DNA of 64,000 nt, from assembly GCA_963798975.1 (NCBI GenBank), contig CAWCVU010000006.1, forward strand, positions 34,682 through 98,681, written 5' to 3'. The position numbers and the translations under genes were made by a program. Source of the DNA: an uncultured Gammaproteobacteria bacterium. GTDB taxonomy: Bacteria > Pseudomonadota > Gammaproteobacteria > JABCZS01. The notes below the pieces were generated by a model. That model worked only from the letters and a program-made list of their open reading frames with translations. It was not told where the DNA came from and did not search any database. Shown one piece after another: positions 1 to 64,000 of this stretch; within the stretch, counting starts at the first letter, position 1; every line of letters starts with the position of its first letter.

Positions 1-725
1 AGGGCTTCACCTAAGGCGAGCGCAGTATCTTCTACCGTGTGATGTTCATCTATATGTAAATCACCTAATACTTCTAGGGTTATACCGATACCACTGTGTT
101 TGGCTAATTGTTCTAACATGTGATCAAAAAATCCGATGCCCGTTTTAATTAAAATGGGATTGGGATGATCTAGGTTGACGTGAACATCAATGTGGGTTTC
201 TTTAGTTTTACGAACCACGTGCGCTATTCTATCTTGGCTTAATAATTGTTTGGCAATGTGCGACCACGTGTTGGTTTTATTATAAGCAAGATAATGGATG
301 CCCATATTTTCTGCTAATTCATGATCAGTTTTTCGATCGCCTATGACATAACTATTGGCAAAATCTATCGTATTACTTTTGATATAATCTAAAACCAACC
401 CTAAATTAGGCTTGCGGCACTGACATTTATCATCTGGCATATGCGGACAGATTTTTGTATCATGAAATTCAACGCCTTGCGAGGTTAAAATATGCATTAA
501 TAATTGATGCGGTGCATCAAAATGAGCTTGTGGAAAACGATGAGTGCCTAGACCGTCCTGATTGCTGACCATAATTAATTTAAAACCTGCTTGTTGTAGT
601 TGTAATAAAGCAGGTATTACGCCAGGTTCTAAATTTAGTTTTTCTAGACTATCAATTTGATAATCTGTGGGCTCAGTAATAATAGTACCGTCCCTGTCGA
701 TAAATAAATATTTAATTTTGCTCAT
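1..725 (-). CDS. hisB: bifunctional histidinol-phosphatase / imidazoleglycerol-phosphate dehydratase HisB (3' end runs off window)
   Basis: My own minus-strand translation from the ATG at 725 gives [19 protein letters not shown] (HAD DxDGT motif), then [15 protein letters not shown]...[15 protein letters not shown] (IGPD-like). It is absent from the ORF track because no stop lies in the window. It overlaps the hisC stop by 14 nt. Confidence 0.85.
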
Positions 726-1776
726 AATATTCCAAAAGGGTTTGTAATTGTTTGTTTTCCTCGGGCAAGCCTATGCTGATGCGCACGCAATTATCTAAGC
801 CTAACATATGACTGCGATCCCGAATAATAATATTTTGTTTTGCACAAAAAGCCACCAGAGCTTTAGCATTTTTAACTTTTAATAAAATAAAATTAGCCTC
901 ACTGGGCCAGATTTTTTCAACATAATTTAACTTGTTTAAAAAAGTAATCATGGATTCACGCGCTTGCTTTAATTTTTTAACTTGATCATGCATAACATTA
1001 AGATGTTCTGCTTGTAGCTCATGCAGTATGACATTCACAACGGGTGTAGCAAGCGGATATGGGCTAATCACTTTCTCTAATAATTTAATTAATTGCGGAT
1101 GCGCAAGTACAACACCACAACGCGCACCAGCCATACCATAGGCTTTTGAAAGCGTCCGCAATACAACTAAATTTTCATATTCATTTAAATATTGACTGAT
1201 GCTAGGTTTATCTGAAAATTCAATATAGGCTTCATCAACAATGATAATTGCTTTATTTTCAAGTGCTTTACATAAACGCAAAATATCATGTGCGGCATAT
1301 ATATTGCCAACAGGATTATTGGGACTACATAAAAAAATTAATTTACATTGTGGCTGCCAAGCACTCAATAAACCATCGACATCTAAGTCAAATGACGAAG
1401 TCAGTGGCACAAAAACCACGCTCGCGTGTTGAATATGCGCTGAGATTGAATACATATCATAAGTCGGCGGACAAACCATGATTGAATCTTTGCCTGCGGC
1501 GCAAAATGTCCGCAGCCATAGGTCGATGCCTTCATCACTGCCACGTGTCATTAGAATTTGTTCAGGTTTCACTTGATATAAATCAGCCAGACGTTTTCGT
1601 AATATTTCAGGTTGTGGTTGTGGATAGCGATGAATGTGTTCTTGCGAAATTTTTGGGTATGGATTTTCATTGGCATTTAAATAAATACCTGCAGCTGCAT
1701 GTTCGCGGCGGGCTGAACTGTAGGGTATCAAATTTAAGATTTCAGGTCTTGCTAAATTTAATAATGCATCAATCAT
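712..1776 (-). CDS. hisC: histidinol-phosphate aminotransferase
   Basis: 354-aa ORF with class-II aminotransferase features ([28 protein letters not shown] pyridoxal-Lys region). Lies between hisD and hisB. Confidence 0.9.
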
Positions 1777-3062
1777 GAGAGTTCCTGTAATCGTAAAGTA
1801 ACCGCTAGCGCATGTGCATCTAGACCTTCTAGTTTCGCCAAAGTTTCAACACTAGGACCAATACTGACTAGACCTTTCGGGGTTAATTCTTGTACGCTGA
1901 TATTTAATAAAAAATCATTAAGATTCAGGCCGCTATAGCTGCGGGCATAACCATAAGTCGGCAGCACATGATTGGTACCGCTTGCATAATCGCCAACAGA
2001 TTCTGGCGCATAGGCGCCTAAAAATATTGAACCTGCACAGTTGACTTTGGGTAATAAAGCACGCGCATTTTGTGTTTGAATGATTAAATGCTCAGGGGCA
2101 TATTGATTACTTATCGTTATAGCCTTATCTAAATCATCGACGATGATTAAGGCACTGTGACTTAAGGCTTGTGTGGCAATTTCTCGTCTTGGTAATTGCG
2201 CTAATAATTTTGTTAATTCATCTTGTAAGGTTTGTGCAAATGTTTTTGATAGACAAATTAATATGACTTGCGAATCAGGACCATGTTCCGCTTGTGATAA
2301 TAAATCAGCGGCCACGAATTTGGGGTTAGCCTCATCGTCTGCTATAACTAATACCTCTGAGGGGCCAGCGGGTAAATCAATGGCAACACCCGCATTTTGC
2401 GCAACGTATTGTTTGGCTGCGGTTACCCAAGCATTACCCGGGCCAAATATTTTATCAACTTTTAATACGGACTCGCTACCATAAGCCATGGCCGCTATGG
2501 CTTGTGCGCCACCTAAGGTATAAATTGTAGCTATACCACATATTTGTGCGGCATAAATAATATGTGGATCAATCTCACCTTGTTTATTTGGCGGAGTACA
2601 TAAGATACGTTTGGTATTATCTGCAATTTGTGCAGGCACGCCCAACATTAAGGTCGTTGAAATCAGCGGTGCACTGCCACCGGGAATATAAAGTCCTACT
2701 GTTTGAATAGGTCGCGTTATTTTCTCACAGACGATGCCCGGGGTTGTTTCTACTTTAATTTTATGCGGGATTTGCGCGTGATGAAATGCATAAATATTAT
2801 GATAGGCCGTATCTATAGCCAGTTTAGCTTCGGGTGATATCATTGGTTTTAGGCTTGAGGTGTCTAAAGCCAGCTGATTTATTTCTACACCATCAAATTG
2901 TTTTGTAAATTGCTTTAAGGCTTGGTCGCCCAATTGTTTGACCTGATTGACTATTTGCTGTACTTGCGATTGTAAATCTGCATTGTTTTTTAATGCAGGC
3001 CTTGCTAGACACTGTTGTTGCTGAGCCATATCGAGCGCTTGCCAAATAAATGTTTTCATCAT
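1773..3062 (-). CDS. hisD: histidinol dehydrogenase
   Basis: 429-aa ORF with typical HisD motifs (GGAQAIAAMAYG, LSQAEHGPDSQ, GDYASGTNHVLPT). 4-nt overlap with hisC. Confidence 0.95.
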   Translation of the reverse strand: MMKTFIWQALDMAQQQQCLARPALKNNADLQSQVQQIVNQVKQLGDQALKQFTKQFDGVEINQLALDTSSLKPMISPEAKLAIDTAYHNIYAFHHAQIPHKIKVETTPGIVCEKITRPIQTVGLYIPGGSAPLISTTLMLGVPAQIADNTKRILCTPPNKQGEIDPHIIYAAQICGIATIYTLGGAQAIAAMAYGSESVLKVDKIFGPGNAWVTAAKQYVAQNAGVAIDLPAGPSEVLVIADDEANPKFVAADLLSQAEHGPDSQVILICLSKTFAQTLQDELTKLLAQLPRREIATQALSHSALIIVDDLDKAITISNQYAPEHLIIQTQNARALLPKVNCAGSIFLGAYAPESVGDYASGTNHVLPTYGYARSYSGLNLNDFLLNISVQELTPKGLVSIGPSVETLAKLEGLDAHALAVTLRLQELS

Positions 3063-3955
3063 TACATCATCATCTTTTCAAGAGGCATAACCAATATAGA
3101 ACTTGCACCGGCTTCTTTTAGCGCTTCTAGTGTTTCCCAAAACACACTTTCGCTGCATACGGCATGTATACCCACTTTTGTTGGATCCCCTTCTAAGGTC
3201 ATTAAGGTAGGATGTTCTACGCCCGGTAATAAAGCGACGATTTGTTGCAGTTTATCTTTTGGTGCATGAAGCATAATGTATTTACTTTCGCTGGCTTGCA
3301 AGACACCTTGGATGCGACGAATAAACAAATCAGCAATTTTTTGTTTATCGGGATCAAATGGTGGCTGTGCTTTGATCAGTAAAGCTTGCGAGTGTAAAAT
3401 TGTTTCAACTTCTTTTAAATGATTAGCAGCCAAGGTACCGCCTGTGGAGACTAAATCACAAATTGCATCGGCTATACCTAAGCGCGGTGCAATTTCTATA
3501 GACCCAGTTAAGCCTATGCTTTTAGCATGAATATTTTTTTCATCTAAAAAACGTTGTAATAAATGTGGATACGTCGTTGCTATACTTTTATTTACTAAAT
3601 GACTCGAATCGGCATAGTTAAATTCATTGGGAACTGCAATGGATAAGCGGCAAAAACCAAAATTAAGTTTTTGGACCAGAGACACCAATTGGCTATAATC
3701 CTGTGCTTGTCTTGAAAGCGCTGCCTCTTGCAGTACATTCATACCTACGATGCCAAAATCACAGACATGTTCCATAATAAGTGCAGGAATATCGTCATCC
3801 CGAACTAACAAAATATCAACAGGGAAATTTTCACTGTGACAAAACAGCTGATCCCGATGACGGCGAATTTTAATCCCACTGCGGGTTAACAGGTCAAAAG
3901 AATCCTCACTCAAGCGACCCGATTTTTGAAGAGCAAGGCGAATACGATTGTTCAT
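3062..3955 (-). CDS. hisG: ATP phosphoribosyltransferase, long form
   Basis: The ORF is 3062..3991. The likely start is the internal Met (MNNRIRLALQKSGRL) at 3955. DLVSTGGTL motif and a C-terminal regulatory domain are present. Confidence 0.9.
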   Translation of the reverse strand: MNNRIRLALQKSGRLSEDSFDLLTRSGIKIRRHRDQLFCHSENFPVDILLVRDDDIPALIMEHVCDFGIVGMNVLQEAALSRQAQDYSQLVSLVQKLNFGFCRLSIAVPNEFNYADSSHLVNKSIATTYPHLLQRFLDEKNIHAKSIGLTGSIEIAPRLGIADAICDLVSTGGTLAANHLKEVETILHSQALLIKAQPPFDPDKQKIADLFIRRIQGVLQASESKYIMLHAPKDKLQQIVALLPGVEHPTLMTLEGDPTKVGIHAVCSESVFWETLEALKEAGASSILVMPLEKMMM

Positions 3956-4119
3956 AGATGAGCTTCTTAGTAAAAAGACTAAGTTTAACATGGAGTTAAC
4001 CTTAGGGTCAAATGCTAGTTCTAGGTCAACCTGCTTAGTTCCTCTCTATAAATCAAATTTCGAGCCGAAAGATAATCTAGACTTAAATTATCATAATAAT
4101 AATAAAGTAGGACAAAACC

Positions 4120-5052
4120 ATGAATGCAGACACTTTTGCAGAGCTTAATCATCAATTAGACCTTTTAGAGGCTAATCCTGATTTAAAAGAAAATGAACGT
4201 CATCAAGAATATTATGCCCATAGCAGTGTTCATGGTGGAAATTTGCTCAAAGAACGTGCCTTGATGGTGAGTGCCAGTATTGATGAAGATGCGCCAGAAT
4301 ACGAGACTTTGGTGTTGCCGCTGACAGGTCGCATTGAAACCTTCTTTGCGCATCCTGAACTTGAACTGGATTTTGTCGATGAAGTACGCATGCTCAGGGC
4401 TCGCCGATTGATTGAACAGGGTAAATACACTCAAGCAGATTTAGTCTATACCCATATACCTTATAGCCCTATTTATGCCAAAGCTTTTGAGCAAAGAAAT
4501 CATTATTTTTTAAATGCCGTTAAAAATCATTTACATTTATTAAAAAAATTAAGCCATCCTTCGCATATTAAGCATCAACTGATCAGCGCGCTGCAAGCTT
4601 TATATTATGTGCGCGAATATCCTCATATGGATGATGTAAATGTCTATCAAAATGCTGAAGCTATTTTTGCCCACAATTATTTTACAGAAGCAAAAATGAT
4701 AGTCGCAAAAATTTGCACTGAAGTATTACCAGAAGGATTTCAAAATTTAAATCAAGGTGAAACCCTAATCGTTTATAAAGCCCTAGAAAACTATAAACAT
4801 GATTTATCACAATGGCGCGCCATCGTTAAAACCTTACAAAAACATTTTATTGAATTACTCTTTACCCAGCAACAATTTCAAAAACCAGATGAAAAGCTCT
4901 TACCCCTAGCCCACGCGCTACTGGATGAACCTACATCTACCCTTAGCACTTTGCAACATTTGGTTGGCAAAACACGCCTAGAAAAAGATTTTCTAGCCGC
5001 GATACTTGGCAATCAAAACGCTGTGGATCATTTGCAGCAGTTTTTACGCTAG
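4120..5052 (+). CDS. hypothetical protein (ORFan, helical, no signal peptide)
   Basis: Uninterrupted 310-aa ORF divergent from hisG. I recognise no domain. His/Leu/Gln-rich. Confidence 0.55.
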   Translation: MNADTFAELNHQLDLLEANPDLKENERHQEYYAHSSVHGGNLLKERALMVSASIDEDAPEYETLVLPLTGRIETFFAHPELELDFVDEVRMLRARRLIEQGKYTQADLVYTHIPYSPIYAKAFEQRNHYFLNAVKNHLHLLKKLSHPSHIKHQLISALQALYYVREYPHMDDVNVYQNAEAIFAHNYFTEAKMIVAKICTEVLPEGFQNLNQGETLIVYKALENYKHDLSQWRAIVKTLQKHFIELLFTQQQFQKPDEKLLPLAHALLDEPTSTLSTLQHLVGKTRLEKDFLAAILGNQNAVDHLQQFLR

Positions 5053-5146
5053 ATTATCAAGTTATCAAACTCTTAAATTAAAACATTTGCATTCATTACA
5101 TACATTTAGTAAGATGGCTATGTCAATCATTTTATAAGGTGTTTGA

Positions 5147-8100
5147 ATGTTTATCCAACTCTTGGCGCTTAGCGCAGCGATACACCTAATATTACGTGCA
5201 ACCCGTAGTCAAGCTAACATAGCCCAAAAAAACACCCTGCTTATAGATGACGGTGATTTCACACATGGTGAAGTGGACACCTCCTTGGTCATGGAGTTTA
5301 AGGTGCCCGATTTTCACGGTCACTATCAAACAGAAGCATTTCAAGTCTTTAATGCCCATGCACCTTATAGCGGGCTTATCAACGATCCTGAGCAAGCAGA
5401 AAAAGACTACCAATCCTTAGTTACTCAACAATTAACCCAAGAAAAACAAATCAATCTTTATCAAAATCTTATTTTATTTAAACAAGATGTCATTAAAGGT
5501 AAAGTAGACAAAAATGCAATCACCGGCGATTTATTACTAATAGTCGAGCTTATGGAATCAGCATTCGATCCACAAATCAGTTCCACTCTTCCTATTGAAT
5601 ACGATCAAAATGCCTATTACAAATTCATCAATACACAGCGTTCAGACTATTCACCTTATTTAATTAGTTTTTATAAAAGTATAAACAATCGAGAGCAAAA
5701 TAAGCAGGACCCTACTGATTGGGAACATAAGATATATTTCTCAAATCGACCTTACCTAAAAAAAATAATGGCCGGACAAAGTTTGATTAGTCAAGGCAAC
5801 AAAATACTCAGGTATTTATTGACCAGAACCGCTAAAGAAAGTTACTTCTTAGATCAACATAGCTTTGATCAAATTTATAACAAATACCGAACCCAACAAA
5901 ATAAGATAGCGATGAATGCTATTAAAATAGAATACGGCAAATCGATATTAAGCTGGGAATATATACTCTATATCATGGGCAGAGCCTATACTCAGCTACA
6001 TAAAGAACATAAACAACTACCCACTTTGAAAAACAGCCTCATTGAAACTATCAAAAAATTCAAGAATAAACCCTTTGTTAAAGGTAGTGAAAATTATAAG
6101 ATGGATGGCATTGGCTATGAAGTGATTACACAATGGCTTACTGATCAAGCCAAATTACTATTCAAAGAAACGTACATGGGTCAAACATTCAATATCCCAA
6201 AGGCAGAATCCGGGAATGAAATCATTTTATATGAAAACATGATCAAGACTTCCTCATATGGCATTTTTGAGGAGCAATATATAGGCTTTTATGAGCTCGG
6301 TATATATTTAAAAGAAAATAAAAAAGAATATTTTACTACCAAAGAAATTGCACAGCTCGAATATCAAAAATTATTATTAACGAAGGAAATGACTGAAAAG
6401 TATCAGGTTTTCAAGGAAAAAAAACTTATATTAGAGATAAAACAAGACGATTTTAACCAGGAAATGAGACGTCAAGCTGTAAGTTCGCATGAAATACTAA
6501 AAAACTTATCCGAACGATCACCTGTTGAAACAAAAACCCTAATGATTAGGTACCTGTTAAATGAGTTTAAAAAGAAATCAAATGATGCGGAATTTATAAA
6601 GGAATTAGAAAGTAGTATACTAGCAGAAAGAATATCCGACGAAGAATTAGCTTATCTTGACATTTACTTTATTGCTAAAAAATTAATGCAAGATGATATG
6701 GATTTGCCACATGCCACATTATTTAAATTTGAAGTCATAGAAAATATGAGGCTTCCTAACAATAAGGTAATACAAACTGAAATATATGCATATTCCCCAT
6801 CTGCATTAACCAATGAATATGAAATTTTTAAATCAACCTTGCTCGAACATTTAAAAAATGATTTGTGGTATCAGGCGTATGATTGGATAAATGCACTTCA
6901 AAGATGGAAAGTAAATTTTTACCCAGCATTACTTGTATTATTTGTTGCAACGTTTTACCTAAATCGACTTAATCAAAACAGAGGGCGAAACCAATCGTCA
7001 AAAATCTCAATACATGTTCAACCTGTTAGACCTACTATAAATTTAGAAACAATTGAGCAAGGAAAAGAAACTGAACTAGAGTTTGATGTGAAAATCATCA
7101 CAAGGGCTAGTGAACAAGCTAAACCCCATAAAGATTCAGCAAGAACCGAGCAAAAAAAAGAACCTGAAACTGAACCTGTAGAGAAAATCACAACAATACA
7201 GGATTTATGGGAATTATTTGAAAACTCCTTAGGCATTTACCCAGGTACCAATGAGCAAAGAAAATTGGCGCTTATAGCACTTAGAAAAAGTGAAATAAAA
7301 GGCGATGGGGAAAATGAAGAAAAATTAGAGGCACTCTGGCTCGCACAAGAGCGTGAGCTAAAGCATGATAAATTTATAAAAAAATACGCTGAGCTCTTAT
7401 GGGAAGATTTTGAAACAGCTTTAGATAAAACAAAAACTGCTGGCCATGTAGACGTTTTTAATAAAGTTCTTATAAAAATAAAGAATATTTACCTTGAAAA
7501 ACAACAAAACCTATCATGGCTCACTAAACCGCTACTGCTGCAGCAAGATGATTTTAACAATGAATACCTCGTCCAGCTAAACTACGAATTTAAATCGGTA
7601 CTTAACTTATACTTACCAAAATCAAAAGAAGATAAAAAGGCTTTTAATAAAACTTTGGGATTATTTGCAAATAGTAATTTAGATTGGTATTTACTGCCCA
7701 TGAGTAAAAAAATAGATGAATTTATAATTGCTTATTTAAAACAATTAGAGATTCCAGTATACAACGACACCATGAAGAATAATATTGAGTCTTATAAAGA
7801 ACTTTGCAGACTTAAGGACGAATATAGAAAACGTGAAGCGCTTGCTTTACCTGCTCCTAGTTTTGAAGCTAAACCTGAAAAGAAGGAACAAGATCATAAG
7901 GAGCCAGAAAACAATAACAATAATTTGGAAAAGCACACAGCATTTATTGGCTTGCAAACTAATGAGCAGATTAAAAACCTTGAGCAAAGCGCACAGTCAC
8001 AAGATCATATTCCAGAAGCACCAAAGGTGCCAAGCAATACAAATAACGCAACAGAAAAATTGTTATTAATTAAAAATGAAGGATACCAAGCATTCGCGGA

Positions 8101-8800
8101 TATTATTTATTATCACGTCAATAATGCAATGGTTGATGAGCATATCAAAATGCGCGCCTATAAAATGTTTATTATTATGTATCATAGCCTGCTTGACACA
8201 TCTGAATACAAATTTGAAAAAAGTATTTTAGATGACATTAGGCATGCGCTGGTGCATGACTGGGATGAATTAACAAATAAATTTAAGGGCAATTTGCTTT
8301 TAAATTTAGAAGTCACTTTATTTAATATTACACTACACAATAATAATGGTCTTTTTAAAGTAATGAAATCATTGGCTGATGTAGCAAGCGAGATGGATGA
8401 TGGTTATTTTCAAATGAACCGAGGATTGATCAACAAACACATTGACAATATTTCTGCAATTTCAAAACTCACTTCTCTTCTCATGGCCTATCAAGAAGCT
8501 CAAAATCATCAAAATTCAAATGCTTTGAATATGTATATGGAACAACTGGCTGTTATGGATATTTTGGCTTCAATGGGTGAGGTTTTTCAAAATAGTAATT
8601 TAAAAAATTTACCCGGATTTGAGAATATTAATGATCAAACATTTCGATTGTGTCGCAATATCACTTATCATAATAAAGATGCCAATGCGCTATTGCTGTG
8701 GAATGTACAACAACAGATACCTGAGCTTATAAACGCAGTAAACAGCAACAAGAATATTGCTGCCCCACAACCTCAAAAAATTATGTCTCGAGTCAATTGA
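5147..8800 (+). CDS. large hypothetical protein with C-terminal tandem HEPN(DUF86)-like Rx4H modules
   Basis: Uninterrupted 1217-aa ORF, Lys/Glu/Asn-rich. Hydrophobic N-terminus (MFIQLLALSAAIHLIL) and one central hydrophobic segment (FYPALLVLFVATFYL). Motifs IRHALVHDWDEL (R1032/H1037, nt 8240-8257) and CRNITYHNKDANALLLWNVQQQIPEL (R1170/H1175, nt 8654-8671). Confidence 0.7.
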   Translation: MFIQLLALSAAIHLILRATRSQANIAQKNTLLIDDGDFTHGEVDTSLVMEFKVPDFHGHYQTEAFQVFNAHAPYSGLINDPEQAEKDYQSLVTQQLTQEKQINLYQNLILFKQDVIKGKVDKNAITGDLLLIVELMESAFDPQISSTLPIEYDQNAYYKFINTQRSDYSPYLISFYKSINNREQNKQDPTDWEHKIYFSNRPYLKKIMAGQSLISQGNKILRYLLTRTAKESYFLDQHSFDQIYNKYRTQQNKIAMNAIKIEYGKSILSWEYILYIMGRAYTQLHKEHKQLPTLKNSLIETIKKFKNKPFVKGSENYKMDGIGYEVITQWLTDQAKLLFKETYMGQTFNIPKAESGNEIILYENMIKTSSYGIFEEQYIGFYELGIYLKENKKEYFTTKEIAQLEYQKLLLTKEMTEKYQVFKEKKLILEIKQDDFNQEMRRQAVSSHEILKNLSERSPVETKTLMIRYLLNEFKKKSNDAEFIKELESSILAERISDEELAYLDIYFIAKKLMQDDMDLPHATLFKFEVIENMRLPNNKVIQTEIYAYSPSALTNEYEIFKSTLLEHLKNDLWYQAYDWINALQRWKVNFYPALLVLFVATFYLNRLNQNRGRNQSSKISIHVQPVRPTINLETIEQGKETELEFDVKIITRASEQAKPHKDSARTEQKKEPETEPVEKITTIQDLWELFENSLGIYPGTNEQRKLALIALRKSEIKGDGENEEKLEALWLAQERELKHDKFIKKYAELLWEDFETALDKTKTAGHVDVFNKVLIKIKNIYLEKQQNLSWLTKPLLLQQDDFNNEYLVQLNYEFKSVLNLYLPKSKEDKKAFNKTLGLFANSNLDWYLLPMSKKIDEFIIAYLKQLEIPVYNDTMKNNIESYKELCRLKDEYRKREALALPAPSFEAKPEKKEQDHKEPENNNNNLEKHTAFIGLQTNEQIKNLEQSAQSQDHIPEAPKVPSNTNNATEKLLLIKNEGYQAFADIIYYHVNNAMVDEHIKMRAYKMFIIMYHSLLDTSEYKFEKSILDDIRHALVHDWDELTNKFKGNLLLNLEVTLFNITLHNNNGLFKVMKSLADVASEMDDGYFQMNRGLINKHIDNISAISKLTSLLMAYQEAQNHQNSNALNMYMEQLAVMDILASMGEVFQNSNLKNLPGFENINDQTFRLCRNITYHNKDANALLLWNVQQQIPELINAVNSNKNIAAPQPQKIMSRVN

Positions 8801-8803
8801 AAA

Positions 8804-10216
8804 TTACTTCTTAGGCAGATACAGAATCTGTAATCGTACCTTCAAATATTTCAGTGGCTAGCGCTACGGTTTCCGATAAGGTTGGGTGAGCATGTATCGT
8901 TAACGCAATATCTTCTGCATCACAACCCATCTCTATGGCAAGCCCTACTTCGGCAATTAAATCACCCGCATGTGGTCCGACAATGCTGCGCCTAGGATGC
9001 GATGTGTATCATTATCAAATATTAATTTAGTTAAGCCTTCACTGCGGCCCATGCTTAAGGAGCGACCACTGGCCGCCCAGGGGAAGACACCTTTGCCATA
9101 ATTCAAGTTTTGTGCTTTGGCTTGATCTTCTGTCAAACCGACCCATGCAATTTCCGGGTCTGTGTAAGCACACACTTGGAATGCATTTTGCGTCAAAGAA
9201 ATGATTTTTACCTGCAATGACTTCAGCAGCGATACGGCCTTCTGCTACTGCTTTGTGAGCAAGCATAGGTTGACCAATCACATCGCCAATGGCAAATATA
9301 TGATTTACATTGGTGCGTAATTGTTTATCTGCTTTAATAAAGCCGCGTTCATCTACATTTACCCCTGCTTTGTCGGCAGCAATTTTTTTGCCATTGGGTG
9401 TACGACCTACAGATACTAAAATACGGTCATACCGAACTGGTTCTGTGGGTGCGCCTTCGCCTTCAAAAGTGAATATAAATTCCGTCCGGTTTTGCTTCGG
9501 CATTAATTACTTTCGTTTTTAAGAATATATTTTCATAACGTTTTTTAACGTGTTTGAAGAAGGTTTGATAATGTCTTTATCAAAGCCACCGATTAAACTA
9601 TCACCTAATTCAACCATGCTTATTTTTGAACCTAAAGCATGGTATACCGTTGCCATTTCCATACCAATAATACCGCCGCCAATGACTAACATTTTTTCGG
9701 GGATGTCATTTAATTCTAAGGCGCCAGTGGAATCTATAATACGTGGATCAGTTGGTAAATTAGGTAATTTAACGGGTTGTGAGCCTACAGCAATAATTGC
9801 GTTTTCGAAATTAATGGTTTGCGTTTTGCCTTCAAACGTAACCGTGACTTCGTTTGGACCTGAGAATACAGCTTCACCTTGAACAACAGTTACATTGCGT
9901 TGTTTAGCTAAGGTTTTTAACCAACGGTTAAACGATTAACTACGCTTGTTTTCCAATCTAAAATTTTTGCAGGATCTGAATTGCGTGAACCATAATTTAC
10001 ACCGTGGGTAGATAATTCATCCACTTCGTCGATTACTTTTGCAACATGTAATAAAGCTTTTGAGGGTATGCAACCTACATTTAAACAAACGCCACCTAGA
10101 GTAGGAAAACGTTCAACCAACACAACTTTTTTACCTAAATCAGCTGCACGAAATGCGGCTGTATATCCACCAGGGCCGCTACCTAATACGATGACTTCTG
10201 TTTGTAAATCTGACAA
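8804..10216 (-). pseudogene. lpdA: dihydrolipoamide dehydrogenase (E3), full length but multiply frameshifted
   Basis: N-terminal piece 9917..10216 ([30 protein letters not shown] redox disulfide). Pieces 9039..9503 and 8957..9217 lie in other frames. The conserved tail [38 protein letters not shown], read by me in a third frame, runs to the stop at 8804. Confidence 0.85.
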
Positions 10217-10227
10217 GAGAAAACTCC

Positions 10228-11759
10228 TTATAATAACATTTGGCGCATATCGCCTAACATTTCACCTAAATACGTAATAAAATGTGCGCCTTGTGCACCA
10301 TCAATCGCGCGGTGATAGTAGGATAAAGACAAAGGCAACATTAATCGGGGCACAAAGATACCGTCTTTATAAACTGGGGCCATACGTGATTTAGACGCAC
10401 CTAAAATAGCTACATCTGGGGCATTGATTATCGGTGTAAAGGCCGTGCCACCGATGCCACCTAAACTGGAAATGGTAAAGCTGCTACCTTGCATCTCTTT
10501 CGGTGTTAAACTTCCTGCGCGGGCTTTTTCGCTGAAAGCCTTTAATTCTTCTGCTAATTCCATAAAACCTTTTAAGTTTACATCACGAATCACAGGGACA
10601 ACTAAACCATTAGGTGTATCAACTGCAACGCCGATATGAAAATATTTTTTCATAATTAATTGCTCGCCATTTGGCGCAAGAGACGCATTAAATGTGGGAA
10701 AGGCTTTGAGCGCAGCAACAGATGCTTTCATTAAAAATACTAAGGGTGTTAATTTTACCCCTTTTTCTTCAAATTTATTTTTGTTTTGCTGGCGAAACTC
10801 TTCTAAATCAGTAATATCAACTTCATCAAATTGGGTAACATGTGGGATGCTGACCCAATTACGATGTAAGAATTTAGCGCTTAATTTTTTAATACGTGAT
10901 AATTCTTGCAATTCTATGGGCCGAATTGTGAAAAATCCACAGTCGGCATAGGCTCTACAGCGAATCCCGCAGCGCCTGATTGTAGGCGATTTTTAATTAC
11001 ATTATTTAAATCATCTTTAGTGACTCGACCCTTTTCACCTGTAGGGGTAATCGTTTTTAAATCTATATTTAATTCACGCGCAAGACGTCGTACGCCTGGA
11101 CTTGCGTAAATGGAATCAGATGAAACAGGTTTTACTTCAGGTGCTGGTGTAGGTTTTGTTTCAGGACCGCTTATAGGTGTGGGTGCAGCTACACTTACAC
11201 TTTCGCTAGTTGTTAAACTACAAATCACTGAATCTTGGGCAACTTTATCACCCACTTTAATAGCGATATCATGAACAACGCCATCTATGGGTGATGGAAT
11301 TTCCATGGAGGCTTTATCGCTTTCTAATACCGCGAGTTTTGATTCTTCTTAATAGACATGCCCACTTGGATGGGAATCTCGATGACATCGACCTTATCAA
11401 AATTACCTATATCTGGCACGCGTATAATTTGTGTGTTTGCGCTAACGCTCGCAGGTGGCGGTGCAGGTGTTGGTGCAGGTGTTGGTGCTGATACAACAGG
11501 CGCGCTTTCTGGCACAGCTTCATTAGACTCTAGCGTTAATATAAAATCACCTTGTTTGATTTTATCGCCAATCTTAACATTGATCGCTTGAACCATGCCT
11601 GCTGCAGGTGATGGCACTTCCATCGAGGCCTTATCACTTTCTAAAGTAATTAAAGCTTGTTCTTTTTTTACCGTATCACCCGGTTTAATTTGAATTTCGA
11701 TGACGGTGACGGCATCGCTATTCCCCTAAATCTGGAACATTCACTGTTACTATGCTCAC
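10228..11759 (-). pseudogene. aceF: dihydrolipoamide acetyltransferase (E2), frameshifted
   Basis: Catalytic domain 10228..10911 ([15 protein letters not shown] = DHRxxDG-type motif). E3-binding plus lipoyl segment 10914..11306. Lipoyl domain 11324..11623. First lipoyl domain from the GTG at 11759 (VSIVTVNVPDLGE, stop, then ...LESDKASMEVPSP). Each piece is in a different frame. Confidence 0.85.
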
Positions 11760-11763
11760 AACG

Positions 11764-14424
11764 CTACTCCCTCGCTGGGTCCGGTTTATTCGGATTAATA
11801 TTAAATTTCTGCATGGCGCTGGTAACAACGCTTGCGGGTAATGACCCCAAATCAACTAAAGCTTTTAAAGCTGTAATTACAATAAAATCGCTATTCACTT
11901 CAAAGAAATAACGTAAACGCTCACGCGTATCACTGCGACCAAAACCATCTGTGCCAAGTGTTACATATTTTCCAGGAACAAAACCGCGAATTTGATCGGC
12001 GTATTCGCGCATATAATCCGTAGCAGCAATCACGGGACCTTGTTTATCTTTTAAACATTGCGTGACATAAGGCACTTGTTGCACGGCTTCTGGGTGCAAA
12101 TTATTTTCCCGCTCAAGATGCAAACCTTCGCGACGCAACTCAGTTAAAACTCGTAACACTCCAAATATCGCTGCTGACTTGATATTCAGTATTTAAAATT
12201 TCTGCAGCCTTGATGACTTCTCGTAAAATGGTGCCTGAACCTAATAATTGCACATGTAAAGATTTTACCGGCTGAACTTTGTAAACAATACATTCCTTTA
12301 ATAATGCCTTCTTCAGCATCTTCTGGCATCGCAGGATGTTCATAATTTTCATTCATCACAGTAATATAATAAAATACATTTTCTTTTTTCTCATACATAC
12401 GTTTTATACCATCTTGAATAATCACGGCTAATTCATAAGCAAAAGTAGGATCATAAGCTACACAATTAGGAATGGTGCTGCCAATAATATGACTGTGACC
12501 ATCTTGATGTTGTAATCCTTCCCCGGCTAAGGTGGTGCGTCCTGCAGTTGCCCCTAATAAAAATCCACGTGCCTGCGAATCACCTGCGGCCCAAGCTAAA
12601 TCCCCAATTCGTTGAAAACCAAACATGGAATAAAAAATATAAAAAGGAATCATGGTAAGGTTATAAGTACTGTAAGACGTTGCTGCGGCAATCCAGGAAC
12701 AAAAAGCACCGGCTTCATTGATGCCTTCTTCTAAAATTTGTCCATCTTTTGCTTCGCGATAATACATCACTTGTCATGATCGACAGGCTCATAGAGTTGC
12801 CCTACAGGGAATAGATCCCAATTGACGAAATAAACCTTCCATACCAAAGGTTCGAGCTTCATCGGGAACAATAGGCACAATGCATTGTTCCTAAATGCTT
12901 TATCTTTAAATAAGATCGTTAACAATCGCACAAAAGCCATGGTTGTAGAAATTTCGCGCTCACCGGTCCTTTTAATATGGCTTCAAATACAGAAAGGTTA
13001 GGAATAGGTAAGGTTTCATCCGCTTCATACGTCGTGAAGGTAAATAGCCACCCGAGTTTTTCGCGTTTTGCTTTCAAATATTGAATTTCTGGGCTGTTTT
13101 CATGCGGGTTTATAAAAAGGGAAATTAGCAATTTTTTCTTCCGGCATGGGAATATTAAAACGTCTTGAAATTCCTTTAATGCTTCAACATTCATTTTCTT
13201 GCGTTATGGGTAATATTAAGTGCTTCACCCGCGGCTCCCATGCCATAACCTTTAACCGTTTTTGCTAAAATGACCGTAGGTTGGCCCTTATGTTAACGGC
13301 GGCATGATAGGCTGCATAAACTTTTTGCACATCGTGTCCTCCACGATATAAATGCCAAATTTCTTCATCGGTTAAATCCGCCACCATTTCTTTTAATTCA
13401 GGATATTTACCAAAAAAATGTTCTCGAGTATAAGCGCCATCCTCGTGCTTTATAATTTTGATAATCGCCATCGACGGCTTCATCCATCCGTTTCAGCAAT
13501 AGCCCGTTTTATCTTTAGCCAATAAAGCGATCCCACGTCCACCCCAGATCACTTTAATGACATTCCAGCCGGCGCCCGAAAAAGAGATTCAAATTCTTGA
13601 ATGATTTTACCATTGCCACGCACCGGACCATCTAATCGTTGTAAATTACAATTGACCACAAAAATTAAATTATCGAGTTTTTCACGTGCCGCAATGATTA
13701 AGGCCCCAGTGGATTCTGGCTCATCCATTTCACCATCACCACAAAAACACCATACTTTGCGATCTGGGTATTTATCAATCGCGTGCTTCTAAATATTTCA
13801 TAAAACGGGCTTGATAAATAGCTTGTATGGGCCCTAGTCCCATGGAAACCGTTGGAAATTGCCAATAATCAGGCATTAGCCAAGGATGGGGATAGGATGA
13901 TAAACCATCTGTTTCGACTTCTTGACGAAAATGATTGAGTTGTTCTTCGGTAAGTCATCCCTTCTAAGAAACGAGCGTGCATAAATGCCTGGTGAACTAT
14001 GCCCTTGAATATAAAGTAAATCACCGCCATGGGTCGCCGTTTGGGCATGGAAAAAATGATTAAAACCCACTTCATATAAATTAGCGGCTGAAGCATAAGA
14101 GGCAATATGCCCGCCTAATTCTGGGGCTTTATATCCGGCACGCAAGACCATCGCAACGGCATTCCAGCGAATAATGGCATCTAAGCGCTTTTCAAGCGCT
14201 TTATTGCCCGGGTAGACAGGTTGTTGTTCTACAGGAATCGTATTGATATAAGAGGTATTAAACCCATCAGGGAGCGTGATACCTAGCTGCTGTGCTTGTT
14301 TTTGTAACTGAGTTAACAAAAATTGTGCACGAGCAGCGCCTTCACGCTCGATAACTTCCTCTAATGCTTCTAACCATTCCTCGGTTTGCAAAGGATCATT
14401 GTCAAATAACTCACTTCCAGCCAT
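11764..14424 (-). pseudogene. aceE: pyruvate dehydrogenase E1 component, full length (about 887 codons) but heavily frameshifted
   Basis: Seven track ORFs in all three minus frames (13876..14424, 13869..14105, 13265..13483, 12919..13194, 12186..12770, 12140..12352, 11764..12159). Together they read as an AceE-type E1. Gaps between them hold no ORF of 60 aa or more. Confidence 0.85.
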
Positions 14425-14497
14425 AAAATCTCTTTTAGTTTAAGCGTAACTTTTTTTAAGCCCGCTTAGTATCCCTATTTTTAGCGGGAATTGCAAT

Positions 14498-15349
14498 CTA
14501 TAGAAACGCATGGCCTAAAGTTGCTACCGCTGCAACCAACACCCAGATAATCAATCCGCGTTGTACAACGCCTTGTGCTTTTAGATTTTCTTCCCGAGTG
14601 GCCTTTTCTGCACTTTCTGTTGTTAAAGAAGCCATCCCTGAATCAATTAATACTTCTTTGCAACGATCAGCTTTTACCAAATCATTTTTCCAGGTATCAA
14701 AACCAGGTAAAAAGTTTCCGGTTAAAGTGTAACTTAATGCCGCCAACCGTGAGGGGATCCAGGCGATAACCCAATATAATTGATATACTTGGCTCGCATA
14801 ATTAGGATAAAAATCTGCTTGATAACGAGCGGCCGTTTCTTGCATCCAGCTCACCATCCGAAATAACAGCGCGCCAACCGGGCCTAGAATTAAAAACCAA
14901 AATATCACACCAAAAAAACGCTCATGCGCTTGCCAAAAAATCAATTCACTGACACCGCGGTGAAATGATTTACCATCCAGTAAATTACCCGCAGCAGCTT
15001 TTACATCCGCTTCTGTTTTTACAACATCAGCATCTTTTTTCAAATAATGCACTAAGGTTTCTTGTAAGGCAGTTGGGCCAAAACAAAACCATAAAACAGC
15101 AAAACCTATGGCCAGTTCAATAATACCTGAGAATTGACCCATGATACCCCAAAGGATAGCTAGGATAATAATGGCCGGTACTAATATAATCGCAATGGCT
15201 ACGGGACCACCCCAAATGCTTTTATTATCACCCAAGAGTGTTTTTATCCATTGCACATAGTGATCAAACCAGGCCTGGTTACGCCAACGCGCACCGGTAT
15301 CAAAATAATAATCCAGCCATAAACATGCTAAAAGAAGTGTCAGTTTCAT
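14498..15349 (-). CDS. ampE: AmpE-like inner-membrane regulatory protein
   Basis: 283-aa multi-pass membrane protein immediately downstream of ampD. Its size and topology resemble E. coli AmpE. Confidence 0.7.
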   Translation of the reverse strand: MKLTLLLACLWLDYYFDTGARWRNQAWFDHYVQWIKTLLGDNKSIWGGPVAIAIILVPAIIILAILWGIMGQFSGIIELAIGFAVLWFCFGPTALQETLVHYLKKDADVVKTEADVKAAAGNLLDGKSFHRGVSELIFWQAHERFFGVIFWFLILGPVGALLFRMVSWMQETAARYQADFYPNYASQVYQLYWVIAWIPSRLAALSYTLTGNFLPGFDTWKNDLVKADRCKEVLIDSGMASLTTESAEKATREENLKAQGVVQRGLIIWVLVAAVATLGHAFL

Positions 15350-15361
15350 GATTCATCCCTG

Positions 15362-15913
15362 TTATGTATGTTGTTTCAACAAAGTCCTAAAATAAGTCCA
15401 ATCAAACGCGGCGCCCGGATCAGTTTTTCTTATAGGGGCAATATCACAGTGTCCTATAATACGTTCAACTGTAATGCTTGAATACTGCTGCATTAAAACC
15501 CGAGTCAGTTCAACCAACGCTTTATACTGTTTGTCAGTATAGGCGGTATTATCCGTGCCTTCTAATTCTATACCTATAGAATAGTCATTACATGCAGAAC
15601 GGCCTTTAAATTCTGAAACACCCGCATGCCAGGCACGATCATTAAAAGATACAAATTGAGTGAGTCGACCCTCTCTATCAATCAACACATGTGCCGATAC
15701 ACGTGTTGGCAGTATTGTAGCAAAATAAGGATGATCTGTCGCGAGCAATTGATTCGTAAATAATTTCTCAATATTTCCCCCACCAAATTCGCCCGGCGGC
15801 AAACTGATATTGTGAACAACCAATAAGTCAAGCGTCATACCCAATGGACGTGCATCGCAATTAGGCGATAAACATGCTTTTATATCTTCTAACCAACCGT
15901 GTTTTATTTTCAT
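15362..15913 (-). CDS. ampD: 1,6-anhydro-N-acetylmuramyl-L-alanine amidase AmpD
   Basis: 183-aa amidase_2 family ORF (VVHNISLPPGEFGG, AWHAGVS, IGIELEG, GHCDIAP). Confidence 0.9.
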   Translation of the reverse strand: MKIKHGWLEDIKACLSPNCDARPLGMTLDLLVVHNISLPPGEFGGGNIEKLFTNQLLATDHPYFATILPTRVSAHVLIDREGRLTQFVSFNDRAWHAGVSEFKGRSACNDYSIGIELEGTDNTAYTDKQYKALVELTRVLMQQYSSITVERIIGHCDIAPIRKTDPGAAFDWTYFRTLLKQHT

Positions 15914-16002
15914 GTTTTTATTCTAACGCATTGACAACAATATGTCTGTAATGTTAGCGTATTGCCTTGTCTTGATCACCTGCGTAATAGAAGGATGTAT
16001 TT

Positions 16003-17288
16003 ATGAAGCCCACTTTTGTTTTTTATTCTAGTTTGTGTACTTTATTATTAGCCTTTCCTGTATACGCGATACCCACCGACGGTATTGAAGAAAATGACGA
16101 ACTCGATCAAGAGATGGATTTTCCTGATGAACCTTACTACCCGCCTGAAGAGGAAGAAGACGATAAACCTTTGCCTTTAAGTGAACGCATGGGTTATAAC
16201 GACGGATTTTATATTCGTAATGCCGACAACACTTTTTCATTATTCTTTAACGGCTTATTACAAGTCCGTTATATTTATTCGCACGCTGACAGTGTACCCG
16301 ATACTGAAAATACTGATTATTATCGATTCGAGCTGCGCCGTACTGATTTATATTTTTCAGGTCATTTTCTTGATGAGTCTTGGACTTATGTCTTGGGCAC
16401 AGAAGCAGGTCCCGATGGTACCTTTGCGGTCGACGATGTTTATATTGCTAAAGCATTTACTGAAAATACTTGGGCACAAGCCGGACAATTTTCAACACCC
16501 TTTTTACGTGAAACTTTAATTTCAAGCACACGCCAACTTGCCGTTGAGCGATCATTGGTTTCAAAGTTTTTCTCAACCAATAATTCAACAGGACTTTTAT
16601 TTGGTACCGAAGATGATGAATTCAAATGGGAAATCGCCTTTACCAATGGTTATTTTGCGCATGATTCCTACCCGGATGAAACAAACGAAAACGAAGACGT
16701 TGTCAATCATGATTTTCAAAATGGTCAAAGTTATTCAGCCATTACCCGTTTAGAATTTATACCATTGGGTGAATGGGAAGAATTCCGTGGTTTTAATTCT
16801 TTTGGTGAAAATAATTTGGGCTTACTCATCGGTGTCGCAGCGGCTTATCAACGCGATAATGATAATGCAGATATTGAAGAAATGTCAGGAACAGTGGATA
16901 TCACTTTCCAAGGTGGTGGTTGGAGTACTTTTGCTATGGGCGCCATCACACAAGATCTTCAAAATGATGACAGCGCTTCTTATGGTGCACAACTTCAAGG
17001 CGGTATTTTCGTCGATGAAGATCTCGATACCGTTGAATTATTCTCACGTTATGAATGGGGTCAATCCAATACCCATGTAGACTTTATTGAACCAGACCAT
17101 GAAGACCTAAACATATTAACCGCTGGATTTAATTATTATATCTACCCAGACACTTAAAATTAAGTACTGACTTTGGTTACTCCTTTAGCGCTATCGGAGA
17201 AAACTGGGCCAATACCACCGACGGTTGGCGCACCAGCAACGACAGTGGTGAATGGGTTGCACGTTCGCAATTACAATTAGTTATTTAG
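16003..17288 (+). CDS. porin-like outer-membrane protein with acidic/Pro-rich N-terminal extension; 3'-terminal frameshift as assembled
   Basis: The ORF 16003..17157 has a signal peptide and alternating beta-strand character. The conserved last roughly 42 aa (HLKLSTDFGYSFSAIGENWANTTDGWRTSNDSGEWVARSQLQLVI*) continue in another frame to 17288. They match the C-terminus of the downstream paralog. Confidence 0.6.
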
Positions 17289-17291
17289 TAT

Positions 17292-18502
17292 TTTGGTTCA
17301 AATACACGATTGCAGCGAGTTTACTTTTTTGCGCTTGCACGGCAACTGCAGAGAGTACTAACAATCTCAGCAAAAATGAGGCGATGGATTTTCCAGATGA
17401 ATCCATCCGGCTCCTGCTGAAAGCGAACATCAATTACCTGCAAACCAATTCTATGGTTATGATGATGGTTTCTATATCCATAATTCAGACAATACATTTT
17501 CCCTAAAATTCAATGGCCTGATTCAGGCACGCTATCTTTATTCAGCAGTAGAAGGGTTAGACGATTATCAACGTTTTGAATTAAGACGGACTAAATTATT
17601 TTTTACAGGACATTTTATTGATGAATCCTGGAATTATGTTTCGGGATGCAAGCAGGTCCCAATGGTACTATTGCCATAGACGAAGCTTATATCGCAAAAG
17701 CATTTACTAAAAATACCTGGACACAAGTGGGGCAATTTAATACAACCTTATTGCGTGAGTTTACCATTTCAAGTTCAAGACAATTGGCAATTGAACAATT
17801 TATCGTTGGGACAATATTATTCTGTAAAAGATACGAATGGTATTTTATTTGGTACAGAACAAGGTCCTATCAAATGGACACTTTCTGCTAATAATGGTTA
17901 TTTCCAGCCAACGGAAGATGAAAATCAAAATATTGTTGATGAAGAGTTTCAAGATGGCGCCACCTATGCTTTTTTGACACGTTTAGAATATAAACTTTTA
18001 GGTAACTGGCAAGAGTTACGGGATTATAATTCACCCAGCGGCAATGAAAAAGGTTTGCTGTTAGGACTAGGCGCAGGATCAACGTAATAATAATATTCAT
18101 ACCCCGCATCAGGAATTTACTACCGGTACTGCGGACCTCAACGTTCAAGGCAGTGGCTGGAGTACTTTTGCTATGATGGCCGCTAATAAAGATCAACTAG
18201 TGATGATCCCACCGTTTATGGTTCAGTTGCCCAAGCAGGTCTTTTTGTCGACCCGCATCAAGATAAATTTGAATTGTTTTCACGCTATGAATGGGGCAAT
18301 GGCAAGAGTGAAGAAAATTTAAGTTTAGTAACCGCCAGCACCAATTACTATTTAGATCCAAAACATCTCAAGATCTCAGGTGATTTTGGCTATGCATTCC
18401 ACAGGCGTCGCCCCCATTTGGGAAGATGTCATCGATGGTTGGCGCGCAACCCAAGAAACCGGCCAATGGGTAGTGCGAACACAACTACAAGTCGTACTTT
18501 AA
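17292..18502 (+). pseudogene. paralog of the upstream porin-like gene, multiply frameshifted
   Basis: Pieces 17252..17506, 17646..17891, 17755..18087 and 18274..18522 in different frames align to the 16003 gene (MDFPDE, GYDDGFYI.N.DNTFSL.FNGL.Q.RY, ELRRT.L.F.GHF.DESW.YV, AYIAKAFT.NTW.Q.GQF). The tail GVAPIWEDVIDGWRATQETGQWVVRTQLQVVL* was read by me. The start coordinate is approximate. Confidence 0.7.
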
Positions 18503-19672
18503 TCGCGCCGCAATTTATCTGATATGGCTATCGGCGTTGGATATTTCATGACAATAACATAAGATGAAACAATAAATGTTATTATTGCCGTGGTTTCAAT
18601 TAAGTAATACATTGGGGTGCTAATAACACTATGCTCATGTGCGACATAAGCAATCAAGAGCGAGAAACTCACTGACCTGCCCTAAACGTACACCAATTTC
18701 TAACGATTGATTTTTAATTTCTTTGATACGCTTAAGTAACAATGAAAACACTAAAGGCTTGAGTAATAACATTAAGATCGCTAATACCGCTGCAAGGAAA
18801 TATCATTCATCGCCGACCATATGCAAACTAAAATCCTGCGCCTAATGAAAAGAAAAATAATACTAAGAAAAAATCCCTTAAAGGTTTTAAGCTTTCAAAA
18901 TAAATAATGCTATGGGCCCGCTGGCTATCGCAACGCCCGCTATAAATGCACCGATTTCATGGGATAAATGCATGCTGTGCGCAAGTTCAGCTATAGCCAA
19001 ACACCAACCGATTGCAATTAAAAATATAAACTCTTGAATTTTATCAAAACGAGAAATTAATTTTGTTAAAATATAACGTTCGAAAAAATAACAAAATGCA
19101 CTTAATAGTGGCAAGGCGATGACCATTTGTATAATTTCCCAAACGTTTAAGCCAGGGCCACCTGCCGCATTAATTAATAACATAACTGCAATCGCAATTA
19201 AATCTTGGAGTAATAAAATACTGATGACAATTTCACCGGTATGTTGATGATGAAGCACTGTTGTAGGTAATAATTTTAGACCAATAATAGTACTTGAAAA
19301 CATCATAGAGGCTGCAACGACTAATGATTCAGTGGTAGAAAAGCCAAAAAATGTTGCAATGCCAAAACCAACTAAGCAAAAATCAGATGAACTAATCAAA
19401 ATACATCCCATTCGTGCTTTTTAACAAACGAATTAAATCTTTAGATCCAGATTTAAACCTAATAGAAATAATAAGAAAATAATTCCAATATCGGAGATAT
19501 GAGAAATTAAAGCGGGATCATCGACCCATTGTAAGCCCCAAGGACCTATGATAACACCCAGTGCCATATAGGCGACAATTAAAGATTGGCGGGTATATAA
19601 GGCCAGCGTCGCAAGAATAGACGCACCGGTAAAAATAAGAAAAATATAAAAAATGACTGGAGTCGTGTCCAT
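18499..19672 (-). pseudogene. CPA2-family cation:proton antiporter (Kef/YbaL-like membrane domain), frameshifted
   Basis: N-terminal piece 19433..19672, then piece 18887..19411. The remainder (LKPLRDFFLVLFFFSLGAGF ... IGVRLGQVSEFSLLIAYVA ... KYPTPIAISDKLRRD*) is readable only by switching frames. Confidence 0.7.
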
Positions 19673-19960
19673 ATACCCTTACCCAAATGAAAAATTAAAT
19701 ATCCCAGATATTTAACTTAAAGTCAAAATAATTATAAATATACTAAATTTATACCTATTACACTTGAACATGCGAACTCCGTCATTGCGAGCGAAGCGAG
19801 AACAAATGTTCGCATCTTGAAATAGAACGGGTATAGAATCTCGTACATAGTTATTCCACTTGCATTTTATTTCTAGCCATGTTATTATGCGCCGATGACT
19901 GAGCTTAACCTTCATTCATTAGTATAAACTTTTTGATTTAACTAACTAGAGAGGTATCCC

Positions 19961-20426
19961 ATGCACCAAGTTCCTTTATTGCAAACTCAAGATAACGTAA
20001 ATAACACAGATTGTACAAAAGAAAACCGAAAAAGAAACAATCATTGTTATAGGCATTGCTACGACAGCAGGCGGATCAACGCTTCTATGGTTAGGTTCAT
20101 GGCTAGGTCAGTATTTAGCGAATCAGGATAGTTCAGACAAGCCAAGCGCAGCTGACCCATCTAGGACTTATGCTGATATATATCAGAAGGCTTCTGATGA
20201 TTTCGAGAAAGCAGCCCAAGTGGGTACGCTTATTTTTCTTAGTTCGGCAGTTCTTTATGGTGTGGGTAAAGCGATTCAAAATCCCGCTGCGGTGAAACGT
20301 ACAATGGCTAATGCTTGGGAATACATTAAGTATCCATTCGTCTCCAAACAAGCTAATCAGGTTAATCAGGCTAATATTAATGACGCTGAGCATGGTTATA
20401 ACAATACAGCAACCGCGTCTAAGTAA
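19961..20426 (+). CDS. small hypothetical membrane protein, possibly frameshifted in an A-rich tract near the 5' end
   Basis: ATG at 19961 preceded by GAGAGG. That frame stops after about 50 codons. The frame of track ORF 20220..20426 is open back to about 20001 (KKTEKETIIVIGIATTAGGSTLLWLGSWLG...). A frame switch would fall in acaaaagaaaaccgaaaaag. Confidence 0.35.
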
Positions 20427-20537
20427 TAGTCCTGCAATATCCGGCATCTAGGGTGCCGGATAAAGTAAATACAATTTAAGCAAATAGACTATTCTTCAGA
20501 AGCCTTTGCCGCTATTGTTATACTGCATCTTTCTTCG

Positions 20538-20878
20538 TCAATTTTTCTGAATACGTGCAGATTTACCGGCACGATCACGTAAATAATATAATTTTGCACT
20601 GCGCACATCACCGGTTTTTTCACAGTAACACTGTGTATCATACGACTATGCGTTTGAAAAGTCCGCTCAACACCTTCACCGTAAGAAATTTTACGAACAA
20701 TAAAAGATGAATTCAAACCACGGTTACGTTTTGCGATGACAACACCTTCGAAGGCTTGCAAACGTTCGCGACTGGCTTCAATTACGCGAACCTGTACCAC
20801 AACGGTATCACCGGGTGAGAAATTGGGAATATCCGTTCTCATTTGTTCACGTTCGATTTTATCAATAATATTACTCAT
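20538..20878 (-). CDS. rplS: 50S ribosomal protein L19; 1-nt frameshift in an A6 run as assembled
   Basis: N-terminal 88 aa are typical L19 ([34 protein letters not shown]). After GTGAAAAAACC (minus-strand A-run = plus 20615..20620) the conserved tail [24 protein letters not shown] is in the +1 frame and ends at 20538. The track ORF instead runs to 20489. Confidence 0.85.
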
Positions 20879-20893
20879 TTACTTAAAACTCCC

Positions 20894-21666
20894 TTACTCT
20901 TCGTTAAAATTACTCGGATTCTTTTCATAGGCATGAATAAATTCACGCAATAAAATTTGTTGCTCTGGGTCCATGCGCATGTTTTTAAGTAAACTCGGTT
21001 TACGTAACCACGTTCTACCCAAAGCTTGTTGCAAACGCCATTTACGTACGCTGTCATGATTGCCACTGGCCAATACACTCGGCACACGTTGTCCTTCAAA
21101 AATCTCTGGCCGCGTTATAATGCGGATGATCTAATAATGAATCGCTAAATGAATCTTCTCAGGGCCGATTGCTCAGAATGAAGAGCGCCTGGCAATAAAC
21201 GTATCACCGCATCCATAATCACCATCGCAGCTAATTCGCCGCCACTTAACACATAATCCCCTATCGAAATTTCTTCATCGACATATTGCGTGACTATACG
21301 CTCATCGATGCCTTCATAACGGCCAGCAATTAATATCAATTGCCCGCAGGTGGTTAATTCACGTACTTTAGATTGTGTTAAAGAAGATCCTTGTGGACTT
21401 AAATACACAACCTTCGATGGCTCTAAAGTACTCGCATCTTGCGCGGCAAAAATAGCATCACGCAAAGGCTCTGGTTTCATCACCATTCCAGGACCACCAC
21501 CGTAAGACTTATCATCTACAGTGTGATGTTTATCTTCTGCAAAATCACGAGGATTCCAATAATTCACCATCGCTAAACGATTACGAACTGCTCGACCGGT
21601 AATACCCACGTCGGTCACCGCAGTAAACATTTCAGGAAACAAGGTAATGATATCAAAGCGCAACAT
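20894..21666 (-). CDS. trmD: tRNA (guanine37-N1)-methyltransferase; two frameshifts as assembled
   Basis: ORF 21145..21666 is the N-terminal TrmD ([26 protein letters not shown]). The middle segment [16 protein letters not shown] lies in a second frame. [38 protein letters not shown] lies in a third frame (ORF 20894..21085). The shifts are near 21155-21162 and 21105-21113. Confidence 0.85.
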
Positions 21667-21667
21667 A

Positions 21668-22162
21668 TTAAAACTCCGGATCCCAATCCACGATTATGAC
21701 TTTATCTGATAAATCAACGTGTTTAACCACTTGCTGTGGCAGGTATGGAATAAACCGCTCTTTATCACCCTTGACCACTAATACATCATTAGCAGCCGTT
21801 GCAAACAGATAAGCGACCTTGCCTAAACTCACACCCTCTAGTGTTTTAACTTCTAGTCCTTCTAATTCAGTCCAGTAATATTGTCCCTTTGGTAATTTTG
21901 GTAATTGCTCCCTATTTACTTCTATCCGTGCGCCTATCAGTGCACGGGCCGTTTCCATACTTTCATAAGCCTTAAACTGAACTACTAAGCATTTTGAGTG
22001 CACTTCACTCGCAACCCAGGTTAATAGTTCAGGCGGCTGGCCTTTTATTTTAACCAGCCAGGGTTGGTAATTTAAAAGATTCTCTCGCGGCTGCGTATAA
22101 GAATCTACTTTTAACCAACCATTAACACCGAATAAACCGGTAATTCGCCCAACTTCAATCAT
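21668..22162 (-). CDS. rimM: 16S rRNA processing protein RimM
   Basis: 164-aa ORF ([18 protein letters not shown]-barrel C-terminus) in the canonical rpsP-rimM-trmD-rplS order. Confidence 0.9.
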
Positions 22163-22169
22163 ATAGCAA

Positions 22170-22436
22170 TCATGCGGCCTGTTCTGTAGCCGGCATACGC
22201 TTCATTTCACGTGCCAATTCTGTTACACGTTTAGAGGCCTGTGCACCCACAGAAACCCAATGTTCCATGCGAGCTAAATTCAAACTTAAACGAGGCGCAG
22301 CACCTTGCGCTATGGGATTAAAATACCCTAATTTTTCAATATAACGGCCATCACGACGTTTGCGGCTATCAATGACCACAATACGGTAAAATGGACGCTT
22401 TTTAGCCCCTGTCCTTGATAGACGAATACTAACCAT
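22170..22436 (-). CDS. rpsP: 30S ribosomal protein S16
   Basis: [21 protein letters not shown]. The likely start is the internal Met at 22436 of track ORF 22170..22472. Confidence 0.95.
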
Positions 22437-22588
22437 AACTATCCTCTTATTTAAATAACTAACTTTATGCAACCTATTTACCCGCCTATTCTACAGAATT
22501 TATCTGTGCAAGCAAAGGGAAATTCGCACCTGTTTGTGGGATCAATATGCTATTATATTACCCATCCCTTCACCAAACAGAGGTTATT

Positions 22589-23321
22589 ATGTTAAAACGG
22601 ATTTTTACATTAAGTAGTCTTGTATTATTGTCTTATACAGCTAGCGCTGCAGATACACCCAGTGTTGAAACCATGCAGAAGAATTTAAGCAAAGCCATAC
22701 CGGAAATTAAAGTGGAGGCTGTAAAGCCCACACCCGTTCAAGGCTTTTATGAAGTCACCAGTGGTCCTGCTATTTTTTATGTCAGCGAAAATGGACAGTA
22801 TATTTTTTATCGGGGAATTATTAGCACTCGATAATGATAAAGTCGTGAATTTAACCGAAAAAACACGGCAAGCATTTGTTAAAACCGCTTTAGAAAAAAT
22901 TGACCCTAAAACCTTTATCACCTTTCCAGCAACAGATAAAGAAAAAGCGGTTGTTTATATAGGAACAGATATCGACTGCGGCTACTGCCGTAAATTACAC
23001 GAAGAGATCCCTGCCCTGAATGCGGCTGGAATAACTGTACGTTATATTGCCTTTCCCAGAACACCTAAAGGCACCCCTTCTTATGATAAATCTGCAGCCA
23101 TTTGGTGTGCTAAAGATCCTCAAAAGACGATTGATGACATTTATAAAGGAGGGGCTGCACCTAGTAGGCCTGCAGACTGTCAAGATCCATTTGCTTCGCA
23201 TACTGCTTTTATTCAAAGCATAGGCGCAAGTGCAACTCCAGTTATTATTCTGCAAGATGGTCGAGTTATTCCTGGTTATATGCCGGCTAATGATTTGATT
23301 GCCTTGGTGAATAGCAAATAA
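22589..23321 (+). CDS. dsbC: thiol:disulfide interchange protein DsbC; frameshift in a T6 run as assembled
   Basis: Signal peptide MLKRIFTLSSLVLLSYTASA plus an N-terminal dimerisation domain (22589..22834). The thioredoxin domain with the CGYC active site lies in ORF 22749..23321. The frames join at tatTTTTTTatc (22803..22808): GQYIF|IGELLALDNDK. Confidence 0.8.
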
Positions 23322-23334
23322 GTATTTACTTATT

Positions 23335-23375
23335 ATGGTTAGTTGGGTAAAATATAATTTTATCTAACTAACCAT
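23335..23375 (+). terminator. hairpin downstream of dsbC (possible terminator)
   Basis: atggttagtt ... aactaaccat forms a 10-bp perfect stem with an AT-rich, partly paired loop. No strong T-tail follows. Confidence 0.35.
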
Positions 23376-23386
23376 TTAACTTTATT

Positions 23387-24739
23387 ATGCTCTCACAACA
23401 TGCTTTTGTACCGCCAAATAATACCTGCCTGTCTGCGTATTACCTGCATCAAGAGAGTACATGCCCAAGTTTCCCTTACACCTACCCCGTTATTAAAATG
23501 CCCGACAATATAGGTGGCTCCACGCTTTACTGTGAAAAAGTAGCCACTGCATTAAGTGCCATTTCTAATAATGGTGAAACCATAAGCGCGTATAAAGCTG
23601 CTGCAGATGCAATTCCAGGAATGAAAATTTATCTTTGTGAAGGTAATGATACGGGCATTGGCGAACAATTTAATGGGGCATATACCGGTTCCCTAAGAAG
23701 ACTGGCCTTACCACAGTCTCTATTACAAGGTGATAGCAGTACACTAAAAGAAGTATTGCGCCATGAGTACTTCCATGCGGCCTGCCATGCCTGGCATCTT
23801 GCTTTGGATAAAGACACTATCAATGATAAAGATAAAAATAGTCAGCAGCCTTTTATTACAGCAAACCAACAATCAAAATTAATACTTTGGCTCGATAAAG
23901 GAATGCGCGCTTTTAATTTATTTACAAACGCTTATCATGGAACAAAACCTGAAATAAACAGGATAAAAATACAACTTACCCAACAAATTGAAAAACTAAA
24001 GCCAGATTATGTTTTTTGGAAACTACCAAGCTACGCAGGCGTGGATGATATTCTTCTTATCGCTTTAAATCATCTAGCCATGATTATAGATGACGATAGA
24101 CTCAAAAATTATAAAAAAGAAGATGCTTTAAAAGAACAATTAGCATATTTATTTGGAGAAATCCCATCCCCACTACTGGAATATTTATTTCCTGAACTCT
24201 GCAACTATGTGCAGGAAATGTCAAACGCTGCCGTTATACAACAACGCGAAATGTTTATTTTAGAGTCCCCTTTAATCAGTACGAATTATATGTGCGCTGA
24301 TTTTAGGCAAGATCTCCGTGATTATCAATTAACAACTTGGTTGAATCTTAAGGTATACAAGGCTGAGGAGCTTGACCATTTTTTTATTTTTGTAAATTAT
24401 GCGAGCACACATCCAAAAAAAGATTTAATCCGATCTAAAACAAGAGAAGCCTTGTTCAATTTACTCAATAAAAGTCAGGTCATTTCCGATCCAACTAGAA
24501 CTAACCCCATGCTTAATGAAAAAAGACATTTGGCTTATTTATATTCAGCCCGCTTAGCTTTTGAAGATAAAGAATATGACCAAGCCTGTAAATACTACAA
24601 GCTTGCACACAAAAACCCACCCGGTGGATCTATAAATGCAATGCATGAAAGCTTTAATGATGAGGTCTATTATGCTTTTGCATTAAACGAAATCAAGCAC
24701 TATAAAAAATCCAAAAAAATATCTAAACTCTCACAGTAA
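23387..24739 (+). CDS. hypothetical protein with HExxH zinc-metalloprotease-like motif and TPR/Sel1-like C-terminus
   Basis: 450-aa uninterrupted ORF. LKEVLRHEYFHAACHAW contains HEYFH at nt 23762..23776. I see no signal peptide. The C-terminal AYLYSARLAFEDKEYDQACKYYKLA is a TPR-like repeat. Confidence 0.6.
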   Translation: MLSQHAFVPPNNTCLSAYYLHQESTCPSFPYTYPVIKMPDNIGGSTLYCEKVATALSAISNNGETISAYKAAADAIPGMKIYLCEGNDTGIGEQFNGAYTGSLRRLALPQSLLQGDSSTLKEVLRHEYFHAACHAWHLALDKDTINDKDKNSQQPFITANQQSKLILWLDKGMRAFNLFTNAYHGTKPEINRIKIQLTQQIEKLKPDYVFWKLPSYAGVDDILLIALNHLAMIIDDDRLKNYKKEDALKEQLAYLFGEIPSPLLEYLFPELCNYVQEMSNAAVIQQREMFILESPLISTNYMCADFRQDLRDYQLTTWLNLKVYKAEELDHFFIFVNYASTHPKKDLIRSKTREALFNLLNKSQVISDPTRTNPMLNEKRHLAYLYSARLAFEDKEYDQACKYYKLAHKNPPGGSINAMHESFNDEVYYAFALNEIKHYKKSKKISKLSQ

Positions 24740-25930
24740 CTATTTCTGCGCGTGCAACCAATATAATACCGCAAATGATGAGATCCCAGCAAAGAATACG
24801 ATGATAGCAACCGGAATCATCGTGCCATTAAAGAAAAATCCTGCCAGTGCGATTAATGCAGCCATGATAAATAAACGGATACTATTGGCTAATGCTGCAG
24901 CAACCCCTTTTATTTCCGGATATACACTCATATAGTCGCCAAAGAAAATATTCATACTGAGGGCAAAACCACCCGTGAAAATTGCCATCGCTAAGGTAAT
25001 CAATACAGGATTTTGTCCTGCAAATAAAGCCACGGCTAAAAATAAAACGGCGCCAGTAACCGTAATTTTTAAACCCCAACTGCGAGTACGATTGATACCT
25101 AAAGCTTCAATGATATAACCCGATGAAAAACTCACAAAAGCAAAGATCAATAAAATAACCGCTTGATAATAACCATAATGTTCTTGATTCACGCCTAAAT
25201 GATTAATAAAAATCAATGATAAATTGGCTATATAAGCAAAATAAGCGCCGCAAACCCCGCAGATCAAATATAAATTGGCCATCGCTTTGGGATTTTTAAG
25301 CAGCTTCTTATAACTGGTCATAATACTGGGCACATGCATGCGTGGGCGCTGTTCTTTTTCGAGCGATTCCTTTATAAAAATCAGCGAAAATATAAAGGCA
25401 ATAGTAGCGAGCGCTGCGACAAAAATAAAATTAGCGCGCCAATTATAAGTTAAATATAAAAAACTACCCATAATAGGTGCCAAAGACATGGCAAAAGTAA
25501 TAATGCTGTTATAAATACCCAGCATTTTGGCCGCTTTTTCTGGTGTGTGGGTATCATAAATAATAGCCGCGGGCACTACAAAAGCCACTGCACTACCTAA
25601 ACCTTGCATAAAACGCCAGAATAATAGGGCTTCAATACTATTGACCAATACACAGGCAATGCTGCTGACGCTAAATAATAGCATGCCCAATAGTAAAATC
25701 GGCCTGCGACCATAAGCATCGGATAAGGGTCCGTAAAACAAACTCGCTATGCATAAAGCAAAAAAGTTTACGCTAATAATCATTTGCACTTTACTTTCAG
25801 TGGTTGCAAAATAATCTTGCAAGACTGGAAAACTAGGGACAAAAATATCCGTTTCAACTGCTGCGCTGATAATCACTAAAACCACGACTGACATGGTCAA
25901 AAATAATTGAGAAAAAATACGTGTGCTCAT
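24740..25930 (-). CDS. MFS transporter, Bcr/CflA drug-resistance subfamily-like
   Basis: 12-TM profile with GPLSDAYGRRPILLLG (MFS motif A). The likely start is the Met at 25930 (MSTRIF, preceded by GGAG), not the ORF-track start at 26071. Confidence 0.85.
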   Translation of the reverse strand: MSTRIFSQLFLTMSVVVLVIISAAVETDIFVPSFPVLQDYFATTESKVQMIISVNFFALCIASLFYGPLSDAYGRRPILLLGMLLFSVSSIACVLVNSIEALLFWRFMQGLGSAVAFVVPAAIIYDTHTPEKAAKMLGIYNSIITFAMSLAPIMGSFLYLTYNWRANFIFVAALATIAFIFSLIFIKESLEKEQRPRMHVPSIMTSYKKLLKNPKAMANLYLICGVCGAYFAYIANLSLIFINHLGVNQEHYGYYQAVILLIFAFVSFSSGYIIEALGINRTRSWGLKITVTGAVLFLAVALFAGQNPVLITLAMAIFTGGFALSMNIFFGDYMSVYPEIKGVAAALANSIRLFIMAALIALAGFFFNGTMIPVAIIVFFAGISSFAVLYWLHAQK

Positions 25931-26088
25931 AAAAGCTCCATAGAGTTTAGAGTGAAATGTTAAAATATTAGAAAAAACTAGAATCCAGCTGATTGAGCAA
26001 TTATCATCGGGGCACCTGTTAAATTTGAGGTGATAAAAAAATAATATATCTAATTTTGAGAGAACTGTCAAATACTCATAGGTCTTAC

Positions 26089-26128
26089 GAAAAAAATGGG
26101 CGAAAAACTAAATTGCTTTTTCACCCAT
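26089..26128 (-). terminator. rho-independent terminator after the tandem secreted-paralog genes
   Basis: On the minus strand, atgggtgaaaaa / tttttcgcccat forms a stem with one mismatch, followed by T7. Confidence 0.6.
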
Positions 26129-26150
26129 GTTAATCGTCTTAAAGGTTAAT

Positions 26151-26672
26151 CTAGTTTAAAAATAATTCCGCTCTTTCACAAGTGAAATCATTAACAAATC
26201 TAGAGTTATCTTTAGTTAAATTTGTGTATACATGTAAACTTAAGGTAGAAGTACTAGCGCCTTCTGACTCATCATTAATCACATAATCCACAGCACCGGA
26301 TATAATTTCACATTCACCTATCTGCTCAAATACCGGAGTCAGACTATGATGATCATGTGAGGCTTTTGTAGAAACATCAGTTGGTAAATGCAATTGTAAA
26401 TCAACAAGGGCAAGTTCCCAAGAACGGTTAGGGAAACCAGGAACCTTAAACTCTACCGCTTTATCTCCTTCAAACTTAGCCTTAACAAAAGCTGAACCAT
26501 CTATTGCAGTATTAGAAAATATAGCTTGGCCATGGTAATTTCTTAATGGTTCACCTATTTCATCAAATACAACCACTTCAATCGCGGCCGAAGGCCAAGT
26601 AGCTTCTGCAAATGAGGCAACAGAAAATACCGCTGTTAACGCTAAAAATCCTACTTTAGATTTCGTAAACAT
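26151..26672 (-). CDS. small secreted hypothetical protein (paralog 2 of tandem pair)
   Basis: 173 aa with signal peptide MFTKSKVGFLALTAVFSVASFAEA. Shares IGECEIISGAVDYVINDE..GASTSTL with the upstream gene. Confidence 0.6.
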   Translation of the reverse strand: MFTKSKVGFLALTAVFSVASFAEATWPSAAIEVVVFDEIGEPLRNYHGQAIFSNTAIDGSAFVKAKFEGDKAVEFKVPGFPNRSWELALVDLQLHLPTDVSTKASHDHHSLTPVFEQIGECEIISGAVDYVINDESEGASTSTLSLHVYTNLTKDNSRFVNDFTCERAELFLN

Positions 26673-26711
26673 TTCAAAATCTCCTTAAATATGTAATAAA
26701 CTCAAAAATTT

Positions 26712-27263
26712 TTATAATACGGGTGTTATAAAATCTTCTGAATTTTCGCAAACAATTTCATTAATTCTAGTGGAGCCATTTTTATTGAGGACGGTTTTTG
26801 CTACGAAGATTATCGTAGAAGTGCTGTTACCTACGGGTTCACCATTGATTTCATAGCTCACTGCACCAGAGAAGATTTCACATTCACCTACTCTATCAAA
26901 TTGTGGGGTTATAGTATGATTGTCCCATAATGCTGGGTCGGTTTCATTTTTAAAGCCACTAAAAGCAGCCTTGAAGCCATCGGCAACAAGATTCCAACCT
27001 GAAGAATTTTTAGCGCCATCTAAACCAGGGACTGGAAATATAACCACTTCATCGCCTGAAAAATCAATAGACGCACATATGGGTCTAGGGGTTATATCTA
27101 CATTACAAAAATCGACTGTACCATAATAATTATCTATAAATTCGCCACGTTCATCAAGAAAAATAAACTGAAAAGCAGCTTCGTTAGCTTGCATTTGTGC
27201 AAAAGCTGAAACGGAACATAGAGTCGCTAATGTTAAAAATCCAATTTTAGTTTTAGTAAGCAT
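26712..27263 (-). CDS. small secreted hypothetical protein (paralog 1 of tandem pair)
   Basis: 183 aa with signal peptide MLTKTKIGFLTLATLCSVSAFAQ. Shares VGECEIFSGAVSYEINGEPVGNSTSTI with the downstream gene. Confidence 0.6.
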   Translation of the reverse strand: MLTKTKIGFLTLATLCSVSAFAQMQANEAAFQFIFLDERGEFIDNYYGTVDFCNVDITPRPICASIDFSGDEVVIFPVPGLDGAKNSSGWNLVADGFKAAFSGFKNETDPALWDNHTITPQFDRVGECEIFSGAVSYEINGEPVGNSTSTIIFVAKTVLNKNGSTRINEIVCENSEDFITPVL

Positions 27264-27286
27264 GATATCTCCTTAAGTGAATATTA

Positions 27287-27315
27287 ATCAGAACCTAAAA
27301 ATTTTAGGTTCTGAT
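27287..27315 (-). terminator. perfect 14-bp inverted repeat downstream of the DUF308 gene
   Basis: atcagaacctaaaa a ttttaggttctgat. Its position fits a terminator, but the T-tail is weak. Confidence 0.4.
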
Positions 27316-27340
27316 TTTAGTCTTGTCAAATTACTTAACC

Positions 27341-27874
27341 TTATCTTGCAGTGCGTGCTGATAATGCGCTGACGATATAAATCCAACCGGTAAAGATTAA
27401 ATCTATACCAATAAATAAGCCGATAATAAATAATCCGGACATTGGCCATTCGATTAAAATTAATATACCTAAGATTAGCGTTAAAATACTGCTAGCTAAT
27501 CGCCAACCGCGATTGGTGACTTCACGGGTTAAACATGAGAACGTGCGGAATAATCCTAATACGATATAAAAAATCGCTAACAGCAAGGTTAAGGTAATAG
27601 AGCCTGCCAGTGGTCCTTTAATCAGTATAAGGCCTGCGACTAAATACAAAATCCCCATGACTAAATGCATGAAAAATTCGCCCCACTTCCCCCAACTGGA
27701 TTTAAAGCAATCAAAAATAATGACTACGCCACCAATGAATAAGAGTACACCAAAGACTATAACTGAAACCACGCTGGTCACTGTGGCATAGGTAATCGCT
27801 AAAACGCCCAATAATACCAATAAAACACCCCAGGCAAAAAACCAGCCCCAACGATTACTGACTAGATTGTTCAC
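27341..27874 (-). CDS. HdeD/DUF308-family membrane protein
   Basis: 177 aa, six hydrophobic helices. N-terminal NRWGWFFAWGVLLVLLGVLAI is typical of DUF308. Confidence 0.7.
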   Translation of the reverse strand: MNNLVSNRWGWFFAWGVLLVLLGVLAITYATVTSVVSVIVFGVLLFIGGVVIIFDCFKSSWGKWGEFFMHLVMGILYLVAGLILIKGPLAGSITLTLLLAIFYIVLGLFRTFSCLTREVTNRGWRLASSILTLILGILILIEWPMSGLFIIGLFIGIDLIFTGWIYIVSALSARTAR

Positions 27875-27922
27875 AATGATCCTCCTTAATTTGCAAAATA
27901 AATTAAGTATAGATTATAGCGC

Positions 27923-29642
27923 TTACTCTGCCACGTGTTTTATTGGCACATAGCGAGGATGCCAAAGGAGTTTATCGACCAATTCAACAACGGGGACGCC
28001 CTGTCCTACGCGATCGACACCGTCTTTTCTGGCTTGTTCAGCGACACGTTGCGCAATAATATAAGAGGCTTTGCGTGCTTCGCTAAATGCCGGTAATAAG
28101 GGTGCATCTTTATCGGTTAAACTCGGAGAGAGTTCACTTAAGGCTTCACAAGCAGCCCAAAGCATATTATCTGTCACTAAACGCGCTTGAACGGCAAGTG
28201 TACCCAAACCTAGGCCAGGAAATACTAAAGCATTATTACATTGAGCAATTGGATGCAATTTTCCTTTATAATTGACGGGTGCAAACGGACTGCCTGTGGC
28301 TATCAATGCACGACCGTCTGACCATTCGTATAAATCAATTGCGCTGGCTTCACTACGTTCAGTTGGATTAGATAGCGGCATAATAATTGGGTTTTCAACA
28401 TGTTTAGACATTTCTCGCACGATTTTTTCAGTAAATGCGCCAGGCACTGCACTGGTGCCAATTAAAATGGTCGGTTTAATCTGTTCTATCACTTTTTCTA
28501 AATCAATTTTACCTTGATTAGAGCCCCAAGTTGCCACTTCTTGGTGATCCCTTGCATAAATTTTTTGAAAGGATTTTAAAGTCGTACTATTGTCTAAGAT
28601 CAAACCATTACTATCTAACAACCAAAAACGCTGGGTCGCTTCTTCTTCGGATAAGCCCGCACGTTGCATGGCATTTTTAATTTCAGTTGCAATGCCCACG
28701 CCCGCAGCGCCAGCACCGCTAATGACAATGCGTTGATCCGCTAAAGCACGTCCAGTCTTTTTTACCCCAGCTAAGATAGCAGCTAATACTACCGCTCCGG
28801 TACCTTGAACATCATCATTAAACGTACAAAAATCATTTTTATAACGATGTAAAATATGATGCGCAGGGTCACGGCCAAAATCTTCCCCAGTGTAACATCA
28901 CATCTGGAAAATATTTTTTAACAATCTGCACAAATTGATCAATAAACGCATCATACTCTGCACCTTTTAAGCGTGGATGACGCCAGCCGATATACAGCGG
29001 ATCATCGAGTAGTAATTGATTATCAGTGCCCACATCCAACATGATCGGCAAGGTTTTACAAGGATTAATACCACCACAAATAGTATAAACCATGAGTTTA
29101 GCAATGGGGATATCCATAGCACCCACACCCTGATCGCCAATACCTAAGACACCACTGCCATCGGTGGCGACTATTAAATCGATATCGGTATGCGTGCGAT
29201 TAGCAATAATATCTTCCATATGCGCACGATCAGGATAAGAAATATACAGGCCCCGTGGTTTACGAAATTCGCGGCTATATTGTTGTACCGCTGAACCTAC
29301 CGTTGGGGTGTAAATAATGGGCATCATTTCCATTAAATGATCACTAATCAAGCGATAAAATAATACTTCATTACGATCATGGAGGGCATATAAATAAATA
29401 TGGCGACTTAAATCTACGGTATAGCGCCGATATTGTTCATAGGCACGCGCTACTTGCTGATTTAAGGTTTCAATTGCGGCAGGCAATTTCCCGAGTAATC
29501 CAAATTCTAAACGTTCTTGTTCAGAAAAAGACGTCCCTTTATTTAAAAACGATAAGCTGAGCAATAATTTACCTGATAGAGAAGTATCTATCCAGGCTGT
29601 TTGATTATCAAAATCTTGTTTGTATGAAAATAATGGAGGCAT
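27923..29642 (-). CDS. maeA: NAD-dependent malic enzyme; single frameshift in a G4 run as assembled
   Basis: The N-terminal half 28869..29642 has malic-enzyme motifs (IYTPTVG, VTDGSGVLGIGDQG). The C-terminal half runs through 27923..28699 and its frame stays open upstream (FGRDPAHHILHRYKNDFCTFNDDVQGTGAVVLA...SGAGAAGVGIA). The frames join at cacTGGGGaag (plus-strand C-run 28885..28888). Confidence 0.85.
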
Positions 29643-29643
29643 T

Positions 29644-30090
29644 TTATTGTCCTTGAGTCAATCGTTGCAATTCTTGTGTTTTACTAAACAAACCTACTTT
29701 TCCGCGAATAAATAAGGTATTGCCATCTTTTGATAACCAAACGCTCGCATCAAAAATACGTTTGCGCTCTAAAGAAAAGCCATGACCATCCACCCATTTA
29801 CCATTTTTATAGTGTAAATCCCAAAGCATCGGCATATTTTTTAAAGGTTTATCCAGGAATGTTCCGGGACAATTGATACAATTTTGGGGTATGGGTTCGC
29901 CCGCCTTGGGATAAACTTCTACGTAATGCGCGCTGAGGTTGCCATTTTTATCCACGCTAACATGAATTTTTGCGCCGGGGATATTCGTATCTTCATAAGT
30001 GCCCAACCAATCGCCAGCAGGTGTATGTGTTGCGGCAAATGCGGGCGTTAACACTGCAAACAAAAATAAAAAACGTAATATATATTTCAT
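29644..30090 (-). CDS. DUF2147-family periplasmic protein
   Basis: 148 aa with a signal peptide. The pattern PAGDW...C.NCPG...KPL.NM..LWDL...G.W.dG......KRIFDASVWLSKDGNTLFIRG resembles DUF2147. Confidence 0.65.
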   Translation of the reverse strand: MKYILRFLFLFAVLTPAFAATHTPAGDWLGTYEDTNIPGAKIHVSVDKNGNLSAHYVEVYPKAGEPIPQNCINCPGTFLDKPLKNMPMLWDLHYKNGKWVDGHGFSLERKRIFDASVWLSKDGNTLFIRGKVGLFSKTQELQRLTQGQ

Positions 30091-30473
30091 TTGACCACCT
30101 TTAAATCGGGCTTACCCTTACGTTGTGTTGTTTCACCGCCTGTTGTTGCAGGCGGCAGCTCTTCATCTTCTTCACTAAAAAACATACCTCGACCATTTTC
30201 ACTGGCATAAATAGCCAGCACAGCAATGGCGGGTACATAAATATCACAAACACCTTCATTGAAACGCGCACTAAAGGTCACCGCATCATTGGTTATCAAT
30301 AATTCTTCAATGGCATGAGGGCCAACGTTTAAAACAATACGCCCTTCTTTGACATATTGTGGGGGTACATCCACCCCGGGTATTTTAGCATTGACTAATA
30401 AATGCGGAGTTAAGTTGTTATCAACTATCCATTCATATAAAGCGCGAATCAGATAAGGACGACTTGAAGTCAT
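30087..30473 (-). CDS. sspB: stringent starvation protein B (ClpXP adaptor)
   Basis: MTSSRPYLIRALYEWIVDNNLTPHLLV. The start at 30473 forms an ATGA overlap with the sspA stop. The longer track ORF start is spurious. Confidence 0.9.
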   Translation of the reverse strand: MTSSRPYLIRALYEWIVDNNLTPHLLVNAKIPGVDVPPQYVKEGRIVLNVGPHAIEELLITNDAVTFSARFNEGVCDIYVPAIAVLAIYASENGRGMFFSEEDEELPPATTGGETTQRKGKPDLKVVK

Positions 30474-31111
30474 TTTTGGCTCCATGACTGTAATTGTGGT
30501 AATCGCTTTTCTTGTGCTGATAAACTGAGTACAAAACCTTCCTGCGCAAACATGCGTTGGGCATATTTTATAATGGGTTTGGCCTGCGCAGGGAGCACAA
30601 CGCCCAGCATCGGTAATCGCCATAATAAAACACTCAAGGCACTATCAGCAAGTGAATAATTCTCGCTTAAAAAATACGCTTGGTCAGCAAAAATAGCGGT
30701 TACGCTGGTTAAGCCATCTGCTAATAATCGTGACTGCTGCGCTTTAAGGCCTTTATCATCAGTATTTAATATTTTTTCTGCAATGGATATCCAATCATGA
30801 AAAATACGGTAACACAGTAATCGTTTACTGGCTCTAGCAGCTGGATGCGTGGGCAATAAGGTGGGATGAGGAAAACGTTCATCTACGTATTCTGCAATGA
30901 TGCGTGTTTCATACAAAACCACATCTCGGTCTATCAACACAGGCACGTTTTGATAAGGACTTAAATGCAAAACATCTTCAGGCAACTTATTTGAATTCAC
31001 TTCGATAATGTTTACCGGAATATCTTTTTGCGCAAGTACCAGGCGACAAAAATGACTGTTAATGCCCAAGGGATCAGAATATAAAGTAATATTCAGTGTA
31101 TTTGTGGCCAA
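30470..31111 (-). CDS. sspA: stringent starvation protein A (GST-like)
   Basis: 213-aa GST fold (LYETRIIAEYVDERFPHP), upstream of sspB. Confidence 0.9.
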   Translation of the reverse strand: MATNTLNITLYSDPLGINSHFCRLVLAQKDIPVNIIEVNSNKLPEDVLHLSPYQNVPVLIDRDVVLYETRIIAEYVDERFPHPTLLPTHPAARASKRLLCYRIFHDWISIAEKILNTDDKGLKAQQSRLLADGLTSVTAIFADQAYFLSENYSLADSALSVLLWRLPMLGVVLPAQAKPIIKYAQRMFAQEGFVLSLSAQEKRLPQLQSWSQK

Positions 31112-31125
31112 ATGTATGCCTTAAC

Positions 31126-31911
31126 TTATTTAATGTCTTTCCAGTATTCACGCTTTAATAAATAAGCGAATACCAAAAGAATGAGTAAGAAGAAAATTAC
31201 CACAACACCTAGATGTTCGCGCTCCAATTTGACCGGATCACCTACATAAGACATAAAATTAACAATATCATACACGACATGCTGGAATTCTTCTGGAGAG
31301 AGCTCGCCAGGTTTAACGAGTTCTAAGCCGACAATAGTCTTATGAACAATTTGTTGTCCCAATGCTTCACTTTCTGTTGTGTGATAAATAGGCTGTTGCT
31401 CACCTTGTAAATCTAATAAAATATTCGGCATAGCCACGTCAGGGTATAACACATTATTAACACCCCAAGGACGGGCACTGTCCATGTAAAAAGACAATAG
31501 GTAATTATAAATCCATTTCTCAGAACGGTAGCGTGAAGTCAGTGATAAATCAGGCGGAGTTACACCAAACCAATGCCGTGATTCTTCAGGTTGCATAGCG
31601 ACTAAAATCGGATCACCAATACGTGTACTGGTAAACATTAAATTCTTCTTGACGACATCACTTAAGACTTCGCCTTTATCATCTGTCATGCCAATATCTT
31701 TCGCCATGCGTTCATAACGCATAAACTGCAAACTGTGACAGCCGCTGCAATAATTCATGTAATACTTAGCACCACGCTGCAAGGATTCTTGATTGCTAGG
31801 ATCCATGTTGGGCATATCAAATAAATAATTTGCAGGTCCAGCACTAAACGCATAGGGCGTTAACAGACACATGAATAAAGATACGAGAACTATCCATAGA
31901 TTTTTCAGCAT
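31126..31911 (-). CDS. petC: ubiquinol-cytochrome c reductase, cytochrome c1 subunit
   Basis: 261 aa with a signal peptide, the CSGCHS heme-binding site and a C-terminal TM anchor. Confidence 0.85.
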   Translation of the reverse strand: MLKNLWIVLVSLFMCLLTPYAFSAGPANYLFDMPNMDPSNQESLQRGAKYYMNYCSGCHSLQFMRYERMAKDIGMTDDKGEVLSDVVKKNLMFTSTRIGDPILVAMQPEESRHWFGVTPPDLSLTSRYRSEKWIYNYLLSFYMDSARPWGVNNVLYPDVAMPNILLDLQGEQQPIYHTTESEALGQQIVHKTIVGLELVKPGELSPEEFQHVVYDIVNFMSYVGDPVKLEREHLGVVVIFFLLILLVFAYLLKREYWKDIK

Positions 31912-33124
31912 TACCGCACCCTCTCTGGTACTGGTTTAGTTTTATCATAATGCGTATAAATGGGCATTAAAATAAAGAACAAGAAATACGTAATCGTAAA
32001 AATACGCGCCAATAAAGTTTTAACAGGACTGGGTGCCTGGGTGCCCAAATAGGCTAAAACAATAAAGCTAATGACAAAAACCGTGATGGCTGTTTTAAAA
32101 TATATACCCCGATAACGGATAGATTTTACTTTAGAGCGATCCAACCAAGGTATCACAAATAAGAAAGCAATCGCACCGCCCATGGCCATAACGCCGCCTA
32201 ATTTATCAGGAATCGCGCGTAATACAGAATAAAATGGCGTCATATACCAAACCGGTGCCACATGTTCAGGCGTTTTAAGCCAATCTGCAGGCGTAAAATT
32301 AGGGTACTCAATAAAAAACCCACCCATTTCCGGTGCAAAAAACATCACCGCGGAAAAAATAATTAAAAATATAATCACACCCACCAAATCTTTTACAGTG
32401 TAGTAGGGATGAAAAGGTACACCATCTACAGGATGACCTTGTGTATTTTTAAGCTTTTTGATTTCAATCCCATCAGGATTATTTGAACCAACGTATGCAA
32501 GGCAATAATATGCAAATACACCAAAATTAATAAAATAATGGGAAACACACAACATGTAAGGCAAAATAACGATTAGAGTCGCTCCAGAAACGTTATAATC
32601 CCCACGAATCCATGTCACCAAGGTATCCCCTACATAAGGGATTGCGCTAAATAATGAAGTGATCACTTGTGCACCCCAAAAAGACATTTGTCCCCAAGGT
32701 AATAAATAACCGGTAAAGGCAGCGGCCATCAATACAAGAATATTCCCATACCTAGAAGCCATATCAATTCACGCGGCTTTTTAGACGACCCATAAATAAT
32801 GCCGCGAAACATATGCAAATATACAACAATGAAAAAGAACGATGCGCCTGTAGTGTGCATATAACGAAGCAACCAGCCATAATTTACATCACGCATAATA
32901 TATTCTACAGAAGCAAAAGCACCTGTTTCTGTGGGTGTATAACTCATGGCTAACCAAATACCAGATACAAATTGCATGACTAATACAACGATGGCCAGCA
33001 CGCCAAAAATATACCAGATATTAAAATTTTTGGGCGCATAATATTGCGCCATATGTGTATTCCAAGTTTTTACCAAAGGAATACGGTCATCTAACCAATT
33101 CACTAATCCTGCGAGTATTTTCAT
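31911..33124 (-). CDS. petB: ubiquinol-cytochrome c reductase, cytochrome b subunit; single frameshift as assembled
   Basis: ORFs 32729..33124 (N-terminal 131 aa) and 31911..32762 (C-terminal 283 aa). The junction reads [13 protein letters not shown]|[21 protein letters not shown] if one base is restored near 32735. Confidence 0.85.
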
Positions 33125-33711
33125 GCCTTCTGCTCCTTGTGCTCACCCACTAAAATAAGGGTGTCACTTAAATATTGATAAGGAGGAATTTCTAAGTTTG
33201 TGGGTGCAGGCACATCTTTGAATACACGTCCGGCTAGATCAAACATAGAACCATGACATGGGCAATAAAAGCCCCCCGGCCAGGTATCAGAAACACTACC
33301 CACATCAGGACGATAGGTTGGAATACAGCCTAAATGAGTACATATACCTATAGCAACAAAATATTCAGGCTTTATTGCACGGTCTTCATTTTTGGCATAA
33401 GCAGGTTGCTGTGGCACCTCAGAATAAGGATCGCGTAATTGCGAATCTAATTTAGGGAGTTCTGCAAGCATCTCTGGACTTCGATGAATAATCCATATGG
33501 GTTTACCACGCCATTCAACAGTCAGTTGTTGGCCTAGGGCTAATTTACTGATATCTACTTCTACAGGTGCACCAGCGGCTTGCGCACGTGCACTGGGTTG
33601 CCATGAACTAATAAAAGGAACAGCCACACAAGCAACCCCAATACCACCCACAACAGTGGTTGCTGCAGTCAAAAAACGTCGGCGTCCAACGTTAATATCC
33701 TGTTCACTCAT
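33121..33711 (-). CDS. petA: ubiquinol-cytochrome c reductase Rieske iron-sulfur subunit
   Basis: Tat-like RRRFL signal plus the CTHLGC and CPCHGS Rieske boxes. Confidence 0.9.
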   Translation of the reverse strand: MSEQDINVGRRRFLTAATTVVGGIGVACVAVPFISSWQPSARAQAAGAPVEVDISKLALGQQLTVEWRGKPIWIIHRSPEMLAELPKLDSQLRDPYSEVPQQPAYAKNEDRAIKPEYFVAIGICTHLGCIPTYRPDVGSVSDTWPGGFYCPCHGSMFDLAGRVFKDVPAPTNLEIPPYQYLSDTLILVGEHKEQKA

Positions 33712-33738
33712 GTGCACTGTCTCCCTTATGCAATACTG

Positions 33739-34167
33739 TTAACGTTTAGAGAATTGCTTATCTTTACGTGCTTTAGGACGGCCCACTTTTTTACGCTCTA
33801 CACGGCGAGAATCACGGGTTAACAAACCTAAAGAACCTAATATTTTACGTAAACCTAAGGCACCGCTACCGCTTGAACCTTCTTCACCTTCATCGTAAGC
33901 CACTAAAGCGCGTGCTAAACCATGACGTACTGCGCCTGCTTGGCCTGAATTGCCACCGCCACGTACGGTAACCATGAGATCAAATTTACCGTCTAATTCT
34001 ACGGCTTTGAGAGGTTCCATAATTAATATTTGGTGAGAAGCGCGTTGAAAAAATGTTTCAAATTCTTTTTCATTGACGATAATTTTGCCATTACCACGAC
34101 GTAGAAACACACGTGCTGTAGAACTTTTACGTCTACCGGTACCATAAAACTGTTGCTGTTGTGCCAT
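33739..34167 (-). CDS. rpsI: 30S ribosomal protein S9 (with a Gly/Ser/Glu-rich insertion)
   Basis: YGTGRRKSSTARVFL ... RDSRRVERKKVGRPKARKDKQFSKR. There is an extra roughly 11 aa (GEEGSSGSGAL) relative to E. coli S9. Confidence 0.95.
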   Translation of the reverse strand: MAQQQQFYGTGRRKSSTARVFLRRGNGKIIVNEKEFETFFQRASHQILIMEPLKAVELDGKFDLMVTVRGGGNSGQAGAVRHGLARALVAYDEGEEGSSGSGALGLRKILGSLGLLTRDSRRVERKKVGRPKARKDKQFSKR

Positions 34168-34182
34168 ATTATTTCCTAAAAA

Positions 34183-34611
34183 CTATAAGGGAAGATCTTC
34201 GGGTTGTTGTCCCGTATGCGGATGCGTATCACCAGCATAAACCTTTAATTTGCGAAACATTTCTCTACCTAAGGGGCCTCTAGGTAACATACCTTTAACA
34301 GCTAACTCAATCACCCGTTCAGGATGCTTGCTAATCAACTGTTCAAAACTAGAAGATTTAATACCCCCTGGAAAGCCCGTGTGGTGATAATAAATTTTGT
34401 CAGTAGCCTTTTTGCCCGTGACCCGCAGTTTGCCCGCATTAACCACAACTATATAATCGCCTGTATCCACATGTGGCGTATAGATAGCCTTGTGTTTGCC
34501 GCGTAAGCGAGTAGCTATTTCTACTGCCAAACGGCCTAATACTTTGTTTGTTGCATCGACTAGATACCAACGCCGACTCACCTCATGGGCTTTAGCGCTC
34601 ATTGTTTTCAT
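34183..34611 (-). CDS. rplM: 50S ribosomal protein L13
   Basis: 142 aa, [16 protein letters not shown]..., upstream of rpsI. Confidence 0.95.
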
Positions 34612-34815
34612 AAATTTACATTCCCAAATCGAATATATTACGCCCCATGTAGACCAAACCGCAGCCTACACCCTATTAATCCACGTTAAAGGGCGTATTC
34701 TACCCTAAGCTTTGGCCCAGACACAAGATTTTTTTACGAAAAACTTACAAACTGGCTAAATTATGCTATTTTATGTCTATAGGATATCCTGCTTAAACAA
34801 TATGGAGATATGGAA

Positions 34816-35304
34816 ATGCCAGTTAAAAAGAAAGTAACTAAACGTAAAACAGCCGTTAAAAAACCTGTAGCTAAAGCAAAAGTGACTCGCAAGGCCCCTG
34901 CCAAAGCTAAAGCCACTAAAAGTAAAGCTGCGACAAAAAAAGCACCTGCTGCTAAAAAAGCCGCTGCTGCATCTGTTAGAAAGCCTGTGCCTGCCGTAAA
35001 CAGTGTTTACAGTAAAACACAATTGCTAACCACCATTGCTGAATCTTCTGGTGTGAGCAAAAAAGATGTGGCTGCTGTATTTGATACACTTTATGAAGTG
35101 ATTGAGCAACACATCAAACGCCGTGGACCACAATTATTCACGATGCCTGGTCTTGCTAAAATTAAAGTCATTAACAAACCTGCTACTAAAGCACGTAAAG
35201 GCATCAACCCCTTTACTGGTGAACCGACTGTATTTAAAGCTAAACCCGCACGCAACGTTGTAAAAGTGTTGGCCTTGAAAAAACTCAAAGAAATGGCTAA
35301 ATAA
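34816..35304 (+). CDS. HU-family DNA-binding protein with Lys/Ala-rich histone-H1-like N-terminal tail
   Basis: The first roughly 60 aa are PVKKKVTKRKTAVKKPVAKAKVTRKAPAKAKATKSKAATKKAPAAKKAAA. The C-terminal roughly 95 aa form an HU/IHF fold (SKKDVAAVFDTL...GINPFTGEPTVFKAKPARNVVKV). GGAGA lies 8 nt upstream of the ATG at 34816; an alternative ATG is at 34810. Confidence 0.8.
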   Translation: MPVKKKVTKRKTAVKKPVAKAKVTRKAPAKAKATKSKAATKKAPAAKKAAAASVRKPVPAVNSVYSKTQLLTTIAESSGVSKKDVAAVFDTLYEVIEQHIKRRGPQLFTMPGLAKIKVINKPATKARKGINPFTGEPTVFKAKPARNVVKVLALKKLKEMAK

Positions 35305-35330
35305 TCTGCTATTTTTATTGACAATACTAA

Positions 35331-35361
35331 AGCCCAGAATTTTCATTCTGGGCTTTTTTTA
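35331..35361 (+). terminator. rho-independent terminator after the HU-like gene
   Basis: agcccagaat tttc attctgggct followed by T7. Confidence 0.75.
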
Positions 35362-35389
35362 TTGACTTAGGACTGATGACAGAAAACCA

Positions 35390-35962
35390 TTAACAAACTA
35401 AACGATTTACTTTTGTCCCACCATTAGTAGGTACAAATTCAGGTGCGTTAAGGTTAAACTTATATTCTTTAAACATGCCTTTTTTTAACACAGATCCCGT
35501 CTCAATACCAAGCTCCACACATTGCGCTTTTATTTGTTTATAACGTTGTAATAATGAACTCTCTTTTTTAACAAATGCTTCCCAACCTCCAGGTTGTGCC
35601 TCAAAGAAAGCTTCAAATTTCTGCAGTGACTGCACGATATCAGGCGAGGTTCTAATATGATCAACGTTAGAATATCGCAGAATAAAAGCCCAATCTTGAT
35701 CATGTTTTAAAAGATTTACGGTGTCTTCAACTATTAAAATATTCTGTTCACCTCCATCATATTTCATATCCAAATAGTTAAGGCGCCGACAAGCTGATTG
35801 GAGAGTAGTCCAGTAATTTCTAGAATTATAATTGTCTGTTTCATGGCCTCTGTAATTTTCATCAACTTTAAATTTTGTTCCTTTCTCCAAGTTGCGCCCT
35901 GTAATATAAAAATCAAAACCATAAACCTGTTTAATTTCCTTTGCGGTATATACCATAGTCAT
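35390..35962 (-). CDS. hypothetical protein (ORFan) with C-terminal PAM2-like motif
   Basis: Uninterrupted 190-aa ORF with no signal peptide and no domain I recognise. FNLNAPEFVP is at residues 169-178 (nt 35429..35458). Confidence 0.5.
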   Translation of the reverse strand: MTMVYTAKEIKQVYGFDFYITGRNLEKGTKFKVDENYRGHETDNYNSRNYWTTLQSACRRLNYLDMKYDGGEQNILIVEDTVNLLKHDQDWAFILRYSNVDHIRTSPDIVQSLQKFEAFFEAQPGGWEAFVKKESSLLQRYKQIKAQCVELGIETGSVLKKGMFKEYKFNLNAPEFVPTNGGTKVNRLVC

Positions 35963-36105
35963 AAGCTTCCTCGTATTATGATGATCAAGATCTTTATTTT
36001 ACTATCATACATTTGTATGTCAATAAACATTTGCTTTAAGGCTTACTTAATACGATTTAAGGGGGTAAAATTTTCAACTACTATGTTTTATGTAGTCATA
36101 CTTTT

Positions 36106-37086
36106 TTGGATAAAACTATCATGCCCAATAAATCTAAACACATCGTCATCACCGACGGACAGCTCTTAAATCCTGGAGATTTAAGTTGGGAAGCCTTATT
36201 TGCGCTGGGAGAATGTCAGCTTTTTGAACGCACCTCACCCGAATTGATTATTGAGCGCTGTCAGCATGCTGATATTGTTATTACTAACAAAACACTTTTA
36301 ATGCGTGAACAGATACAACAATTGCCAAAGTTGCAATATATTGGTGTGACCGCGACGGGCTATAATAATGTTGATATTTTAGCTGCCCATGAAAAAAATA
36401 TTTTGGTGACTAATGTTCCGAATTATGGAACAGCTTCGGTGGCGCAACATACCTTTGCTTTATTATTGGAAGCAACGAATCATGTGGGATTCTATCAACA
36501 AACCGAGCTAGCTCATGCATGGGTAAATTCGCAGGATTTTTGTTTTTGGCTTAAACCCATGATAGAACTTGATCAATTAACTTTAGGCATTTTTGGTTTT
36601 GGTGCGATTGGACAACAGGTCGCAAAAATTGCCCAAGCATTCGAGATGAATGTTTTAATTTATACGCGAACCCCCAAAATAAATGCTGATTCGAGTTTAA
36701 AATTTGTCGATAAAAATACTCTGTTTAAAAGTAGCGATGTGATTTCTCTGCATTGCCCTTTAACAGAACAGACACGTCATCTTATTAATACTGATACTTT
36801 AAATTTAATGAAAACTGGCGCTATTCTTATTAATACTAGCCGTGGTGCTTTGATAGATGAATCTGCATTGGCGCAGGCGTTACAAAAAAATAAAATTCAT
36901 GCTGCGGCTTTAGATGTTTTAGAGCAAGAACCGCCGCGCGCTGATAATCCACTGTTAGCTTTAGAAAATTGCATCATTACCCCGCATAATGCCTGGGCAA
37001 GTTATGCAGCGCGCCAGCGTTTATTAAACATTGCCATTGCAAATCTTAAAGCTTATCTTTCCGGTAGGCCTCAAAATCTCGTGTAA
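36106..37086 (+). CDS. D-isomer-specific 2-hydroxyacid dehydrogenase (glycerate/hydroxypyruvate reductase-like)
   Basis: 326 aa with the NAD-binding GIFGFGAIGQQVA and the catalytic region LINTSRGALIDE...ITPHNAW. Confidence 0.85.
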   Translation: MDKTIMPNKSKHIVITDGQLLNPGDLSWEALFALGECQLFERTSPELIIERCQHADIVITNKTLLMREQIQQLPKLQYIGVTATGYNNVDILAAHEKNILVTNVPNYGTASVAQHTFALLLEATNHVGFYQQTELAHAWVNSQDFCFWLKPMIELDQLTLGIFGFGAIGQQVAKIAQAFEMNVLIYTRTPKINADSSLKFVDKNTLFKSSDVISLHCPLTEQTRHLINTDTLNLMKTGAILINTSRGALIDESALAQALQKNKIHAAALDVLEQEPPRADNPLLALENCIITPHNAWASYAARQRLLNIAIANLKAYLSGRPQNLV

Positions 37087-37172
37087 AACGTAAGGTTATT
37101 TGCATTTTACCTATTCCTGGACTTTAATTAGTTAATTATTTTTAATTTAAAATCATTCATTAGGAGATAGAT

Positions 37173-37580
37173 ATGCTCAATCATGCGACACACAATGGAT
37201 TGCTTCTACTCGCTCGGGTGCTTTTTTGCGCCATTTTTATTTTTTCTGCTTATAGCAAAATTGTGGGGTTTGATGCCACTTTAGGCTATATGCAAAATGC
37301 CGGTGTTACTTGGCATCCCATGTGGTTGGGCATTATTGCCATAGCCTTTGAATTGGGCGGTGCCTTATTAGTGCTGCTGGGCTGGCATACACGTGTGGGT
37401 GCAGGACTTTTAATCGTTTTCACCTGCTTGACCAGTTTTTTAATTCATCATTTTTGGTCTTATCCTCCAGAGGTAGCACAAATCCAAATGATTATGTTTA
37501 TGAAAAACATGAGCATCATCGGTGGTGCTTTTTATATTTTCTGTTTTGGCGCTGGCGCTTACAGTATCGATAAAAAATGA
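37173..37580 (+). CDS. DoxX-family membrane protein
   Basis: 135 aa, four TM helices. LLLARVLFCAIFIFSAYSKI is typical of DoxX. Confidence 0.75.
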   Translation: MLNHATHNGLLLLARVLFCAIFIFSAYSKIVGFDATLGYMQNAGVTWHPMWLGIIAIAFELGGALLVLLGWHTRVGAGLLIVFTCLTSFLIHHFWSYPPEVAQIQMIMFMKNMSIIGGAFYIFCFGAGAYSIDKK

Positions 37581-38623
37581 AAGTTCTATATAAACTGACC
37601 GCTTTATTAATCACGTTAACACTGGGCACTGGCCAAGTGTTTGCCTGCACCAGTTTTCGCTTAATTGCACAAGATGGTAGCGTGATGGTGACCCGTAGTA
37701 TGGAATTTGCGCAAGAGATGAAATCTAATATTATTACTTCGCCTCGCAATAAAAGTTTTAATATTATCGCCCCAGATGGACAAGCTGGAATATCCTGGAA
37801 GGCACAATACGGTTATGTGTTCTTAGATGGGCTGGGTTTAGGTGCGCCTATCGATGGCATCAATGAAGCCGGCTTATCTTTTGAAGCTTTATTATTCCCA
37901 GAAGAAGCCGGTTATCAAGACGTCCCTCAAGGGCAAGAAAAACAAGCACTCTCTTATATCCATTTTGGCGATTGGATTTTGGGTAATTTTAAAACGGTCG
38001 ATGAAGTAAAAAATGCTGTTACTCAGGTTTATGTATTTGGCGAAACATTACCGCAATTGAATAATACGATATTTCCCGTACATTTTTCTGTCTTTGATCA
38101 AAGTGGTAAAGGTATAGTGCTTGAATATGTCGAGGGTAAACTTCATATTCATGAACATATGGGTGTCATGACTAATTCACCGACTTATGATTGGCATGTG
38201 ACGAATTTACGTAATTATATTCAACTCTCCCCTACTAATCCTAAACCTGTCATTGCTGAAGGCATCACTTACACCTCAACTGGCCAAGGTTCGGGCATGA
38301 TCGGTTTACCGGGCGATGTAAGCCCTCCTTCACGTTTTGTTAAAATGGCTGTCATGTTAAATACCGTCATTAAACCTAAAGACTCGAAACAAGCCCTTAA
38401 TTTGAGCCAACATATGATCAATAACGTTGATATTCCTAAGGGTTTTGTCCGTGTAACTGAGAGCCCTAATACAGCGACTTTGGATTCCACTCAATGGGTC
38501 GTGTTTAAAGATTTAACACATAAAAAGCTTTATTATCGCACTTATGATGATCTCAGTATCCGTGAGGTCGATTTAAAGAGTATCGATTTTTCTAAGCCGA
38601 CTCAGGTGACTCCCTTAATATAA
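37577..38623 (+). CDS. choloylglycine hydrolase / linear amide C-N hydrolase family (Ntn hydrolase)
   Basis: 348 aa. The signal peptide ends ...QVFA|CTSFRL, placing the nucleophile Cys at the mature N-terminus. MTNSPTYDWH is a family-typical segment. Confidence 0.8.
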   Translation: MKVLYKLTALLITLTLGTGQVFACTSFRLIAQDGSVMVTRSMEFAQEMKSNIITSPRNKSFNIIAPDGQAGISWKAQYGYVFLDGLGLGAPIDGINEAGLSFEALLFPEEAGYQDVPQGQEKQALSYIHFGDWILGNFKTVDEVKNAVTQVYVFGETLPQLNNTIFPVHFSVFDQSGKGIVLEYVEGKLHIHEHMGVMTNSPTYDWHVTNLRNYIQLSPTNPKPVIAEGITYTSTGQGSGMIGLPGDVSPPSRFVKMAVMLNTVIKPKDSKQALNLSQHMINNVDIPKGFVRVTESPNTATLDSTQWVVFKDLTHKKLYYRTYDDLSIREVDLKSIDFSKPTQVTPLI

Positions 38624-38655
38624 GTTTAATACTGATACGGTATACTCTGCTTTAC

Positions 38656-39054
38656 TCATTTCGAAATAGCTGCAATATGCAGCTGGCTAATATTTAATTG
38701 CCCTAACACCTCAAGCAATTGTACTAGGCTCGCATGCGGTGCTTTGGCATCACCATGAATCACAACAATAGCCTCTTTAGGTAAATGTTCGCTTAAATAT
38801 TTTTTTAAGTCATCGTTATTAAGCGTGCCTATATTTTTTTCATTGATATGCAAATCCCCTGCTGGATCGATGCCGATTACAAAAGACGAGTCTTCTGTAG
38901 TTGTGTGTTGCGTTTCATCTATATTAGGTAATTGCACATCTAACCAATGGGTTTCATTAAACGAGGTAGACAACATAAAAAATATCAGTAATAAAAATAC
39001 GACGTCAATTAATGGCGTGAGATCTAGGCTTATATCCGGATTACTTCTGCGCAT
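38656..39054 (-). CDS. exbD: biopolymer transport protein ExbD/TolR
   Basis: 132 aa, LTPLIDVVFLLLIFFM. Confidence 0.85.
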   Translation of the reverse strand: MRRSNPDISLDLTPLIDVVFLLLIFFMLSTSFNETHWLDVQLPNIDETQHTTTEDSSFVIGIDPAGDLHINEKNIGTLNNDDLKKYLSEHLPKEAIVVIHGDAKAPHASLVQLLEVLGQLNISQLHIAAISK

Positions 39055-39556
39055 AGTCTACCCACTCTTCTATAGCTGCTTCGAGTTGTAAAATAAGTCC
39101 GTTAATTTTGCGATTAAAATAACGGTAAAATAATAAGGCAATAATGGCGATGGACATACCAACCGCAGTGGTTAATAAGGCCTCACTGATGCCACCGGCC
39201 AGTGCTTGTGCTTGACCTAAACCTTCTTGCATCATGACATCAAAAATTGTAATCATCCCTAAGACTGTTCCTAATAAACCTAATAACGGGGTAGTTGTTG
39301 CGATGGTGCCCAACATATTCAAATGTTTTTCCCATAAAAATATTTCATGTTTGGCTTGATGTAACATGCGTTTTTTTAATTTAGTTTTATCGCGTTTAGC
39401 ACTGCGATCCCCTGTAGCCAGCACACGTCTTATCGCGCCTTTTAGGGTAAAATTTAAAACGCATAAACGCTCTAAAATAATAGCGAGCGCCAAAATCGAT
39501 GCACCAAATAAAGGATACATTAACCAACTGCTGTGTAATATTTCTAATAACATCAT
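39041..39556 (-). CDS. exbB: MotA/TolQ/ExbB proton-channel protein
   Basis: 171 aa, LGLLGTVLGMI and EALLTTAVGMSIAI motifs. Confidence 0.85.
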   Translation of the reverse strand: MMLLEILHSSWLMYPLFGASILALAIILERLCVLNFTLKGAIRRVLATGDRSAKRDKTKLKKRMLHQAKHEIFLWEKHLNMLGTIATTTPLLGLLGTVLGMITIFDVMMQEGLGQAQALAGGISEALLTTAVGMSIAIIALLFYRYFNRKINGLILQLEAAIEEWVDYAQK

Positions 39557-40147
39557 TTACCTCAATTTAAAATCTATCGGAACTTCTATCCAAGCGGCTA
39601 TCGCTTGTTCATTTTGCTTGGCAGGCAAAAATGACCATTGCGCAACGGCATCAAGAGCAGCTTGATCTAATAATGGAAAACCTGAAGATTGCGCAATTTT
39701 AACTTCATGTGTTTTGCCTAAATGATCCACCTGCGCACGCACCAAGACTAAGCCTTCTTGACGATCACGCCGTGATCTTTCGGGATAGATAGGTGGCGTG
39801 GGTTTGCTGCTTAATTGCACTTCGCGGGTGACTATTAATTCTTCAAGCTCGCCAACTATATCTGGTTTTTCAGGTTCTATAATCTCCGGTTCTTCCTTTT
39901 TGGGAATAATCTGTGAAAGCGCATTATCATCTGTAGTCGTTACTAGTTGTTCAATAACCTGTGGTGTTTCAACAACTTGTTTTATATCTGGCGGTGATCC
40001 TAAAGTCACAGCCATCGAATGTCCTGCTGGCGCTTTAAAGCTATGTTGTTGTGCAGCTGGTTTATGTAAGAACCAGATCCCATGAAAACCTACTGATATC
40101 AGCAAGGCACCAATGAGCAAGCCATCACTACGTGTCAAACCCCACAT
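39557..40147 (-). CDS. tonB: energy transducer TonB
   Basis: 196 aa with an N-terminal anchor, a Pro/Glu-rich spacer (KKEEPEIIEPEKPD) and a TonB C-terminal domain (YPERSRRDRQEGLVLVRAQV...AALDAV..W.F.PA). Confidence 0.8.
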   Translation of the reverse strand: MWGLTRSDGLLIGALLISVGFHGIWFLHKPAAQQHSFKAPAGHSMAVTLGSPPDIKQVVETPQVIEQLVTTTDDNALSQIIPKKEEPEIIEPEKPDIVGELEELIVTREVQLSSKPTPPIYPERSRRDRQEGLVLVRAQVDHLGKTHEVKIAQSSGFPLLDQAALDAVAQWSFLPAKQNEQAIAAWIEVPIDFKLR

Positions 40148-40167
40148 GACATAATCCCCTTGTTATT

Positions 40168-40186
40168 CTGAATAATAATCATTATC
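40168..40186. promoter_or_regulatory. candidate Fur box in the divergent tonB / TonB-dependent receptor intergenic region
   Basis: ctgAATaATAATCATTATC matches the 19-bp consensus GATAATGATAATCATTATC at 15 of 19 positions by my count. Confidence 0.55.
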
Positions 40187-40222
40187 ATTTGCATTTGCAA
40201 ATTATTTAGTGAATTGACCTTT

Positions 40223-42313
40223 ATGCGCAGTACTATAATTACCTTAGTTGGCTTGATTATACCTTGTATATATTCCGAGTTATTATACGCAAATCAAGAT
40301 GACCCCACGCCAGTTTTTACTTTAGATACAGTAGAAGTGACGGCTGATGCCATTGATGTAACCGGCACCGGTAATCGCATTGGCTTAGACCCCTTAGATA
40401 GCCCCTCATCCAGTACTGTCATAGACGATGAGGTCTTCGATGATCAACAAGCCACTAACGTAGATGATATTCTCAAAAACGATGCCAGCTTAAGCAATGA
40501 GGGTGGCTTTGGATCGCGATCTAATTTCCGATCCCGCGGCTTTAGTTTAGGCACTACAGGTAATTATTTACGTAATGGCTTAATGTATTTTTTTCTGGAT
40601 TCACCGGCCATTGAAATTATAGATCGTGTCGAAGTACTCAAGGGCCCTGCCTCATTTTTATATGGACCTGGATCGCCTGGTGGTATGATTAATTTTATAA
40701 CCAAAAAACCGCAAACAGAAGATTTTAATGAAGGCGGTGTACAAGCCGGTAGCTGGGATTATTATCGCGCCTATGCCGATCTTAATCAAAGTACAGAAAA
40801 TGCAAATTTTCGCACTAACCTTGCCGTGCAAGATAGCAATAGTTTCCGCGATGTTTATTATCAAGATCGGGAATTATTTGACATGAGTATCGATGGCGAA
40901 TCTTTTGCAAATACCGATACTTGGTTTAATTTCAACGTGCAAAACAGTGATCAACCGCAAGATACCGGTTTAGTGGCAGTCGGTGATGAAGTCGCCGATT
41001 TGTCACGTTCCGCCTATTTAAACCAAGATTGGAGCAAAACCGATCAAACTTCAGTGAATACCTTTTTGGATTCATATACAGATTTAAATAATGACTGGAC
41101 GCTTCATCATGCATTGTTTTATCAATACGTGACCCGTGATAGAATTTTAAGTAATCTACTCTTGAGCAGTGAAGACAACGGTGATTTTAGATATAATATT
41201 TACCGTCGTATTGATGTATGGAATTATTATAACGCCCTTGCTGAAACGATGACGACTAAAGATATATTTGGGTTTGAGCAAAAATTATTATTTGGAACAA
41301 CTTATTCTATTATGGATCACGGTGCTAAAGAAACCACGCCTATCGTGACTCAAACGTATAGTATTTATGATATACCCACATTAGCAGAACCTGACTTTGG
41401 TGAATTTGAAGATCCCATGAATATATTAACCCACAATTTTGGGTTTTATGCACAAGATGTCGTGCAACTGCATCCACAATGGGAAGCCATAGTGGGTGCA
41501 CGATTTGATACTTATCAGTCTGATTCATCGACACTCACTAACAGCAGTGAGCAACATACCAGCCCTCATTTAGCCTTAGTATACAAACCTTTATATTTTT
41601 GGAGTACGTATGCCAGCTACAGTGAAGGTTTTGAATTTAATGAACCGGTCAGTGATAGCAATGCTGTTAATTTTGGTGAAGCTTTGGATCCCACTTTATC
41701 AGAACAAGTGGAACTTGGCACCAAAATGGAATTATTTGATTCACGTTTACTATTATCAGCCGCTTTATTTGATATCCTTCGTTATAATCAACCCGTCACC
41801 GAAGAAATAGGCGCGGATGATTCAAATGAAGTAATCGTCGTACAACGCGGCGAGCAACATCACCAGGGTTTAGAATTAGGCGCACAAGGTACAGTTTATG
41901 ATCATTGGACTTTATTGGGTACTTTAATGTGGATAGATGCCAAATTTTCAAAAGGCAATGATCCTGACATAGAAGGTAATCAACCCGCCGCAGTACCAAA
42001 AATTGCAGCAACCCTCTGGGGCGAGTATCGTTTTGATCAAGGGGAATTCAATAATTTTGCATTAAACAGCGGCATTTTTTATGAAGGTGAACGCTTTGGC
42101 GATGATCAAAATACGTTTGTGTTAGACCCTTACTCCCGCATCGATGCAGGCGCAGTTTATTATTATCCGATTACAGAAAATAAAAAAGAATTAGCAATCA
42201 GATTAACCGTAGAAAATATCACAGACGTCACTTACTTTTATGGATACCGAAGAACAAACGTAACCGTAGGAAGTCCAAGAAGCGTCTGGCTCACCCTAGA
42301 ACTTCTAAATTAA
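40223..42313 (+). CDS. TonB-dependent (siderophore-type) outer-membrane receptor
   Basis: Signal peptide, TonB-box-like DTVEVTA, plug domain (VEVLKGPASFLYGPGSPGGMINFITKKP) and a 22-strand-type barrel ending ...SPRSVWLTLELLN. The track ORF starts at the TTG at 40214; the ATG is at 40223. Confidence 0.9.
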   Translation: MRSTIITLVGLIIPCIYSELLYANQDDPTPVFTLDTVEVTADAIDVTGTGNRIGLDPLDSPSSSTVIDDEVFDDQQATNVDDILKNDASLSNEGGFGSRSNFRSRGFSLGTTGNYLRNGLMYFFLDSPAIEIIDRVEVLKGPASFLYGPGSPGGMINFITKKPQTEDFNEGGVQAGSWDYYRAYADLNQSTENANFRTNLAVQDSNSFRDVYYQDRELFDMSIDGESFANTDTWFNFNVQNSDQPQDTGLVAVGDEVADLSRSAYLNQDWSKTDQTSVNTFLDSYTDLNNDWTLHHALFYQYVTRDRILSNLLLSSEDNGDFRYNIYRRIDVWNYYNALAETMTTKDIFGFEQKLLFGTTYSIMDHGAKETTPIVTQTYSIYDIPTLAEPDFGEFEDPMNILTHNFGFYAQDVVQLHPQWEAIVGARFDTYQSDSSTLTNSSEQHTSPHLALVYKPLYFWSTYASYSEGFEFNEPVSDSNAVNFGEALDPTLSEQVELGTKMELFDSRLLLSAALFDILRYNQPVTEEIGADDSNEVIVVQRGEQHHQGLELGAQGTVYDHWTLLGTLMWIDAKFSKGNDPDIEGNQPAAVPKIAATLWGEYRFDQGEFNNFALNSGIFYEGERFGDDQNTFVLDPYSRIDAGAVYYYPITENKKELAIRLTVENITDVTYFYGYRRTNVTVGSPRSVWLTLELLN

Positions 42314-42315
42314 GC

Positions 42316-42597
42316 TTACGCAAAACCCACAAAACCCTTTCCATGCGGGTGGCCGGAGGTTGCTTTTATGCGCGCAGCCTGCGAGCACATAAAAACAACC
42401 GCAGGACAGGCCCTGCATGGACGGATCTAACGTTTTGCGTAAACAATTTAAACCAACAACGCACAAAACCCTTTCCATGCGGGTGGCCGGAGGTTGCTTT
42501 TATGCGCGCAGCCTGCGAGCACATAAAAACAACCGCAGGACAGGCCCTGCATGGACGGATCTAACGTTTTGCGTAAACAATTTAAGCCAACAACGCA
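42316..42597. repeat. two head-to-tail copies (134-bp period) of a 127-bp MITE-like hairpin element
   Basis: Copy 1 spans 42316..42442 and is bounded by TTACGCAAAAC / GTTTTGCGTAA inverted repeats. It has an internal imperfect palindrome (gcttttatgcgcgcagc/ctgcgagcacataaaaac). About 110 bp (42341.. versus 42475..) is identical between the copies by eye. Confidence 0.8.
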
Positions 42598-43226
42598 CAA
42601 ATCTGCCGCTGTATCATATCCGCATCCCCCACCCCAGAAATCGTATGAAACTCTGGCACATGACTTCCCACTAAACTTTGATAATACAAAACCAAAGCCT
42701 GGGTCTGATCACGATAAACTTGTAAACGTTTACGTATCGTCTGCTCCTGATCATCTTCTCTTTGAACCAAATCATCCCCAGTCTCATCATCTTTGTCCGC
42801 AACCTTAGGCGGATTAAAATCCGTATGATAAATGCGACCTGAAGCTAAATGAATCCGTCGTCCACTTAAACGATGAATAATTTCTTCATCGGACACTTGA
42901 ATTTCTATCACTTGATCAATAGTCACTGCATTGTCTTGCAAAGCTTGCGCTTGGGCTATCGTTCGCGGAAAACCATCAAATATAAATCCTTTCATACAAT
43001 CTGCTTGATGGATCCGATCCACGGCTAATCCAATAATGACCTCATCAGGAACAAGATGCCCAGCATCCATAAATGATTTAGCTTTTTGCCCCAAGGGACT
43101 TTGCGCTTGCACCGCCGCACGCAACATATCACCTGTTGCAATTTTAGGTATACCCAAAGCTTGCGATAATAAACTCGCCTGAGTACCCTTACCCACACCC
43201 GGGGCACCTAATAATATAATACGCAT
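42582..43226 (-). CDS. adk: adenylate kinase
   Basis: 214 aa, [18 protein letters not shown]-loop, LID region. Confidence 0.95.
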
Positions 43227-43227
43227 A

Positions 43228-45390
43228 TTAACTCCTATTTTTTGCTTCTTGATAACGACTTGCGCTAATTACATTGGGAATACTATTAATTCTATCTAAT
43301 AATCGCCCTAAAGTGGTGATATCAATAATTTGTATCATGATATCTAATAATATCGTTTGACGCGCAAAATTGACATGGGATTGCAAAGCACTGAGCGCAA
43401 TTTTTTCAGTGGATAATAAACTGGTGATATCACGCAATAAATCTGGTCTATCAAAAGCTTCCACATGTACGCTCACCGAATAAGTACGTGTTTGATTCAA
43501 GCGTCCCCAGTCAACTTGCACTAAACGTTCTGCGTGACTTTCTTCAAACTGAAATATATTTGCACAATTTTTACGATGAATACTCACCCCACGGCCTACA
43601 GTAATATAGCCTATGATGGGATCCCCTGGCACCGGATGACAACATTTTGCTAATTGCGTTAATAAATTGCCTACACCATTAATGGTAATATCAGCAGCTT
43701 GTTCCGGCTTAAAATGACTTATTTTAGCTGGACGCTCAGGCATTAACGATTGCAATGAAATACCCGCAGCATTTAATAATTGATTAAAACCAATATCCCC
43801 ACGACCCACAGCTGCAAATATTTCATCACCTTGTTTAAAATTAAATTTTTCTGCCAAAGCCTCATAATCCAGAGGCTTGATTGATAAACGCTCTAATTCA
43901 CGTTCGATTAATACTTTACCCGAATGGATGCTGTGTTCTCGATTTTGTTGTCTAAACCAAACTTGTATTTTACTACGTGCACGCGGCGTAAAAACATAAC
44001 CTAATTCTTGATTCAACCAATCTCGGCTGGGTTTACTTTCTTTAGTGGTTAAGATATCGACTTGATCGCCCGTTTTTAATTTATAAGTTAATGGAACGAT
44101 ATGGCCATTAATTTTAGCACCTCGACAACGATGGCCAATAGAAGTATGTACTTGATAAGCAAAATCAAGTGGTGTTGCACCCATAGGTAAATCAACGATA
44201 TCGCCTTTAGGGGTTAGGGCATAAATATGTTCTTCAATGATATTGCTATGTAGCGCATCCATTAATTCATCAGCATCAGCCGCTTCTTCTTGCCATTCTA
44301 ATAATTGTCGCAACCAAGCTAGTTTTTGTTCATAACTCGCATCATGTTTTACGCCTTCTTTGTAACGCCAATGTGAAGCAACCCCCAACTCCGATTCCTC
44401 ATGCATTTTTTTTGTTCTGATTTGTACTTCAACAGCCCTACCTTGCGGACCCATGACTGCAGTATGCAAAGAGCGATAACCATTTTCTTTAGGTCGCGCA
44501 ATATAATCATCAAATTCTTTAGGAATATGTTGCCATAAACGATGCACCGTACCTAAGGCTGCATAACAATCTTTGAGTTCATCCACCAAAATGCGCACAG
44601 CACGGACATCATATATTTCACTATAATCCAGCTGTTTTTTCTGCATTTTTCGCCAAATGCTATAAATGTGTTTCACCCGACCTTCGACTTGTGCTTGGAT
44701 TCCATCATCAATCAGTGCGCCATTGAGTTCGTTTAAAATATTTTCAATGTAAGCTTCCCGAGCCAAACGTTTTTCATCTAATAAGCGAGCAATATGTTTA
44801 TAGGCATCAGGCTGCAAATAACGAAACGCTAAATCTTCTAATTCCCATTTGATTTGGCCCACACCTAAACGATTGGCTAAGGGCGCATAAATATTCATGG
44901 TTTGGGTGGCAATTGCACGTTGAGTATTCAGATCTTTATCTCGTAAATGCCGCATCACATAGACTCTTTCGGCCAATTTAATTAATACGACCCGCACATC
45001 TTCAACCATCGCGAGTAACATTCTGCGTAAACTATTGAGTTGCTCTTGACGCTGATGCGAAGATGGGCTCAGGGAACCAATGGCATCCATTTGAATAACA
45101 CCTTGAATCAAGCCCACTATCTGCTCTGAAAAATTTTCGATCAAGGTTTCAGGTTTTATTTTTAAAGCGCAAACGGTTGGGAAAATAATGGCAGCCACCA
45201 TGGCTTGAGCATCCATATTTAAATCGGCTAATAAATCTGCCATAACCAGACCTTGGCTTAATAATTGTGCATCTAATCCATGATGTTGCTCAACCCATAC
45301 TAGGGCATGCTCTAAAGCTGGCTTTTTTTCAACTGCACAATTTTCTAACCAGGTTTGTGCATCTAATGTTACTTTTTTAAGTTGAACCAT
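43228..45390 (-). CDS. relA: GTP pyrophosphokinase ((p)ppGpp synthetase I) RelA
   Basis: 720-aa RelA/SpoT family ORF with a degenerate HD-like N-terminus, a synthetase domain (YRSLHTAV), and TGS and ACT domains. The rlmD-relA synteny matches E. coli. Confidence 0.85.
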
Positions 45391-45396
45391 AGTGAC

Positions 45397-46677
45397 CTAC
45401 TTTTGTTTAACAAACACGGCCATGGATTCGGCATGCATGGTATGAGGGAACATATCAATCACACCGGCTGCTTCTAATTGATAACCTTGCTCTAAAATAA
45501 CTTGGGTATCACGCGCCAGTGTCGCCAGATGACAAGAAATATAAACAATTTTTTTAGCATGGAAACGTTTTATTTGTTGCGCTATTTCAAGTGCGCCAGC
45601 GCGCGGCGGGTCCAAAAGCAATTTATCATAAGTATGCACCCAGGGTTGATAATCAAGGGGTTTAAATAAATCAAAGGTAAAGCCCTCCACATTATCTAAA
45701 TTATTAAATTGCGCATTATTGAGTAATTGCTTAACCATTTGCGCACTGCCTTCAACACCTACAACCTGAGCTGCACGTTTAGCGAGAGGTAAAGTAAAAT
45801 TACCTAAACCACAAAACAAATCCAAGACTTGATCACTTGGATTTACATCCAATTGTAATAATGCGGCTTGGACCATTTGTTGATTAATCGTTGTATTGAC
45901 TTGAGTAAAGTCTAAGGGATTAAATTTAAAAATGATATTATCATTGACATAAGATAAGTCGGACTGGCTCGGCCAAATTAAATGTACAGTTTCAGGACCT
46001 TTAGGTTGTAAATAAATATGAATATTACTTTCTTTGCCATAATTAATTAAAACCTGATGATCATTTTCTGTTAAAGGTTCAAGGTGGCGAATAATTAAAG
46101 CGATGACTTCATCTCCGGCCGACAATTCAACTTGAGCGATGCTGCGATAATTAGATAATTGCATCAAGGCTACGCGTAAAGGTTCAAACGAATCCCCTAC
46201 TTGCGGCAATAATACCTTACAGGTTGTGAGATCAGCTAAATAACGATTATTTTGCTCACGAAACCCTATTAATAATTTATCTTTTTTATCCACGAATTTA
46301 ACACCCAGCCGTGCTTTGCGGCGATAACCTTCTGTGGGTGCTTGTATCGGGGCCAGTAGGGTTTTGGGAACCACTTTGGCGATATGCTTTAATTGTTCTA
46401 ATAATACATTTTGTTTTAATGTTATCTGTGCATCACTGGACATGTGTTGCAAAGAACAACCACCACACATTAAAAAATGTGGACATACTGGATTTCTGCG
46501 ATCCTCTGAAGCACTTAAAATTTCTAGCGCCCTAGCTTCATCATAACGTCTGTGTTGTTTGCTACGTTGGGCGATGACGACTTCACCTGGCAGTGCATTA
46601 CTTACAAATACTGTTTTACCTTCGTGATGCGCTACGCCTAAACCTTGGTGATTTAATGATTCTATCGTTAATTGCAT
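45397..46677 (-). CDS. rlmD: 23S rRNA (uracil1939-C5)-methyltransferase RlmD (RumA)
   Basis: 426 aa with a TRAM domain, the Fe-S cysteines CPHFLMCGGCSLQH, the SAM-binding DLFCGLGNF and the catalytic YISCHLATLARD. Confidence 0.9.
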   Translation of the reverse strand: MQLTIESLNHQGLGVAHHEGKTVFVSNALPGEVVIAQRSKQHRRYDEARALEILSASEDRRNPVCPHFLMCGGCSLQHMSSDAQITLKQNVLLEQLKHIAKVVPKTLLAPIQAPTEGYRRKARLGVKFVDKKDKLLIGFREQNNRYLADLTTCKVLLPQVGDSFEPLRVALMQLSNYRSIAQVELSAGDEVIALIIRHLEPLTENDHQVLINYGKESNIHIYLQPKGPETVHLIWPSQSDLSYVNDNIIFKFNPLDFTQVNTTINQQMVQAALLQLDVNPSDQVLDLFCGLGNFTLPLAKRAAQVVGVEGSAQMVKQLLNNAQFNNLDNVEGFTFDLFKPLDYQPWVHTYDKLLLDPPRAGALEIAQQIKRFHAKKIVYISCHLATLARDTQVILEQGYQLEAAGVIDMFPHTMHAESMAVFVKQK

Positions 46678-47451
46678 TTAAGCACCCCAAGCTTTTAAAA
46701 ATTCATCTAAATGTGGTTTTTGCTCTGCGCTTAAGCTCTCACGTAACACTGATTTTGTTTGTGCCAGATCCTCAACACTGATTTGCCCGCGCATCAGCTC
46801 AAATTGCAAATAAACTAAATAGGTATTAATCACATCCGTTTCACAATAATTGCGAATCTGTGCAATTTCGCCCCTTTGATAAGCGGGCCAAACATCTTGT
46901 CCGGACATACCCATTTTGCCAGGACAGCCTAACATCATAGCGATTTCTGTTAAGGGCGCATTTGCTCTGCCCGTATAACCGGCCAAAACGTCCATTAAAT
47001 CAAGGTGTCGGTAATGATAACGATTAAGGTAATTATTCCAGCGAAATGAAGAGTCACTTTCGCCTACTTCCCAATAACGAGGTGCTGCGATGCCATGCAA
47101 TAAAGTCCGATAATGCAAAACGGGTAAGTCAAAGCCCGTGCCATTCCAAGAAACTAGGGTTGGCGTATATTGTTCTAAGCCTTTAAAAAATCGATTAATA
47201 AGCTCAGCTTCATCGGATGATTCATCACCTAAAGACCAGACTTTAACACGATTATTTGTCGCTAATACTACGGAGATCGCAACAATTCGCTGCAAATGTA
47301 AGGGAAGAAAATCCCGTTGGGTCTGCGCACGGGCTTTAGCAAACATGGCTTGGGCCACTTGCTCATCATCACAACCTTTCAGTTGATGCAAGACGCGCCC
47401 GCTTTGTGTATCAGGGATGGTTTCAATATCAAAGACAAATATATTATTCAT
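46678..47451 (-). CDS. predicted 3'-5' exonuclease (RNase H-like / PolB-exo-like fold)
   Basis: 257 aa, N-terminal FVFDIETIPD (Exo I-type DxE). The family assignment is from memory of COG3298-like proteins. Confidence 0.6.
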   Translation of the reverse strand: MNNIFVFDIETIPDTQSGRVLHQLKGCDDEQVAQAMFAKARAQTQRDFLPLHLQRIVAISVVLATNNRVKVWSLGDESSDEAELINRFFKGLEQYTPTLVSWNGTGFDLPVLHYRTLLHGIAAPRYWEVGESDSSFRWNNYLNRYHYRHLDLMDVLAGYTGRANAPLTEIAMMLGCPGKMGMSGQDVWPAYQRGEIAQIRNYCETDVINTYLVYLQFELMRGQISVEDLAQTKSVLRESLSAEQKPHLDEFLKAWGA

Positions 47452-47540
47452 AAAGGTCCACAGCCAAAAGGGCTTATTGTATCATGATTTTTTTTGACAA
47501 CTAATTGATATATCATGTACTATCGCCAAAATAAGCATAA

Positions 47541-47969
47541 ATGACTAAATCAACTCTAAAAATGCAGGAAGCAGCCATGTCACAACCCTATTTTGATACA
47601 CAAAAGTATGCTAGACTTTTAGTTCAGTATGAATTTTCTCATAACCAAGTAGAGGGCCTTATGAGCGCGCAAATACTTGTTTTGCAATCAACCTTAGATA
47701 AAATAGTCACCCACGCTGATTTACAGCGTAGCGCATACGCGCTACGACTGGAATTAAAAGACAGCGAACATAGGCTTGACGCTAAAATTACTGAAGTAAA
47801 GCATCAGCTCGAGACCCAGATCATGGCGCTTGATAGCAAAATCACAAAAGTCGATGCGCGAATCACACAATCAAATAGTGAGCTCAAGTCCTATACCTTA
47901 AAAAATACCTTGGCTACTATCACCACCATGGCGGGCTTATTTATTGGATATGCGGCACTAGACATATAA
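47541..47969 (+). CDS. coiled-coil protein with C-terminal TM anchor (DUF1640-like)
   Basis: 142 aa, heptad-rich (LRLELKDSEHRLDAKITEVKHQLETQIMALDSKITKVDARI), C-terminal TLATITTMAGLFIGYAAL. The true start may be the internal Met (MSQPYF). Confidence 0.45.
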   Translation: MTKSTLKMQEAAMSQPYFDTQKYARLLVQYEFSHNQVEGLMSAQILVLQSTLDKIVTHADLQRSAYALRLELKDSEHRLDAKITEVKHQLETQIMALDSKITKVDARITQSNSELKSYTLKNTLATITTMAGLFIGYAALDI

Positions 47970-48035
47970 GAGTTCTTGACAAATTGAGTAAAAATCAACA
48001 CAATAGCCCTTTTAATGTTAATCCAAGGAGTCAAT

Positions 48036-48308
48036 GTGGCCAATTCAGCTCAAGCTAAGAAACGTGCGATACAAAATGAGAAAACCCGTCTGCATAATGC
48101 CAGTCGCAGATCTATGTTGCGCACCTTAATTAAGAAGGTTCGTAAAGCTATAGCAACTTTAGACCAAGCCGCTGCCAATGCTGCATTTCGTGCCGCACAA
48201 CCGATCATCGATCGCTTAGCTGCAAAAAGATTGATCCACAAAAACGCTGCTGCGCGTTATAAAAGTCGTTTGAACGCAAAAATTAAAGCCTTAAGTCCAC
48301 AAGCATAA
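48036..48308 (+). CDS. rpsT: 30S ribosomal protein S20
   Basis: GTG start at 48036 preceded by AGGAG: (M)[29 protein letters not shown]... Confidence 0.9.
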
Positions 48309-48489
48309 AACCCATTGATCATTAACTTTCCTAGATGCTACGCTTTATGCACAGCATCTAGGTTATCTCAACAATACATTTTAATTTTATAGCAAATCTC
48401 TTACAAAACATTACGAGATCTGCTGTTTTATTTTCTTTAATAAAGAATTAATATCACCATTGTCAATCTCCAACTACAATTGGAATTTA

Positions 48490-48519
48490 CACCCCGAAAC
48501 TTCGGGGTGTTTTTTTTTG
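48490..48519 (+). terminator. rho-independent terminator about 180 nt downstream of rpsT
   Basis: caccccgaa ac ttcggggtg followed by T9. Confidence 0.7.
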
Positions 48520-48531
48520 TACATTTTTTAT

Positions 48532-49425
48532 TTATTCATTTAATATACCGTGGGGCACATGTCCCGATGTAACGTGATCTTGCGCTGCTTGTATATGTGC
48601 AGGATGATCATCAAAAAAAACATCTGCACAAAAAGCGCGCAAAAACTCGCTCTTATTCAATCCACCTAAGAATAAAGCCTCATCTAAACGAATGTTCCAC
48701 GCTCTAAGGGTGCGAATCACACGTTCATGTGCCGGTGCACTGCGTGCAGTAACAAGCGCGGTACGTATCGGTGAATCTTGCGCAGGAAATAAACTTTGAA
48801 TATGCGCCAATTGCGCTAAGACTGGTTTAAAGGGACCGCCTGATAAAGGTTTATTTGCACTTTTAATTTCATTATCGTTAAACGCTTCCAAACTGTGCTC
48901 TTGATAAATACGTTCCGATTCATCAGAAAATAAAACGGCATCACCATCAAAGGCGATACGCAATTGCTGAGATTTATTGGCATTAGATTGCGATGAAACG
49001 ATAGTGGCTGCCGCAAATCCTGCTTGCAAAGCCGCACGGACATCACGTGGATCAGCAGATAAAAATAAATGCGTACCAAAAGCAGGCACATAGGGAAAAG
49101 GTGTTTGTCCGCTGGTAAATACAGCGCGAGTAATAGTTAAGTCATAATGTTTAATTGAATTAAATACACGTAAGCCCGTATCCGCACTATTACGTGATAA
49201 TAAAACAATTTCAACTAAGGGTTTAGCTTGTCCTTGATTCAAATTTAATAATTTAGTGACTAAATGAAACGCTGAACCTGGTTTTAAAGGATCATTTTCA
49301 TGGGTAATTTGATACGCTTGATAGGCATTCACACCTTGCGCTTCATAAATCGCATGCGATTCTTCCAAATTGAATAAAGCCCTTGAAGAAATAGCGACCA
49401 CTAAGGCATGATTTAACTGTTGCAT
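48532..49425 (-). CDS. 5'-nucleotidase family protein (HAD-like, cN-II-type bacterial family)
   Basis: About 297 aa. ALVVAISSRALFNLEES and RIAFDGDAVLFSDESE resemble the gammaproteobacterial 5'-nucleotidase family. The start overlaps the addA stop. Confidence 0.6.
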   Translation of the reverse strand: MQQLNHALVVAISSRALFNLEESHAIYEAQGVNAYQAYQITHENDPLKPGSAFHLVTKLLNLNQGQAKPLVEIVLLSRNSADTGLRVFNSIKHYDLTITRAVFTSGQTPFPYVPAFGTHLFLSADPRDVRAALQAGFAAATIVSSQSNANKSQQLRIAFDGDAVLFSDESERIYQEHSLEAFNDNEIKSANKPLSGGPFKPVLAQLAHIQSLFPAQDSPIRTALVTARSAPAHERVIRTLRAWNIRLDEALFLGGLNKSEFLRAFCADVFFDDHPAHIQAAQDHVTSGHVPHGILNE

Positions 49426-52400
49426 ACTAACTCCTTCCAAGTCGTCGTTAAGGGAAAATATAGACCTAAACGAATAGGCCGCTTATCTATTTGTCGCAAT
49501 ATCTGTGCATAATGTTGTAATTGATGCGCATAGGTTTCTATTTCATCAGGAACACCTAATTTGTAATCAATAATCCAACGTTGATTATTATCAACAAAAG
49601 TTCTATCCATCACTATACGAGTAGGTTTATTATTATAAACCGTATGCAGCGCATATTCGCAAGCTGATTCTTCATGTGCTTGTAAAATCCACTGCCCTTT
49701 TGGATCGTTTAAGATGCCTTGCACAGCTTGGTTTAATAAGCTTAATCCGGTATCAAGTTCACTTGCGCTCACCCCTAGTTCTATGAGCTGAATTCGCCAG
49801 CGTGCTAAATCTACTTTTCTAATGCCCGTATCAGCGAAGTATTTTAATATACGATGTAATAACGTACCTACATGCTTACGCATGATTACATTAGGTTCAA
49901 AGGCAGTGCTATCAACTGTATTGTCTTCAGGTATATTTGTTTTGTGTTCATTTAACCAGTTATGCCAAGGCTCAGGTAACTGCCAATTTAATGGAAGACG
50001 TTTTAAACCGCTTTCGTTTTGCACTAAAGTACTGTCAACATGTGCAGGGTAACAGATAGTTTCATGATCAAAGCTTGAGGACAATAACGCAAATAAACTT
50101 TGTGGCGCTGGGCTTGGGCGTTCTGGATCTAGAACTGCGAATAAATATAACTGTTGTTTTGCGCGTGTTAGGGCTACGTATAATAATCGCTGAGTTTCAT
50201 AGTTTTGTTGATACTTTTCAACTCTGCCTAAATAATTATAGATCGGATCACTTTGCAAAGTTTTACCATGAACAGGTGCTAATAGCCAATGTGTACCATT
50301 AGCTAAAGTTTGTTCAAAATAACGCAGAACTACAGGTGTATTATTAGCAGGCCTGCGCGTAAGCCCTGGTAAAAATACCGCATCAAATTCCAGACCTTTT
50401 GCTTTATGAATGGTCATCACCTGGATAGGATTTAAATCAGAGTCCATTTGATCTGTATAGAGTTTGTCTATTTGTTGTTGTAAAATATGCATATCCAGCA
50501 CTTGATATTCTTGTTCTAAAAAATCTAATAATTTATAAAATGTTGCACTATTTACCACATCTTGCGCTTTTGTATAAGACACACCACCTAAAGCAGCCCA
50601 TGCACTTTCAACCCAAAGTGCCAAAGGCATGCGATCTCGTGCATCCAATGTTGGTTTTAATGCAGCAGTAAAACCTTCAACACGTGCTTTCGCATTGCTT
50701 GATAATAATGCAATTGCATCAGAGTCCTGCAAAATATCCCATATAGCAGCATTTTCTTTAAAATTAATCAGCGTTTCAATTTGTCCCAGATCTAAACCAC
50801 AAACGGGAGAACGCAATAAGGCAAGCCAAGCAATATTATCGTAAGGATGTAGCAATGCACGGGTCAACGCTAATAAATCATGAATCAGTTCATGTTTTGA
50901 TAAAGGCTCAATTTCTAACGCTTGAAAGGCTAGTCCATGCGCTTTGAGTTGCGGTAGAATATCTGATAAATGACTACGAGCACGCACTAAAATAGCGCAA
51001 CGCCAATGAGGATAGTGCTGTTTAATTTGCTGGAGATGCTGCACTAATAATATGGCTTCTTGCTCAGGATCTTCTGCTTTAATGCACTTGATTAATCCTG
51101 TTTCATCCCTAACTCTTGCAGCCTGACACTGCGTAAAAGGTATCGCACCTAAAGTAATATTAGCTGTTTTAGGCATGATATCAGGCATCACCTGATTGAT
51201 CCAATCGATTAACGAAGGTTGCGATCTAAAATTCATAGTTAATTTTAAGGGTATTAAGGGAATATCATTAATGCCTTGTTGCTTGGCCTTTAAAAATAAA
51301 CCCACATTGGCTTGCCTGAAACGATAAATCGATTGCATGGGGTCACCCACTAAAAACAAAGTATGATGATCTTGCGAAGACCAGCCATTGGTTAGTTTTT
51401 CTAATAATTTAAATTGGGTCATTGAAGTATCTTGAAATTCATCAACTAATATATGTTGTAATTGATAGTCCAACACTTGGGCTAAATCAGTTGGATTATC
51501 TGGCTCGCCTAACGCTTGCAGTGCACGACTTGCAATTTCTATAAAATCCACTTGTCCATAGTGTTGAAATGTGAGTAAAAGTTGTGCTGCCATTATAGGC
51601 AATACCGTTAATAATGCTTGTAAAAACTCCCAGCTGCTTAATGTATAATGCAAAGGTGGTGCTTCTCGCAATAATAACATGGCAAAGCGTAACTCTTCAT
51701 GGGCTTGCAAAGTGCTTAATAATTCTTGCATGTCTTTTTTATAAGTATTATTGACATTAGGTGGAAACCCTTGACGCTTGTCAACTTGTTTACGATAGTC
51801 ACCGTCCTTAGTTAATAAAAGCTCGATGATAGCCAACCATTTGGGCAAATCATCACAGGTTAAAGAGGGCCATTCATTGCAATCTAAACCTGCATAACGA
51901 GCAAGCGGTAGTAAGGTTTGCACAAGATCTTGTGGAAAACTCTGTCCAATAACACTTAACCTATCCAAAACAATATTTTCTAAATGTTTTTCAAATTGTT
52001 TTTTCAAGGCTCTATCATCAGGAATACCTATCACATAAGGTAGCCATTGATCACGCTTTTTAAGCATATCAATAAAGACGGATTCAATCAGGCTGTACTG
52101 ATTATCAAAGTGTTGAAACACGCTGATTAAGGCATTTTTCCAGGGTGTGTCTTCATCCAAAGTTTCCAAAATTGCTCTTATTGTTTTTTGATAAATTTCA
52201 TCTGAATTATTACTCATGCGCACTTGACCGCCAACACCTGAGACTATCGGCATTTGTGAAGTTAAACGCATGCACAAGGCATCGATGGTTTGAATATATA
52301 AACGATTGGGATTGGCTAATAATTGCCAATTTTCTTTTTTATCTCGCAACAATACTTTTTGAGCTAAATCTATTGTGACAGATTGCATGGTTTGCGTATC

Positions 52401-52625
52401 ATTTATCAATGCCTTTTCAAGCGCATTAATAATTCTGCTGCGCATTTCATGGGCGGCTTTACGGGTAAAAGTAATCGCTAATATTTCTTCAGGAAAACGT
52501 GCGCAAGTTGCTAATAAACTTAAAAAACGTTGTACTAATAATTCGGTTTTTCCTGAACCTGCAGGTGCTTCAACTATAAAAGATAAAGTTGGATCAAGTG
52601 CTTGGCGTCTAATTGCATTATCCAT
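49413..52625 (-). CDS. addA: AddA-type UvrD-family helicase / PD-(D/E)XK nuclease
   Basis: Walker A EAPAGSGKTELL, motif Ia ILAITFTRKAAHEM, DEFQDTS, and the C-terminal nuclease motif IIDYKLG. The likely start MDNAIRR at 52625 forms TAATG with the addB stop. Confidence 0.8.
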   Translation of the reverse strand: MDNAIRRQALDPTLSFIVEAPAGSGKTELLVQRFLSLLATCARFPEEILAITFTRKAAHEMRSRIINALEKALINDTQTMQSVTIDLAQKVLLRDKKENWQLLANPNRLYIQTIDALCMRLTSQMPIVSGVGGQVRMSNNSDEIYQKTIRAILETLDEDTPWKNALISVFQHFDNQYSLIESVFIDMLKKRDQWLPYVIGIPDDRALKKQFEKHLENIVLDRLSVIGQSFPQDLVQTLLPLARYAGLDCNEWPSLTCDDLPKWLAIIELLLTKDGDYRKQVDKRQGFPPNVNNTYKKDMQELLSTLQAHEELRFAMLLLREAPPLHYTLSSWEFLQALLTVLPIMAAQLLLTFQHYGQVDFIEIASRALQALGEPDNPTDLAQVLDYQLQHILVDEFQDTSMTQFKLLEKLTNGWSSQDHHTLFLVGDPMQSIYRFRQANVGLFLKAKQQGINDIPLIPLKLTMNFRSQPSLIDWINQVMPDIMPKTANITLGAIPFTQCQAARVRDETGLIKCIKAEDPEQEAILLVQHLQQIKQHYPHWRCAILVRARSHLSDILPQLKAHGLAFQALEIEPLSKHELIHDLLALTRALLHPYDNIAWLALLRSPVCGLDLGQIETLINFKENAAIWDILQDSDAIALLSSNAKARVEGFTAALKPTLDARDRMPLALWVESAWAALGGVSYTKAQDVVNSATFYKLLDFLEQEYQVLDMHILQQQIDKLYTDQMDSDLNPIQVMTIHKAKGLEFDAVFLPGLTRRPANNTPVVLRYFEQTLANGTHWLLAPVHGKTLQSDPIYNYLGRVEKYQQNYETQRLLYVALTRAKQQLYLFAVLDPERPSPAPQSLFALLSSSFDHETICYPAHVDSTLVQNESGLKRLPLNWQLPEPWHNWLNEHKTNIPEDNTVDSTAFEPNVIMRKHVGTLLHRILKYFADTGIRKVDLARWRIQLIELGVSASELDTGLSLLNQAVQGILNDPKGQWILQAHEESACEYALHTVYNNKPTRIVMDRTFVDNNQRWIIDYKLGVPDEIETYAHQLQHYAQILRQIDKRPIRLGLYFPLTTTWKELVCNS

Positions 52626-55225
52626 TAGTTGTTTCTCACTCTGCATAAAATGTCTAAATTACAATACCGACAAGTGGTTTGTGCCTCTTGTGGCGTAACA
52701 GTTGCTACGCCTTGATAAAACTCATCTGCCAAAGTAGTGAGTACTTGGTGCCAATGTGCTAATACTTCTGGCCAAGAAAGATTTAATTGATTGGGTGTTT
52801 GATGGGCCATTAAATCAATAAATTTATGTTCATTGGCTTTAACCATGGCAAAAGCAATACCTTGGGTTGGCATATGACTCATCGCATATAAAGGTAATTG
52901 CAGGGATAAGGGGCGAGTATCTAACCAATCGGGCTGATTGATGATACCTGTTTTATAATCAATTAATACAATTTCACCGGTAGCAAGTTGATCGATTCTA
53001 TCGATGCGCGTCTTAAGTTTAATAGTTGATAAACTAATTTCTATGCTTTTTTCAGTTTCTAATACTGTAAATGCAGGACGTTTTAATTCAAAGTCTAACC
53101 ATTGTTTTAATAGCGCCTGCAATCTATTTGTTTCTAACACTAGATGCATAGCAGACACGGTGTGCGCTGGTATTTGTTTTATTGCATAATTAATTGCTTG
53201 GTGGATACCTGCTTCCAACTCAGCGCTTGAAAGAATGGATAAAGCCTTTGAAGTTTTAATTTTCTTCCAGAAAAATTCCAGGGCTGCATGCACGAGTTCG
53301 CCACGTTGTGCAAATGATAAGCCACTTTGGCGTGGATCTGGGGATTTTGCTTTTAGACGATAACGTGCAAAAGCTTGAAAAGGGCATGCGCTTTGTGATT
53401 GCAGTAAACCTACACCACCTGCAATATAATTATTTTTATTAAGTGGAATAGGACTCTCAAACCAAGATTCAAGAATTAATTCTTGATCATACAGGGCAGG
53501 CATTTGCACTATCACAGTTGAATGATATGCTGGATAGTCTCTGATTAAACGACTCGGCATTAAGTGTTTATCATTTTCTTGCTGGGGATAACTTAAAATC
53601 ACTTGTTTGGCTTGTTGCGTAAAACGTTGGGTTAAATGACTTGCGAAAATATACTCTCGTTCACTGGAGGCATGTGGCATAAAGTGTTGGCGTTGCAATT
53701 CTATCGGTATAAAAGGATGTGGGCTGCAAGCTTGTGGCCAGTTTTCATGGTGCAAGCCCATCACCCAGAGCGCCTGAAAATATAAACCCTCACCTTCTAA
53801 GGCGCCTAAAATTTGCAAAGGTGCATTTTCACTTTCGCCTTGAAATAATAATTTTTGTGCTTGTTGGAATAATAAATGGTGGGCGGCAGTATATGATAAT
53901 GGTTTTTGTATACAATCAAGGCTTGCAAAATCATTGAGTAATTCATAAAAACGTTTTACAAGTTGATATTCAAGGCTATTAAGTACACGTTCTCCTGGCC
54001 AACCCCAAGCGTTTAGATATATTTTAAATAGTTCAACCCATAGGCTGGGTTTTAACAAACTATCGTTTAGAGGGGGGATGCTTACAATAGTGGGAGGGGC
54101 AACATATTCTTGTCCCCTTTTTTTTATTTCCAAATCTATTTGCGAGCGATTGAGGTGTTCGCTTACCCCGCCAGTAATAAAGGGAGATAATAGTATTTTA
54201 CTTAAATGATCAACTGGCATTTTTCGTAAATTATATTTAAATAATTCAAATACTATAGATATAACTGGATAGTCTGACAATCTATTTCCTGAGGAAATAT
54301 TATAAGGTTTTTGGCTGTGATAATGATTAGCTAAAATCGTTTGTGGCATTAAGGTTTTTGCAAACACCCTATCGACCTCATTAAATCGCAGTGCTAAATC
54401 AGGTATAATTACCCCTATGGGTTCATTCGGATTTTGTGCCAGTTTTGATTTGGCCCAAAGGGCTGCTTGTTCTAACTCGGTGTGTGCATTTAATTGTGCA
54501 GCACAATAGACTAGCGCTTTTTCGCGATATTCCAATATTTCTATGCTGCTGCCCTGCTCGCATAATAGAGTAAATATGCGTTGCACAGCTGGTTTAATAT
54601 CTGTAAAACCAATTAAATATATCTTATGACTTAATTTTGGATTTAAATACTCAAGTACACTCGCAGAATCTAATACATTTTTCTTGCTACAAGCTTCTTG
54701 GTATTGTTGGCACCAATCTATAAATGTTTGAATATCCGTGGATACGTTTTCATTTACTAAAGATTGCCATGGAATACACCATTCTTTTAATAGGATCCAT
54801 GCTTGCTCAGCCATTTGTGCAGCAGCGTCTTTACGTAGCAATGGCGATGGTTCTGCATTAATAATCTCTTGCCAGATTAATTGATTTTGCCAGGCATTTA
54901 AACGTTGCATAGGCGGGTTGTCGTTATCATCTTGGTAATCTTGCCAAAGTCTATCAAACCAACCCGTGATGGAAACAATATCGATATGCCAAACATTTTT
55001 ATTTTTCTTGGCCATCCATTGCGCGCAATCTTTATTTAGGCGGGTTGCCAGCCTGCGCGTTGGCGTTAAAATTAAATCTGCTTGTGTGAGTTGTGCTAAA
55101 AATTCATCATAAGACTGATGAATAACCTTAATCTTGTAGCCACAGACATTGTCCACTATTGGCCTCTTTAATTTTTTGTAAATAATGCGTGTGCGCAGCA
55201 AGTTCTTCAGAGTTTGCATAAACAA
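52625..55225 (-). CDS. addB: AddB-type nuclease subunit (PD-(D/E)XK with Fe-S cluster cysteines)
   Basis: 866 aa with no functional Walker A visible. C-terminal LIDYKTG nuclease motif flanked by CPFQAF... and ...CRYCNLDILC cysteines. The start is uncertain because it overlaps the dnaQ 3' end by about 98 nt. Confidence 0.7.
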   Translation of the reverse strand: MFMQTLKNLLRTRIIYKKLKRPIVDNVCGYKIKVIHQSYDEFLAQLTQADLILTPTRRLATRLNKDCAQWMAKKNKNVWHIDIVSITGWFDRLWQDYQDDNDNPPMQRLNAWQNQLIWQEIINAEPSPLLRKDAAAQMAEQAWILLKEWCIPWQSLVNENVSTDIQTFIDWCQQYQEACSKKNVLDSASVLEYLNPKLSHKIYLIGFTDIKPAVQRIFTLLCEQGSSIEILEYREKALVYCAAQLNAHTELEQAALWAKSKLAQNPNEPIGVIIPDLALRFNEVDRVFAKTLMPQTILANHYHSQKPYNISSGNRLSDYPVISIVFELFKYNLRKMPVDHLSKILLSPFITGGVSEHLNRSQIDLEIKKRGQEYVAPPTIVSIPPLNDSLLKPSLWVELFKIYLNAWGWPGERVLNSLEYQLVKRFYELLNDFASLDCIQKPLSYTAAHHLLFQQAQKLLFQGESENAPLQILGALEGEGLYFQALWVMGLHHENWPQACSPHPFIPIELQRQHFMPHASSEREYIFASHLTQRFTQQAKQVILSYPQQENDKHLMPSRLIRDYPAYHSTVIVQMPALYDQELILESWFESPIPLNKNNYIAGGVGLLQSQSACPFQAFARYRLKAKSPDPRQSGLSFAQRGELVHAALEFFWKKIKTSKALSILSSAELEAGIHQAINYAIKQIPAHTVSAMHLVLETNRLQALLKQWLDFELKRPAFTVLETEKSIEISLSTIKLKTRIDRIDQLATGEIVLIDYKTGIINQPDWLDTRPLSLQLPLYAMSHMPTQGIAFAMVKANEHKFIDLMAHQTPNQLNLSWPEVLAHWHQVLTTLADEFYQGVATVTPQEAQTTCRYCNLDILCRVRNN

Positions 55226-55832
55226 CTTTAAAATCTAATGAGCCATGTTGTACACCTTCTTGCGCTGTCTGTGCACGCTGTGATTGTTCTGATACTTCTA
55301 AAGAGAGATCCGCTTGCCCGCCAGTCATCGCTAAATACACTTGGGCTAGTATTTGTGCATCTAATAAGGCGCCGTGAAGTTCTCTATCGAAATTATCTAT
55401 TTCATAACGTTTGGATAAGGCATCTAATGAATTTTTTTGGTTGGGATGTTTTTTTCGCGCAACACTTAAGCTATCAAGGACTTGGGCATAATCTTCAATG
55501 TTGCCTAGGTTTTTATCTAATAGCGCTAATTCATAATTTAAAAAATTGATATCGAAACTGGCATTATGAATAATTAATTCGGCATTTTTTATAAAGGCTA
55601 GTAAATCGTGAGCCACTTCTTTAAACCTTGGTTTGTCGGCTAGAAAGCTGCGGGTTATGCCATGTATTTTTTGTGCGCCGTAATCGATATCTCTGTCGGG
55701 GTTTAAGTAATAATGAAACTTTTTGCCGGTTAAGCGGCGGTTGAGCATTTCTAGGGCGCCGATTTCGATAATTCTGTGCCCTGCTTGTGGGCTTAGGCCG
55801 GTGGTTTCTGTGTCTAGTATGATTTGGCGCAT
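55128..55832 (-). CDS. dnaQ: DNA polymerase III epsilon subunit (3'-5' proofreading exonuclease)
   Basis: MRQIILDTETTGL (Exo I), HNASFDINFL (Exo II), HGALLDAQILAQVY (Exo III). The track ORF start at 55922 lies inside the repeat element and is spurious. Confidence 0.9.
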   Translation of the reverse strand: MRQIILDTETTGLSPQAGHRIIEIGALEMLNRRLTGKKFHYYLNPDRDIDYGAQKIHGITRSFLADKPRFKEVAHDLLAFIKNAELIIHNASFDINFLNYELALLDKNLGNIEDYAQVLDSLSVARKKHPNQKNSLDALSKRYEIDNFDRELHGALLDAQILAQVYLAMTGGQADLSLEVSEQSQRAQTAQEGVQHGSLDFKVVYANSEELAAHTHYLQKIKEANSGQCLWLQD

Positions 55833-55848
55833 GTATGTCCTTATTGTG

Positions 55849-55975
55849 TTACGCAACTTATAGATCCGTCCAAACGGGGCCTGTCCTGCGACTGCTTTTA
55901 TGTGCTCGCAAGCTGCGCGCATAAAAACAGTCTCCGGCCACCCGTTTGGAATTAGGTTAGTGGCGTTTTGCGTAA
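55849..55975. repeat. third, inverted and diverged copy of the 127-bp MITE-like element
   Basis: TTACGCAAC ... GTTTTGCGTAA. It aligns to the reverse complement of 42316..42442 at roughly four-fifths identity by eye. It lies between the rnhA stop and the dnaQ start. Confidence 0.75.
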
Positions 55976-56002
55976 GCTTAATTTATATTTTATTCTAAAA
56001 AG

Positions 56003-56440
56003 CTATGATAACTCATCTATTGCTTGATTTGCTAATTCGTCAGCTATTTCGTTTTCTCTATGGCCGCTGTGACCTTTTACCCAGTGCCATTCTACTTGGT
56101 GGAGTTCTAGGGCTTGTGTTAGGGCTTGCCATAAGTCGGCATTCTTTACGGGTTGTTTATTGGCTGTTCGCCAGCCGTTTTTACGCCAATTATGGATCCA
56201 GGTGGTGATGCCAAGTCTTACGTATTGGGAATCGGTGGTGATTTCTACGTTACAAGGTACTTTTAAGGCGTTTAAACCTGCTATTGCTGCCATAAGCTCC
56301 ATACGGTTATTAGTGGTTAGCAGTTCTGCGCCTTTTAGGGTTTTTTCTTGGCCATTATAACGAAGGACTACACCCCAGCCGCCGGGGCCTGGATTACCTC
56401 TGCAGGCGCCATCTGTAAATAATTCTACTTTCTTAAGCAA
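56003..56440 (-). CDS. rnhA: ribonuclease HI
   Basis: 145 aa, [46 protein letters not shown]. Confidence 0.95.
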
Positions 56441-56556
56441 TATAACCCTACCTTAGTGCAAATATAGGCCTAGGAACAGGATATTTTTAGCTATACAACT
56501 AATAAAATACCCTTTTTGTGTTCCTTTTTTGACCTATTTCTGGTACAATACACGTT

Positions 56557-57663
56557 ATGAACACAATAAATAAGTATATCAAGCATTTATCATTGTTCTT
56601 TCTTGTCGTAGGGTTAGTGGTAGGTTCTAATGCGTTAACGGTATCTAGTGTACCGAAAACCGAAGAAACCACTGTCTCAACAAATGACAATCTATGGGAT
56701 CGCCTGCGTGTAAACTTTCACTTGGATCATGCCACAGAGCAGGAACTGGTGCAAACACATCGCGCCTGGTACCTCAATAACTCAGAATATATTGAGAATA
56801 TCTTTAATCGCGCCGAGCCTTACCTTTATTATATAGCCGAACAAGTTGAAGCGCGTGGCTTACCTTTAGAATTTGTTTTAATTCCTGTGGTAGAAAGTAC
56901 TTATGATCCCCATGCACTCTCTAATAAAGGTGCTAAGGGCTTATGGCAATTAATGGCGGCTACTGCACGTTATTATGGTATTAAACAAACTGGTGGTGGA
57001 TATGATGGACGTGTGGATATCATTGCCTCTACTGATGCTGCTTTAGGCCATTTGAGCTATTTAGCAGAGCTTTATGATAATGACTGGTACCTAGTATTGG
57101 CAGCTTATAATGCCGGCCAAGGTAATGTTAATAATGCGATTAAAAAGAGTAAGGCTGCAGGCCGTGGTGGCGATTTTTGGTCTTTAAGCACTTTGCCTAA
57201 AGAAACACGTCATTATGTGCCTAAGATTATTGCGCTTGCCGATGTGATTAAGAACTATCAGCGTCATAATCTAGAATTACCTATCGTTGCCGACGAGCCA
57301 CAAGTGGCTGCAGTTGATATTGATGTTGAAGATTATTTAGATTTAACCATCGCTGCTAATTTAGCCGATGTTGAACCTGAAACTTTACGCGAAATGAATC
57401 CTGGCTTTAGCCAAGCGGTGATTGCTAACCATGCGGATGAGATCTTAATTCCTGCAGATAAGGTAGAAATCTTTAAAGCAGCGCTTGAAGATTATACGCC
57501 ACAGAAAAAGGCTACTTTTAATTATGTGGTCCAAAGTGGTGATACTTTAAATAAAATCAGTAAAAACCATGGCATTTCAGTGGCTACTTTGCAACAGTAC
57601 AACAATCTCTCTTCTGCAAATCTACAAATTGGTCAAGTACTTAAAATTACTAGAGGCGCTTAA
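56557..57663 (+). CDS. mltD: membrane-bound lytic murein transglycosylase D (SLT domain + LysM)
   Basis: 368 aa with a signal/lipoprotein-like N-terminus, an SLT catalytic region (VVESTYDPHALSNKGAKGLWQLM, AAYNAG) and a C-terminal LysM (YVVQSGDTLNKISKNHGISVATLQQYNNL). Confidence 0.85.
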   Translation: MNTINKYIKHLSLFFLVVGLVVGSNALTVSSVPKTEETTVSTNDNLWDRLRVNFHLDHATEQELVQTHRAWYLNNSEYIENIFNRAEPYLYYIAEQVEARGLPLEFVLIPVVESTYDPHALSNKGAKGLWQLMAATARYYGIKQTGGGYDGRVDIIASTDAALGHLSYLAELYDNDWYLVLAAYNAGQGNVNNAIKKSKAAGRGGDFWSLSTLPKETRHYVPKIIALADVIKNYQRHNLELPIVADEPQVAAVDIDVEDYLDLTIAANLADVEPETLREMNPGFSQAVIANHADEILIPADKVEIFKAALEDYTPQKKATFNYVVQSGDTLNKISKNHGISVATLQQYNNLSSANLQIGQVLKITRGA

Positions 57664-57671
57664 TATATTTC

Positions 57672-57697
57672 CCTCATCGCCCGTTAGGGCGATGAGG
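57672..57697. terminator. hairpin between convergent mltD and the first paralog gene
   Basis: cctcatcgccc gtta gggcgatgagg forms an 11-bp perfect GC-rich stem. The flanking T/A runs are weak. Confidence 0.45.
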
Positions 57698-57711
57698 AAA
57701 TTATTTATAGC

Positions 57712-58914
57712 TTAAAGATAGGGATTACTGATCGTATTGCCATATAAGCAAACATAGGCTCTTTCACTTTCGCAATCAACAGTAAAAGCATCCATACGTG
57801 GATTAGTTTGTTCTGTGTGCTCATCACGTCCTAAGACTAATATTCTACCTTGTAAACCCGCAGTAGCTCTACCGTCCTCAAACTCAAATGCACCTGTTGA
57901 CAAGACATTACCTGCAATAAACGAACCCGCTGACTGCTCAGTAGCGCCTCTCACTATCCAATAGACACGGTCTGCTTGTGCACCGTTGCGCAATAAGATG
58001 TTAGCATTTTCAAAGATGTAAAACACTTGTTTTAAATGATCAGCACTACCATAGTCAATGATAAATACATAATCGCCATCACCATTTAGAATAAAATCAC
58101 CGTTGATAGTCACGGGTGAAGGATCTCTGAAACAAAAAACACCAGCAGAAACTTGAGGAACCAAACCCTTATGACCTAAGGATGGACTTAGTGTATTATT
58201 ATTATGGCAACCACCATCATACTGTTTATTTAGCATCGCATAAAATGTAGCTTCAGTATCTTCATTAGCAGCAATGGTCAGCTCTTCAAACGGCCCATAC
58301 AATCTATGCTGATCATAATAGCGAATAAGTTGCGTACCAAAACCATGCTCATCGGTATAGCCTACATTAAAAGCTACTGTTGCATCTTGACTTGCAGTAT
58401 TAAAAACACTAGGTGCCAATACTGAAAAATCTTCTGCAGCACCTAAAGTAGTAATATTGAGATCAATTTCTGAATAAAAATCACGAGCCCAAGTATTGAT
58501 GTCTATTTCTAAAGTACGATCAATTTGTGTCCATTCTCTTACAGGGCAATCAATAGATGTCGTGTTAAGTTCAAGAACAATACTACATTCATAACCGATA
58601 GCCTTACCAATTTGGCAAGTACTTCTTTCTTTAGAATAAGTCACTAAATCTTTATCCGGAAAACTATCAAGATGATTTGGTGAAATTTCAACATCTAATA
58701 AAGTAATACCAGGATCTCTATTATTAACGACGCGATATGTTAATGGCTTGGCTTCTGCTCCGCATGCAGCTTTGTGGACATTAGGCGCAAAAATACAAAC
58801 ATCTGCCTCTTCATTACATTCATTATGGACTGATTCAGCATGTGCAACACCTACTAAAAAAATAGAGGTAGATAAACTGAGTAGAGCCAATTTTAGATTA
58901 TATGTTTTAAGCAT
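57712..58914 (-). CDS. secreted two-module protein, family member A (Ig-like N-module + DUF3494/ice-binding-like C-module)
   Basis: 400 aa with signal peptide MLKTYNLKLALLSLSTSIFLVGVAHA. LGAAEDFSVLA ... VSAGVFCF ... DRVYWIVRGATEQSAGSFIAGNVLSTG ... LQGRILVLG match my memory of the DUF3494 pattern. Confidence 0.65.
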   Translation of the reverse strand: MLKTYNLKLALLSLSTSIFLVGVAHAESVHNECNEEADVCIFAPNVHKAACGAEAKPLTYRVVNNRDPGITLLDVEISPNHLDSFPDKDLVTYSKERSTCQIGKAIGYECSIVLELNTTSIDCPVREWTQIDRTLEIDINTWARDFYSEIDLNITTLGAAEDFSVLAPSVFNTASQDATVAFNVGYTDEHGFGTQLIRYYDQHRLYGPFEELTIAANEDTEATFYAMLNKQYDGGCHNNNTLSPSLGHKGLVPQVSAGVFCFRDPSPVTINGDFILNGDGDYVFIIDYGSADHLKQVFYIFENANILLRNGAQADRVYWIVRGATEQSAGSFIAGNVLSTGAFEFEDGRATAGLQGRILVLGRDEHTEQTNPRMDAFTVDCESERAYVCLYGNTISNPYL

Positions 58915-58998
58915 GACTTCATTTCCTTTTGATTAGTTTGTTAAAGTGCGAAAGTGAGGCCCAATAATATAGATTGTGAACTCATGTCTATATCTGAG

Positions 58999-59745
58999 TC
59001 ATCTATATCCAGAGTTCTCAGGATCATCATCAGGATCTGAATCACCATCACCTGTTAATTTAGCTGTTCCTTGAACTTCGACATCACCTAAACTAGCATA
59101 CAAATACTCTAATGAAATGCCAATATCATCGGTAATATCATAGCCTAGACCAATACCAAACTCATATGCAAATGAAGTGGTTGCATCACTGTCAAGTTCA
59201 AAACCATAAGGGAGCAAATCAGAAGTCGGTGTTGTGCTAAAGTCGGTATCATTCCAAGAAATCCCTAAACCGCCTATGCCGTAGATTGAAAAACCTTGCA
59301 TAGAAGCAAAAGTCACTGCCAAATCAAACATCAAACGTGCACTGCTATAATCCATGGTGTAATCCGCTTGATTAGACTCTTCAAAGCGAAGTACATGACC
59401 ATCAATCTCATCACCATCTAAGTAATAAAGATTGACTTGTGGAATAACATTAGGTAGCCAGCGAAAATCATCTTCATCTTCAGAATCATCATCTAGATCG
59501 ATCAGAAATTCATAACCTATACCTACTTTAGCGGTCCAAAAATTCCAATCCTCTTCATTTTGAACAAGACTATCGGTCTCATCGCTTGTTGGATTAAAGG
59601 TGCCATCTTGATCAATGGAGGAAATACCTCCTGCTATTAATAACTGTAATCCACCTTCTAATTGATCTTCAACATCTTCTGCAAATACAAAACCTGAGGT
59701 CAGCGCAAGGGCCATACCTAATAAAAATTTTGTTGGTGTGTACAT
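58999..59745 (-). CDS. acidic outer-membrane beta-barrel protein (OmpW/opacity-type small barrel)
   Basis: Signal peptide MYTPTKFLLGMALALTSGFVFA, alternating aromatic/Gly strands (KVGIGYEF, SIYGIGGLGISW, FAYEFGIGLGYDI, GISLEYLYASL), and Asp/Glu-rich loops and tail. The start is taken at the internal Met of track ORF 58999..59778. Confidence 0.6.
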   Translation of the reverse strand: MYTPTKFLLGMALALTSGFVFAEDVEDQLEGGLQLLIAGGISSIDQDGTFNPTSDETDSLVQNEEDWNFWTAKVGIGYEFLIDLDDDSEDEDDFRWLPNVIPQVNLYYLDGDEIDGHVLRFEESNQADYTMDYSSARLMFDLAVTFASMQGFSIYGIGGLGISWNDTDFSTTPTSDLLPYGFELDSDATTSFAYEFGIGLGYDITDDIGISLEYLYASLGDVEVQGTAKLTGDGDSDPDDDPENSGYR

Positions 59746-59822
59746 AGAATAAAGTCCCTTTAATGAATGAAAAAGCAATTCTCCATAAAACTCTTGTTAA
59801 AGTATATACCATTTTACAATTT

Positions 59823-59854
59823 AAAAAAGGGGATCTAAAAAATAAATCCCCTTT
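59823..59854 (-). terminator. rho-independent terminator after family member B
   Basis: On the minus strand, aaagggga ... tccccttt forms a stem followed by T6. Confidence 0.55.
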
Positions 59855-59875
59855 GACACACTACCTAAGCAAGTT

Positions 59876-61125
59876 TTAATACCGTGGTTTAACGATATTA
59901 TTACCATTTAGACTGACATCATTATCAATTGCTAGTATTCTACCTACGACTTGTAAAGGTGTACCAATTTCTTCATCAACTTCAAAATAACCGTTGATTA
60001 ATAAACTACCTGGTATTTGACCATTTACTGCGCCTTCGACATTACCATTAGAAATCCAGATGATATTGTCTTCAGTCGCTTTTTCACCTTTGGCATGGCT
60101 GTTATCTATCACATAATCTGCATTACCTTCTATCCATAAGGCATAGCTATCAGGGATATTCATAATTATCCAGAAAGGTGCAGGACTATCTTTAGCATTG
60201 GTATTAGTAAAGGTTACTGTACCATCGATTACCATGGGAGGAACATTACCCGCGTCGTCGTTTAAACAAAAAGTGGTTGTTTTCGCATAGTCAATGTATT
60301 GGTGATTGAAGCTGAATCATCCAATGTATTGGGTAAACCATTAGTTGTTTGACAAGTTGTGGTGATATTCAACATATTATCAAAAGCAGCAGTTAAATCT
60401 TCAAATGCTACCATGGTGACAGTACCATATCGAAATGGACGGCTTTCATCACTATAACTGATGTCATCTGTTAAATGGCCTTTCTTTTTAGTGATACCGA
60501 CATCTTGAGATACTTGAATTACACCTGATTGTGCTGTAGCAAGTTTGTGTTGATCATTATGGATATTATTCCCAATTATAGAGAAATCATCTCCAGATCC
60601 CAGATAAGTAAAGTCAAACTCGATATCTTTTCTAACTTCACGTAATGGACCGTCATAAGTAACGAGCAATTCTCTTGAAATATGACCGATAGGTGGATAA
60701 CCGTTTACATCAAGACATGCTTGGGTATCTTCAGGGTTCACTTCAATAAGAAGCTCACATGACTCGCCAGGCTTTAGTTTAAAAGGTACACGTCCTGGTA
60801 CTTCATGACCGCAGGCGTACTTATTGTCCATTCCTGGAGCAGGAAGACTTACTATGTCATAGCTTGAAAAATCATCATCATGATTCGGGTTAATATCTAA
60901 TTTTGTAACTTCAAAATTATCATCACCAATGTTTTTAAGCCAAAAAGACACAAAACGTGGTTCCGCATTACATACAACATCTCTGAACTCACGGTGATGA
61001 TCGCCTATGATGATAATTCTATCATCGTTAGCTTGATTACCTACTTCATTGGCGTAAGCTACATTCATCAAACAAGATGAGACACAACCTAGCAACGCTA
61101 ATTTATAACTTAATACTTTACTCAT
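59876..61125 (-). CDS. secreted two-module protein, family member B; one frameshift as assembled
   Basis: ORF 60262..61128 holds the signal peptide MSKVLSYKLALLGCVSSCLMNVAYA, the N-module and YLGSGDDFSIIG. The frame of ORF 59876..60235 stays open upstream (IDYAKTTTFCLNDDAGNVPPMVIDGTVTF) and carries NIIWISNG...VVGRILAIDNDVSLNGNNI. The frame switch is near 60290-60300. Confidence 0.65.
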
Positions 61126-61174
61126 CATTCATTTCCTTTCTAAAGTTAATTTATTTTAAATTACAAATGGTCAC

Positions 61175-62584
61175 TTATTTTTTAAGACAATCGGTATCTG
61201 CAAAAACAGTCCCGTTACTTAAAGTGATTTCTCCGCCACGTACATCCTGGTTGTCGTCGCTTTCCCATTCTTCTCTGTCCAAAGTATATATGCCGCCCGC
61301 TATTGCAGGAATACATTCAACTTCACTATCATTTTGGTCACGACCGCAATCTGGAGCATCCATTTCAAAGCCACCATTAGTTATCAGATCACCCGCAAAG
61401 TTGTAGGTGCCATCAGCAGGAGTTCTATTAATGGATTGAACTTCAGTTTGGCCAGTTACTACCCAGGTCACATCACTAAAATCTGTACCTTCAGCAAATT
61501 GGAAATAACCTGAGTCAACAATAGTTAAAGCCATGTCATCTGCATCGCCAGTTCCATCAACGATCAATACAATTTGTGAGCCTTTAGCATCAAAAGTAAC
61601 GGGTCCAGCTACTGTAACAGGCGTATCTCCAATAAAGCATTGAACACCGCCTCGAATGATAACAGGTTCTGGATCATGCAAATCACCATTGAGATTTGAT
61701 GGCAAGAAGTTACAACTTTGTGCTGACACTTCAGGATCCCCTAGTTTCTTTAAGGTATGATAAACTTTTAGTAGATCATTACCTGCAGCTTCAGCAACAG
61801 CATCATCATCTCTATAGATGTTTTCTAAAGTCTTGATATTATCCGATATATAAGTGTTTTCATCTAACAAAGCAATGTCTTGAGGAACAAGAACTTCATC
61901 ACTGGGTGTTGGAGGCATTGGAGGTACGGGAGGCCATGGCCATGGATGATTTTGTGCAAGGCTAAAATCAGGATCGCATTGCGCTTCATCACCATTGGTA
62001 CATAATCTTGTTCCCACTAAAGAAAATGAATCTAAAGAACCAATAAGTGTCATTTCGATATCATCTAATTCAAAAACCGCCGCACGTTGGTAAGTTTCAA
62101 GTAGAACGACTAAGTCGCGTTTGATTTCGCCTGTAGTTGGCAAAGTATCATTATCGCCACAATCAACTGATTCAGGGTTAACTAATACATTGATATTACA
62201 GTGACCACCATTTGCAGGAAGATCAAAATGAAAACGTGGGTTAGGGAATGCATCATTATCATGATGGCTGCCATATCCACAATCATTGGTTGTCTGAGGT
62301 GGTAACACTTTGATTAATCCACCAAAACGACGAAAATCATCACCTCGATCTGTCTTGATGAATATCCCGCTTACTGGCGCGCGATCATCATCTTCGTTGG
62401 TCAAGGTGAAAGTATAAATAACAGGTTTTGTTTCACAAGCTATATCTCTTAATTCAGGCTCATATGGTCCTGGACCCGTTAATGCTAAAGTCACCAGATC
62501 TTCACTGTTTGCATAAGCGGCGCTCATTAAACATGATGAGACACAGCCAAGCAAAACTAATTTGTAACGCAATGCATTGGTCAT
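61175..62584 (-). CDS. secreted two-module protein, family member C (with Pro/Trp-rich linker)
   Basis: 469 aa with signal peptide MTNALRYKLVLLGCVSSCLMSAAYA, nearly identical to that of member B. LIGSLDSFSLVG, HPWPWPPVPPMPPTPS linker, GGVQCF, DVTWVVTGQTEV. Confidence 0.65.
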   Translation of the reverse strand: MTNALRYKLVLLGCVSSCLMSAAYANSEDLVTLALTGPGPYEPELRDIACETKPVIYTFTLTNEDDDRAPVSGIFIKTDRGDDFRRFGGLIKVLPPQTTNDCGYGSHHDNDAFPNPRFHFDLPANGGHCNINVLVNPESVDCGDNDTLPTTGEIKRDLVVLLETYQRAAVFELDDIEMTLIGSLDSFSLVGTRLCTNGDEAQCDPDFSLAQNHPWPWPPVPPMPPTPSDEVLVPQDIALLDENTYISDNIKTLENIYRDDDAVAEAAGNDLLKVYHTLKKLGDPEVSAQSCNFLPSNLNGDLHDPEPVIIRGGVQCFIGDTPVTVAGPVTFDAKGSQIVLIVDGTGDADDMALTIVDSGYFQFAEGTDFSDVTWVVTGQTEVQSINRTPADGTYNFAGDLITNGGFEMDAPDCGRDQNDSEVECIPAIAGGIYTLDREEWESDDNQDVRGGEITLSNGTVFADTDCLKK

Positions 62585-62840
62585 AATTTCTTCCTCTTTT
62601 GATTTCAGAATTAAATTTAGAGCTATTCAAGATACACATTTAGCTTATTGTCTTGTAATAAACTTCTGTGCCGACATCTTTTTCCTTAAAAATATTTTAA
62701 GATATTAACTATTAAATTATTATAGGGCTATGTTTTAAGATTGCAAATTTTTTATTTAATATATCGCTAATGTCAACTAGTTAAATAAAGGGAGTCCTAA
62801 TGAAGCCCCCCTTTATATAAGCTTTTAAACTAACAACTAA

Positions 62841-64000
62841 TCAATCGTCATTACTGTCAGAATCGATGGTAAATCCTGAAATATCAATCGTTGTTTCAGG
62901 ACAATCATTTGTCAAACAAGCTTCTGATAAATCAACATCGCCCGTTAAACCATACAGACCACCCATAATGTAAGGCGCTATTTCATTAGGATTAGCAGGT
63001 GGTGGTATAGCAATAGATCCATATTCAATGTCGCCTGCAGTAATTACGTTTCCAGCAAACCGTGAATTAGCCTCGAAATACGTTGATGCATCCTCTGGAA
63101 TAATCCAGAAAATATTTCGATTATTTACCGTAGTTCCTACGGCATCACTGGTTAGCGAGAATTTAGAACCATTATTTATATAAAATTCAGTATCTGTTAA
63201 AATATCACCATCAGAAATTTCATACACTTCATTATCTTGGAAAACGAATACAAAGAGATCATCATCATCCCCTTTGAAAGCAACGTCGTCAGGAATAGCA
63301 TATTCTATTGAGCAATCTGCTTGAAGATCATTATTGGTTAGCTGACAGATTACTTCTCCAGTTACACAATAAAAACCTGGGTACACTTCTAGATAAGAGG
63401 GGCCGCTGCCTGAAAAATCTAATATATAATCTGCATTATCACAATCAACTATACCGGCAGCTACGTCATCTGCATCTTCATCAACTGCAGTTCTAAAAAC
63501 TTGCCAGGTTTGGGCAGCATCTTTGAATGCAGCAGCGCGAGATTCATGAAATTCTACAACGCCACAAGTGTTATATTCACAATTAAAAAAGATATCATCT
63601 TCATCAGTGATACTATCAGCAGCAGATACATTACCTTCTACTGTAGTCATGGCATCCATCGTCCGGGGTTCATCATCATCTGTACCGACGATAATTTCAT
63701 CCGCAATCATGGAGTAATCGATTAAAGAACCCAAGGGGCTTACATCAACATCAACATCAGCTGTTGCGATTCTTGGAAAAAGACCCTGCTTAGCTTCATC
63801 TTCAATCTTGGTATAAACAGCAATTATTTCACGTTCAATTTCACCAATTGCAATCGGATGATCTTCATCAGCGCAAGCTAATTTTGTTGGATCAAATGTA
63901 ATTGTGCCTTCGCATTTTCCAAGACGACCTAAAATAAAACCGCAGCTACCGCGATCAACAGTGACTGCATGATGATTTACTGGAAAGCTATCATCTTCAT
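62841..64000 (-). CDS. secreted two-module protein, family member D (5' end beyond window)
   Basis: Track ORF 62841..63734 is extended by my translation. The same frame stays open to 64000 (EDDSFPVNHHAVTVDRGSCGFILGRLGKCEGTITFDPTKLACADEDHPIAIGEIEREIIAVY...PLGSLIDYSMIA). The C-module has NRNIFWIIPEDAS...RFAGNVITAG. Confidence 0.65.
   Translation of the reverse strand, partial: EDDSFPVNHHAVTVDRGSCGFILGRLGKCEGTITFDPTKLACADEDHPIAIGEIEREIIAVYTKIEDEAKQGLFPRIATADVDVDVSPLGSLIDYSMIADEIIVGTDDDEPRTMDAMTTVEGNVSAADSITDEDDIFFNCEYNTCGVVEFHESRAAAFKDAAQTWQVFRTAVDEDADDVAAGIVDCDNADYILDFSGSGPSYLEVYPGFYCVTGEVICQLTNNDLQADCSIEYAIPDDVAFKGDDDDLFVFVFQDNEVYEISDGDILTDTEFYINNGSKFSLTSDAVGTTVNNRNIFWIIPEDASTYFEANSRFAGNVITAGDIEYGSIAIPPPANPNEIAPYIMGGLYGLTGDVDLSEACLTNDCPETTIDISGFTIDSDSNDD

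Follow-up and report, generated by a model that had tools for sequence, protein, structure and literature searches.

A lineage-restricted membrane protein of an uncultured gammaproteobacterium with a plausible, divergent HEPN-like C-terminal module

RESULTS

A 1217-aa membrane protein with two Rx4H motifs

Analysis of a 64-kb window (the whole stretch of DNA under study, 64,000 nucleotides) from an uncultured gammaproteobacterium revealed a gene for a lineage-restricted membrane protein of 1217 aa (P0001; positions 5147 to 8800, plus strand, as are all features below), identified from the list of open reading frames and their translations. Its C-terminal module is a plausible, unproven, divergent and membrane-anchored HEPN-like one. 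A membrane-tethered RNase with a HEPN-like C-terminal domain is the best explanation we can offer, and we hold it tentatively, at somewhat less than even confidence; the support for HEPN is weak but specific. The peptides that first drew attention to this region, ...SILDDIRHALVHDWDEL (R1032/H1037) and ...FRLCRNITYHNKDANALLLWNVQQQIPELINAV (R1170/H1175), were recovered exactly as quoted and numbered in the preliminary description.

The open reading frame starts with ATG, and a Shine-Dalgarno-like AAGGTG can be read in the sequence at positions 5136 to 5141, with the ATG 5 nt further on. The gene also occurs in two independent assemblies (L055 and L056), where it is 99.9% identical and differs by 3 synonymous and 2 nonsynonymous changes. 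That it might not be a real gene was ruled out: three independent assemblies have it intact, and a colinear homologue exists. The protein is rich in lysine (9.5%), glutamate (8.7%), asparagine (8.0%), and leucine (11.4%), and this amino acid composition accounts for the low overall GC content of the gene (33%). Recent horizontal import was ruled out by its GC3 of 0.297, against 0.28 to 0.32 in housekeeping genes. The genome from which the window comes is Legionellales-like, its hisG being 79 to 83% identical to those of Legionellales and gammaproteobacterial MAGs.

A single distant relative

An exhaustive search of 1.84 billion protein representatives returned a sole relative, a protein of 1158 aa (P0003), which bears out the earlier view of P0001 as an ORFan; the family is so far known from two lineages of uncultured bacteria only. 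The two proteins share an architecture of N-terminal hydrophobic segment, central transmembrane (TM) segment, and C-terminal domain. Identity over the C-terminal domain is 27%, and significant pairwise similarity is confined to this region (BLASTP E = 1e-11); the similarity of the ~560-aa N-terminal region is marginal, with one block at E = 0.008. Because it is the only part clearly conserved between both members, the C-terminal domain of ~230 aa is likely to be the functional core of the protein.

Word-seeded protein searches recovered only the query itself when the full protein was used, missed even P0003 when given the two-sequence alignment, and gave zero matches with the C-terminal alignment; such searches are insensitive for this protein owing to the limit of 8000 candidates and to its low-complexity words. 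Scans of genome collections, metagenomes, and viruses found no new family member (one metagenome match, L046, was rejected as such since its DNA is identical to that of L045), and similarity of P0001 to any named protein was not detected. At its own locus, P0003 lies among ORFans with sub-threshold leucine-rich repeat (LRR) and Lcl_C matches and adjoins a protein with an OTT_1508 deaminase domain.

Predicted membrane topology

The hydrophobic N terminus and single central TM-like segment of the preliminary description are both present. The former (aa 1 to 19; positions 5147 to 5203; Kyte-Doolittle 19-residue mean [KD19] of 1.67) is followed by a conserved TRxQA, in which T19, R20, Q22, and A23 are invariant in P0003; it is probably a Sec-type signal peptide or signal anchor and may be cleaved. 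The central TM segment spans aa 587 to 605 (positions 6905 to 6961; KD19 of 1.40, and 2.63 for its counterpart in P0003), and a basic cluster follows it in both proteins (NRLNQNRGRNQSSK and KLSERSIKKIEKK, respectively). Between them lies the region of ~560 aa (positions 5216 to 6904), which has no recognized domain (no match in Pfam, NCBIfam, or PDB) and which the positive-inside rule places outside the cytoplasm. Beyond the TM segment, a presumably cytoplasmic spacer of ~350 aa (positions 6974 to 8041) includes the conserved block DLWE.FE and, at aa ~900 to 965, a low-complexity linker; it gives only sub-threshold noise in Pfam. Taken at face value, these features would make the gene product a bitopic membrane protein.

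Two motif-bearing units in the C-terminal domain

Unit 1 of the C-terminal domain (aa 975 to 1075; positions 8069 to 8371) holds the block best conserved with P0003 (RAYK..II..HSL...L.DIR....H.W) and the first Rx4H motif, R1032-H-A-L-V-H1037, followed by D and W (positions 8240 to 8257). Profile alignment makes unit 2 (aa 1086 to 1205; positions 8402 to 8761) a candidate divergent HepT/DUF86-like HEPN unit, and it holds the second motif, R1170-N-I-T-Y-H1175 (positions 8654 to 8671). The motifs and their contexts read RHALVHDW and RNITYHNK in P0001 and RNRFCHKW and RATGYHSD in P0003, so that R1032, H1037, R1170, and H1175 are all invariant, limited evidence in a family comparison that rests on two sequences. 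Also invariant are E1145 and IPEL (aa 1191 to 1194; positions 8717 to 8728), both of which align to HepT hallmark positions, the latter to the "lP.L" in the final helix of HepT. The aromatic residue at H+2 of the HepT Rx4HxY pattern occurs in unit 1 only (unit 2 has K in P0001 and D in P0003); of the two units, unit 1 is the closer match to R-[NH]-x3-H-x-aromatic.

No other Rx4H motif occurs anywhere in the protein; the two conform to R[NHDQ]x3H and lie within its last 243 aa. The probability of at least two such motifs in shuffled sequence is ~0.001 for the last 243 aa and 0.009 for the whole protein, in a test picked post hoc with the data already seen. What did not survive is the idea of two copies of one helical unit: no similarity between the halves could be detected (BLASTP E = 0.7; hhalign probability, 0.16%), and the motif alone is what they have in common.

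Comparison with HepT/DUF86 profiles and structures

A HepT/DUF86 profile was built from eight PF01934 proteins, Pfam-verified at 54 to 99 bits, whose genes had been retrieved from plasmids and phages with a DUF86 consensus bait (the same bait gave zero matches in the PDB). In both P0001 and P0003, the best domains of this profile fall on the motif regions. With filters off, it gives the C-terminal fragments 8.8 and 7.9 bits, values that partly re-measure the motif which prompted the hypothesis. Each score was reached by 3/3000 shuffles and by 0/984 and 1/984 natural 250-aa fragments, among which the two rank 1st and 3rd (p ~0.001); one unrelated natural fragment, a piece of aceF from L003, reaches the score of P0003.

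The HepT/DUF86 likeness proposed in the preliminary description was partly supported: unit 2, the copy said to track the DUF86 consensus closely, aligns along the whole HepT model, and unit 1 over the motif block only. With hmmsearch (filters off), aa 1097 to 1200 of unit 2 map in the right order to positions 7 to 112 of the 117 in the HepT model, and hmmalign retains the G and E of "IGE," the RN..H, the W, and the "P.L." By hhalign, 74 columns of unit 2 are in the correct register at a probability of 1.4%; the hhalign probabilities against HepT range from 1 to 3% (P = 0.013 to 0.036). Unit 1 aligns over 12 to 35 residues, corresponding to the RN..aHgY block.

Curated HEPN-family profiles, to which the preliminary description would have assigned the C terminus, gave no match. 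PF01934 was not reported at E ≤ 10 for either protein or its C-terminal fragment, neither protein matched HEPN-clan models of Pfam, NCBIfam, PADLOC, or PHROGs at the same cutoff, and no HepT match was found by sequence and profile searches of the PDB. Other matches were dismissed as noise: DUF7650 (Pfam) in P0003 (E = 0.0012, below threshold), which genuine HepT proteins do not match; PDC-M70A (PADLOC) in P0001 (E = 0.0038), which neither P0003 nor genuine HepT proteins match; and sub-threshold hits to HTH_NOL4_2nd, WVELL, pqiC, and globins. AlphaFold models from the single sequence and from the two-sequence alignment are all-helical and of low confidence (pLDDT of 38 and 49, reaching 57 to 74 in parts of unit 2), so the helical character of the units rests on low-confidence models, and a Foldseek search of the PDB with these poor models gave a best match of E = 0.31, with no HEPN structure among the matches.

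A possible membrane-tethered RNase

From the N to the C terminus, the protein may comprise a Sec-type signal or anchor, a domain of ~560 aa exposed outside the cytoplasm, a single TM helix, a cytoplasmic spacer of ~350 aa, and the C-terminal domain of ~230 aa. Motif 2 would then sit in a very divergent HepT/DUF86-like HEPN unit; the helical unit around motif 1 would be shorter and carry a HepT-like R[HN]xxxHxW block. Mechanistically, the protein would most likely be a metal-independent, membrane-tethered RNase whose active site is assembled from Rx4H motifs brought together, either within one chain as an intramolecular composite site (compare Cas13) or across a dimer (compare HepT, Ire1, and RNase L). 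The large N-terminal domain could restrain the RNase or switch it on, and the protein might serve in toxicity, defense, or stress response. An active HEPN RNase of this kind would give the superfamily a new architecture, with two Rx4H units ending a large single-pass membrane protein on its cytoplasmic side and with antitoxin, CRISPR, and kinase partners all absent; it would couple the cleavage of RNA to what happens at the bacterial envelope, or at host membranes if translocated, and would illustrate how HEPN domains can diverge until curated profiles no longer detect them.

Among known systems, HepT/DUF86 proteins (PF01934; toxins of type VII HepT-MntA) share with the C-terminal region the R-[NH]-x3-H motifs, an all-helical character predicted at low confidence, the apparent colinearity of unit 2, and the R-x4-H-x-aromatic of unit 1. 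However, the match lies far below the family threshold, an adjacent MNT/MntA gene is missing, and HepT is a free-standing protein of ~120 aa, whereas here the region forms the end of a membrane protein of 1217 aa, each chain of which has two units with a motif. Cas13, the type VI CRISPR effector, likewise has two Rx4H motifs per polypeptide, which could in P0001 also form one composite RNase site, but the locus has neither a CRISPR array nor a Cas context, and there is no sequence similarity. In Cas13 the HEPN domains are split by large lobes; in P0001 the units are adjacent and small, the protein is membrane-anchored, and the second HEPN-type unit is putative.

Membrane anchorage of HEPN RNases has precedents in Ire1, which is activated by oligomerization, and in the predicted C6orf70 family (PMC3710099). 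Ire1 and RNase L (KEN-type HEPN) and the C6orf70 family offer the plan of a far-side sensor, a single TM segment, and a cytoplasmic HEPN RNase that the topology predicted for P0001 would resemble. These families are eukaryotic, though, with no detectable homology to P0001, and no kinase or pseudokinase domain was found before the C-terminal domain (Pfam Pkinase and Ribonuc_2-5A not matched). It is a long shot that P0001 is a bacterial counterpart of Ire1, a single-pass receptor whose large extracytoplasmic domain detects a signal from the envelope or from infection and triggers a cytoplasmic tandem-HEPN RNase through Rx4H juxtaposition; if it were, it would define a new family of stress or defense proteins of intracellular bacteria, coupled to the membrane and cleaving RNA. 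Csx28, a type VI-B accessory protein with a TM helix and a divergent HEPN that forms a membrane pore, would resemble P0001 in joining a divergent HEPN-like domain to a membrane protein of bacteria (bioRxiv 10.1101/2021.11.02.466367). By contrast, it is small and associated with Cas13b, a gene missing at our locus, and acts as a pore rather than as an RNase.

Alternative explanations

The C-terminal domain may instead be helical and unrelated to HEPN, its Arg and His residues being structural or engaged in binding (of lipid, protein, or nucleotide, for example), which would make P0001 a nonenzymatic envelope or scaffold protein and an ordinary lineage-specific ORFan of a host-associated bacterium. 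We regard this as a serious contender, although on balance doubtful. The lack of any match among curated profiles, PDB sequences, and folds of HEPN families speaks for it, as do hhalign probabilities of 1 to 3%, the absence of an internal repeat, and the aceF piece that reaches the score of P0003, by which scores of this size do arise by chance at about 1 in 1000. It sits uneasily, however, with the invariance of the protein's only two Rx4H motifs in a relative of 27% identity, with the HepT profile picking the same region in both proteins, and with the colinearity of unit 2 with the full HepT model, hallmark residues kept. A narrower alternative, which we consider improbable, is that unit 2 alone is HEPN, acting as a homodimer like HepT or as a noncatalytic ligand binder (as proposed for sacsin-type HEPN), and that unit 1 is an unrelated helical subdomain whose Rx4H has another role. 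The mutual dissimilarity of the units and the contrast between a full-model alignment for unit 2 and 12 to 35 residues around the motif for unit 1 would fit, and a single-TM, receptor-like architecture would be compatible with dimers. Yet the unit 1 block is the best conserved in the whole protein and comes closer than unit 2 to the Rx4HxY pattern of HepT.

A further alternative concerns the site of action and overlaps the others: P0001 could be a Dot/Icm (type IVB) effector acting on host membranes in a eukaryotic cell, with or without RNase activity, rather than a resident bacterial membrane protein. This seems unlikely to us, though well worth considering. The Dot/Icm effectors of Legionella for which a HEPN or HEPN-like domain has been predicted (Lpg2073 of L. 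pneumophila [PMC11696984] and the nucleotidyltransferase-associated domain of DrrA/SidM) are comparable in their Legionellales genome, lineage-specific large protein, and variable locus. A Legionellales-like genome, a large Lys/Asn-rich ORFan, and a variable slot with Ras-family GTPase genes in L001 and L003 would all suit an effector, as would the company of P0003, that of ORFans with sub-threshold LRR/Lcl_C matches beside an OTT_1508 deaminase-domain protein. On the other hand, a Sec-like N-terminal signal is atypical of these effectors, and together with the TM segment it points to the bacterium's own membrane; the housekeeping-level GC3 bears no sign of recent acquisition, and no dot/icm gene was found within the 64-kb window. 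The typical Dot/Icm C-terminal signal has a Glu-rich block and small polar residues, but by inspection the last 20 aa of both proteins (NSNKNIAAPQPQKIMSRVN and LKKIFQYSSHNNRKFSCAK) are net basic and contain no Glu-rich block.

Locus and neighboring genes

Upstream of the gene lies a 310-aa ORF (positions 4120 to 5052), a conserved hisG neighbor found at 51 to 73% identity beside hisG in L001 to L005. All five of these relatives carry the 310-aa ORF without the 1217-aa gene, and a role for it as cognate antitoxin or partner was therefore ruled out. The 310-aa ORF contains no G[ST]x(8-14)DxD motif, no nucleotidyltransferase match in Pfam, and no match to any family, and the window has no CRISPR array or Rfam CRISPR repeat; the absence of an MNT antitoxin in this neighbor and of a CRISPR context, both asserted in the preliminary description, was therefore upheld by the scans. 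The downstream PDH genes were ruled out as pseudogenes, being intact in L055. The slot occupied by the 1217-aa gene, between the conserved 310-aa ORF and lpdA, is variable among relatives: it is empty in L002, L004, and L005 and is occupied in L001 and L003 by genes for Ras-family GTPases (E = 1e-21 and 1e-25). The product of one of these GTPase genes has, as judged by eye, an ankyrin-like C-terminal stretch.

The 1217-aa protein and its one distant relative

The 1217-aa ORF (5147..8800, + strand) opens with an ATG that has AAGGTG 5 nt upstream, and the gene is 99.9% identical at the same locus in two independent Logan assemblies (L055 and L056), with 3 synonymous and 2 nonsynonymous differences in the gene. 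As the ORF is colinear with its homologue and of identical length in L055, its sequence is trustworthy. GC content is 33% in the gene versus 39% in the window; GC3 (0.297) is at the level of housekeeping genes, and recent import was therefore ruled out.

The preliminary description of this DNA placed two tandem copies of a DUF86-type HEPN module, each ending in an Rx4H motif, at the C-terminus of the protein. The quoted peptides and numbering of both motifs, R1032-HALV-H1037 and R1170-NITY-H1175, proved exact, and the hydrophobic N-terminus (aa 1-19) and central TM-like segment (aa 587-605) it reported are also present. The protein has no Rx4H motif besides these two, which fall within its last 243 residues and have a polar residue directly after the Arg. 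A shuffling test, picked after the data had been seen, produced at least two such motifs with a frequency of about 0.1% for this C-terminal stretch and 0.9% for the whole protein. The description of the two halves as copies of one unit was not borne out, as they have no detectable similarity to each other (BLASTP E 0.7; hhalign probability 0.16%).

A word-seeded protein search with the 1217-aa protein returned the query alone. When aa 966-1217 were compared exhaustively with 1.84 billion representatives by phmmer, one relative emerged, P0003 (1158 aa, E 3.9e-4); additional searches of proteins, metagenomes, viral contigs, plasmids, and phages brought no new member. The contig carrying P0003 (L045, identical to L046) comes from a different sample, and the gene lies at a different locus, near dnaE and lpxB, among ORFans. 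Its flanks encode a 626-aa protein with an OTT_1508-like deaminase domain (L045 7967-9847; above the cutoff at 30.6 bits) and a partial DUF1016 N-terminal domain of 60 aa (L045 13480-13662), a setting that may point to a conflict system or mobile element. The 1217-aa protein and P0003 are organised alike: a hydrophobic N-terminal segment with a conserved TRxQA after it, a central TM (strong in P0003) with a basic cluster after it, a 'DLWE.FE' block, and the C-terminal domain. Significant similarity is confined to this last domain (27% identity, E 1e-11), in which R1032, H1037, R1170, H1175, E1145, and IPEL (1191-1194) are all invariant.

Test of HEPN membership

Neither protein was reported by the HEPN-clan Pfam models at E<=10 or by the HEPN families of NCBIfam, PADLOC, and PHROGs, and PDB sequence and profile searches gave no HepT match. 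Because HMMER's filters hide very weak matches, we tested membership directly with a HepT profile made from eight real proteins encoded on plasmids and phage contigs, all verified as PF01934 (E 1e-14 to 1e-28). With filters off, the best domains for this profile in the 1217-aa protein and in P0003 fell on the two motif regions, and aa 1097-1200 of the window protein aligned to positions 7-112 of the 117-position model. The C-terminal fragments scored 8.8 and 7.9 bits, each reached by 3 of 3000 shuffles; among 984 natural 250-aa fragments drawn from all the DNA analysed, none reached 8.8 bits and one reached 7.9, and the two C-termini ranked first and third. In the hmmalign alignment, unit 2 of the window protein (aa 1086-1205, around R1170/H1175) retains two residues of 'IGE', the G and the E, as well as RN...H, the W, and 'P.L'. 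Profile-profile comparison recovered the correct register at a probability of just 1-3% (P 0.013-0.036), in agreement with a column-shuffle null in which 2/81 and 2/115 reached the real score. AlphaFold models of the domain were all-helical but unreliable (pLDDT 38 and 49), and Foldseek with these low-confidence models gave no meaningful match.

At the sequence level, these results show a weak, specific HepT-like signal in the C-terminal domain (p about 0.001-0.03), which is strongest in unit 2 and, in unit 1 (aa 975-1075), restricted to the motif. HepT/DUF86 is the closest family by sequence; the 1217-aa protein falls below the family's profile threshold and lacks an MNT partner, the antitoxin of HepT.

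A variable slot between hisG and lpdA

The gene lies between hisC/D/G and lpdA-aceF-aceE. Five MAGs labelled Legionellales or Gammaproteobacteria (L001-L005) encode a HisG with 79-83% identity to that of the window; in them, hisG is followed by a conserved ORF of 310 aa (51-73% identical), then by a variable slot, and then by lpdA. This slot, occupied in the window by the 1217-aa gene, is empty in L002, L004, and L005 and holds Ras-family small GTPase genes (Pfam E 1e-21 and 1e-25) in L001 (6816-8839) and L003 (7888-8709). One encoded protein is 509 aa long, with a C-terminal stretch that is ankyrin-like by eye, and the other 273 aa; the L001 slot also contains a PIN-domain gene. No tblastn trace of the 1217-aa gene was found in L001-L005. 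In this lineage, the slot seems to be a hotspot for eukaryote-like genes of the effector type.

The last ~30 residues of the 310-aa ORF occur a second time in L001 (7217-7306; tblastn E 1.5e-5), immediately downstream of the Ras-like gene, and this copy may be the footprint of an insertion in which the neighbouring gene's 3' end was duplicated.

Possible function and alternatives

The hydrophobic N-terminus, the one TM, and the basic clusters that follow it lead us to infer an extracytoplasmic position for the first ~560 aa and a cytoplasmic one for the last ~600 aa, which would make the conserved C-terminal domain a membrane-tethered module in the cytoplasm. For a HEPN-like module, knowledge of the superfamily predicts a metal-independent RNase (PMC3710099). 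Its active site would require that two Rx4H motifs be juxtaposed, whether in a single chain, as Cas13 does, or between the subunits of a dimer, as HepT and Ire1 do. The N-terminal domain is the obvious candidate for regulation or sensing. We put forward the 1217-aa protein, tentatively, as a candidate membrane-tethered HEPN-like RNase with a regulatory N-terminal domain. Two motifs in one chain recall the logic of Cas13, although its CRISPR array is absent here, and a TM-anchored HEPN recalls that of Ire1 and C6orf70, although the kinase domain that is their defining partner is absent. Among bacterial membrane proteins, Csx28 has a divergent HEPN domain, but this is a small protein associated with Cas13b.

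There is a substantial chance that the C-terminal domain is instead helical and non-HEPN, a reading to be weighed between the silent HEPN-family models and the HepT-like signal; should the HEPN reading fail, the protein would be an ordinary lineage-specific ORFan. With the signal in unit 1 limited to its motif, a single HEPN unit, or a non-catalytic one, is conceivable, but we consider it improbable. Site of action is a separate matter that overlaps these readings: the protein could be a Dot/Icm effector acting in a host cell. A Legionellales background and the Ras-GTPase genes that relatives carry in this slot fit that idea, but an N-terminus that is Sec-like and a C-terminal tail that is basic and free of Glu fit it poorly, and we regard it as rather unlikely. 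For the favoured membrane-tethered RNase, conservation of the motifs is intriguing and the hypothesis directly testable, in a family of two members.

Assembly indels and other features of the window

Frameshifts break lpdA, aceF, aceE, trmD, and rplS in the window, with at least 8 across the first three genes (affected stretches, 8826-14391 and about 17250-21700); trmD and rplS each run on in another frame with the canonical C-terminal sequence. Since lpdA (470 aa) and aceF are intact in L055, which shows 7 gaps relative to the window over 11 kb, we attribute the breaks at 8.8-22 kb to assembly indels and reject pseudogenes. Several short ORFs at 17252-18522 look like fragments of the 384-aa ORF beside them (16003-17157), for example AGPNGTIAIDEAYIAKAFTKNTW versus AGPDGTFAVDDVYIAKAFTENTW; this region is a tandem paralogue of that ORF, which has either decayed or been disrupted by these assembly indels. 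The interval that separates a TonB-dependent receptor gene from the following ORF contains, at 42324-42601, 2.1 copies of a 134-bp unit at 98% identity, G+C-rich and partly palindromic by eye. A 400-aa ORF at 57712-58914 carries an ice-binding-like domain (Pfam PF11999, E 3e-12).

What the first reader, a model, noticed from the sequence alone, without database searches (positions are those of the whole stretch)
57712..64000. Array of at least four paralogous secreted two-module proteins (Ig-like + DUF3494/ice-binding-like) with an embedded acidic beta-barrel OMP gene
Seen in the sequence:
- Four same-strand genes (57712..58914, 59876..61125, 61175..62584, 62841..>64000) share one architecture.
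- The three whose 5' ends lie in the window (A, B, C) each carry a cleavable-looking signal peptide. The signal peptides of B and C are near-identical: M(S/T)..L.YKL.LLGCVSSCLM..AYA.
- Each has a roughly 120-aa module bracketed by conserved Cys residues. Its pattern (C....P..F.F.L.N.g......i.I.......F......C.....L..g..C.i.V...P) recalls Ig-like 'choice-of-anchor'/ASH-type domains.
- Each has a conserved hinge L(G/I)(A/S)..DFS(V/I/L)(L/I/V)(A/G).
- Each has a roughly 200-aa C-module with G(V/F)(F/Y/Q)C, then (N/D)(I/V).W(I/V), then F.G(N/D)(V/L)(I/L)..G.
- Even the 5' leader (aaaggaaatgaa before the ATG) is shared.

From memory of the family, the C-module pattern matches DUF3494, the ice-binding-like beta-solenoid family (LGtAa.FavLagstvtn ... 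nvfWqVgSsatlG..s.f.GniLa..sit...ga.v.GR.LA).

Other points:
- A small, very acidic beta-barrel OMP gene (58999..59745) sits inside the array between members A and B, immediately downstream of a predicted terminator.
- All members are strongly acidic.
- Member C has acquired a PWPWPPVPPMPPTPS linker (about 61900..61960).
- Member B carries a frameshift.
- The array continues past the window edge.

Inference: this is a birth-and-death family of surface or secreted beta-solenoid proteins, possibly displayed through the co-located barrel. I am not aware of a characterised function for such an array in an intracellular-type gammaproteobacterium.
Basis: partly seen in the sequence, partly recalled or inferred. 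Interest (0 to 1): 0.78.

Follow-up and report, generated by a model that had tools for sequence, protein, structure and literature searches.

The report
Ice-binding-like surface protein array with barrel partner
The region holds a tandem family of exported two-domain proteins (an Ig-like module followed by an ice-binding-type beta-solenoid) and a small outer-membrane barrel gene that is their conserved genomic partner; the domains are known, but the barrel-plus-Ig pairing, which recurs elsewhere with other C-terminal domains, does not seem to have been described.

Summary
Window 57712-64000 (minus strand) encodes four paralogues, each with a signal peptide, a Cys-containing Ig-like module and a DUF3494/ice-binding-type solenoid. 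An OmpA-like barrel gene sits just upstream of the last member.

- **C-module:** Pfam, a PDB profile search and AlphaFold2 plus Foldseek all place it in DUF3494.
- **N-module:** a profile search ties it to the ASH/HYDIN-VesB Ig superfamily.
- **Array size:** a 99.7%-identical sister contig shows eight members, bounded by an oligopeptide ABC transporter and MltD/RNase H. Related genomes carry 3 to at least 8 copies at the same site, always with the barrel before the last member.

- The 'hinge' is the first coil of DUF3494.
- The frameshifts in B and in the barrel gene are probably assembly errors.
- Acidity is shared by the three other exported proteins checked in the window.
- 'Intracellular-type' is unsupported.

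New finding: in 14 of 15 distinct loci, this barrel subfamily lies next to a secreted protein with the same N-terminal Ig module. The C-terminal domain varies (DUF3494, BNR propeller, thaumatin, unknown). I infer a modular barrel-docked surface display. The ligand (ice or another ordered surface) is untested. This is a new variant of a known kind, of moderate interest.

The parts
57672..57697 (.). GC-rich hairpin between the convergent genes A and the MltD-like gene (terminator-like)
   Evidence: 11-bp stem, 8 GC pairs; sequence
57712..58914 (-). Member A, 400 aa. Signal peptide 58837-58914. ASH-like Ig module 58447-58836. DUF3494 solenoid 57715-58446.
   Evidence: PF11999, 47 bits; AlphaFold2 pLDDT 79.8, helix 211-231; Foldseek ranks 1-31 all DUF3494 ice-binding proteins
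58941..59745 (-). Acidic OmpA-like beta-barrel gene, 267 aa when intact. It is co-transcribed with A (26-nt gap). In the window a 1-nt insertion at 59019 cuts off the last strand; read as-is, the ORF is 58999-59745/59778.
   Evidence: PF13505, 41.8 bits; the last strand RTLDIDDSDIDMSSQSILLGLTFAL is still encoded in the other frame
59826..59854 (-). Intrinsic terminator after B, upstream of the barrel-A operon
   Evidence: an equivalent hairpin is present in L003
59876..61128 (-). Member B, 418 aa when intact. Signal peptide 61051-61128. Ig module 60604-61050. DUF3494 59876-60603. The window copy has a 1-nt deletion near 60288 and a 3-nt indel near 60160.
61175..62584 (-). Member C, 469 aa. Signal peptide 62507-62584. 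Ig module 62045-62506. DUF3494 61178-62044. A Pro-rich insert (HPWPWPPVPPMPPTPS) at 61901-61948 lies between the first coil and the helix.
   Evidence: (C-module HMM 5e-70)
62719..62776 (-). Promoter-like sites upstream of C (TTGACA-18-AAAAAT; TTGCAA-16-TATAAT)
   Evidence: consensus matches only
62783..62814 (-). Terminator-like hairpin after D (AAAGGGGGGCTTCATTAGGACTCCCTTTATTT)
62841..64000 (-). Member D (D1), 461 aa in full; the window holds residues 77-461. DUF3494 62844-63734. Partial Ig module 63735-64000.
   Evidence: PF11999, 23 bits, below cut-off; P0003, 100% identical

Best explanation
The region is the downstream half of a tandem array of Sec-exported two-domain proteins, plus one small OmpA-like outer-membrane barrel. 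The array has eight genes in a near-identical sister assembly.

**Anatomy (shown).**
- Each protein has a cleavable signal peptide.
- Next comes a Cys-containing beta-sandwich of about 130 aa from the ASH/HYDIN-VesB Ig superfamily.
- The C-terminal part is a DUF3494 (IBP-1 fold) right-handed beta-solenoid with its flanking alpha-helix.
- The barrel gene is co-transcribed with the last member.

**How it most likely works (inferred).**
- The barrel and the N-terminal Ig module form a conserved two-gene cassette.
- The barrel acts as the outer-membrane docking partner of the Ig module.
- The Ig module is then a stalk that presents the C-terminal domain at the cell surface.
- The solenoid binds an ordered surface: ice if the habitat freezes, otherwise another crystalline or polymeric substrate.

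**How the array evolves (shown).** It diversifies by tandem duplication. Gene conversion keeps the N-terminal two-thirds similar, while the solenoid diverges under overall purifying selection.
For: **Domain identity.**
- Pfam Ice_binding on A, 47 bits.
- The family profile hits 25 PDB DUF3494 chains. It covers the whole domain from the 'LG..F..L' motif, profile 157-401 against 6bg8 residues 8-235.
- AlphaFold2 of A gives pLDDT 79.8 and pTM 0.80 with a long helix at 211-231.
- Foldseek ranks 1-31 are all DUF3494 ice-binding proteins, E 5e-10 to 8e-7, target TM 0.58-0.80.

**N-module.**
- The profile finds 982 proteins in 1.84 billion representatives.
- The matched repeats in giant proteins coincide with Pfam HYDIN_VesB_CFA65-like_Ig, ASH, Cep192_D4 and DUF1573 domains.
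- P0089 and P0094 carry 3-4 such modules before a DUF3494 domain with the canonical motifs; P0045 carries three before a Pfam Ice_binding match of 100.6 bits.

**Link to the barrel.**
- 26-nt gap between the barrel gene and A, with terminators on either side of the pair.
- The same barrel-then-A order occurs at syntenic loci L086, L088 and L104.
- It also occurs in non-syntenic contexts: L087 and the P0094 locus.
- In 14 of 15 distinct loci with this barrel subfamily, a gene for a secreted protein lies directly adjacent and starts with the Ig module. Its C-terminal domain varies: DUF3494, BNR/Sortilin propeller, thaumatin or unknown.

**Evolution.**
- 3, at least 2, 8 and at least 8 copies at the same chromosomal site in four relatives.
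- D2 and D4 are 99% identical.
- dS is about 0-0.3 in the N-terminal two-thirds and saturated in the solenoid. Overall dN/dS is 0.24-0.40.
Against: - No direct evidence of surface exposure or of barrel-Ig contact. The AlphaFold2 model of the barrel failed (pLDDT 33) and no complex could be predicted.
- One family member (L084) and one barrel (L093/L094) occur alone.
- Only the A-type member is in an operon with the barrel. The other seven paralogues mostly have their own terminators (B and C share one).
- The route across the outer membrane is unknown. No secretion genes lie in the locus.
- Ice binding cannot be inferred from DUF3494 membership. The family also occurs in non-freezing habitats (PMC11645318, PMC7783341). 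The sample habitat is unknown.
Confidence: 0.55

Rival explanations
1. The proteins are freely secreted ice-binding (antifreeze or recrystallisation-inhibiting) isoforms of a cold-habitat bacterium. The array simply provides dosage and isoform diversity. The barrel has an unrelated or only loosely related role.
For: - DUF3494 fold with all solved relatives being ice-binding proteins.
- Signal peptides are present and no recognisable anchor (no valid lipobox, no PEP-CTERM, no Pfam anchor domain).
- The acidic exported proteins fit a saline or brine habitat.
- Thaumatin, another domain paired with this barrel, has antifreeze members in plants (my own knowledge).
Against: - Barrel adjacency is conserved in 14 of 15 loci and across different C-terminal domains, which is hard to explain if the barrel is unrelated.
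- Habitat is unknown.
- DUF3494 proteins also occur in hot springs, caves and groundwater (PMC11645318).
Confidence: 0.2
2. The barrel is a dedicated translocator. On this reading the system is a split analogue of type V (inverse-autotransporter-like) secretion, in which the barrel exports or threads the Ig-led passenger encoded by the next gene.
For: - Tight barrel-then-passenger gene order with gaps from -10 to +40 nt.
- The passenger architecture, Ig module(s) followed by a distal binding domain, resembles intimin/invasin passengers (my own knowledge).
- The 12-sequence barrel alignment allows up to about 12 amphipathic strands.
Against: - The passenger has its own signal peptide and conserved Cys pairs, so it would probably fold in the periplasm.
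- The barrel has only about 245 mature residues, no POTRA or LysM domain, and only a PF13505/OmpA-like match.
- In the array one barrel gene sits among eight paralogues.
Confidence: 0.12
3. The proteins are adhesins or host-interaction factors of a host-associated (intracellular-type) gammaproteobacterium. They would bind host glycans or surfaces rather than ice.
For: - The other domains paired with the barrel (BNR propeller, thaumatin) are typically glycan-binding (function from my own knowledge).
- Some of the closest RelA matches are MAGs labelled Berkiella, Coxiellaceae, Legionellales or Francisellaceae.
- A variable-copy surface family fits host interaction.
Against: - RelA identity is only 44-52%, and equally high to free-living lineages.
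- The window encodes histidine biosynthesis, a bc1 complex, pyruvate dehydrogenase, malic enzyme and a TonB-dependent receptor. No type IV secretion genes were found among the window ORFs that were scanned.
- No window of the genes shows dN greater than dS.
Confidence: 0.1

Closest known systems
SfIBP_1 of Shewanella frigidimarina (PDB 6BG8; Vance, Graham and Davies 2018, cited in PMC11645318), a proposed ice adhesin
   Same: - Exported gammaproteobacterial protein with beta-sandwich domain(s) N-terminal to a C-terminal DUF3494 solenoid.
- The family profile aligns over the whole 6bg8 domain; Foldseek E 5e-9.
- Proposed to be held at the cell surface.
   Different: - SfIBP_1 is described as having tandem Big_2-type domains and a lipoprotein anchor (my own knowledge of that paper).
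- Here there is a single ASH/HYDIN-VesB-type module and no Big_2 hit.
- There is no valid lipobox.
- There is a dedicated barrel gene and an eight-gene array.
Canonical single-domain DUF3494 ice-binding proteins (ColAFP 3WP9, FfIBP 4NU2, EfcIBP 6EIO, TisAFP 3VN3, Cryosericum 9LHR)
   Same: - Same fold and topology: first coil, long helix, then the stacked coils.
- Same motifs: NvfW, aGNil, GRil.
   Different: - 13-21% sequence identity.
- An extra N-terminal Ig module.
- Insertions between the first coil and the helix.
- Very acidic.
- Cys-rich C-terminal cap.
- Three of the four window members fall below Pfam's cut-off.
Multi-Ig DUF3494 proteins found in metagenomes (P0045, P0089, P0094)
   Same: - Same kind of N-terminal module (3-4 copies) followed by DUF3494.
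- P0094 also has an upstream PF13505 barrel.
   Different: - Several Ig modules rather than one.
- A canonical, non-acidic solenoid.
- The one locus examined (P0094) holds a single gene, not an array.
Inverse autotransporters (intimin/invasin, type Ve secretion)
   Same: An outer-membrane barrel combined with Ig-like stalk domain(s) and a distal binding domain. This is an analogy only.
   Different: - In type Ve, barrel and passenger are one polypeptide.
- Here they are separate genes and the passenger has its own signal peptide.
- The barrel matches OmpA-like PF13505 and not an intimin/invasin barrel family.

Membership tests
DUF3494 / Ice_binding (PF11999) | Match to the Pfam model above the gathering score | tested here: met
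   - A: 47 bits against a cut-off of 28.7.
- D 23 bits and the B fragment 16 bits are below the cut-off; C has no hit.
- B, C and D are tied to A by BLASTP and HMM.
- The family profile hits 25 PDB DUF3494 chains.
DUF3494 / Ice_binding (PF11999) | Right-handed beta-solenoid with one long alpha-helix alongside; first coil before the helix | tested here: met
   - AlphaFold2 of A: strands 163-199, helix 211-231, coils 254-360, pLDDT 79.8.
- Foldseek ranks 1-31 are all DUF3494 structures.
DUF3494 / Ice_binding (PF11999) | Ice-binding activity, with a flat b-face carrying ordered Thr/Ser rows about 4.5 A apart | not testable with these tools
DUF3494 members from non-icy habitats exist (PMC11645318, PMC7783341).
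ASH / HYDIN_VesB_CFA65-like Ig (PF15780, PF22544; PapD-like superfamily) | Direct match of the N-module to the Pfam models | tested here: not met
   No Pfam or NCBIfam hit on the N-modules of A-D at E<=1, including the 'choice-of-anchor' models.
ASH / HYDIN_VesB_CFA65-like Ig (PF15780, PF22544; PapD-like superfamily) | Profile-level homology to bona fide members, and a beta-sandwich fold | tested here: met
   - The N-profile hits giant repeat proteins, up to E 3e-63.
- The matched repeats coincide with Pfam HYDIN_VesB/ASH/Cep192_D4/DUF1573 stretches.
- AlphaFold2 gives an all-beta module at residues 39-155.
- Weak Foldseek hits to the PapD-like chaperones SfaE and FimC, E about 5e-3.
OMP_b-brl (PF13505), small OmpA-like barrels | Pfam match above cut-off, a signal peptide and a C-terminal beta-strand signal | tested here: met
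   - 41.8 bits against a cut-off of 28.7.
- Signal peptide ending VFA|ED.
- A conserved terminal strand SQSILLGLTFAL in 12 homologues.
- Strand number is unresolved (8-12). The AlphaFold2 model failed.
Lipoprotein-anchored ice adhesin (SfIBP_1 type) | Lipoprotein signal peptide with a lipobox Cys | tested here: not met
   - The 'LLGC' motif lies only 5 residues after the last n-region Lys, too short for the G+LPP rule.
- The hydrophobic core continues to AYA|N.
- The Cys is absent in A, in all four L087 members and in L86_474.
Two-partner secretion / Omp85-type translocators | 16-strand barrel with POTRA domains | tested here: not met
   The barrel protein is 267 aa with only a PF13505/OmpA_membrane match. 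The PDB sequence search finds only the OmpA transmembrane domain, weakly.
Inverse autotransporter (type Ve) | Barrel and Ig passenger in one polypeptide | tested here: not met
   The genes are separate, with a 26-nt gap, and the passenger has its own signal peptide.

The most novel reading that the evidence does not exclude
The small acidic barrel plus an N-terminal ASH-like Ig module may be an undescribed two-gene system for presenting interchangeable C-terminal domains on the surface of certain Gammaproteobacteria. The domains seen so far are DUF3494, BNR propeller and thaumatin. The barrel would work either as a specific docking receptor or as a split, type-V-like exporter. The window's array would then be an expanded DUF3494 version of this system.
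Probability: 0.3. Interest if true: 0.75.

Novelty: new variant of a known kind. Interest (0 to 1): 0.5.

Why it matters
DUF3494 proteins are the commonest microbial ice-binding proteins, yet many occur where there is no ice. How they are held at the cell surface is largely unknown. A conserved dedicated barrel partner suggests a concrete, testable anchoring mechanism, because the same barrel-plus-Ig pairing recurs with unrelated binding domains. It would also provide a possible modular display scaffold. The variable-copy array (3 to at least 8 genes at one chromosomal site) is a clear case of a surface family diversifying by duplication and gene conversion. If the proteins do bind ice, eight divergent isoforms in one locus would be a useful natural panel for structure-activity work.

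Tried and rejected
- **Close relatives of A in reference genomes.** None found in 185,579 GTDB species representatives.
- **Taxonomy via RelA.** Best identity 52%, to assorted gammaproteobacterial MAGs, so the family and lifestyle cannot be assigned.
- **Sample metadata from papers.** Searches for ERZ25039590, ERR11718638, SRR8422708, the Ga02068xx names and the IMG ids found nothing.
- **Source names.** No source gives the clusters a name.
- **AlphaFold2 of the barrel without an alignment.** pLDDT 33, unusable.
- **PDB sequence search for the barrel.** Only sub-significant matches to the OmpA transmembrane domain.
- **Look-up of P0006.** Not on record.
- **Lipoprotein reading of the conserved 'LLGC'.** Rejected: the hydrophobic region before the Cys is too short and the Cys is not conserved.
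- **Programmed frameshift in B.** Rejected. The change is a TT-to-T deletion, not a slippery site; B is intact in two other assemblies; and many housekeeping genes in the window are also split.
- **Positive selection on the D copies.** No 40-codon window has dN greater than dS.
- **More family members or barrels elsewhere in the window.** None found.
- **RNA families in the window.** None found.


Full report
**1. What is in the window**

All features lie on the minus strand.
- A is at 57712-58914 (400 aa).
- A barrel gene reads as 58999-59745/59778.
- B is at 59876-61128 and is split into two ORFs.
- C is at 61175-62584 (469 aa).
- D starts at 62841 and runs off the window end.

BLASTP confirms paralogy.
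- Within the window: A-B 3e-24, B-C 5e-26 and A-C 1e-9, at 22-26% identity. Truncated D gives 5e-6 to B and 5e-5 to C.
- Full-length D from a sister contig gives 1e-15 to B, 6e-15 to C and 3e-4 to A.

HMMs built from 16 family members find exactly these four genes and one barrel in the six-frame translation of the window, and nothing else.

**2. The whole array**

An ENA metagenome contig (L001/L003, 76 kb) is 99.7% identical to window 53860-64000. It shows the complete locus:
- an oligopeptide ABC transporter;
- E (457 aa), D4, D3, D2, D1 (the window's D, 461 aa), C, B (intact, 418 aa);
- the barrel (267 aa), then A;
- a convergent MltD-like gene, then RNase H, DnaQ and AddB/AddA-like genes.

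Hairpin terminators follow E, D4, D3, D2, D1, B and A. C-to-B (46 nt) and barrel-to-A (26 nt) have no terminator, so the barrel and A form an operon.

Only A, D1 and E are recorded for the NCBI contig that matches the window. Copy number may therefore differ between assemblies, or repeats may have been collapsed.

**3. The frameshifts are probably artefacts**

Compared with L001, the window has these differences:
- a 1-nt deletion in B near 60288 (TT to T);
- a 3-nt indel near 60160;
- a 1-nt insertion in the barrel gene at 59019.

The last barrel strand is still encoded in the other frame at 58941-59018. A third assembly (L002, Logan) agrees with L001. L001 in turn has a split MltD gene that is intact in the window.

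The window also carries fragmented essential genes: pyruvate dehydrogenase E1, E2 and E3 in six or more pieces at 9917-12770, a truncated TrmD, malic enzyme in two ORFs, and a truncated cytochrome b. Assembly indel error is the simplest reading. I do not treat B as a pseudogene.

**4. C-module**

- Pfam Ice_binding (PF11999) hits A above the cut-off (47 bits). D and the C-terminal piece of B fall below it, and C has no hit.
- A profile of ten family members hits 25 distinct solved DUF3494 ice-binding proteins (E 3.6e-9 to 4e-4). Several alignments run from profile position 157, the LG..DF..L motif, to the end of the domain.
- AlphaFold2 of A with this shallow alignment gave pLDDT 79.8 and pTM 0.80. 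The model has the first coil, a long helix at 211-231 and stacked coils at 254-360.
- In Foldseek against the PDB, ranks 1-31 are all DUF3494 proteins (E 5e-10 to 8e-7, target TM-score 0.58-0.80).
- The Pro-rich insert of C (61901-61948) lies between the first coil and the helix. It is an insertion within the domain, not an inter-domain linker.

**5. N-module**

No Pfam or NCBIfam model hits it directly. A profile of nine N-modules was searched exhaustively against 1.84 billion representatives. It found 982 proteins at E<=1e-3, in two groups.
- **Giant proteins with 5-31 matched repeats.** Pfam annotates the same stretches as HYDIN_VesB_CFA65-like_Ig, ASH, Cep192_D4 and DUF1573.
- **About 20 proteins of 370-470 aa with the same two-module architecture.**

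P0045, P0089 and P0094 have 3-4 such modules in front of a DUF3494 domain. The model shows an all-beta module at residues 39-155, and Foldseek gives weak hits to PapD-like chaperones. The 'ASH-type Ig' guess is supported by transitive homology, not by direct membership.

**6. Signal peptides**

All members have a K/R n-region, a hydrophobic core and AxA.
- The sequence (Y/F)KLALLGC(V/A)SSCLM..AYAN is unusually conserved. It is 67-79% identical at the DNA level among E, D1-D4, C and B, although their mature parts are 25-30% identical at the protein level.
- It is also conserved in other genomes.
- I considered and rejected a lipobox reading. The region before the Cys is too short, and the Cys is missing in A, in the L087 members and in L86_474.

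**7. The barrel is a conserved partner**

Syntenic loci in relatives, lying between the ABC transporter (where that flank is visible) and MltD/RNase H, carry different copy numbers:
- 3 paralogues in L086;
- at least 2 in L088;
- at least 8 in L104/L105.

In each, the barrel sits immediately before the last, A-type member. In a different genomic context, L087 has the barrel followed by four paralogues.

A metagenome scan with the barrel alignment returned 15 loci. I analysed them with my own HMMs and with Pfam. Together with the loci above there are 15 distinct informative loci. In 14 of them, a gene for a signal-peptide protein beginning with the N-like Ig module lies directly adjacent. Its C-terminal domain varies:
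- DUF3494 (L089, L095, the P0094 locus);
- BNR/Sortilin-type propeller (L091, L098);
- thaumatin (L102, L103);
- unknown (L090, L101).

The exceptions are a solitary barrel (L093/L094) and a solitary family member (L084). Several of these cassettes come from one assembly, for example Ga0206861 (L089, L092, L093). The conserved unit is therefore barrel plus Ig module, with the C-terminal domain exchangeable. The pairing itself is shown. That it means docking or display is my inference.

**8. Evolution**

- Among the D-type copies overall dN/dS is 0.24-0.40.
- D2 and D4 are 99% identical.
- Codon windows 121-240 have dS of about 0-0.3, which indicates gene-conversion tracts.
- Windows 281-440, in the solenoid, have saturated dS and dN of 0.2-0.5.
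- No window has dN greater than dS.

Duplication with partial homogenisation fits. Positive selection is not shown.

**9. Acidity and organism**

- Mature family members have pI of 4.5 or below, with D+E at 11-20% of residues (14-20% in the window's own members). The barrel has D+E at 19-23%.
- The window's TonB-dependent receptor (pI 4.2), a porin-like ORF at 16003-17157 (pI 4.05) and, more mildly, the MltD-like protein (pI 5.3) are also acidic. The cytoplasmic proteins are mostly pI 5.4-7.4.
- Acidity therefore looks like a general trait of the exported proteins in the window, possibly reflecting a saline habitat, and not a property of this family alone.
- RelA is at most 52% identical to any GTDB species representative, so this is a deep-branching gammaproteobacterium with no close reference.
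- The window encodes histidine biosynthesis, a bc1 complex, pyruvate dehydrogenase and malic enzyme. An intracellular lifestyle is not indicated.

**10. Function**

Shown:
- domain identities;
- export signals;
- operon structure;
- the conserved barrel partnership;
- array dynamics.

Inferred:
- surface presentation through barrel-Ig docking;
- the identity of the ligand.

DUF3494 proteins are described from both icy and non-icy habitats and may bind substrates other than ice. Beta-sandwich domains in them are suspected to aid adhesion (PMC11645318, PMC7783341). I found no description of a barrel partner in the two papers I read or in my text searches. That is weak evidence of absence.

**11. 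Verdict**

The finding is a real and correctly identified family, with several corrected details. Its components are known. The dedicated barrel-plus-Ig cassette and the large syntenic array make it a new variant of a known kind, of moderate interest. The more novel reading, a modular display or secretion system, remains open.

Noticed in passing
window 9917-12770, 21145-21666, 27923-29642, 31911-32762: Essential housekeeping genes are fragmented: pyruvate dehydrogenase E1/E2/E3, TrmD, malic enzyme and cytochrome b. This points to many indel errors in this assembly, or less likely to widespread pseudogenisation.
   Followed up: partly
L003 8500-8560, 10011-10071, 11508-11568, 13117-13177, 14614-14674, 16256-16316, 17715-17775; window equivalents about 62510-62570 and 61054-61114: The signal-peptide coding region (KLALLGC.SSCLM..AYAN) is conserved at the DNA level among seven paralogues. 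It is also conserved in other genomes, far more than the mature proteins. The reason is unknown.
   Followed up: partly
L091 5755-7386, L098 5674-7332, L102 5684-7696, L103 1667-3679, L090 5720-7795, L101 3129-4814: Homologues of the barrel are paired with secreted proteins that share the N-terminal Ig module but carry BNR/Sortilin-like propellers, thaumatin domains or unknown domains instead of DUF3494.
   Followed up: partly
window 40214-42313 and 16003-17157: A TonB-dependent receptor (pI 4.2) and a porin-like ORF with no Pfam hit (pI 4.05, 19% D+E) are as acidic as the array. The cytoplasmic proteins are mostly near neutral. The exported proteins in the window are acidic as a group.
   Followed up: partly
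window 5147-8800, 23387-24739 and 4120-5052: Large ORFs (1217, 450 and 310 aa) have no Pfam match at E<=1e-5.
   Followed up: no
L003 10001-14492 compared with the NCBI contig: D4 and D2 are 99% identical and the D4-D3/D2-D1 unit repeats with a period of about 3.1 kb. D2-D4 are recorded only for the ENA contig, not the NCBI one. This may be true copy-number variation or repeat collapse.
   Followed up: partly
L001 11252-12360 (= window 56557-57663): The MltD-like SLT/LysM gene is intact in the window (368 aa) but split in the ENA contig by two 1-nt insertions. Each assembly carries its own indels.
   Followed up: yes
window 49413-55225: A large AddA/AddB-like helicase-nuclease pair (1077 and 866 aa) overlaps the dnaQ ORF by about 100 nt as listed. 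Pfam labels come from the syntenic locus L086.
   Followed up: no
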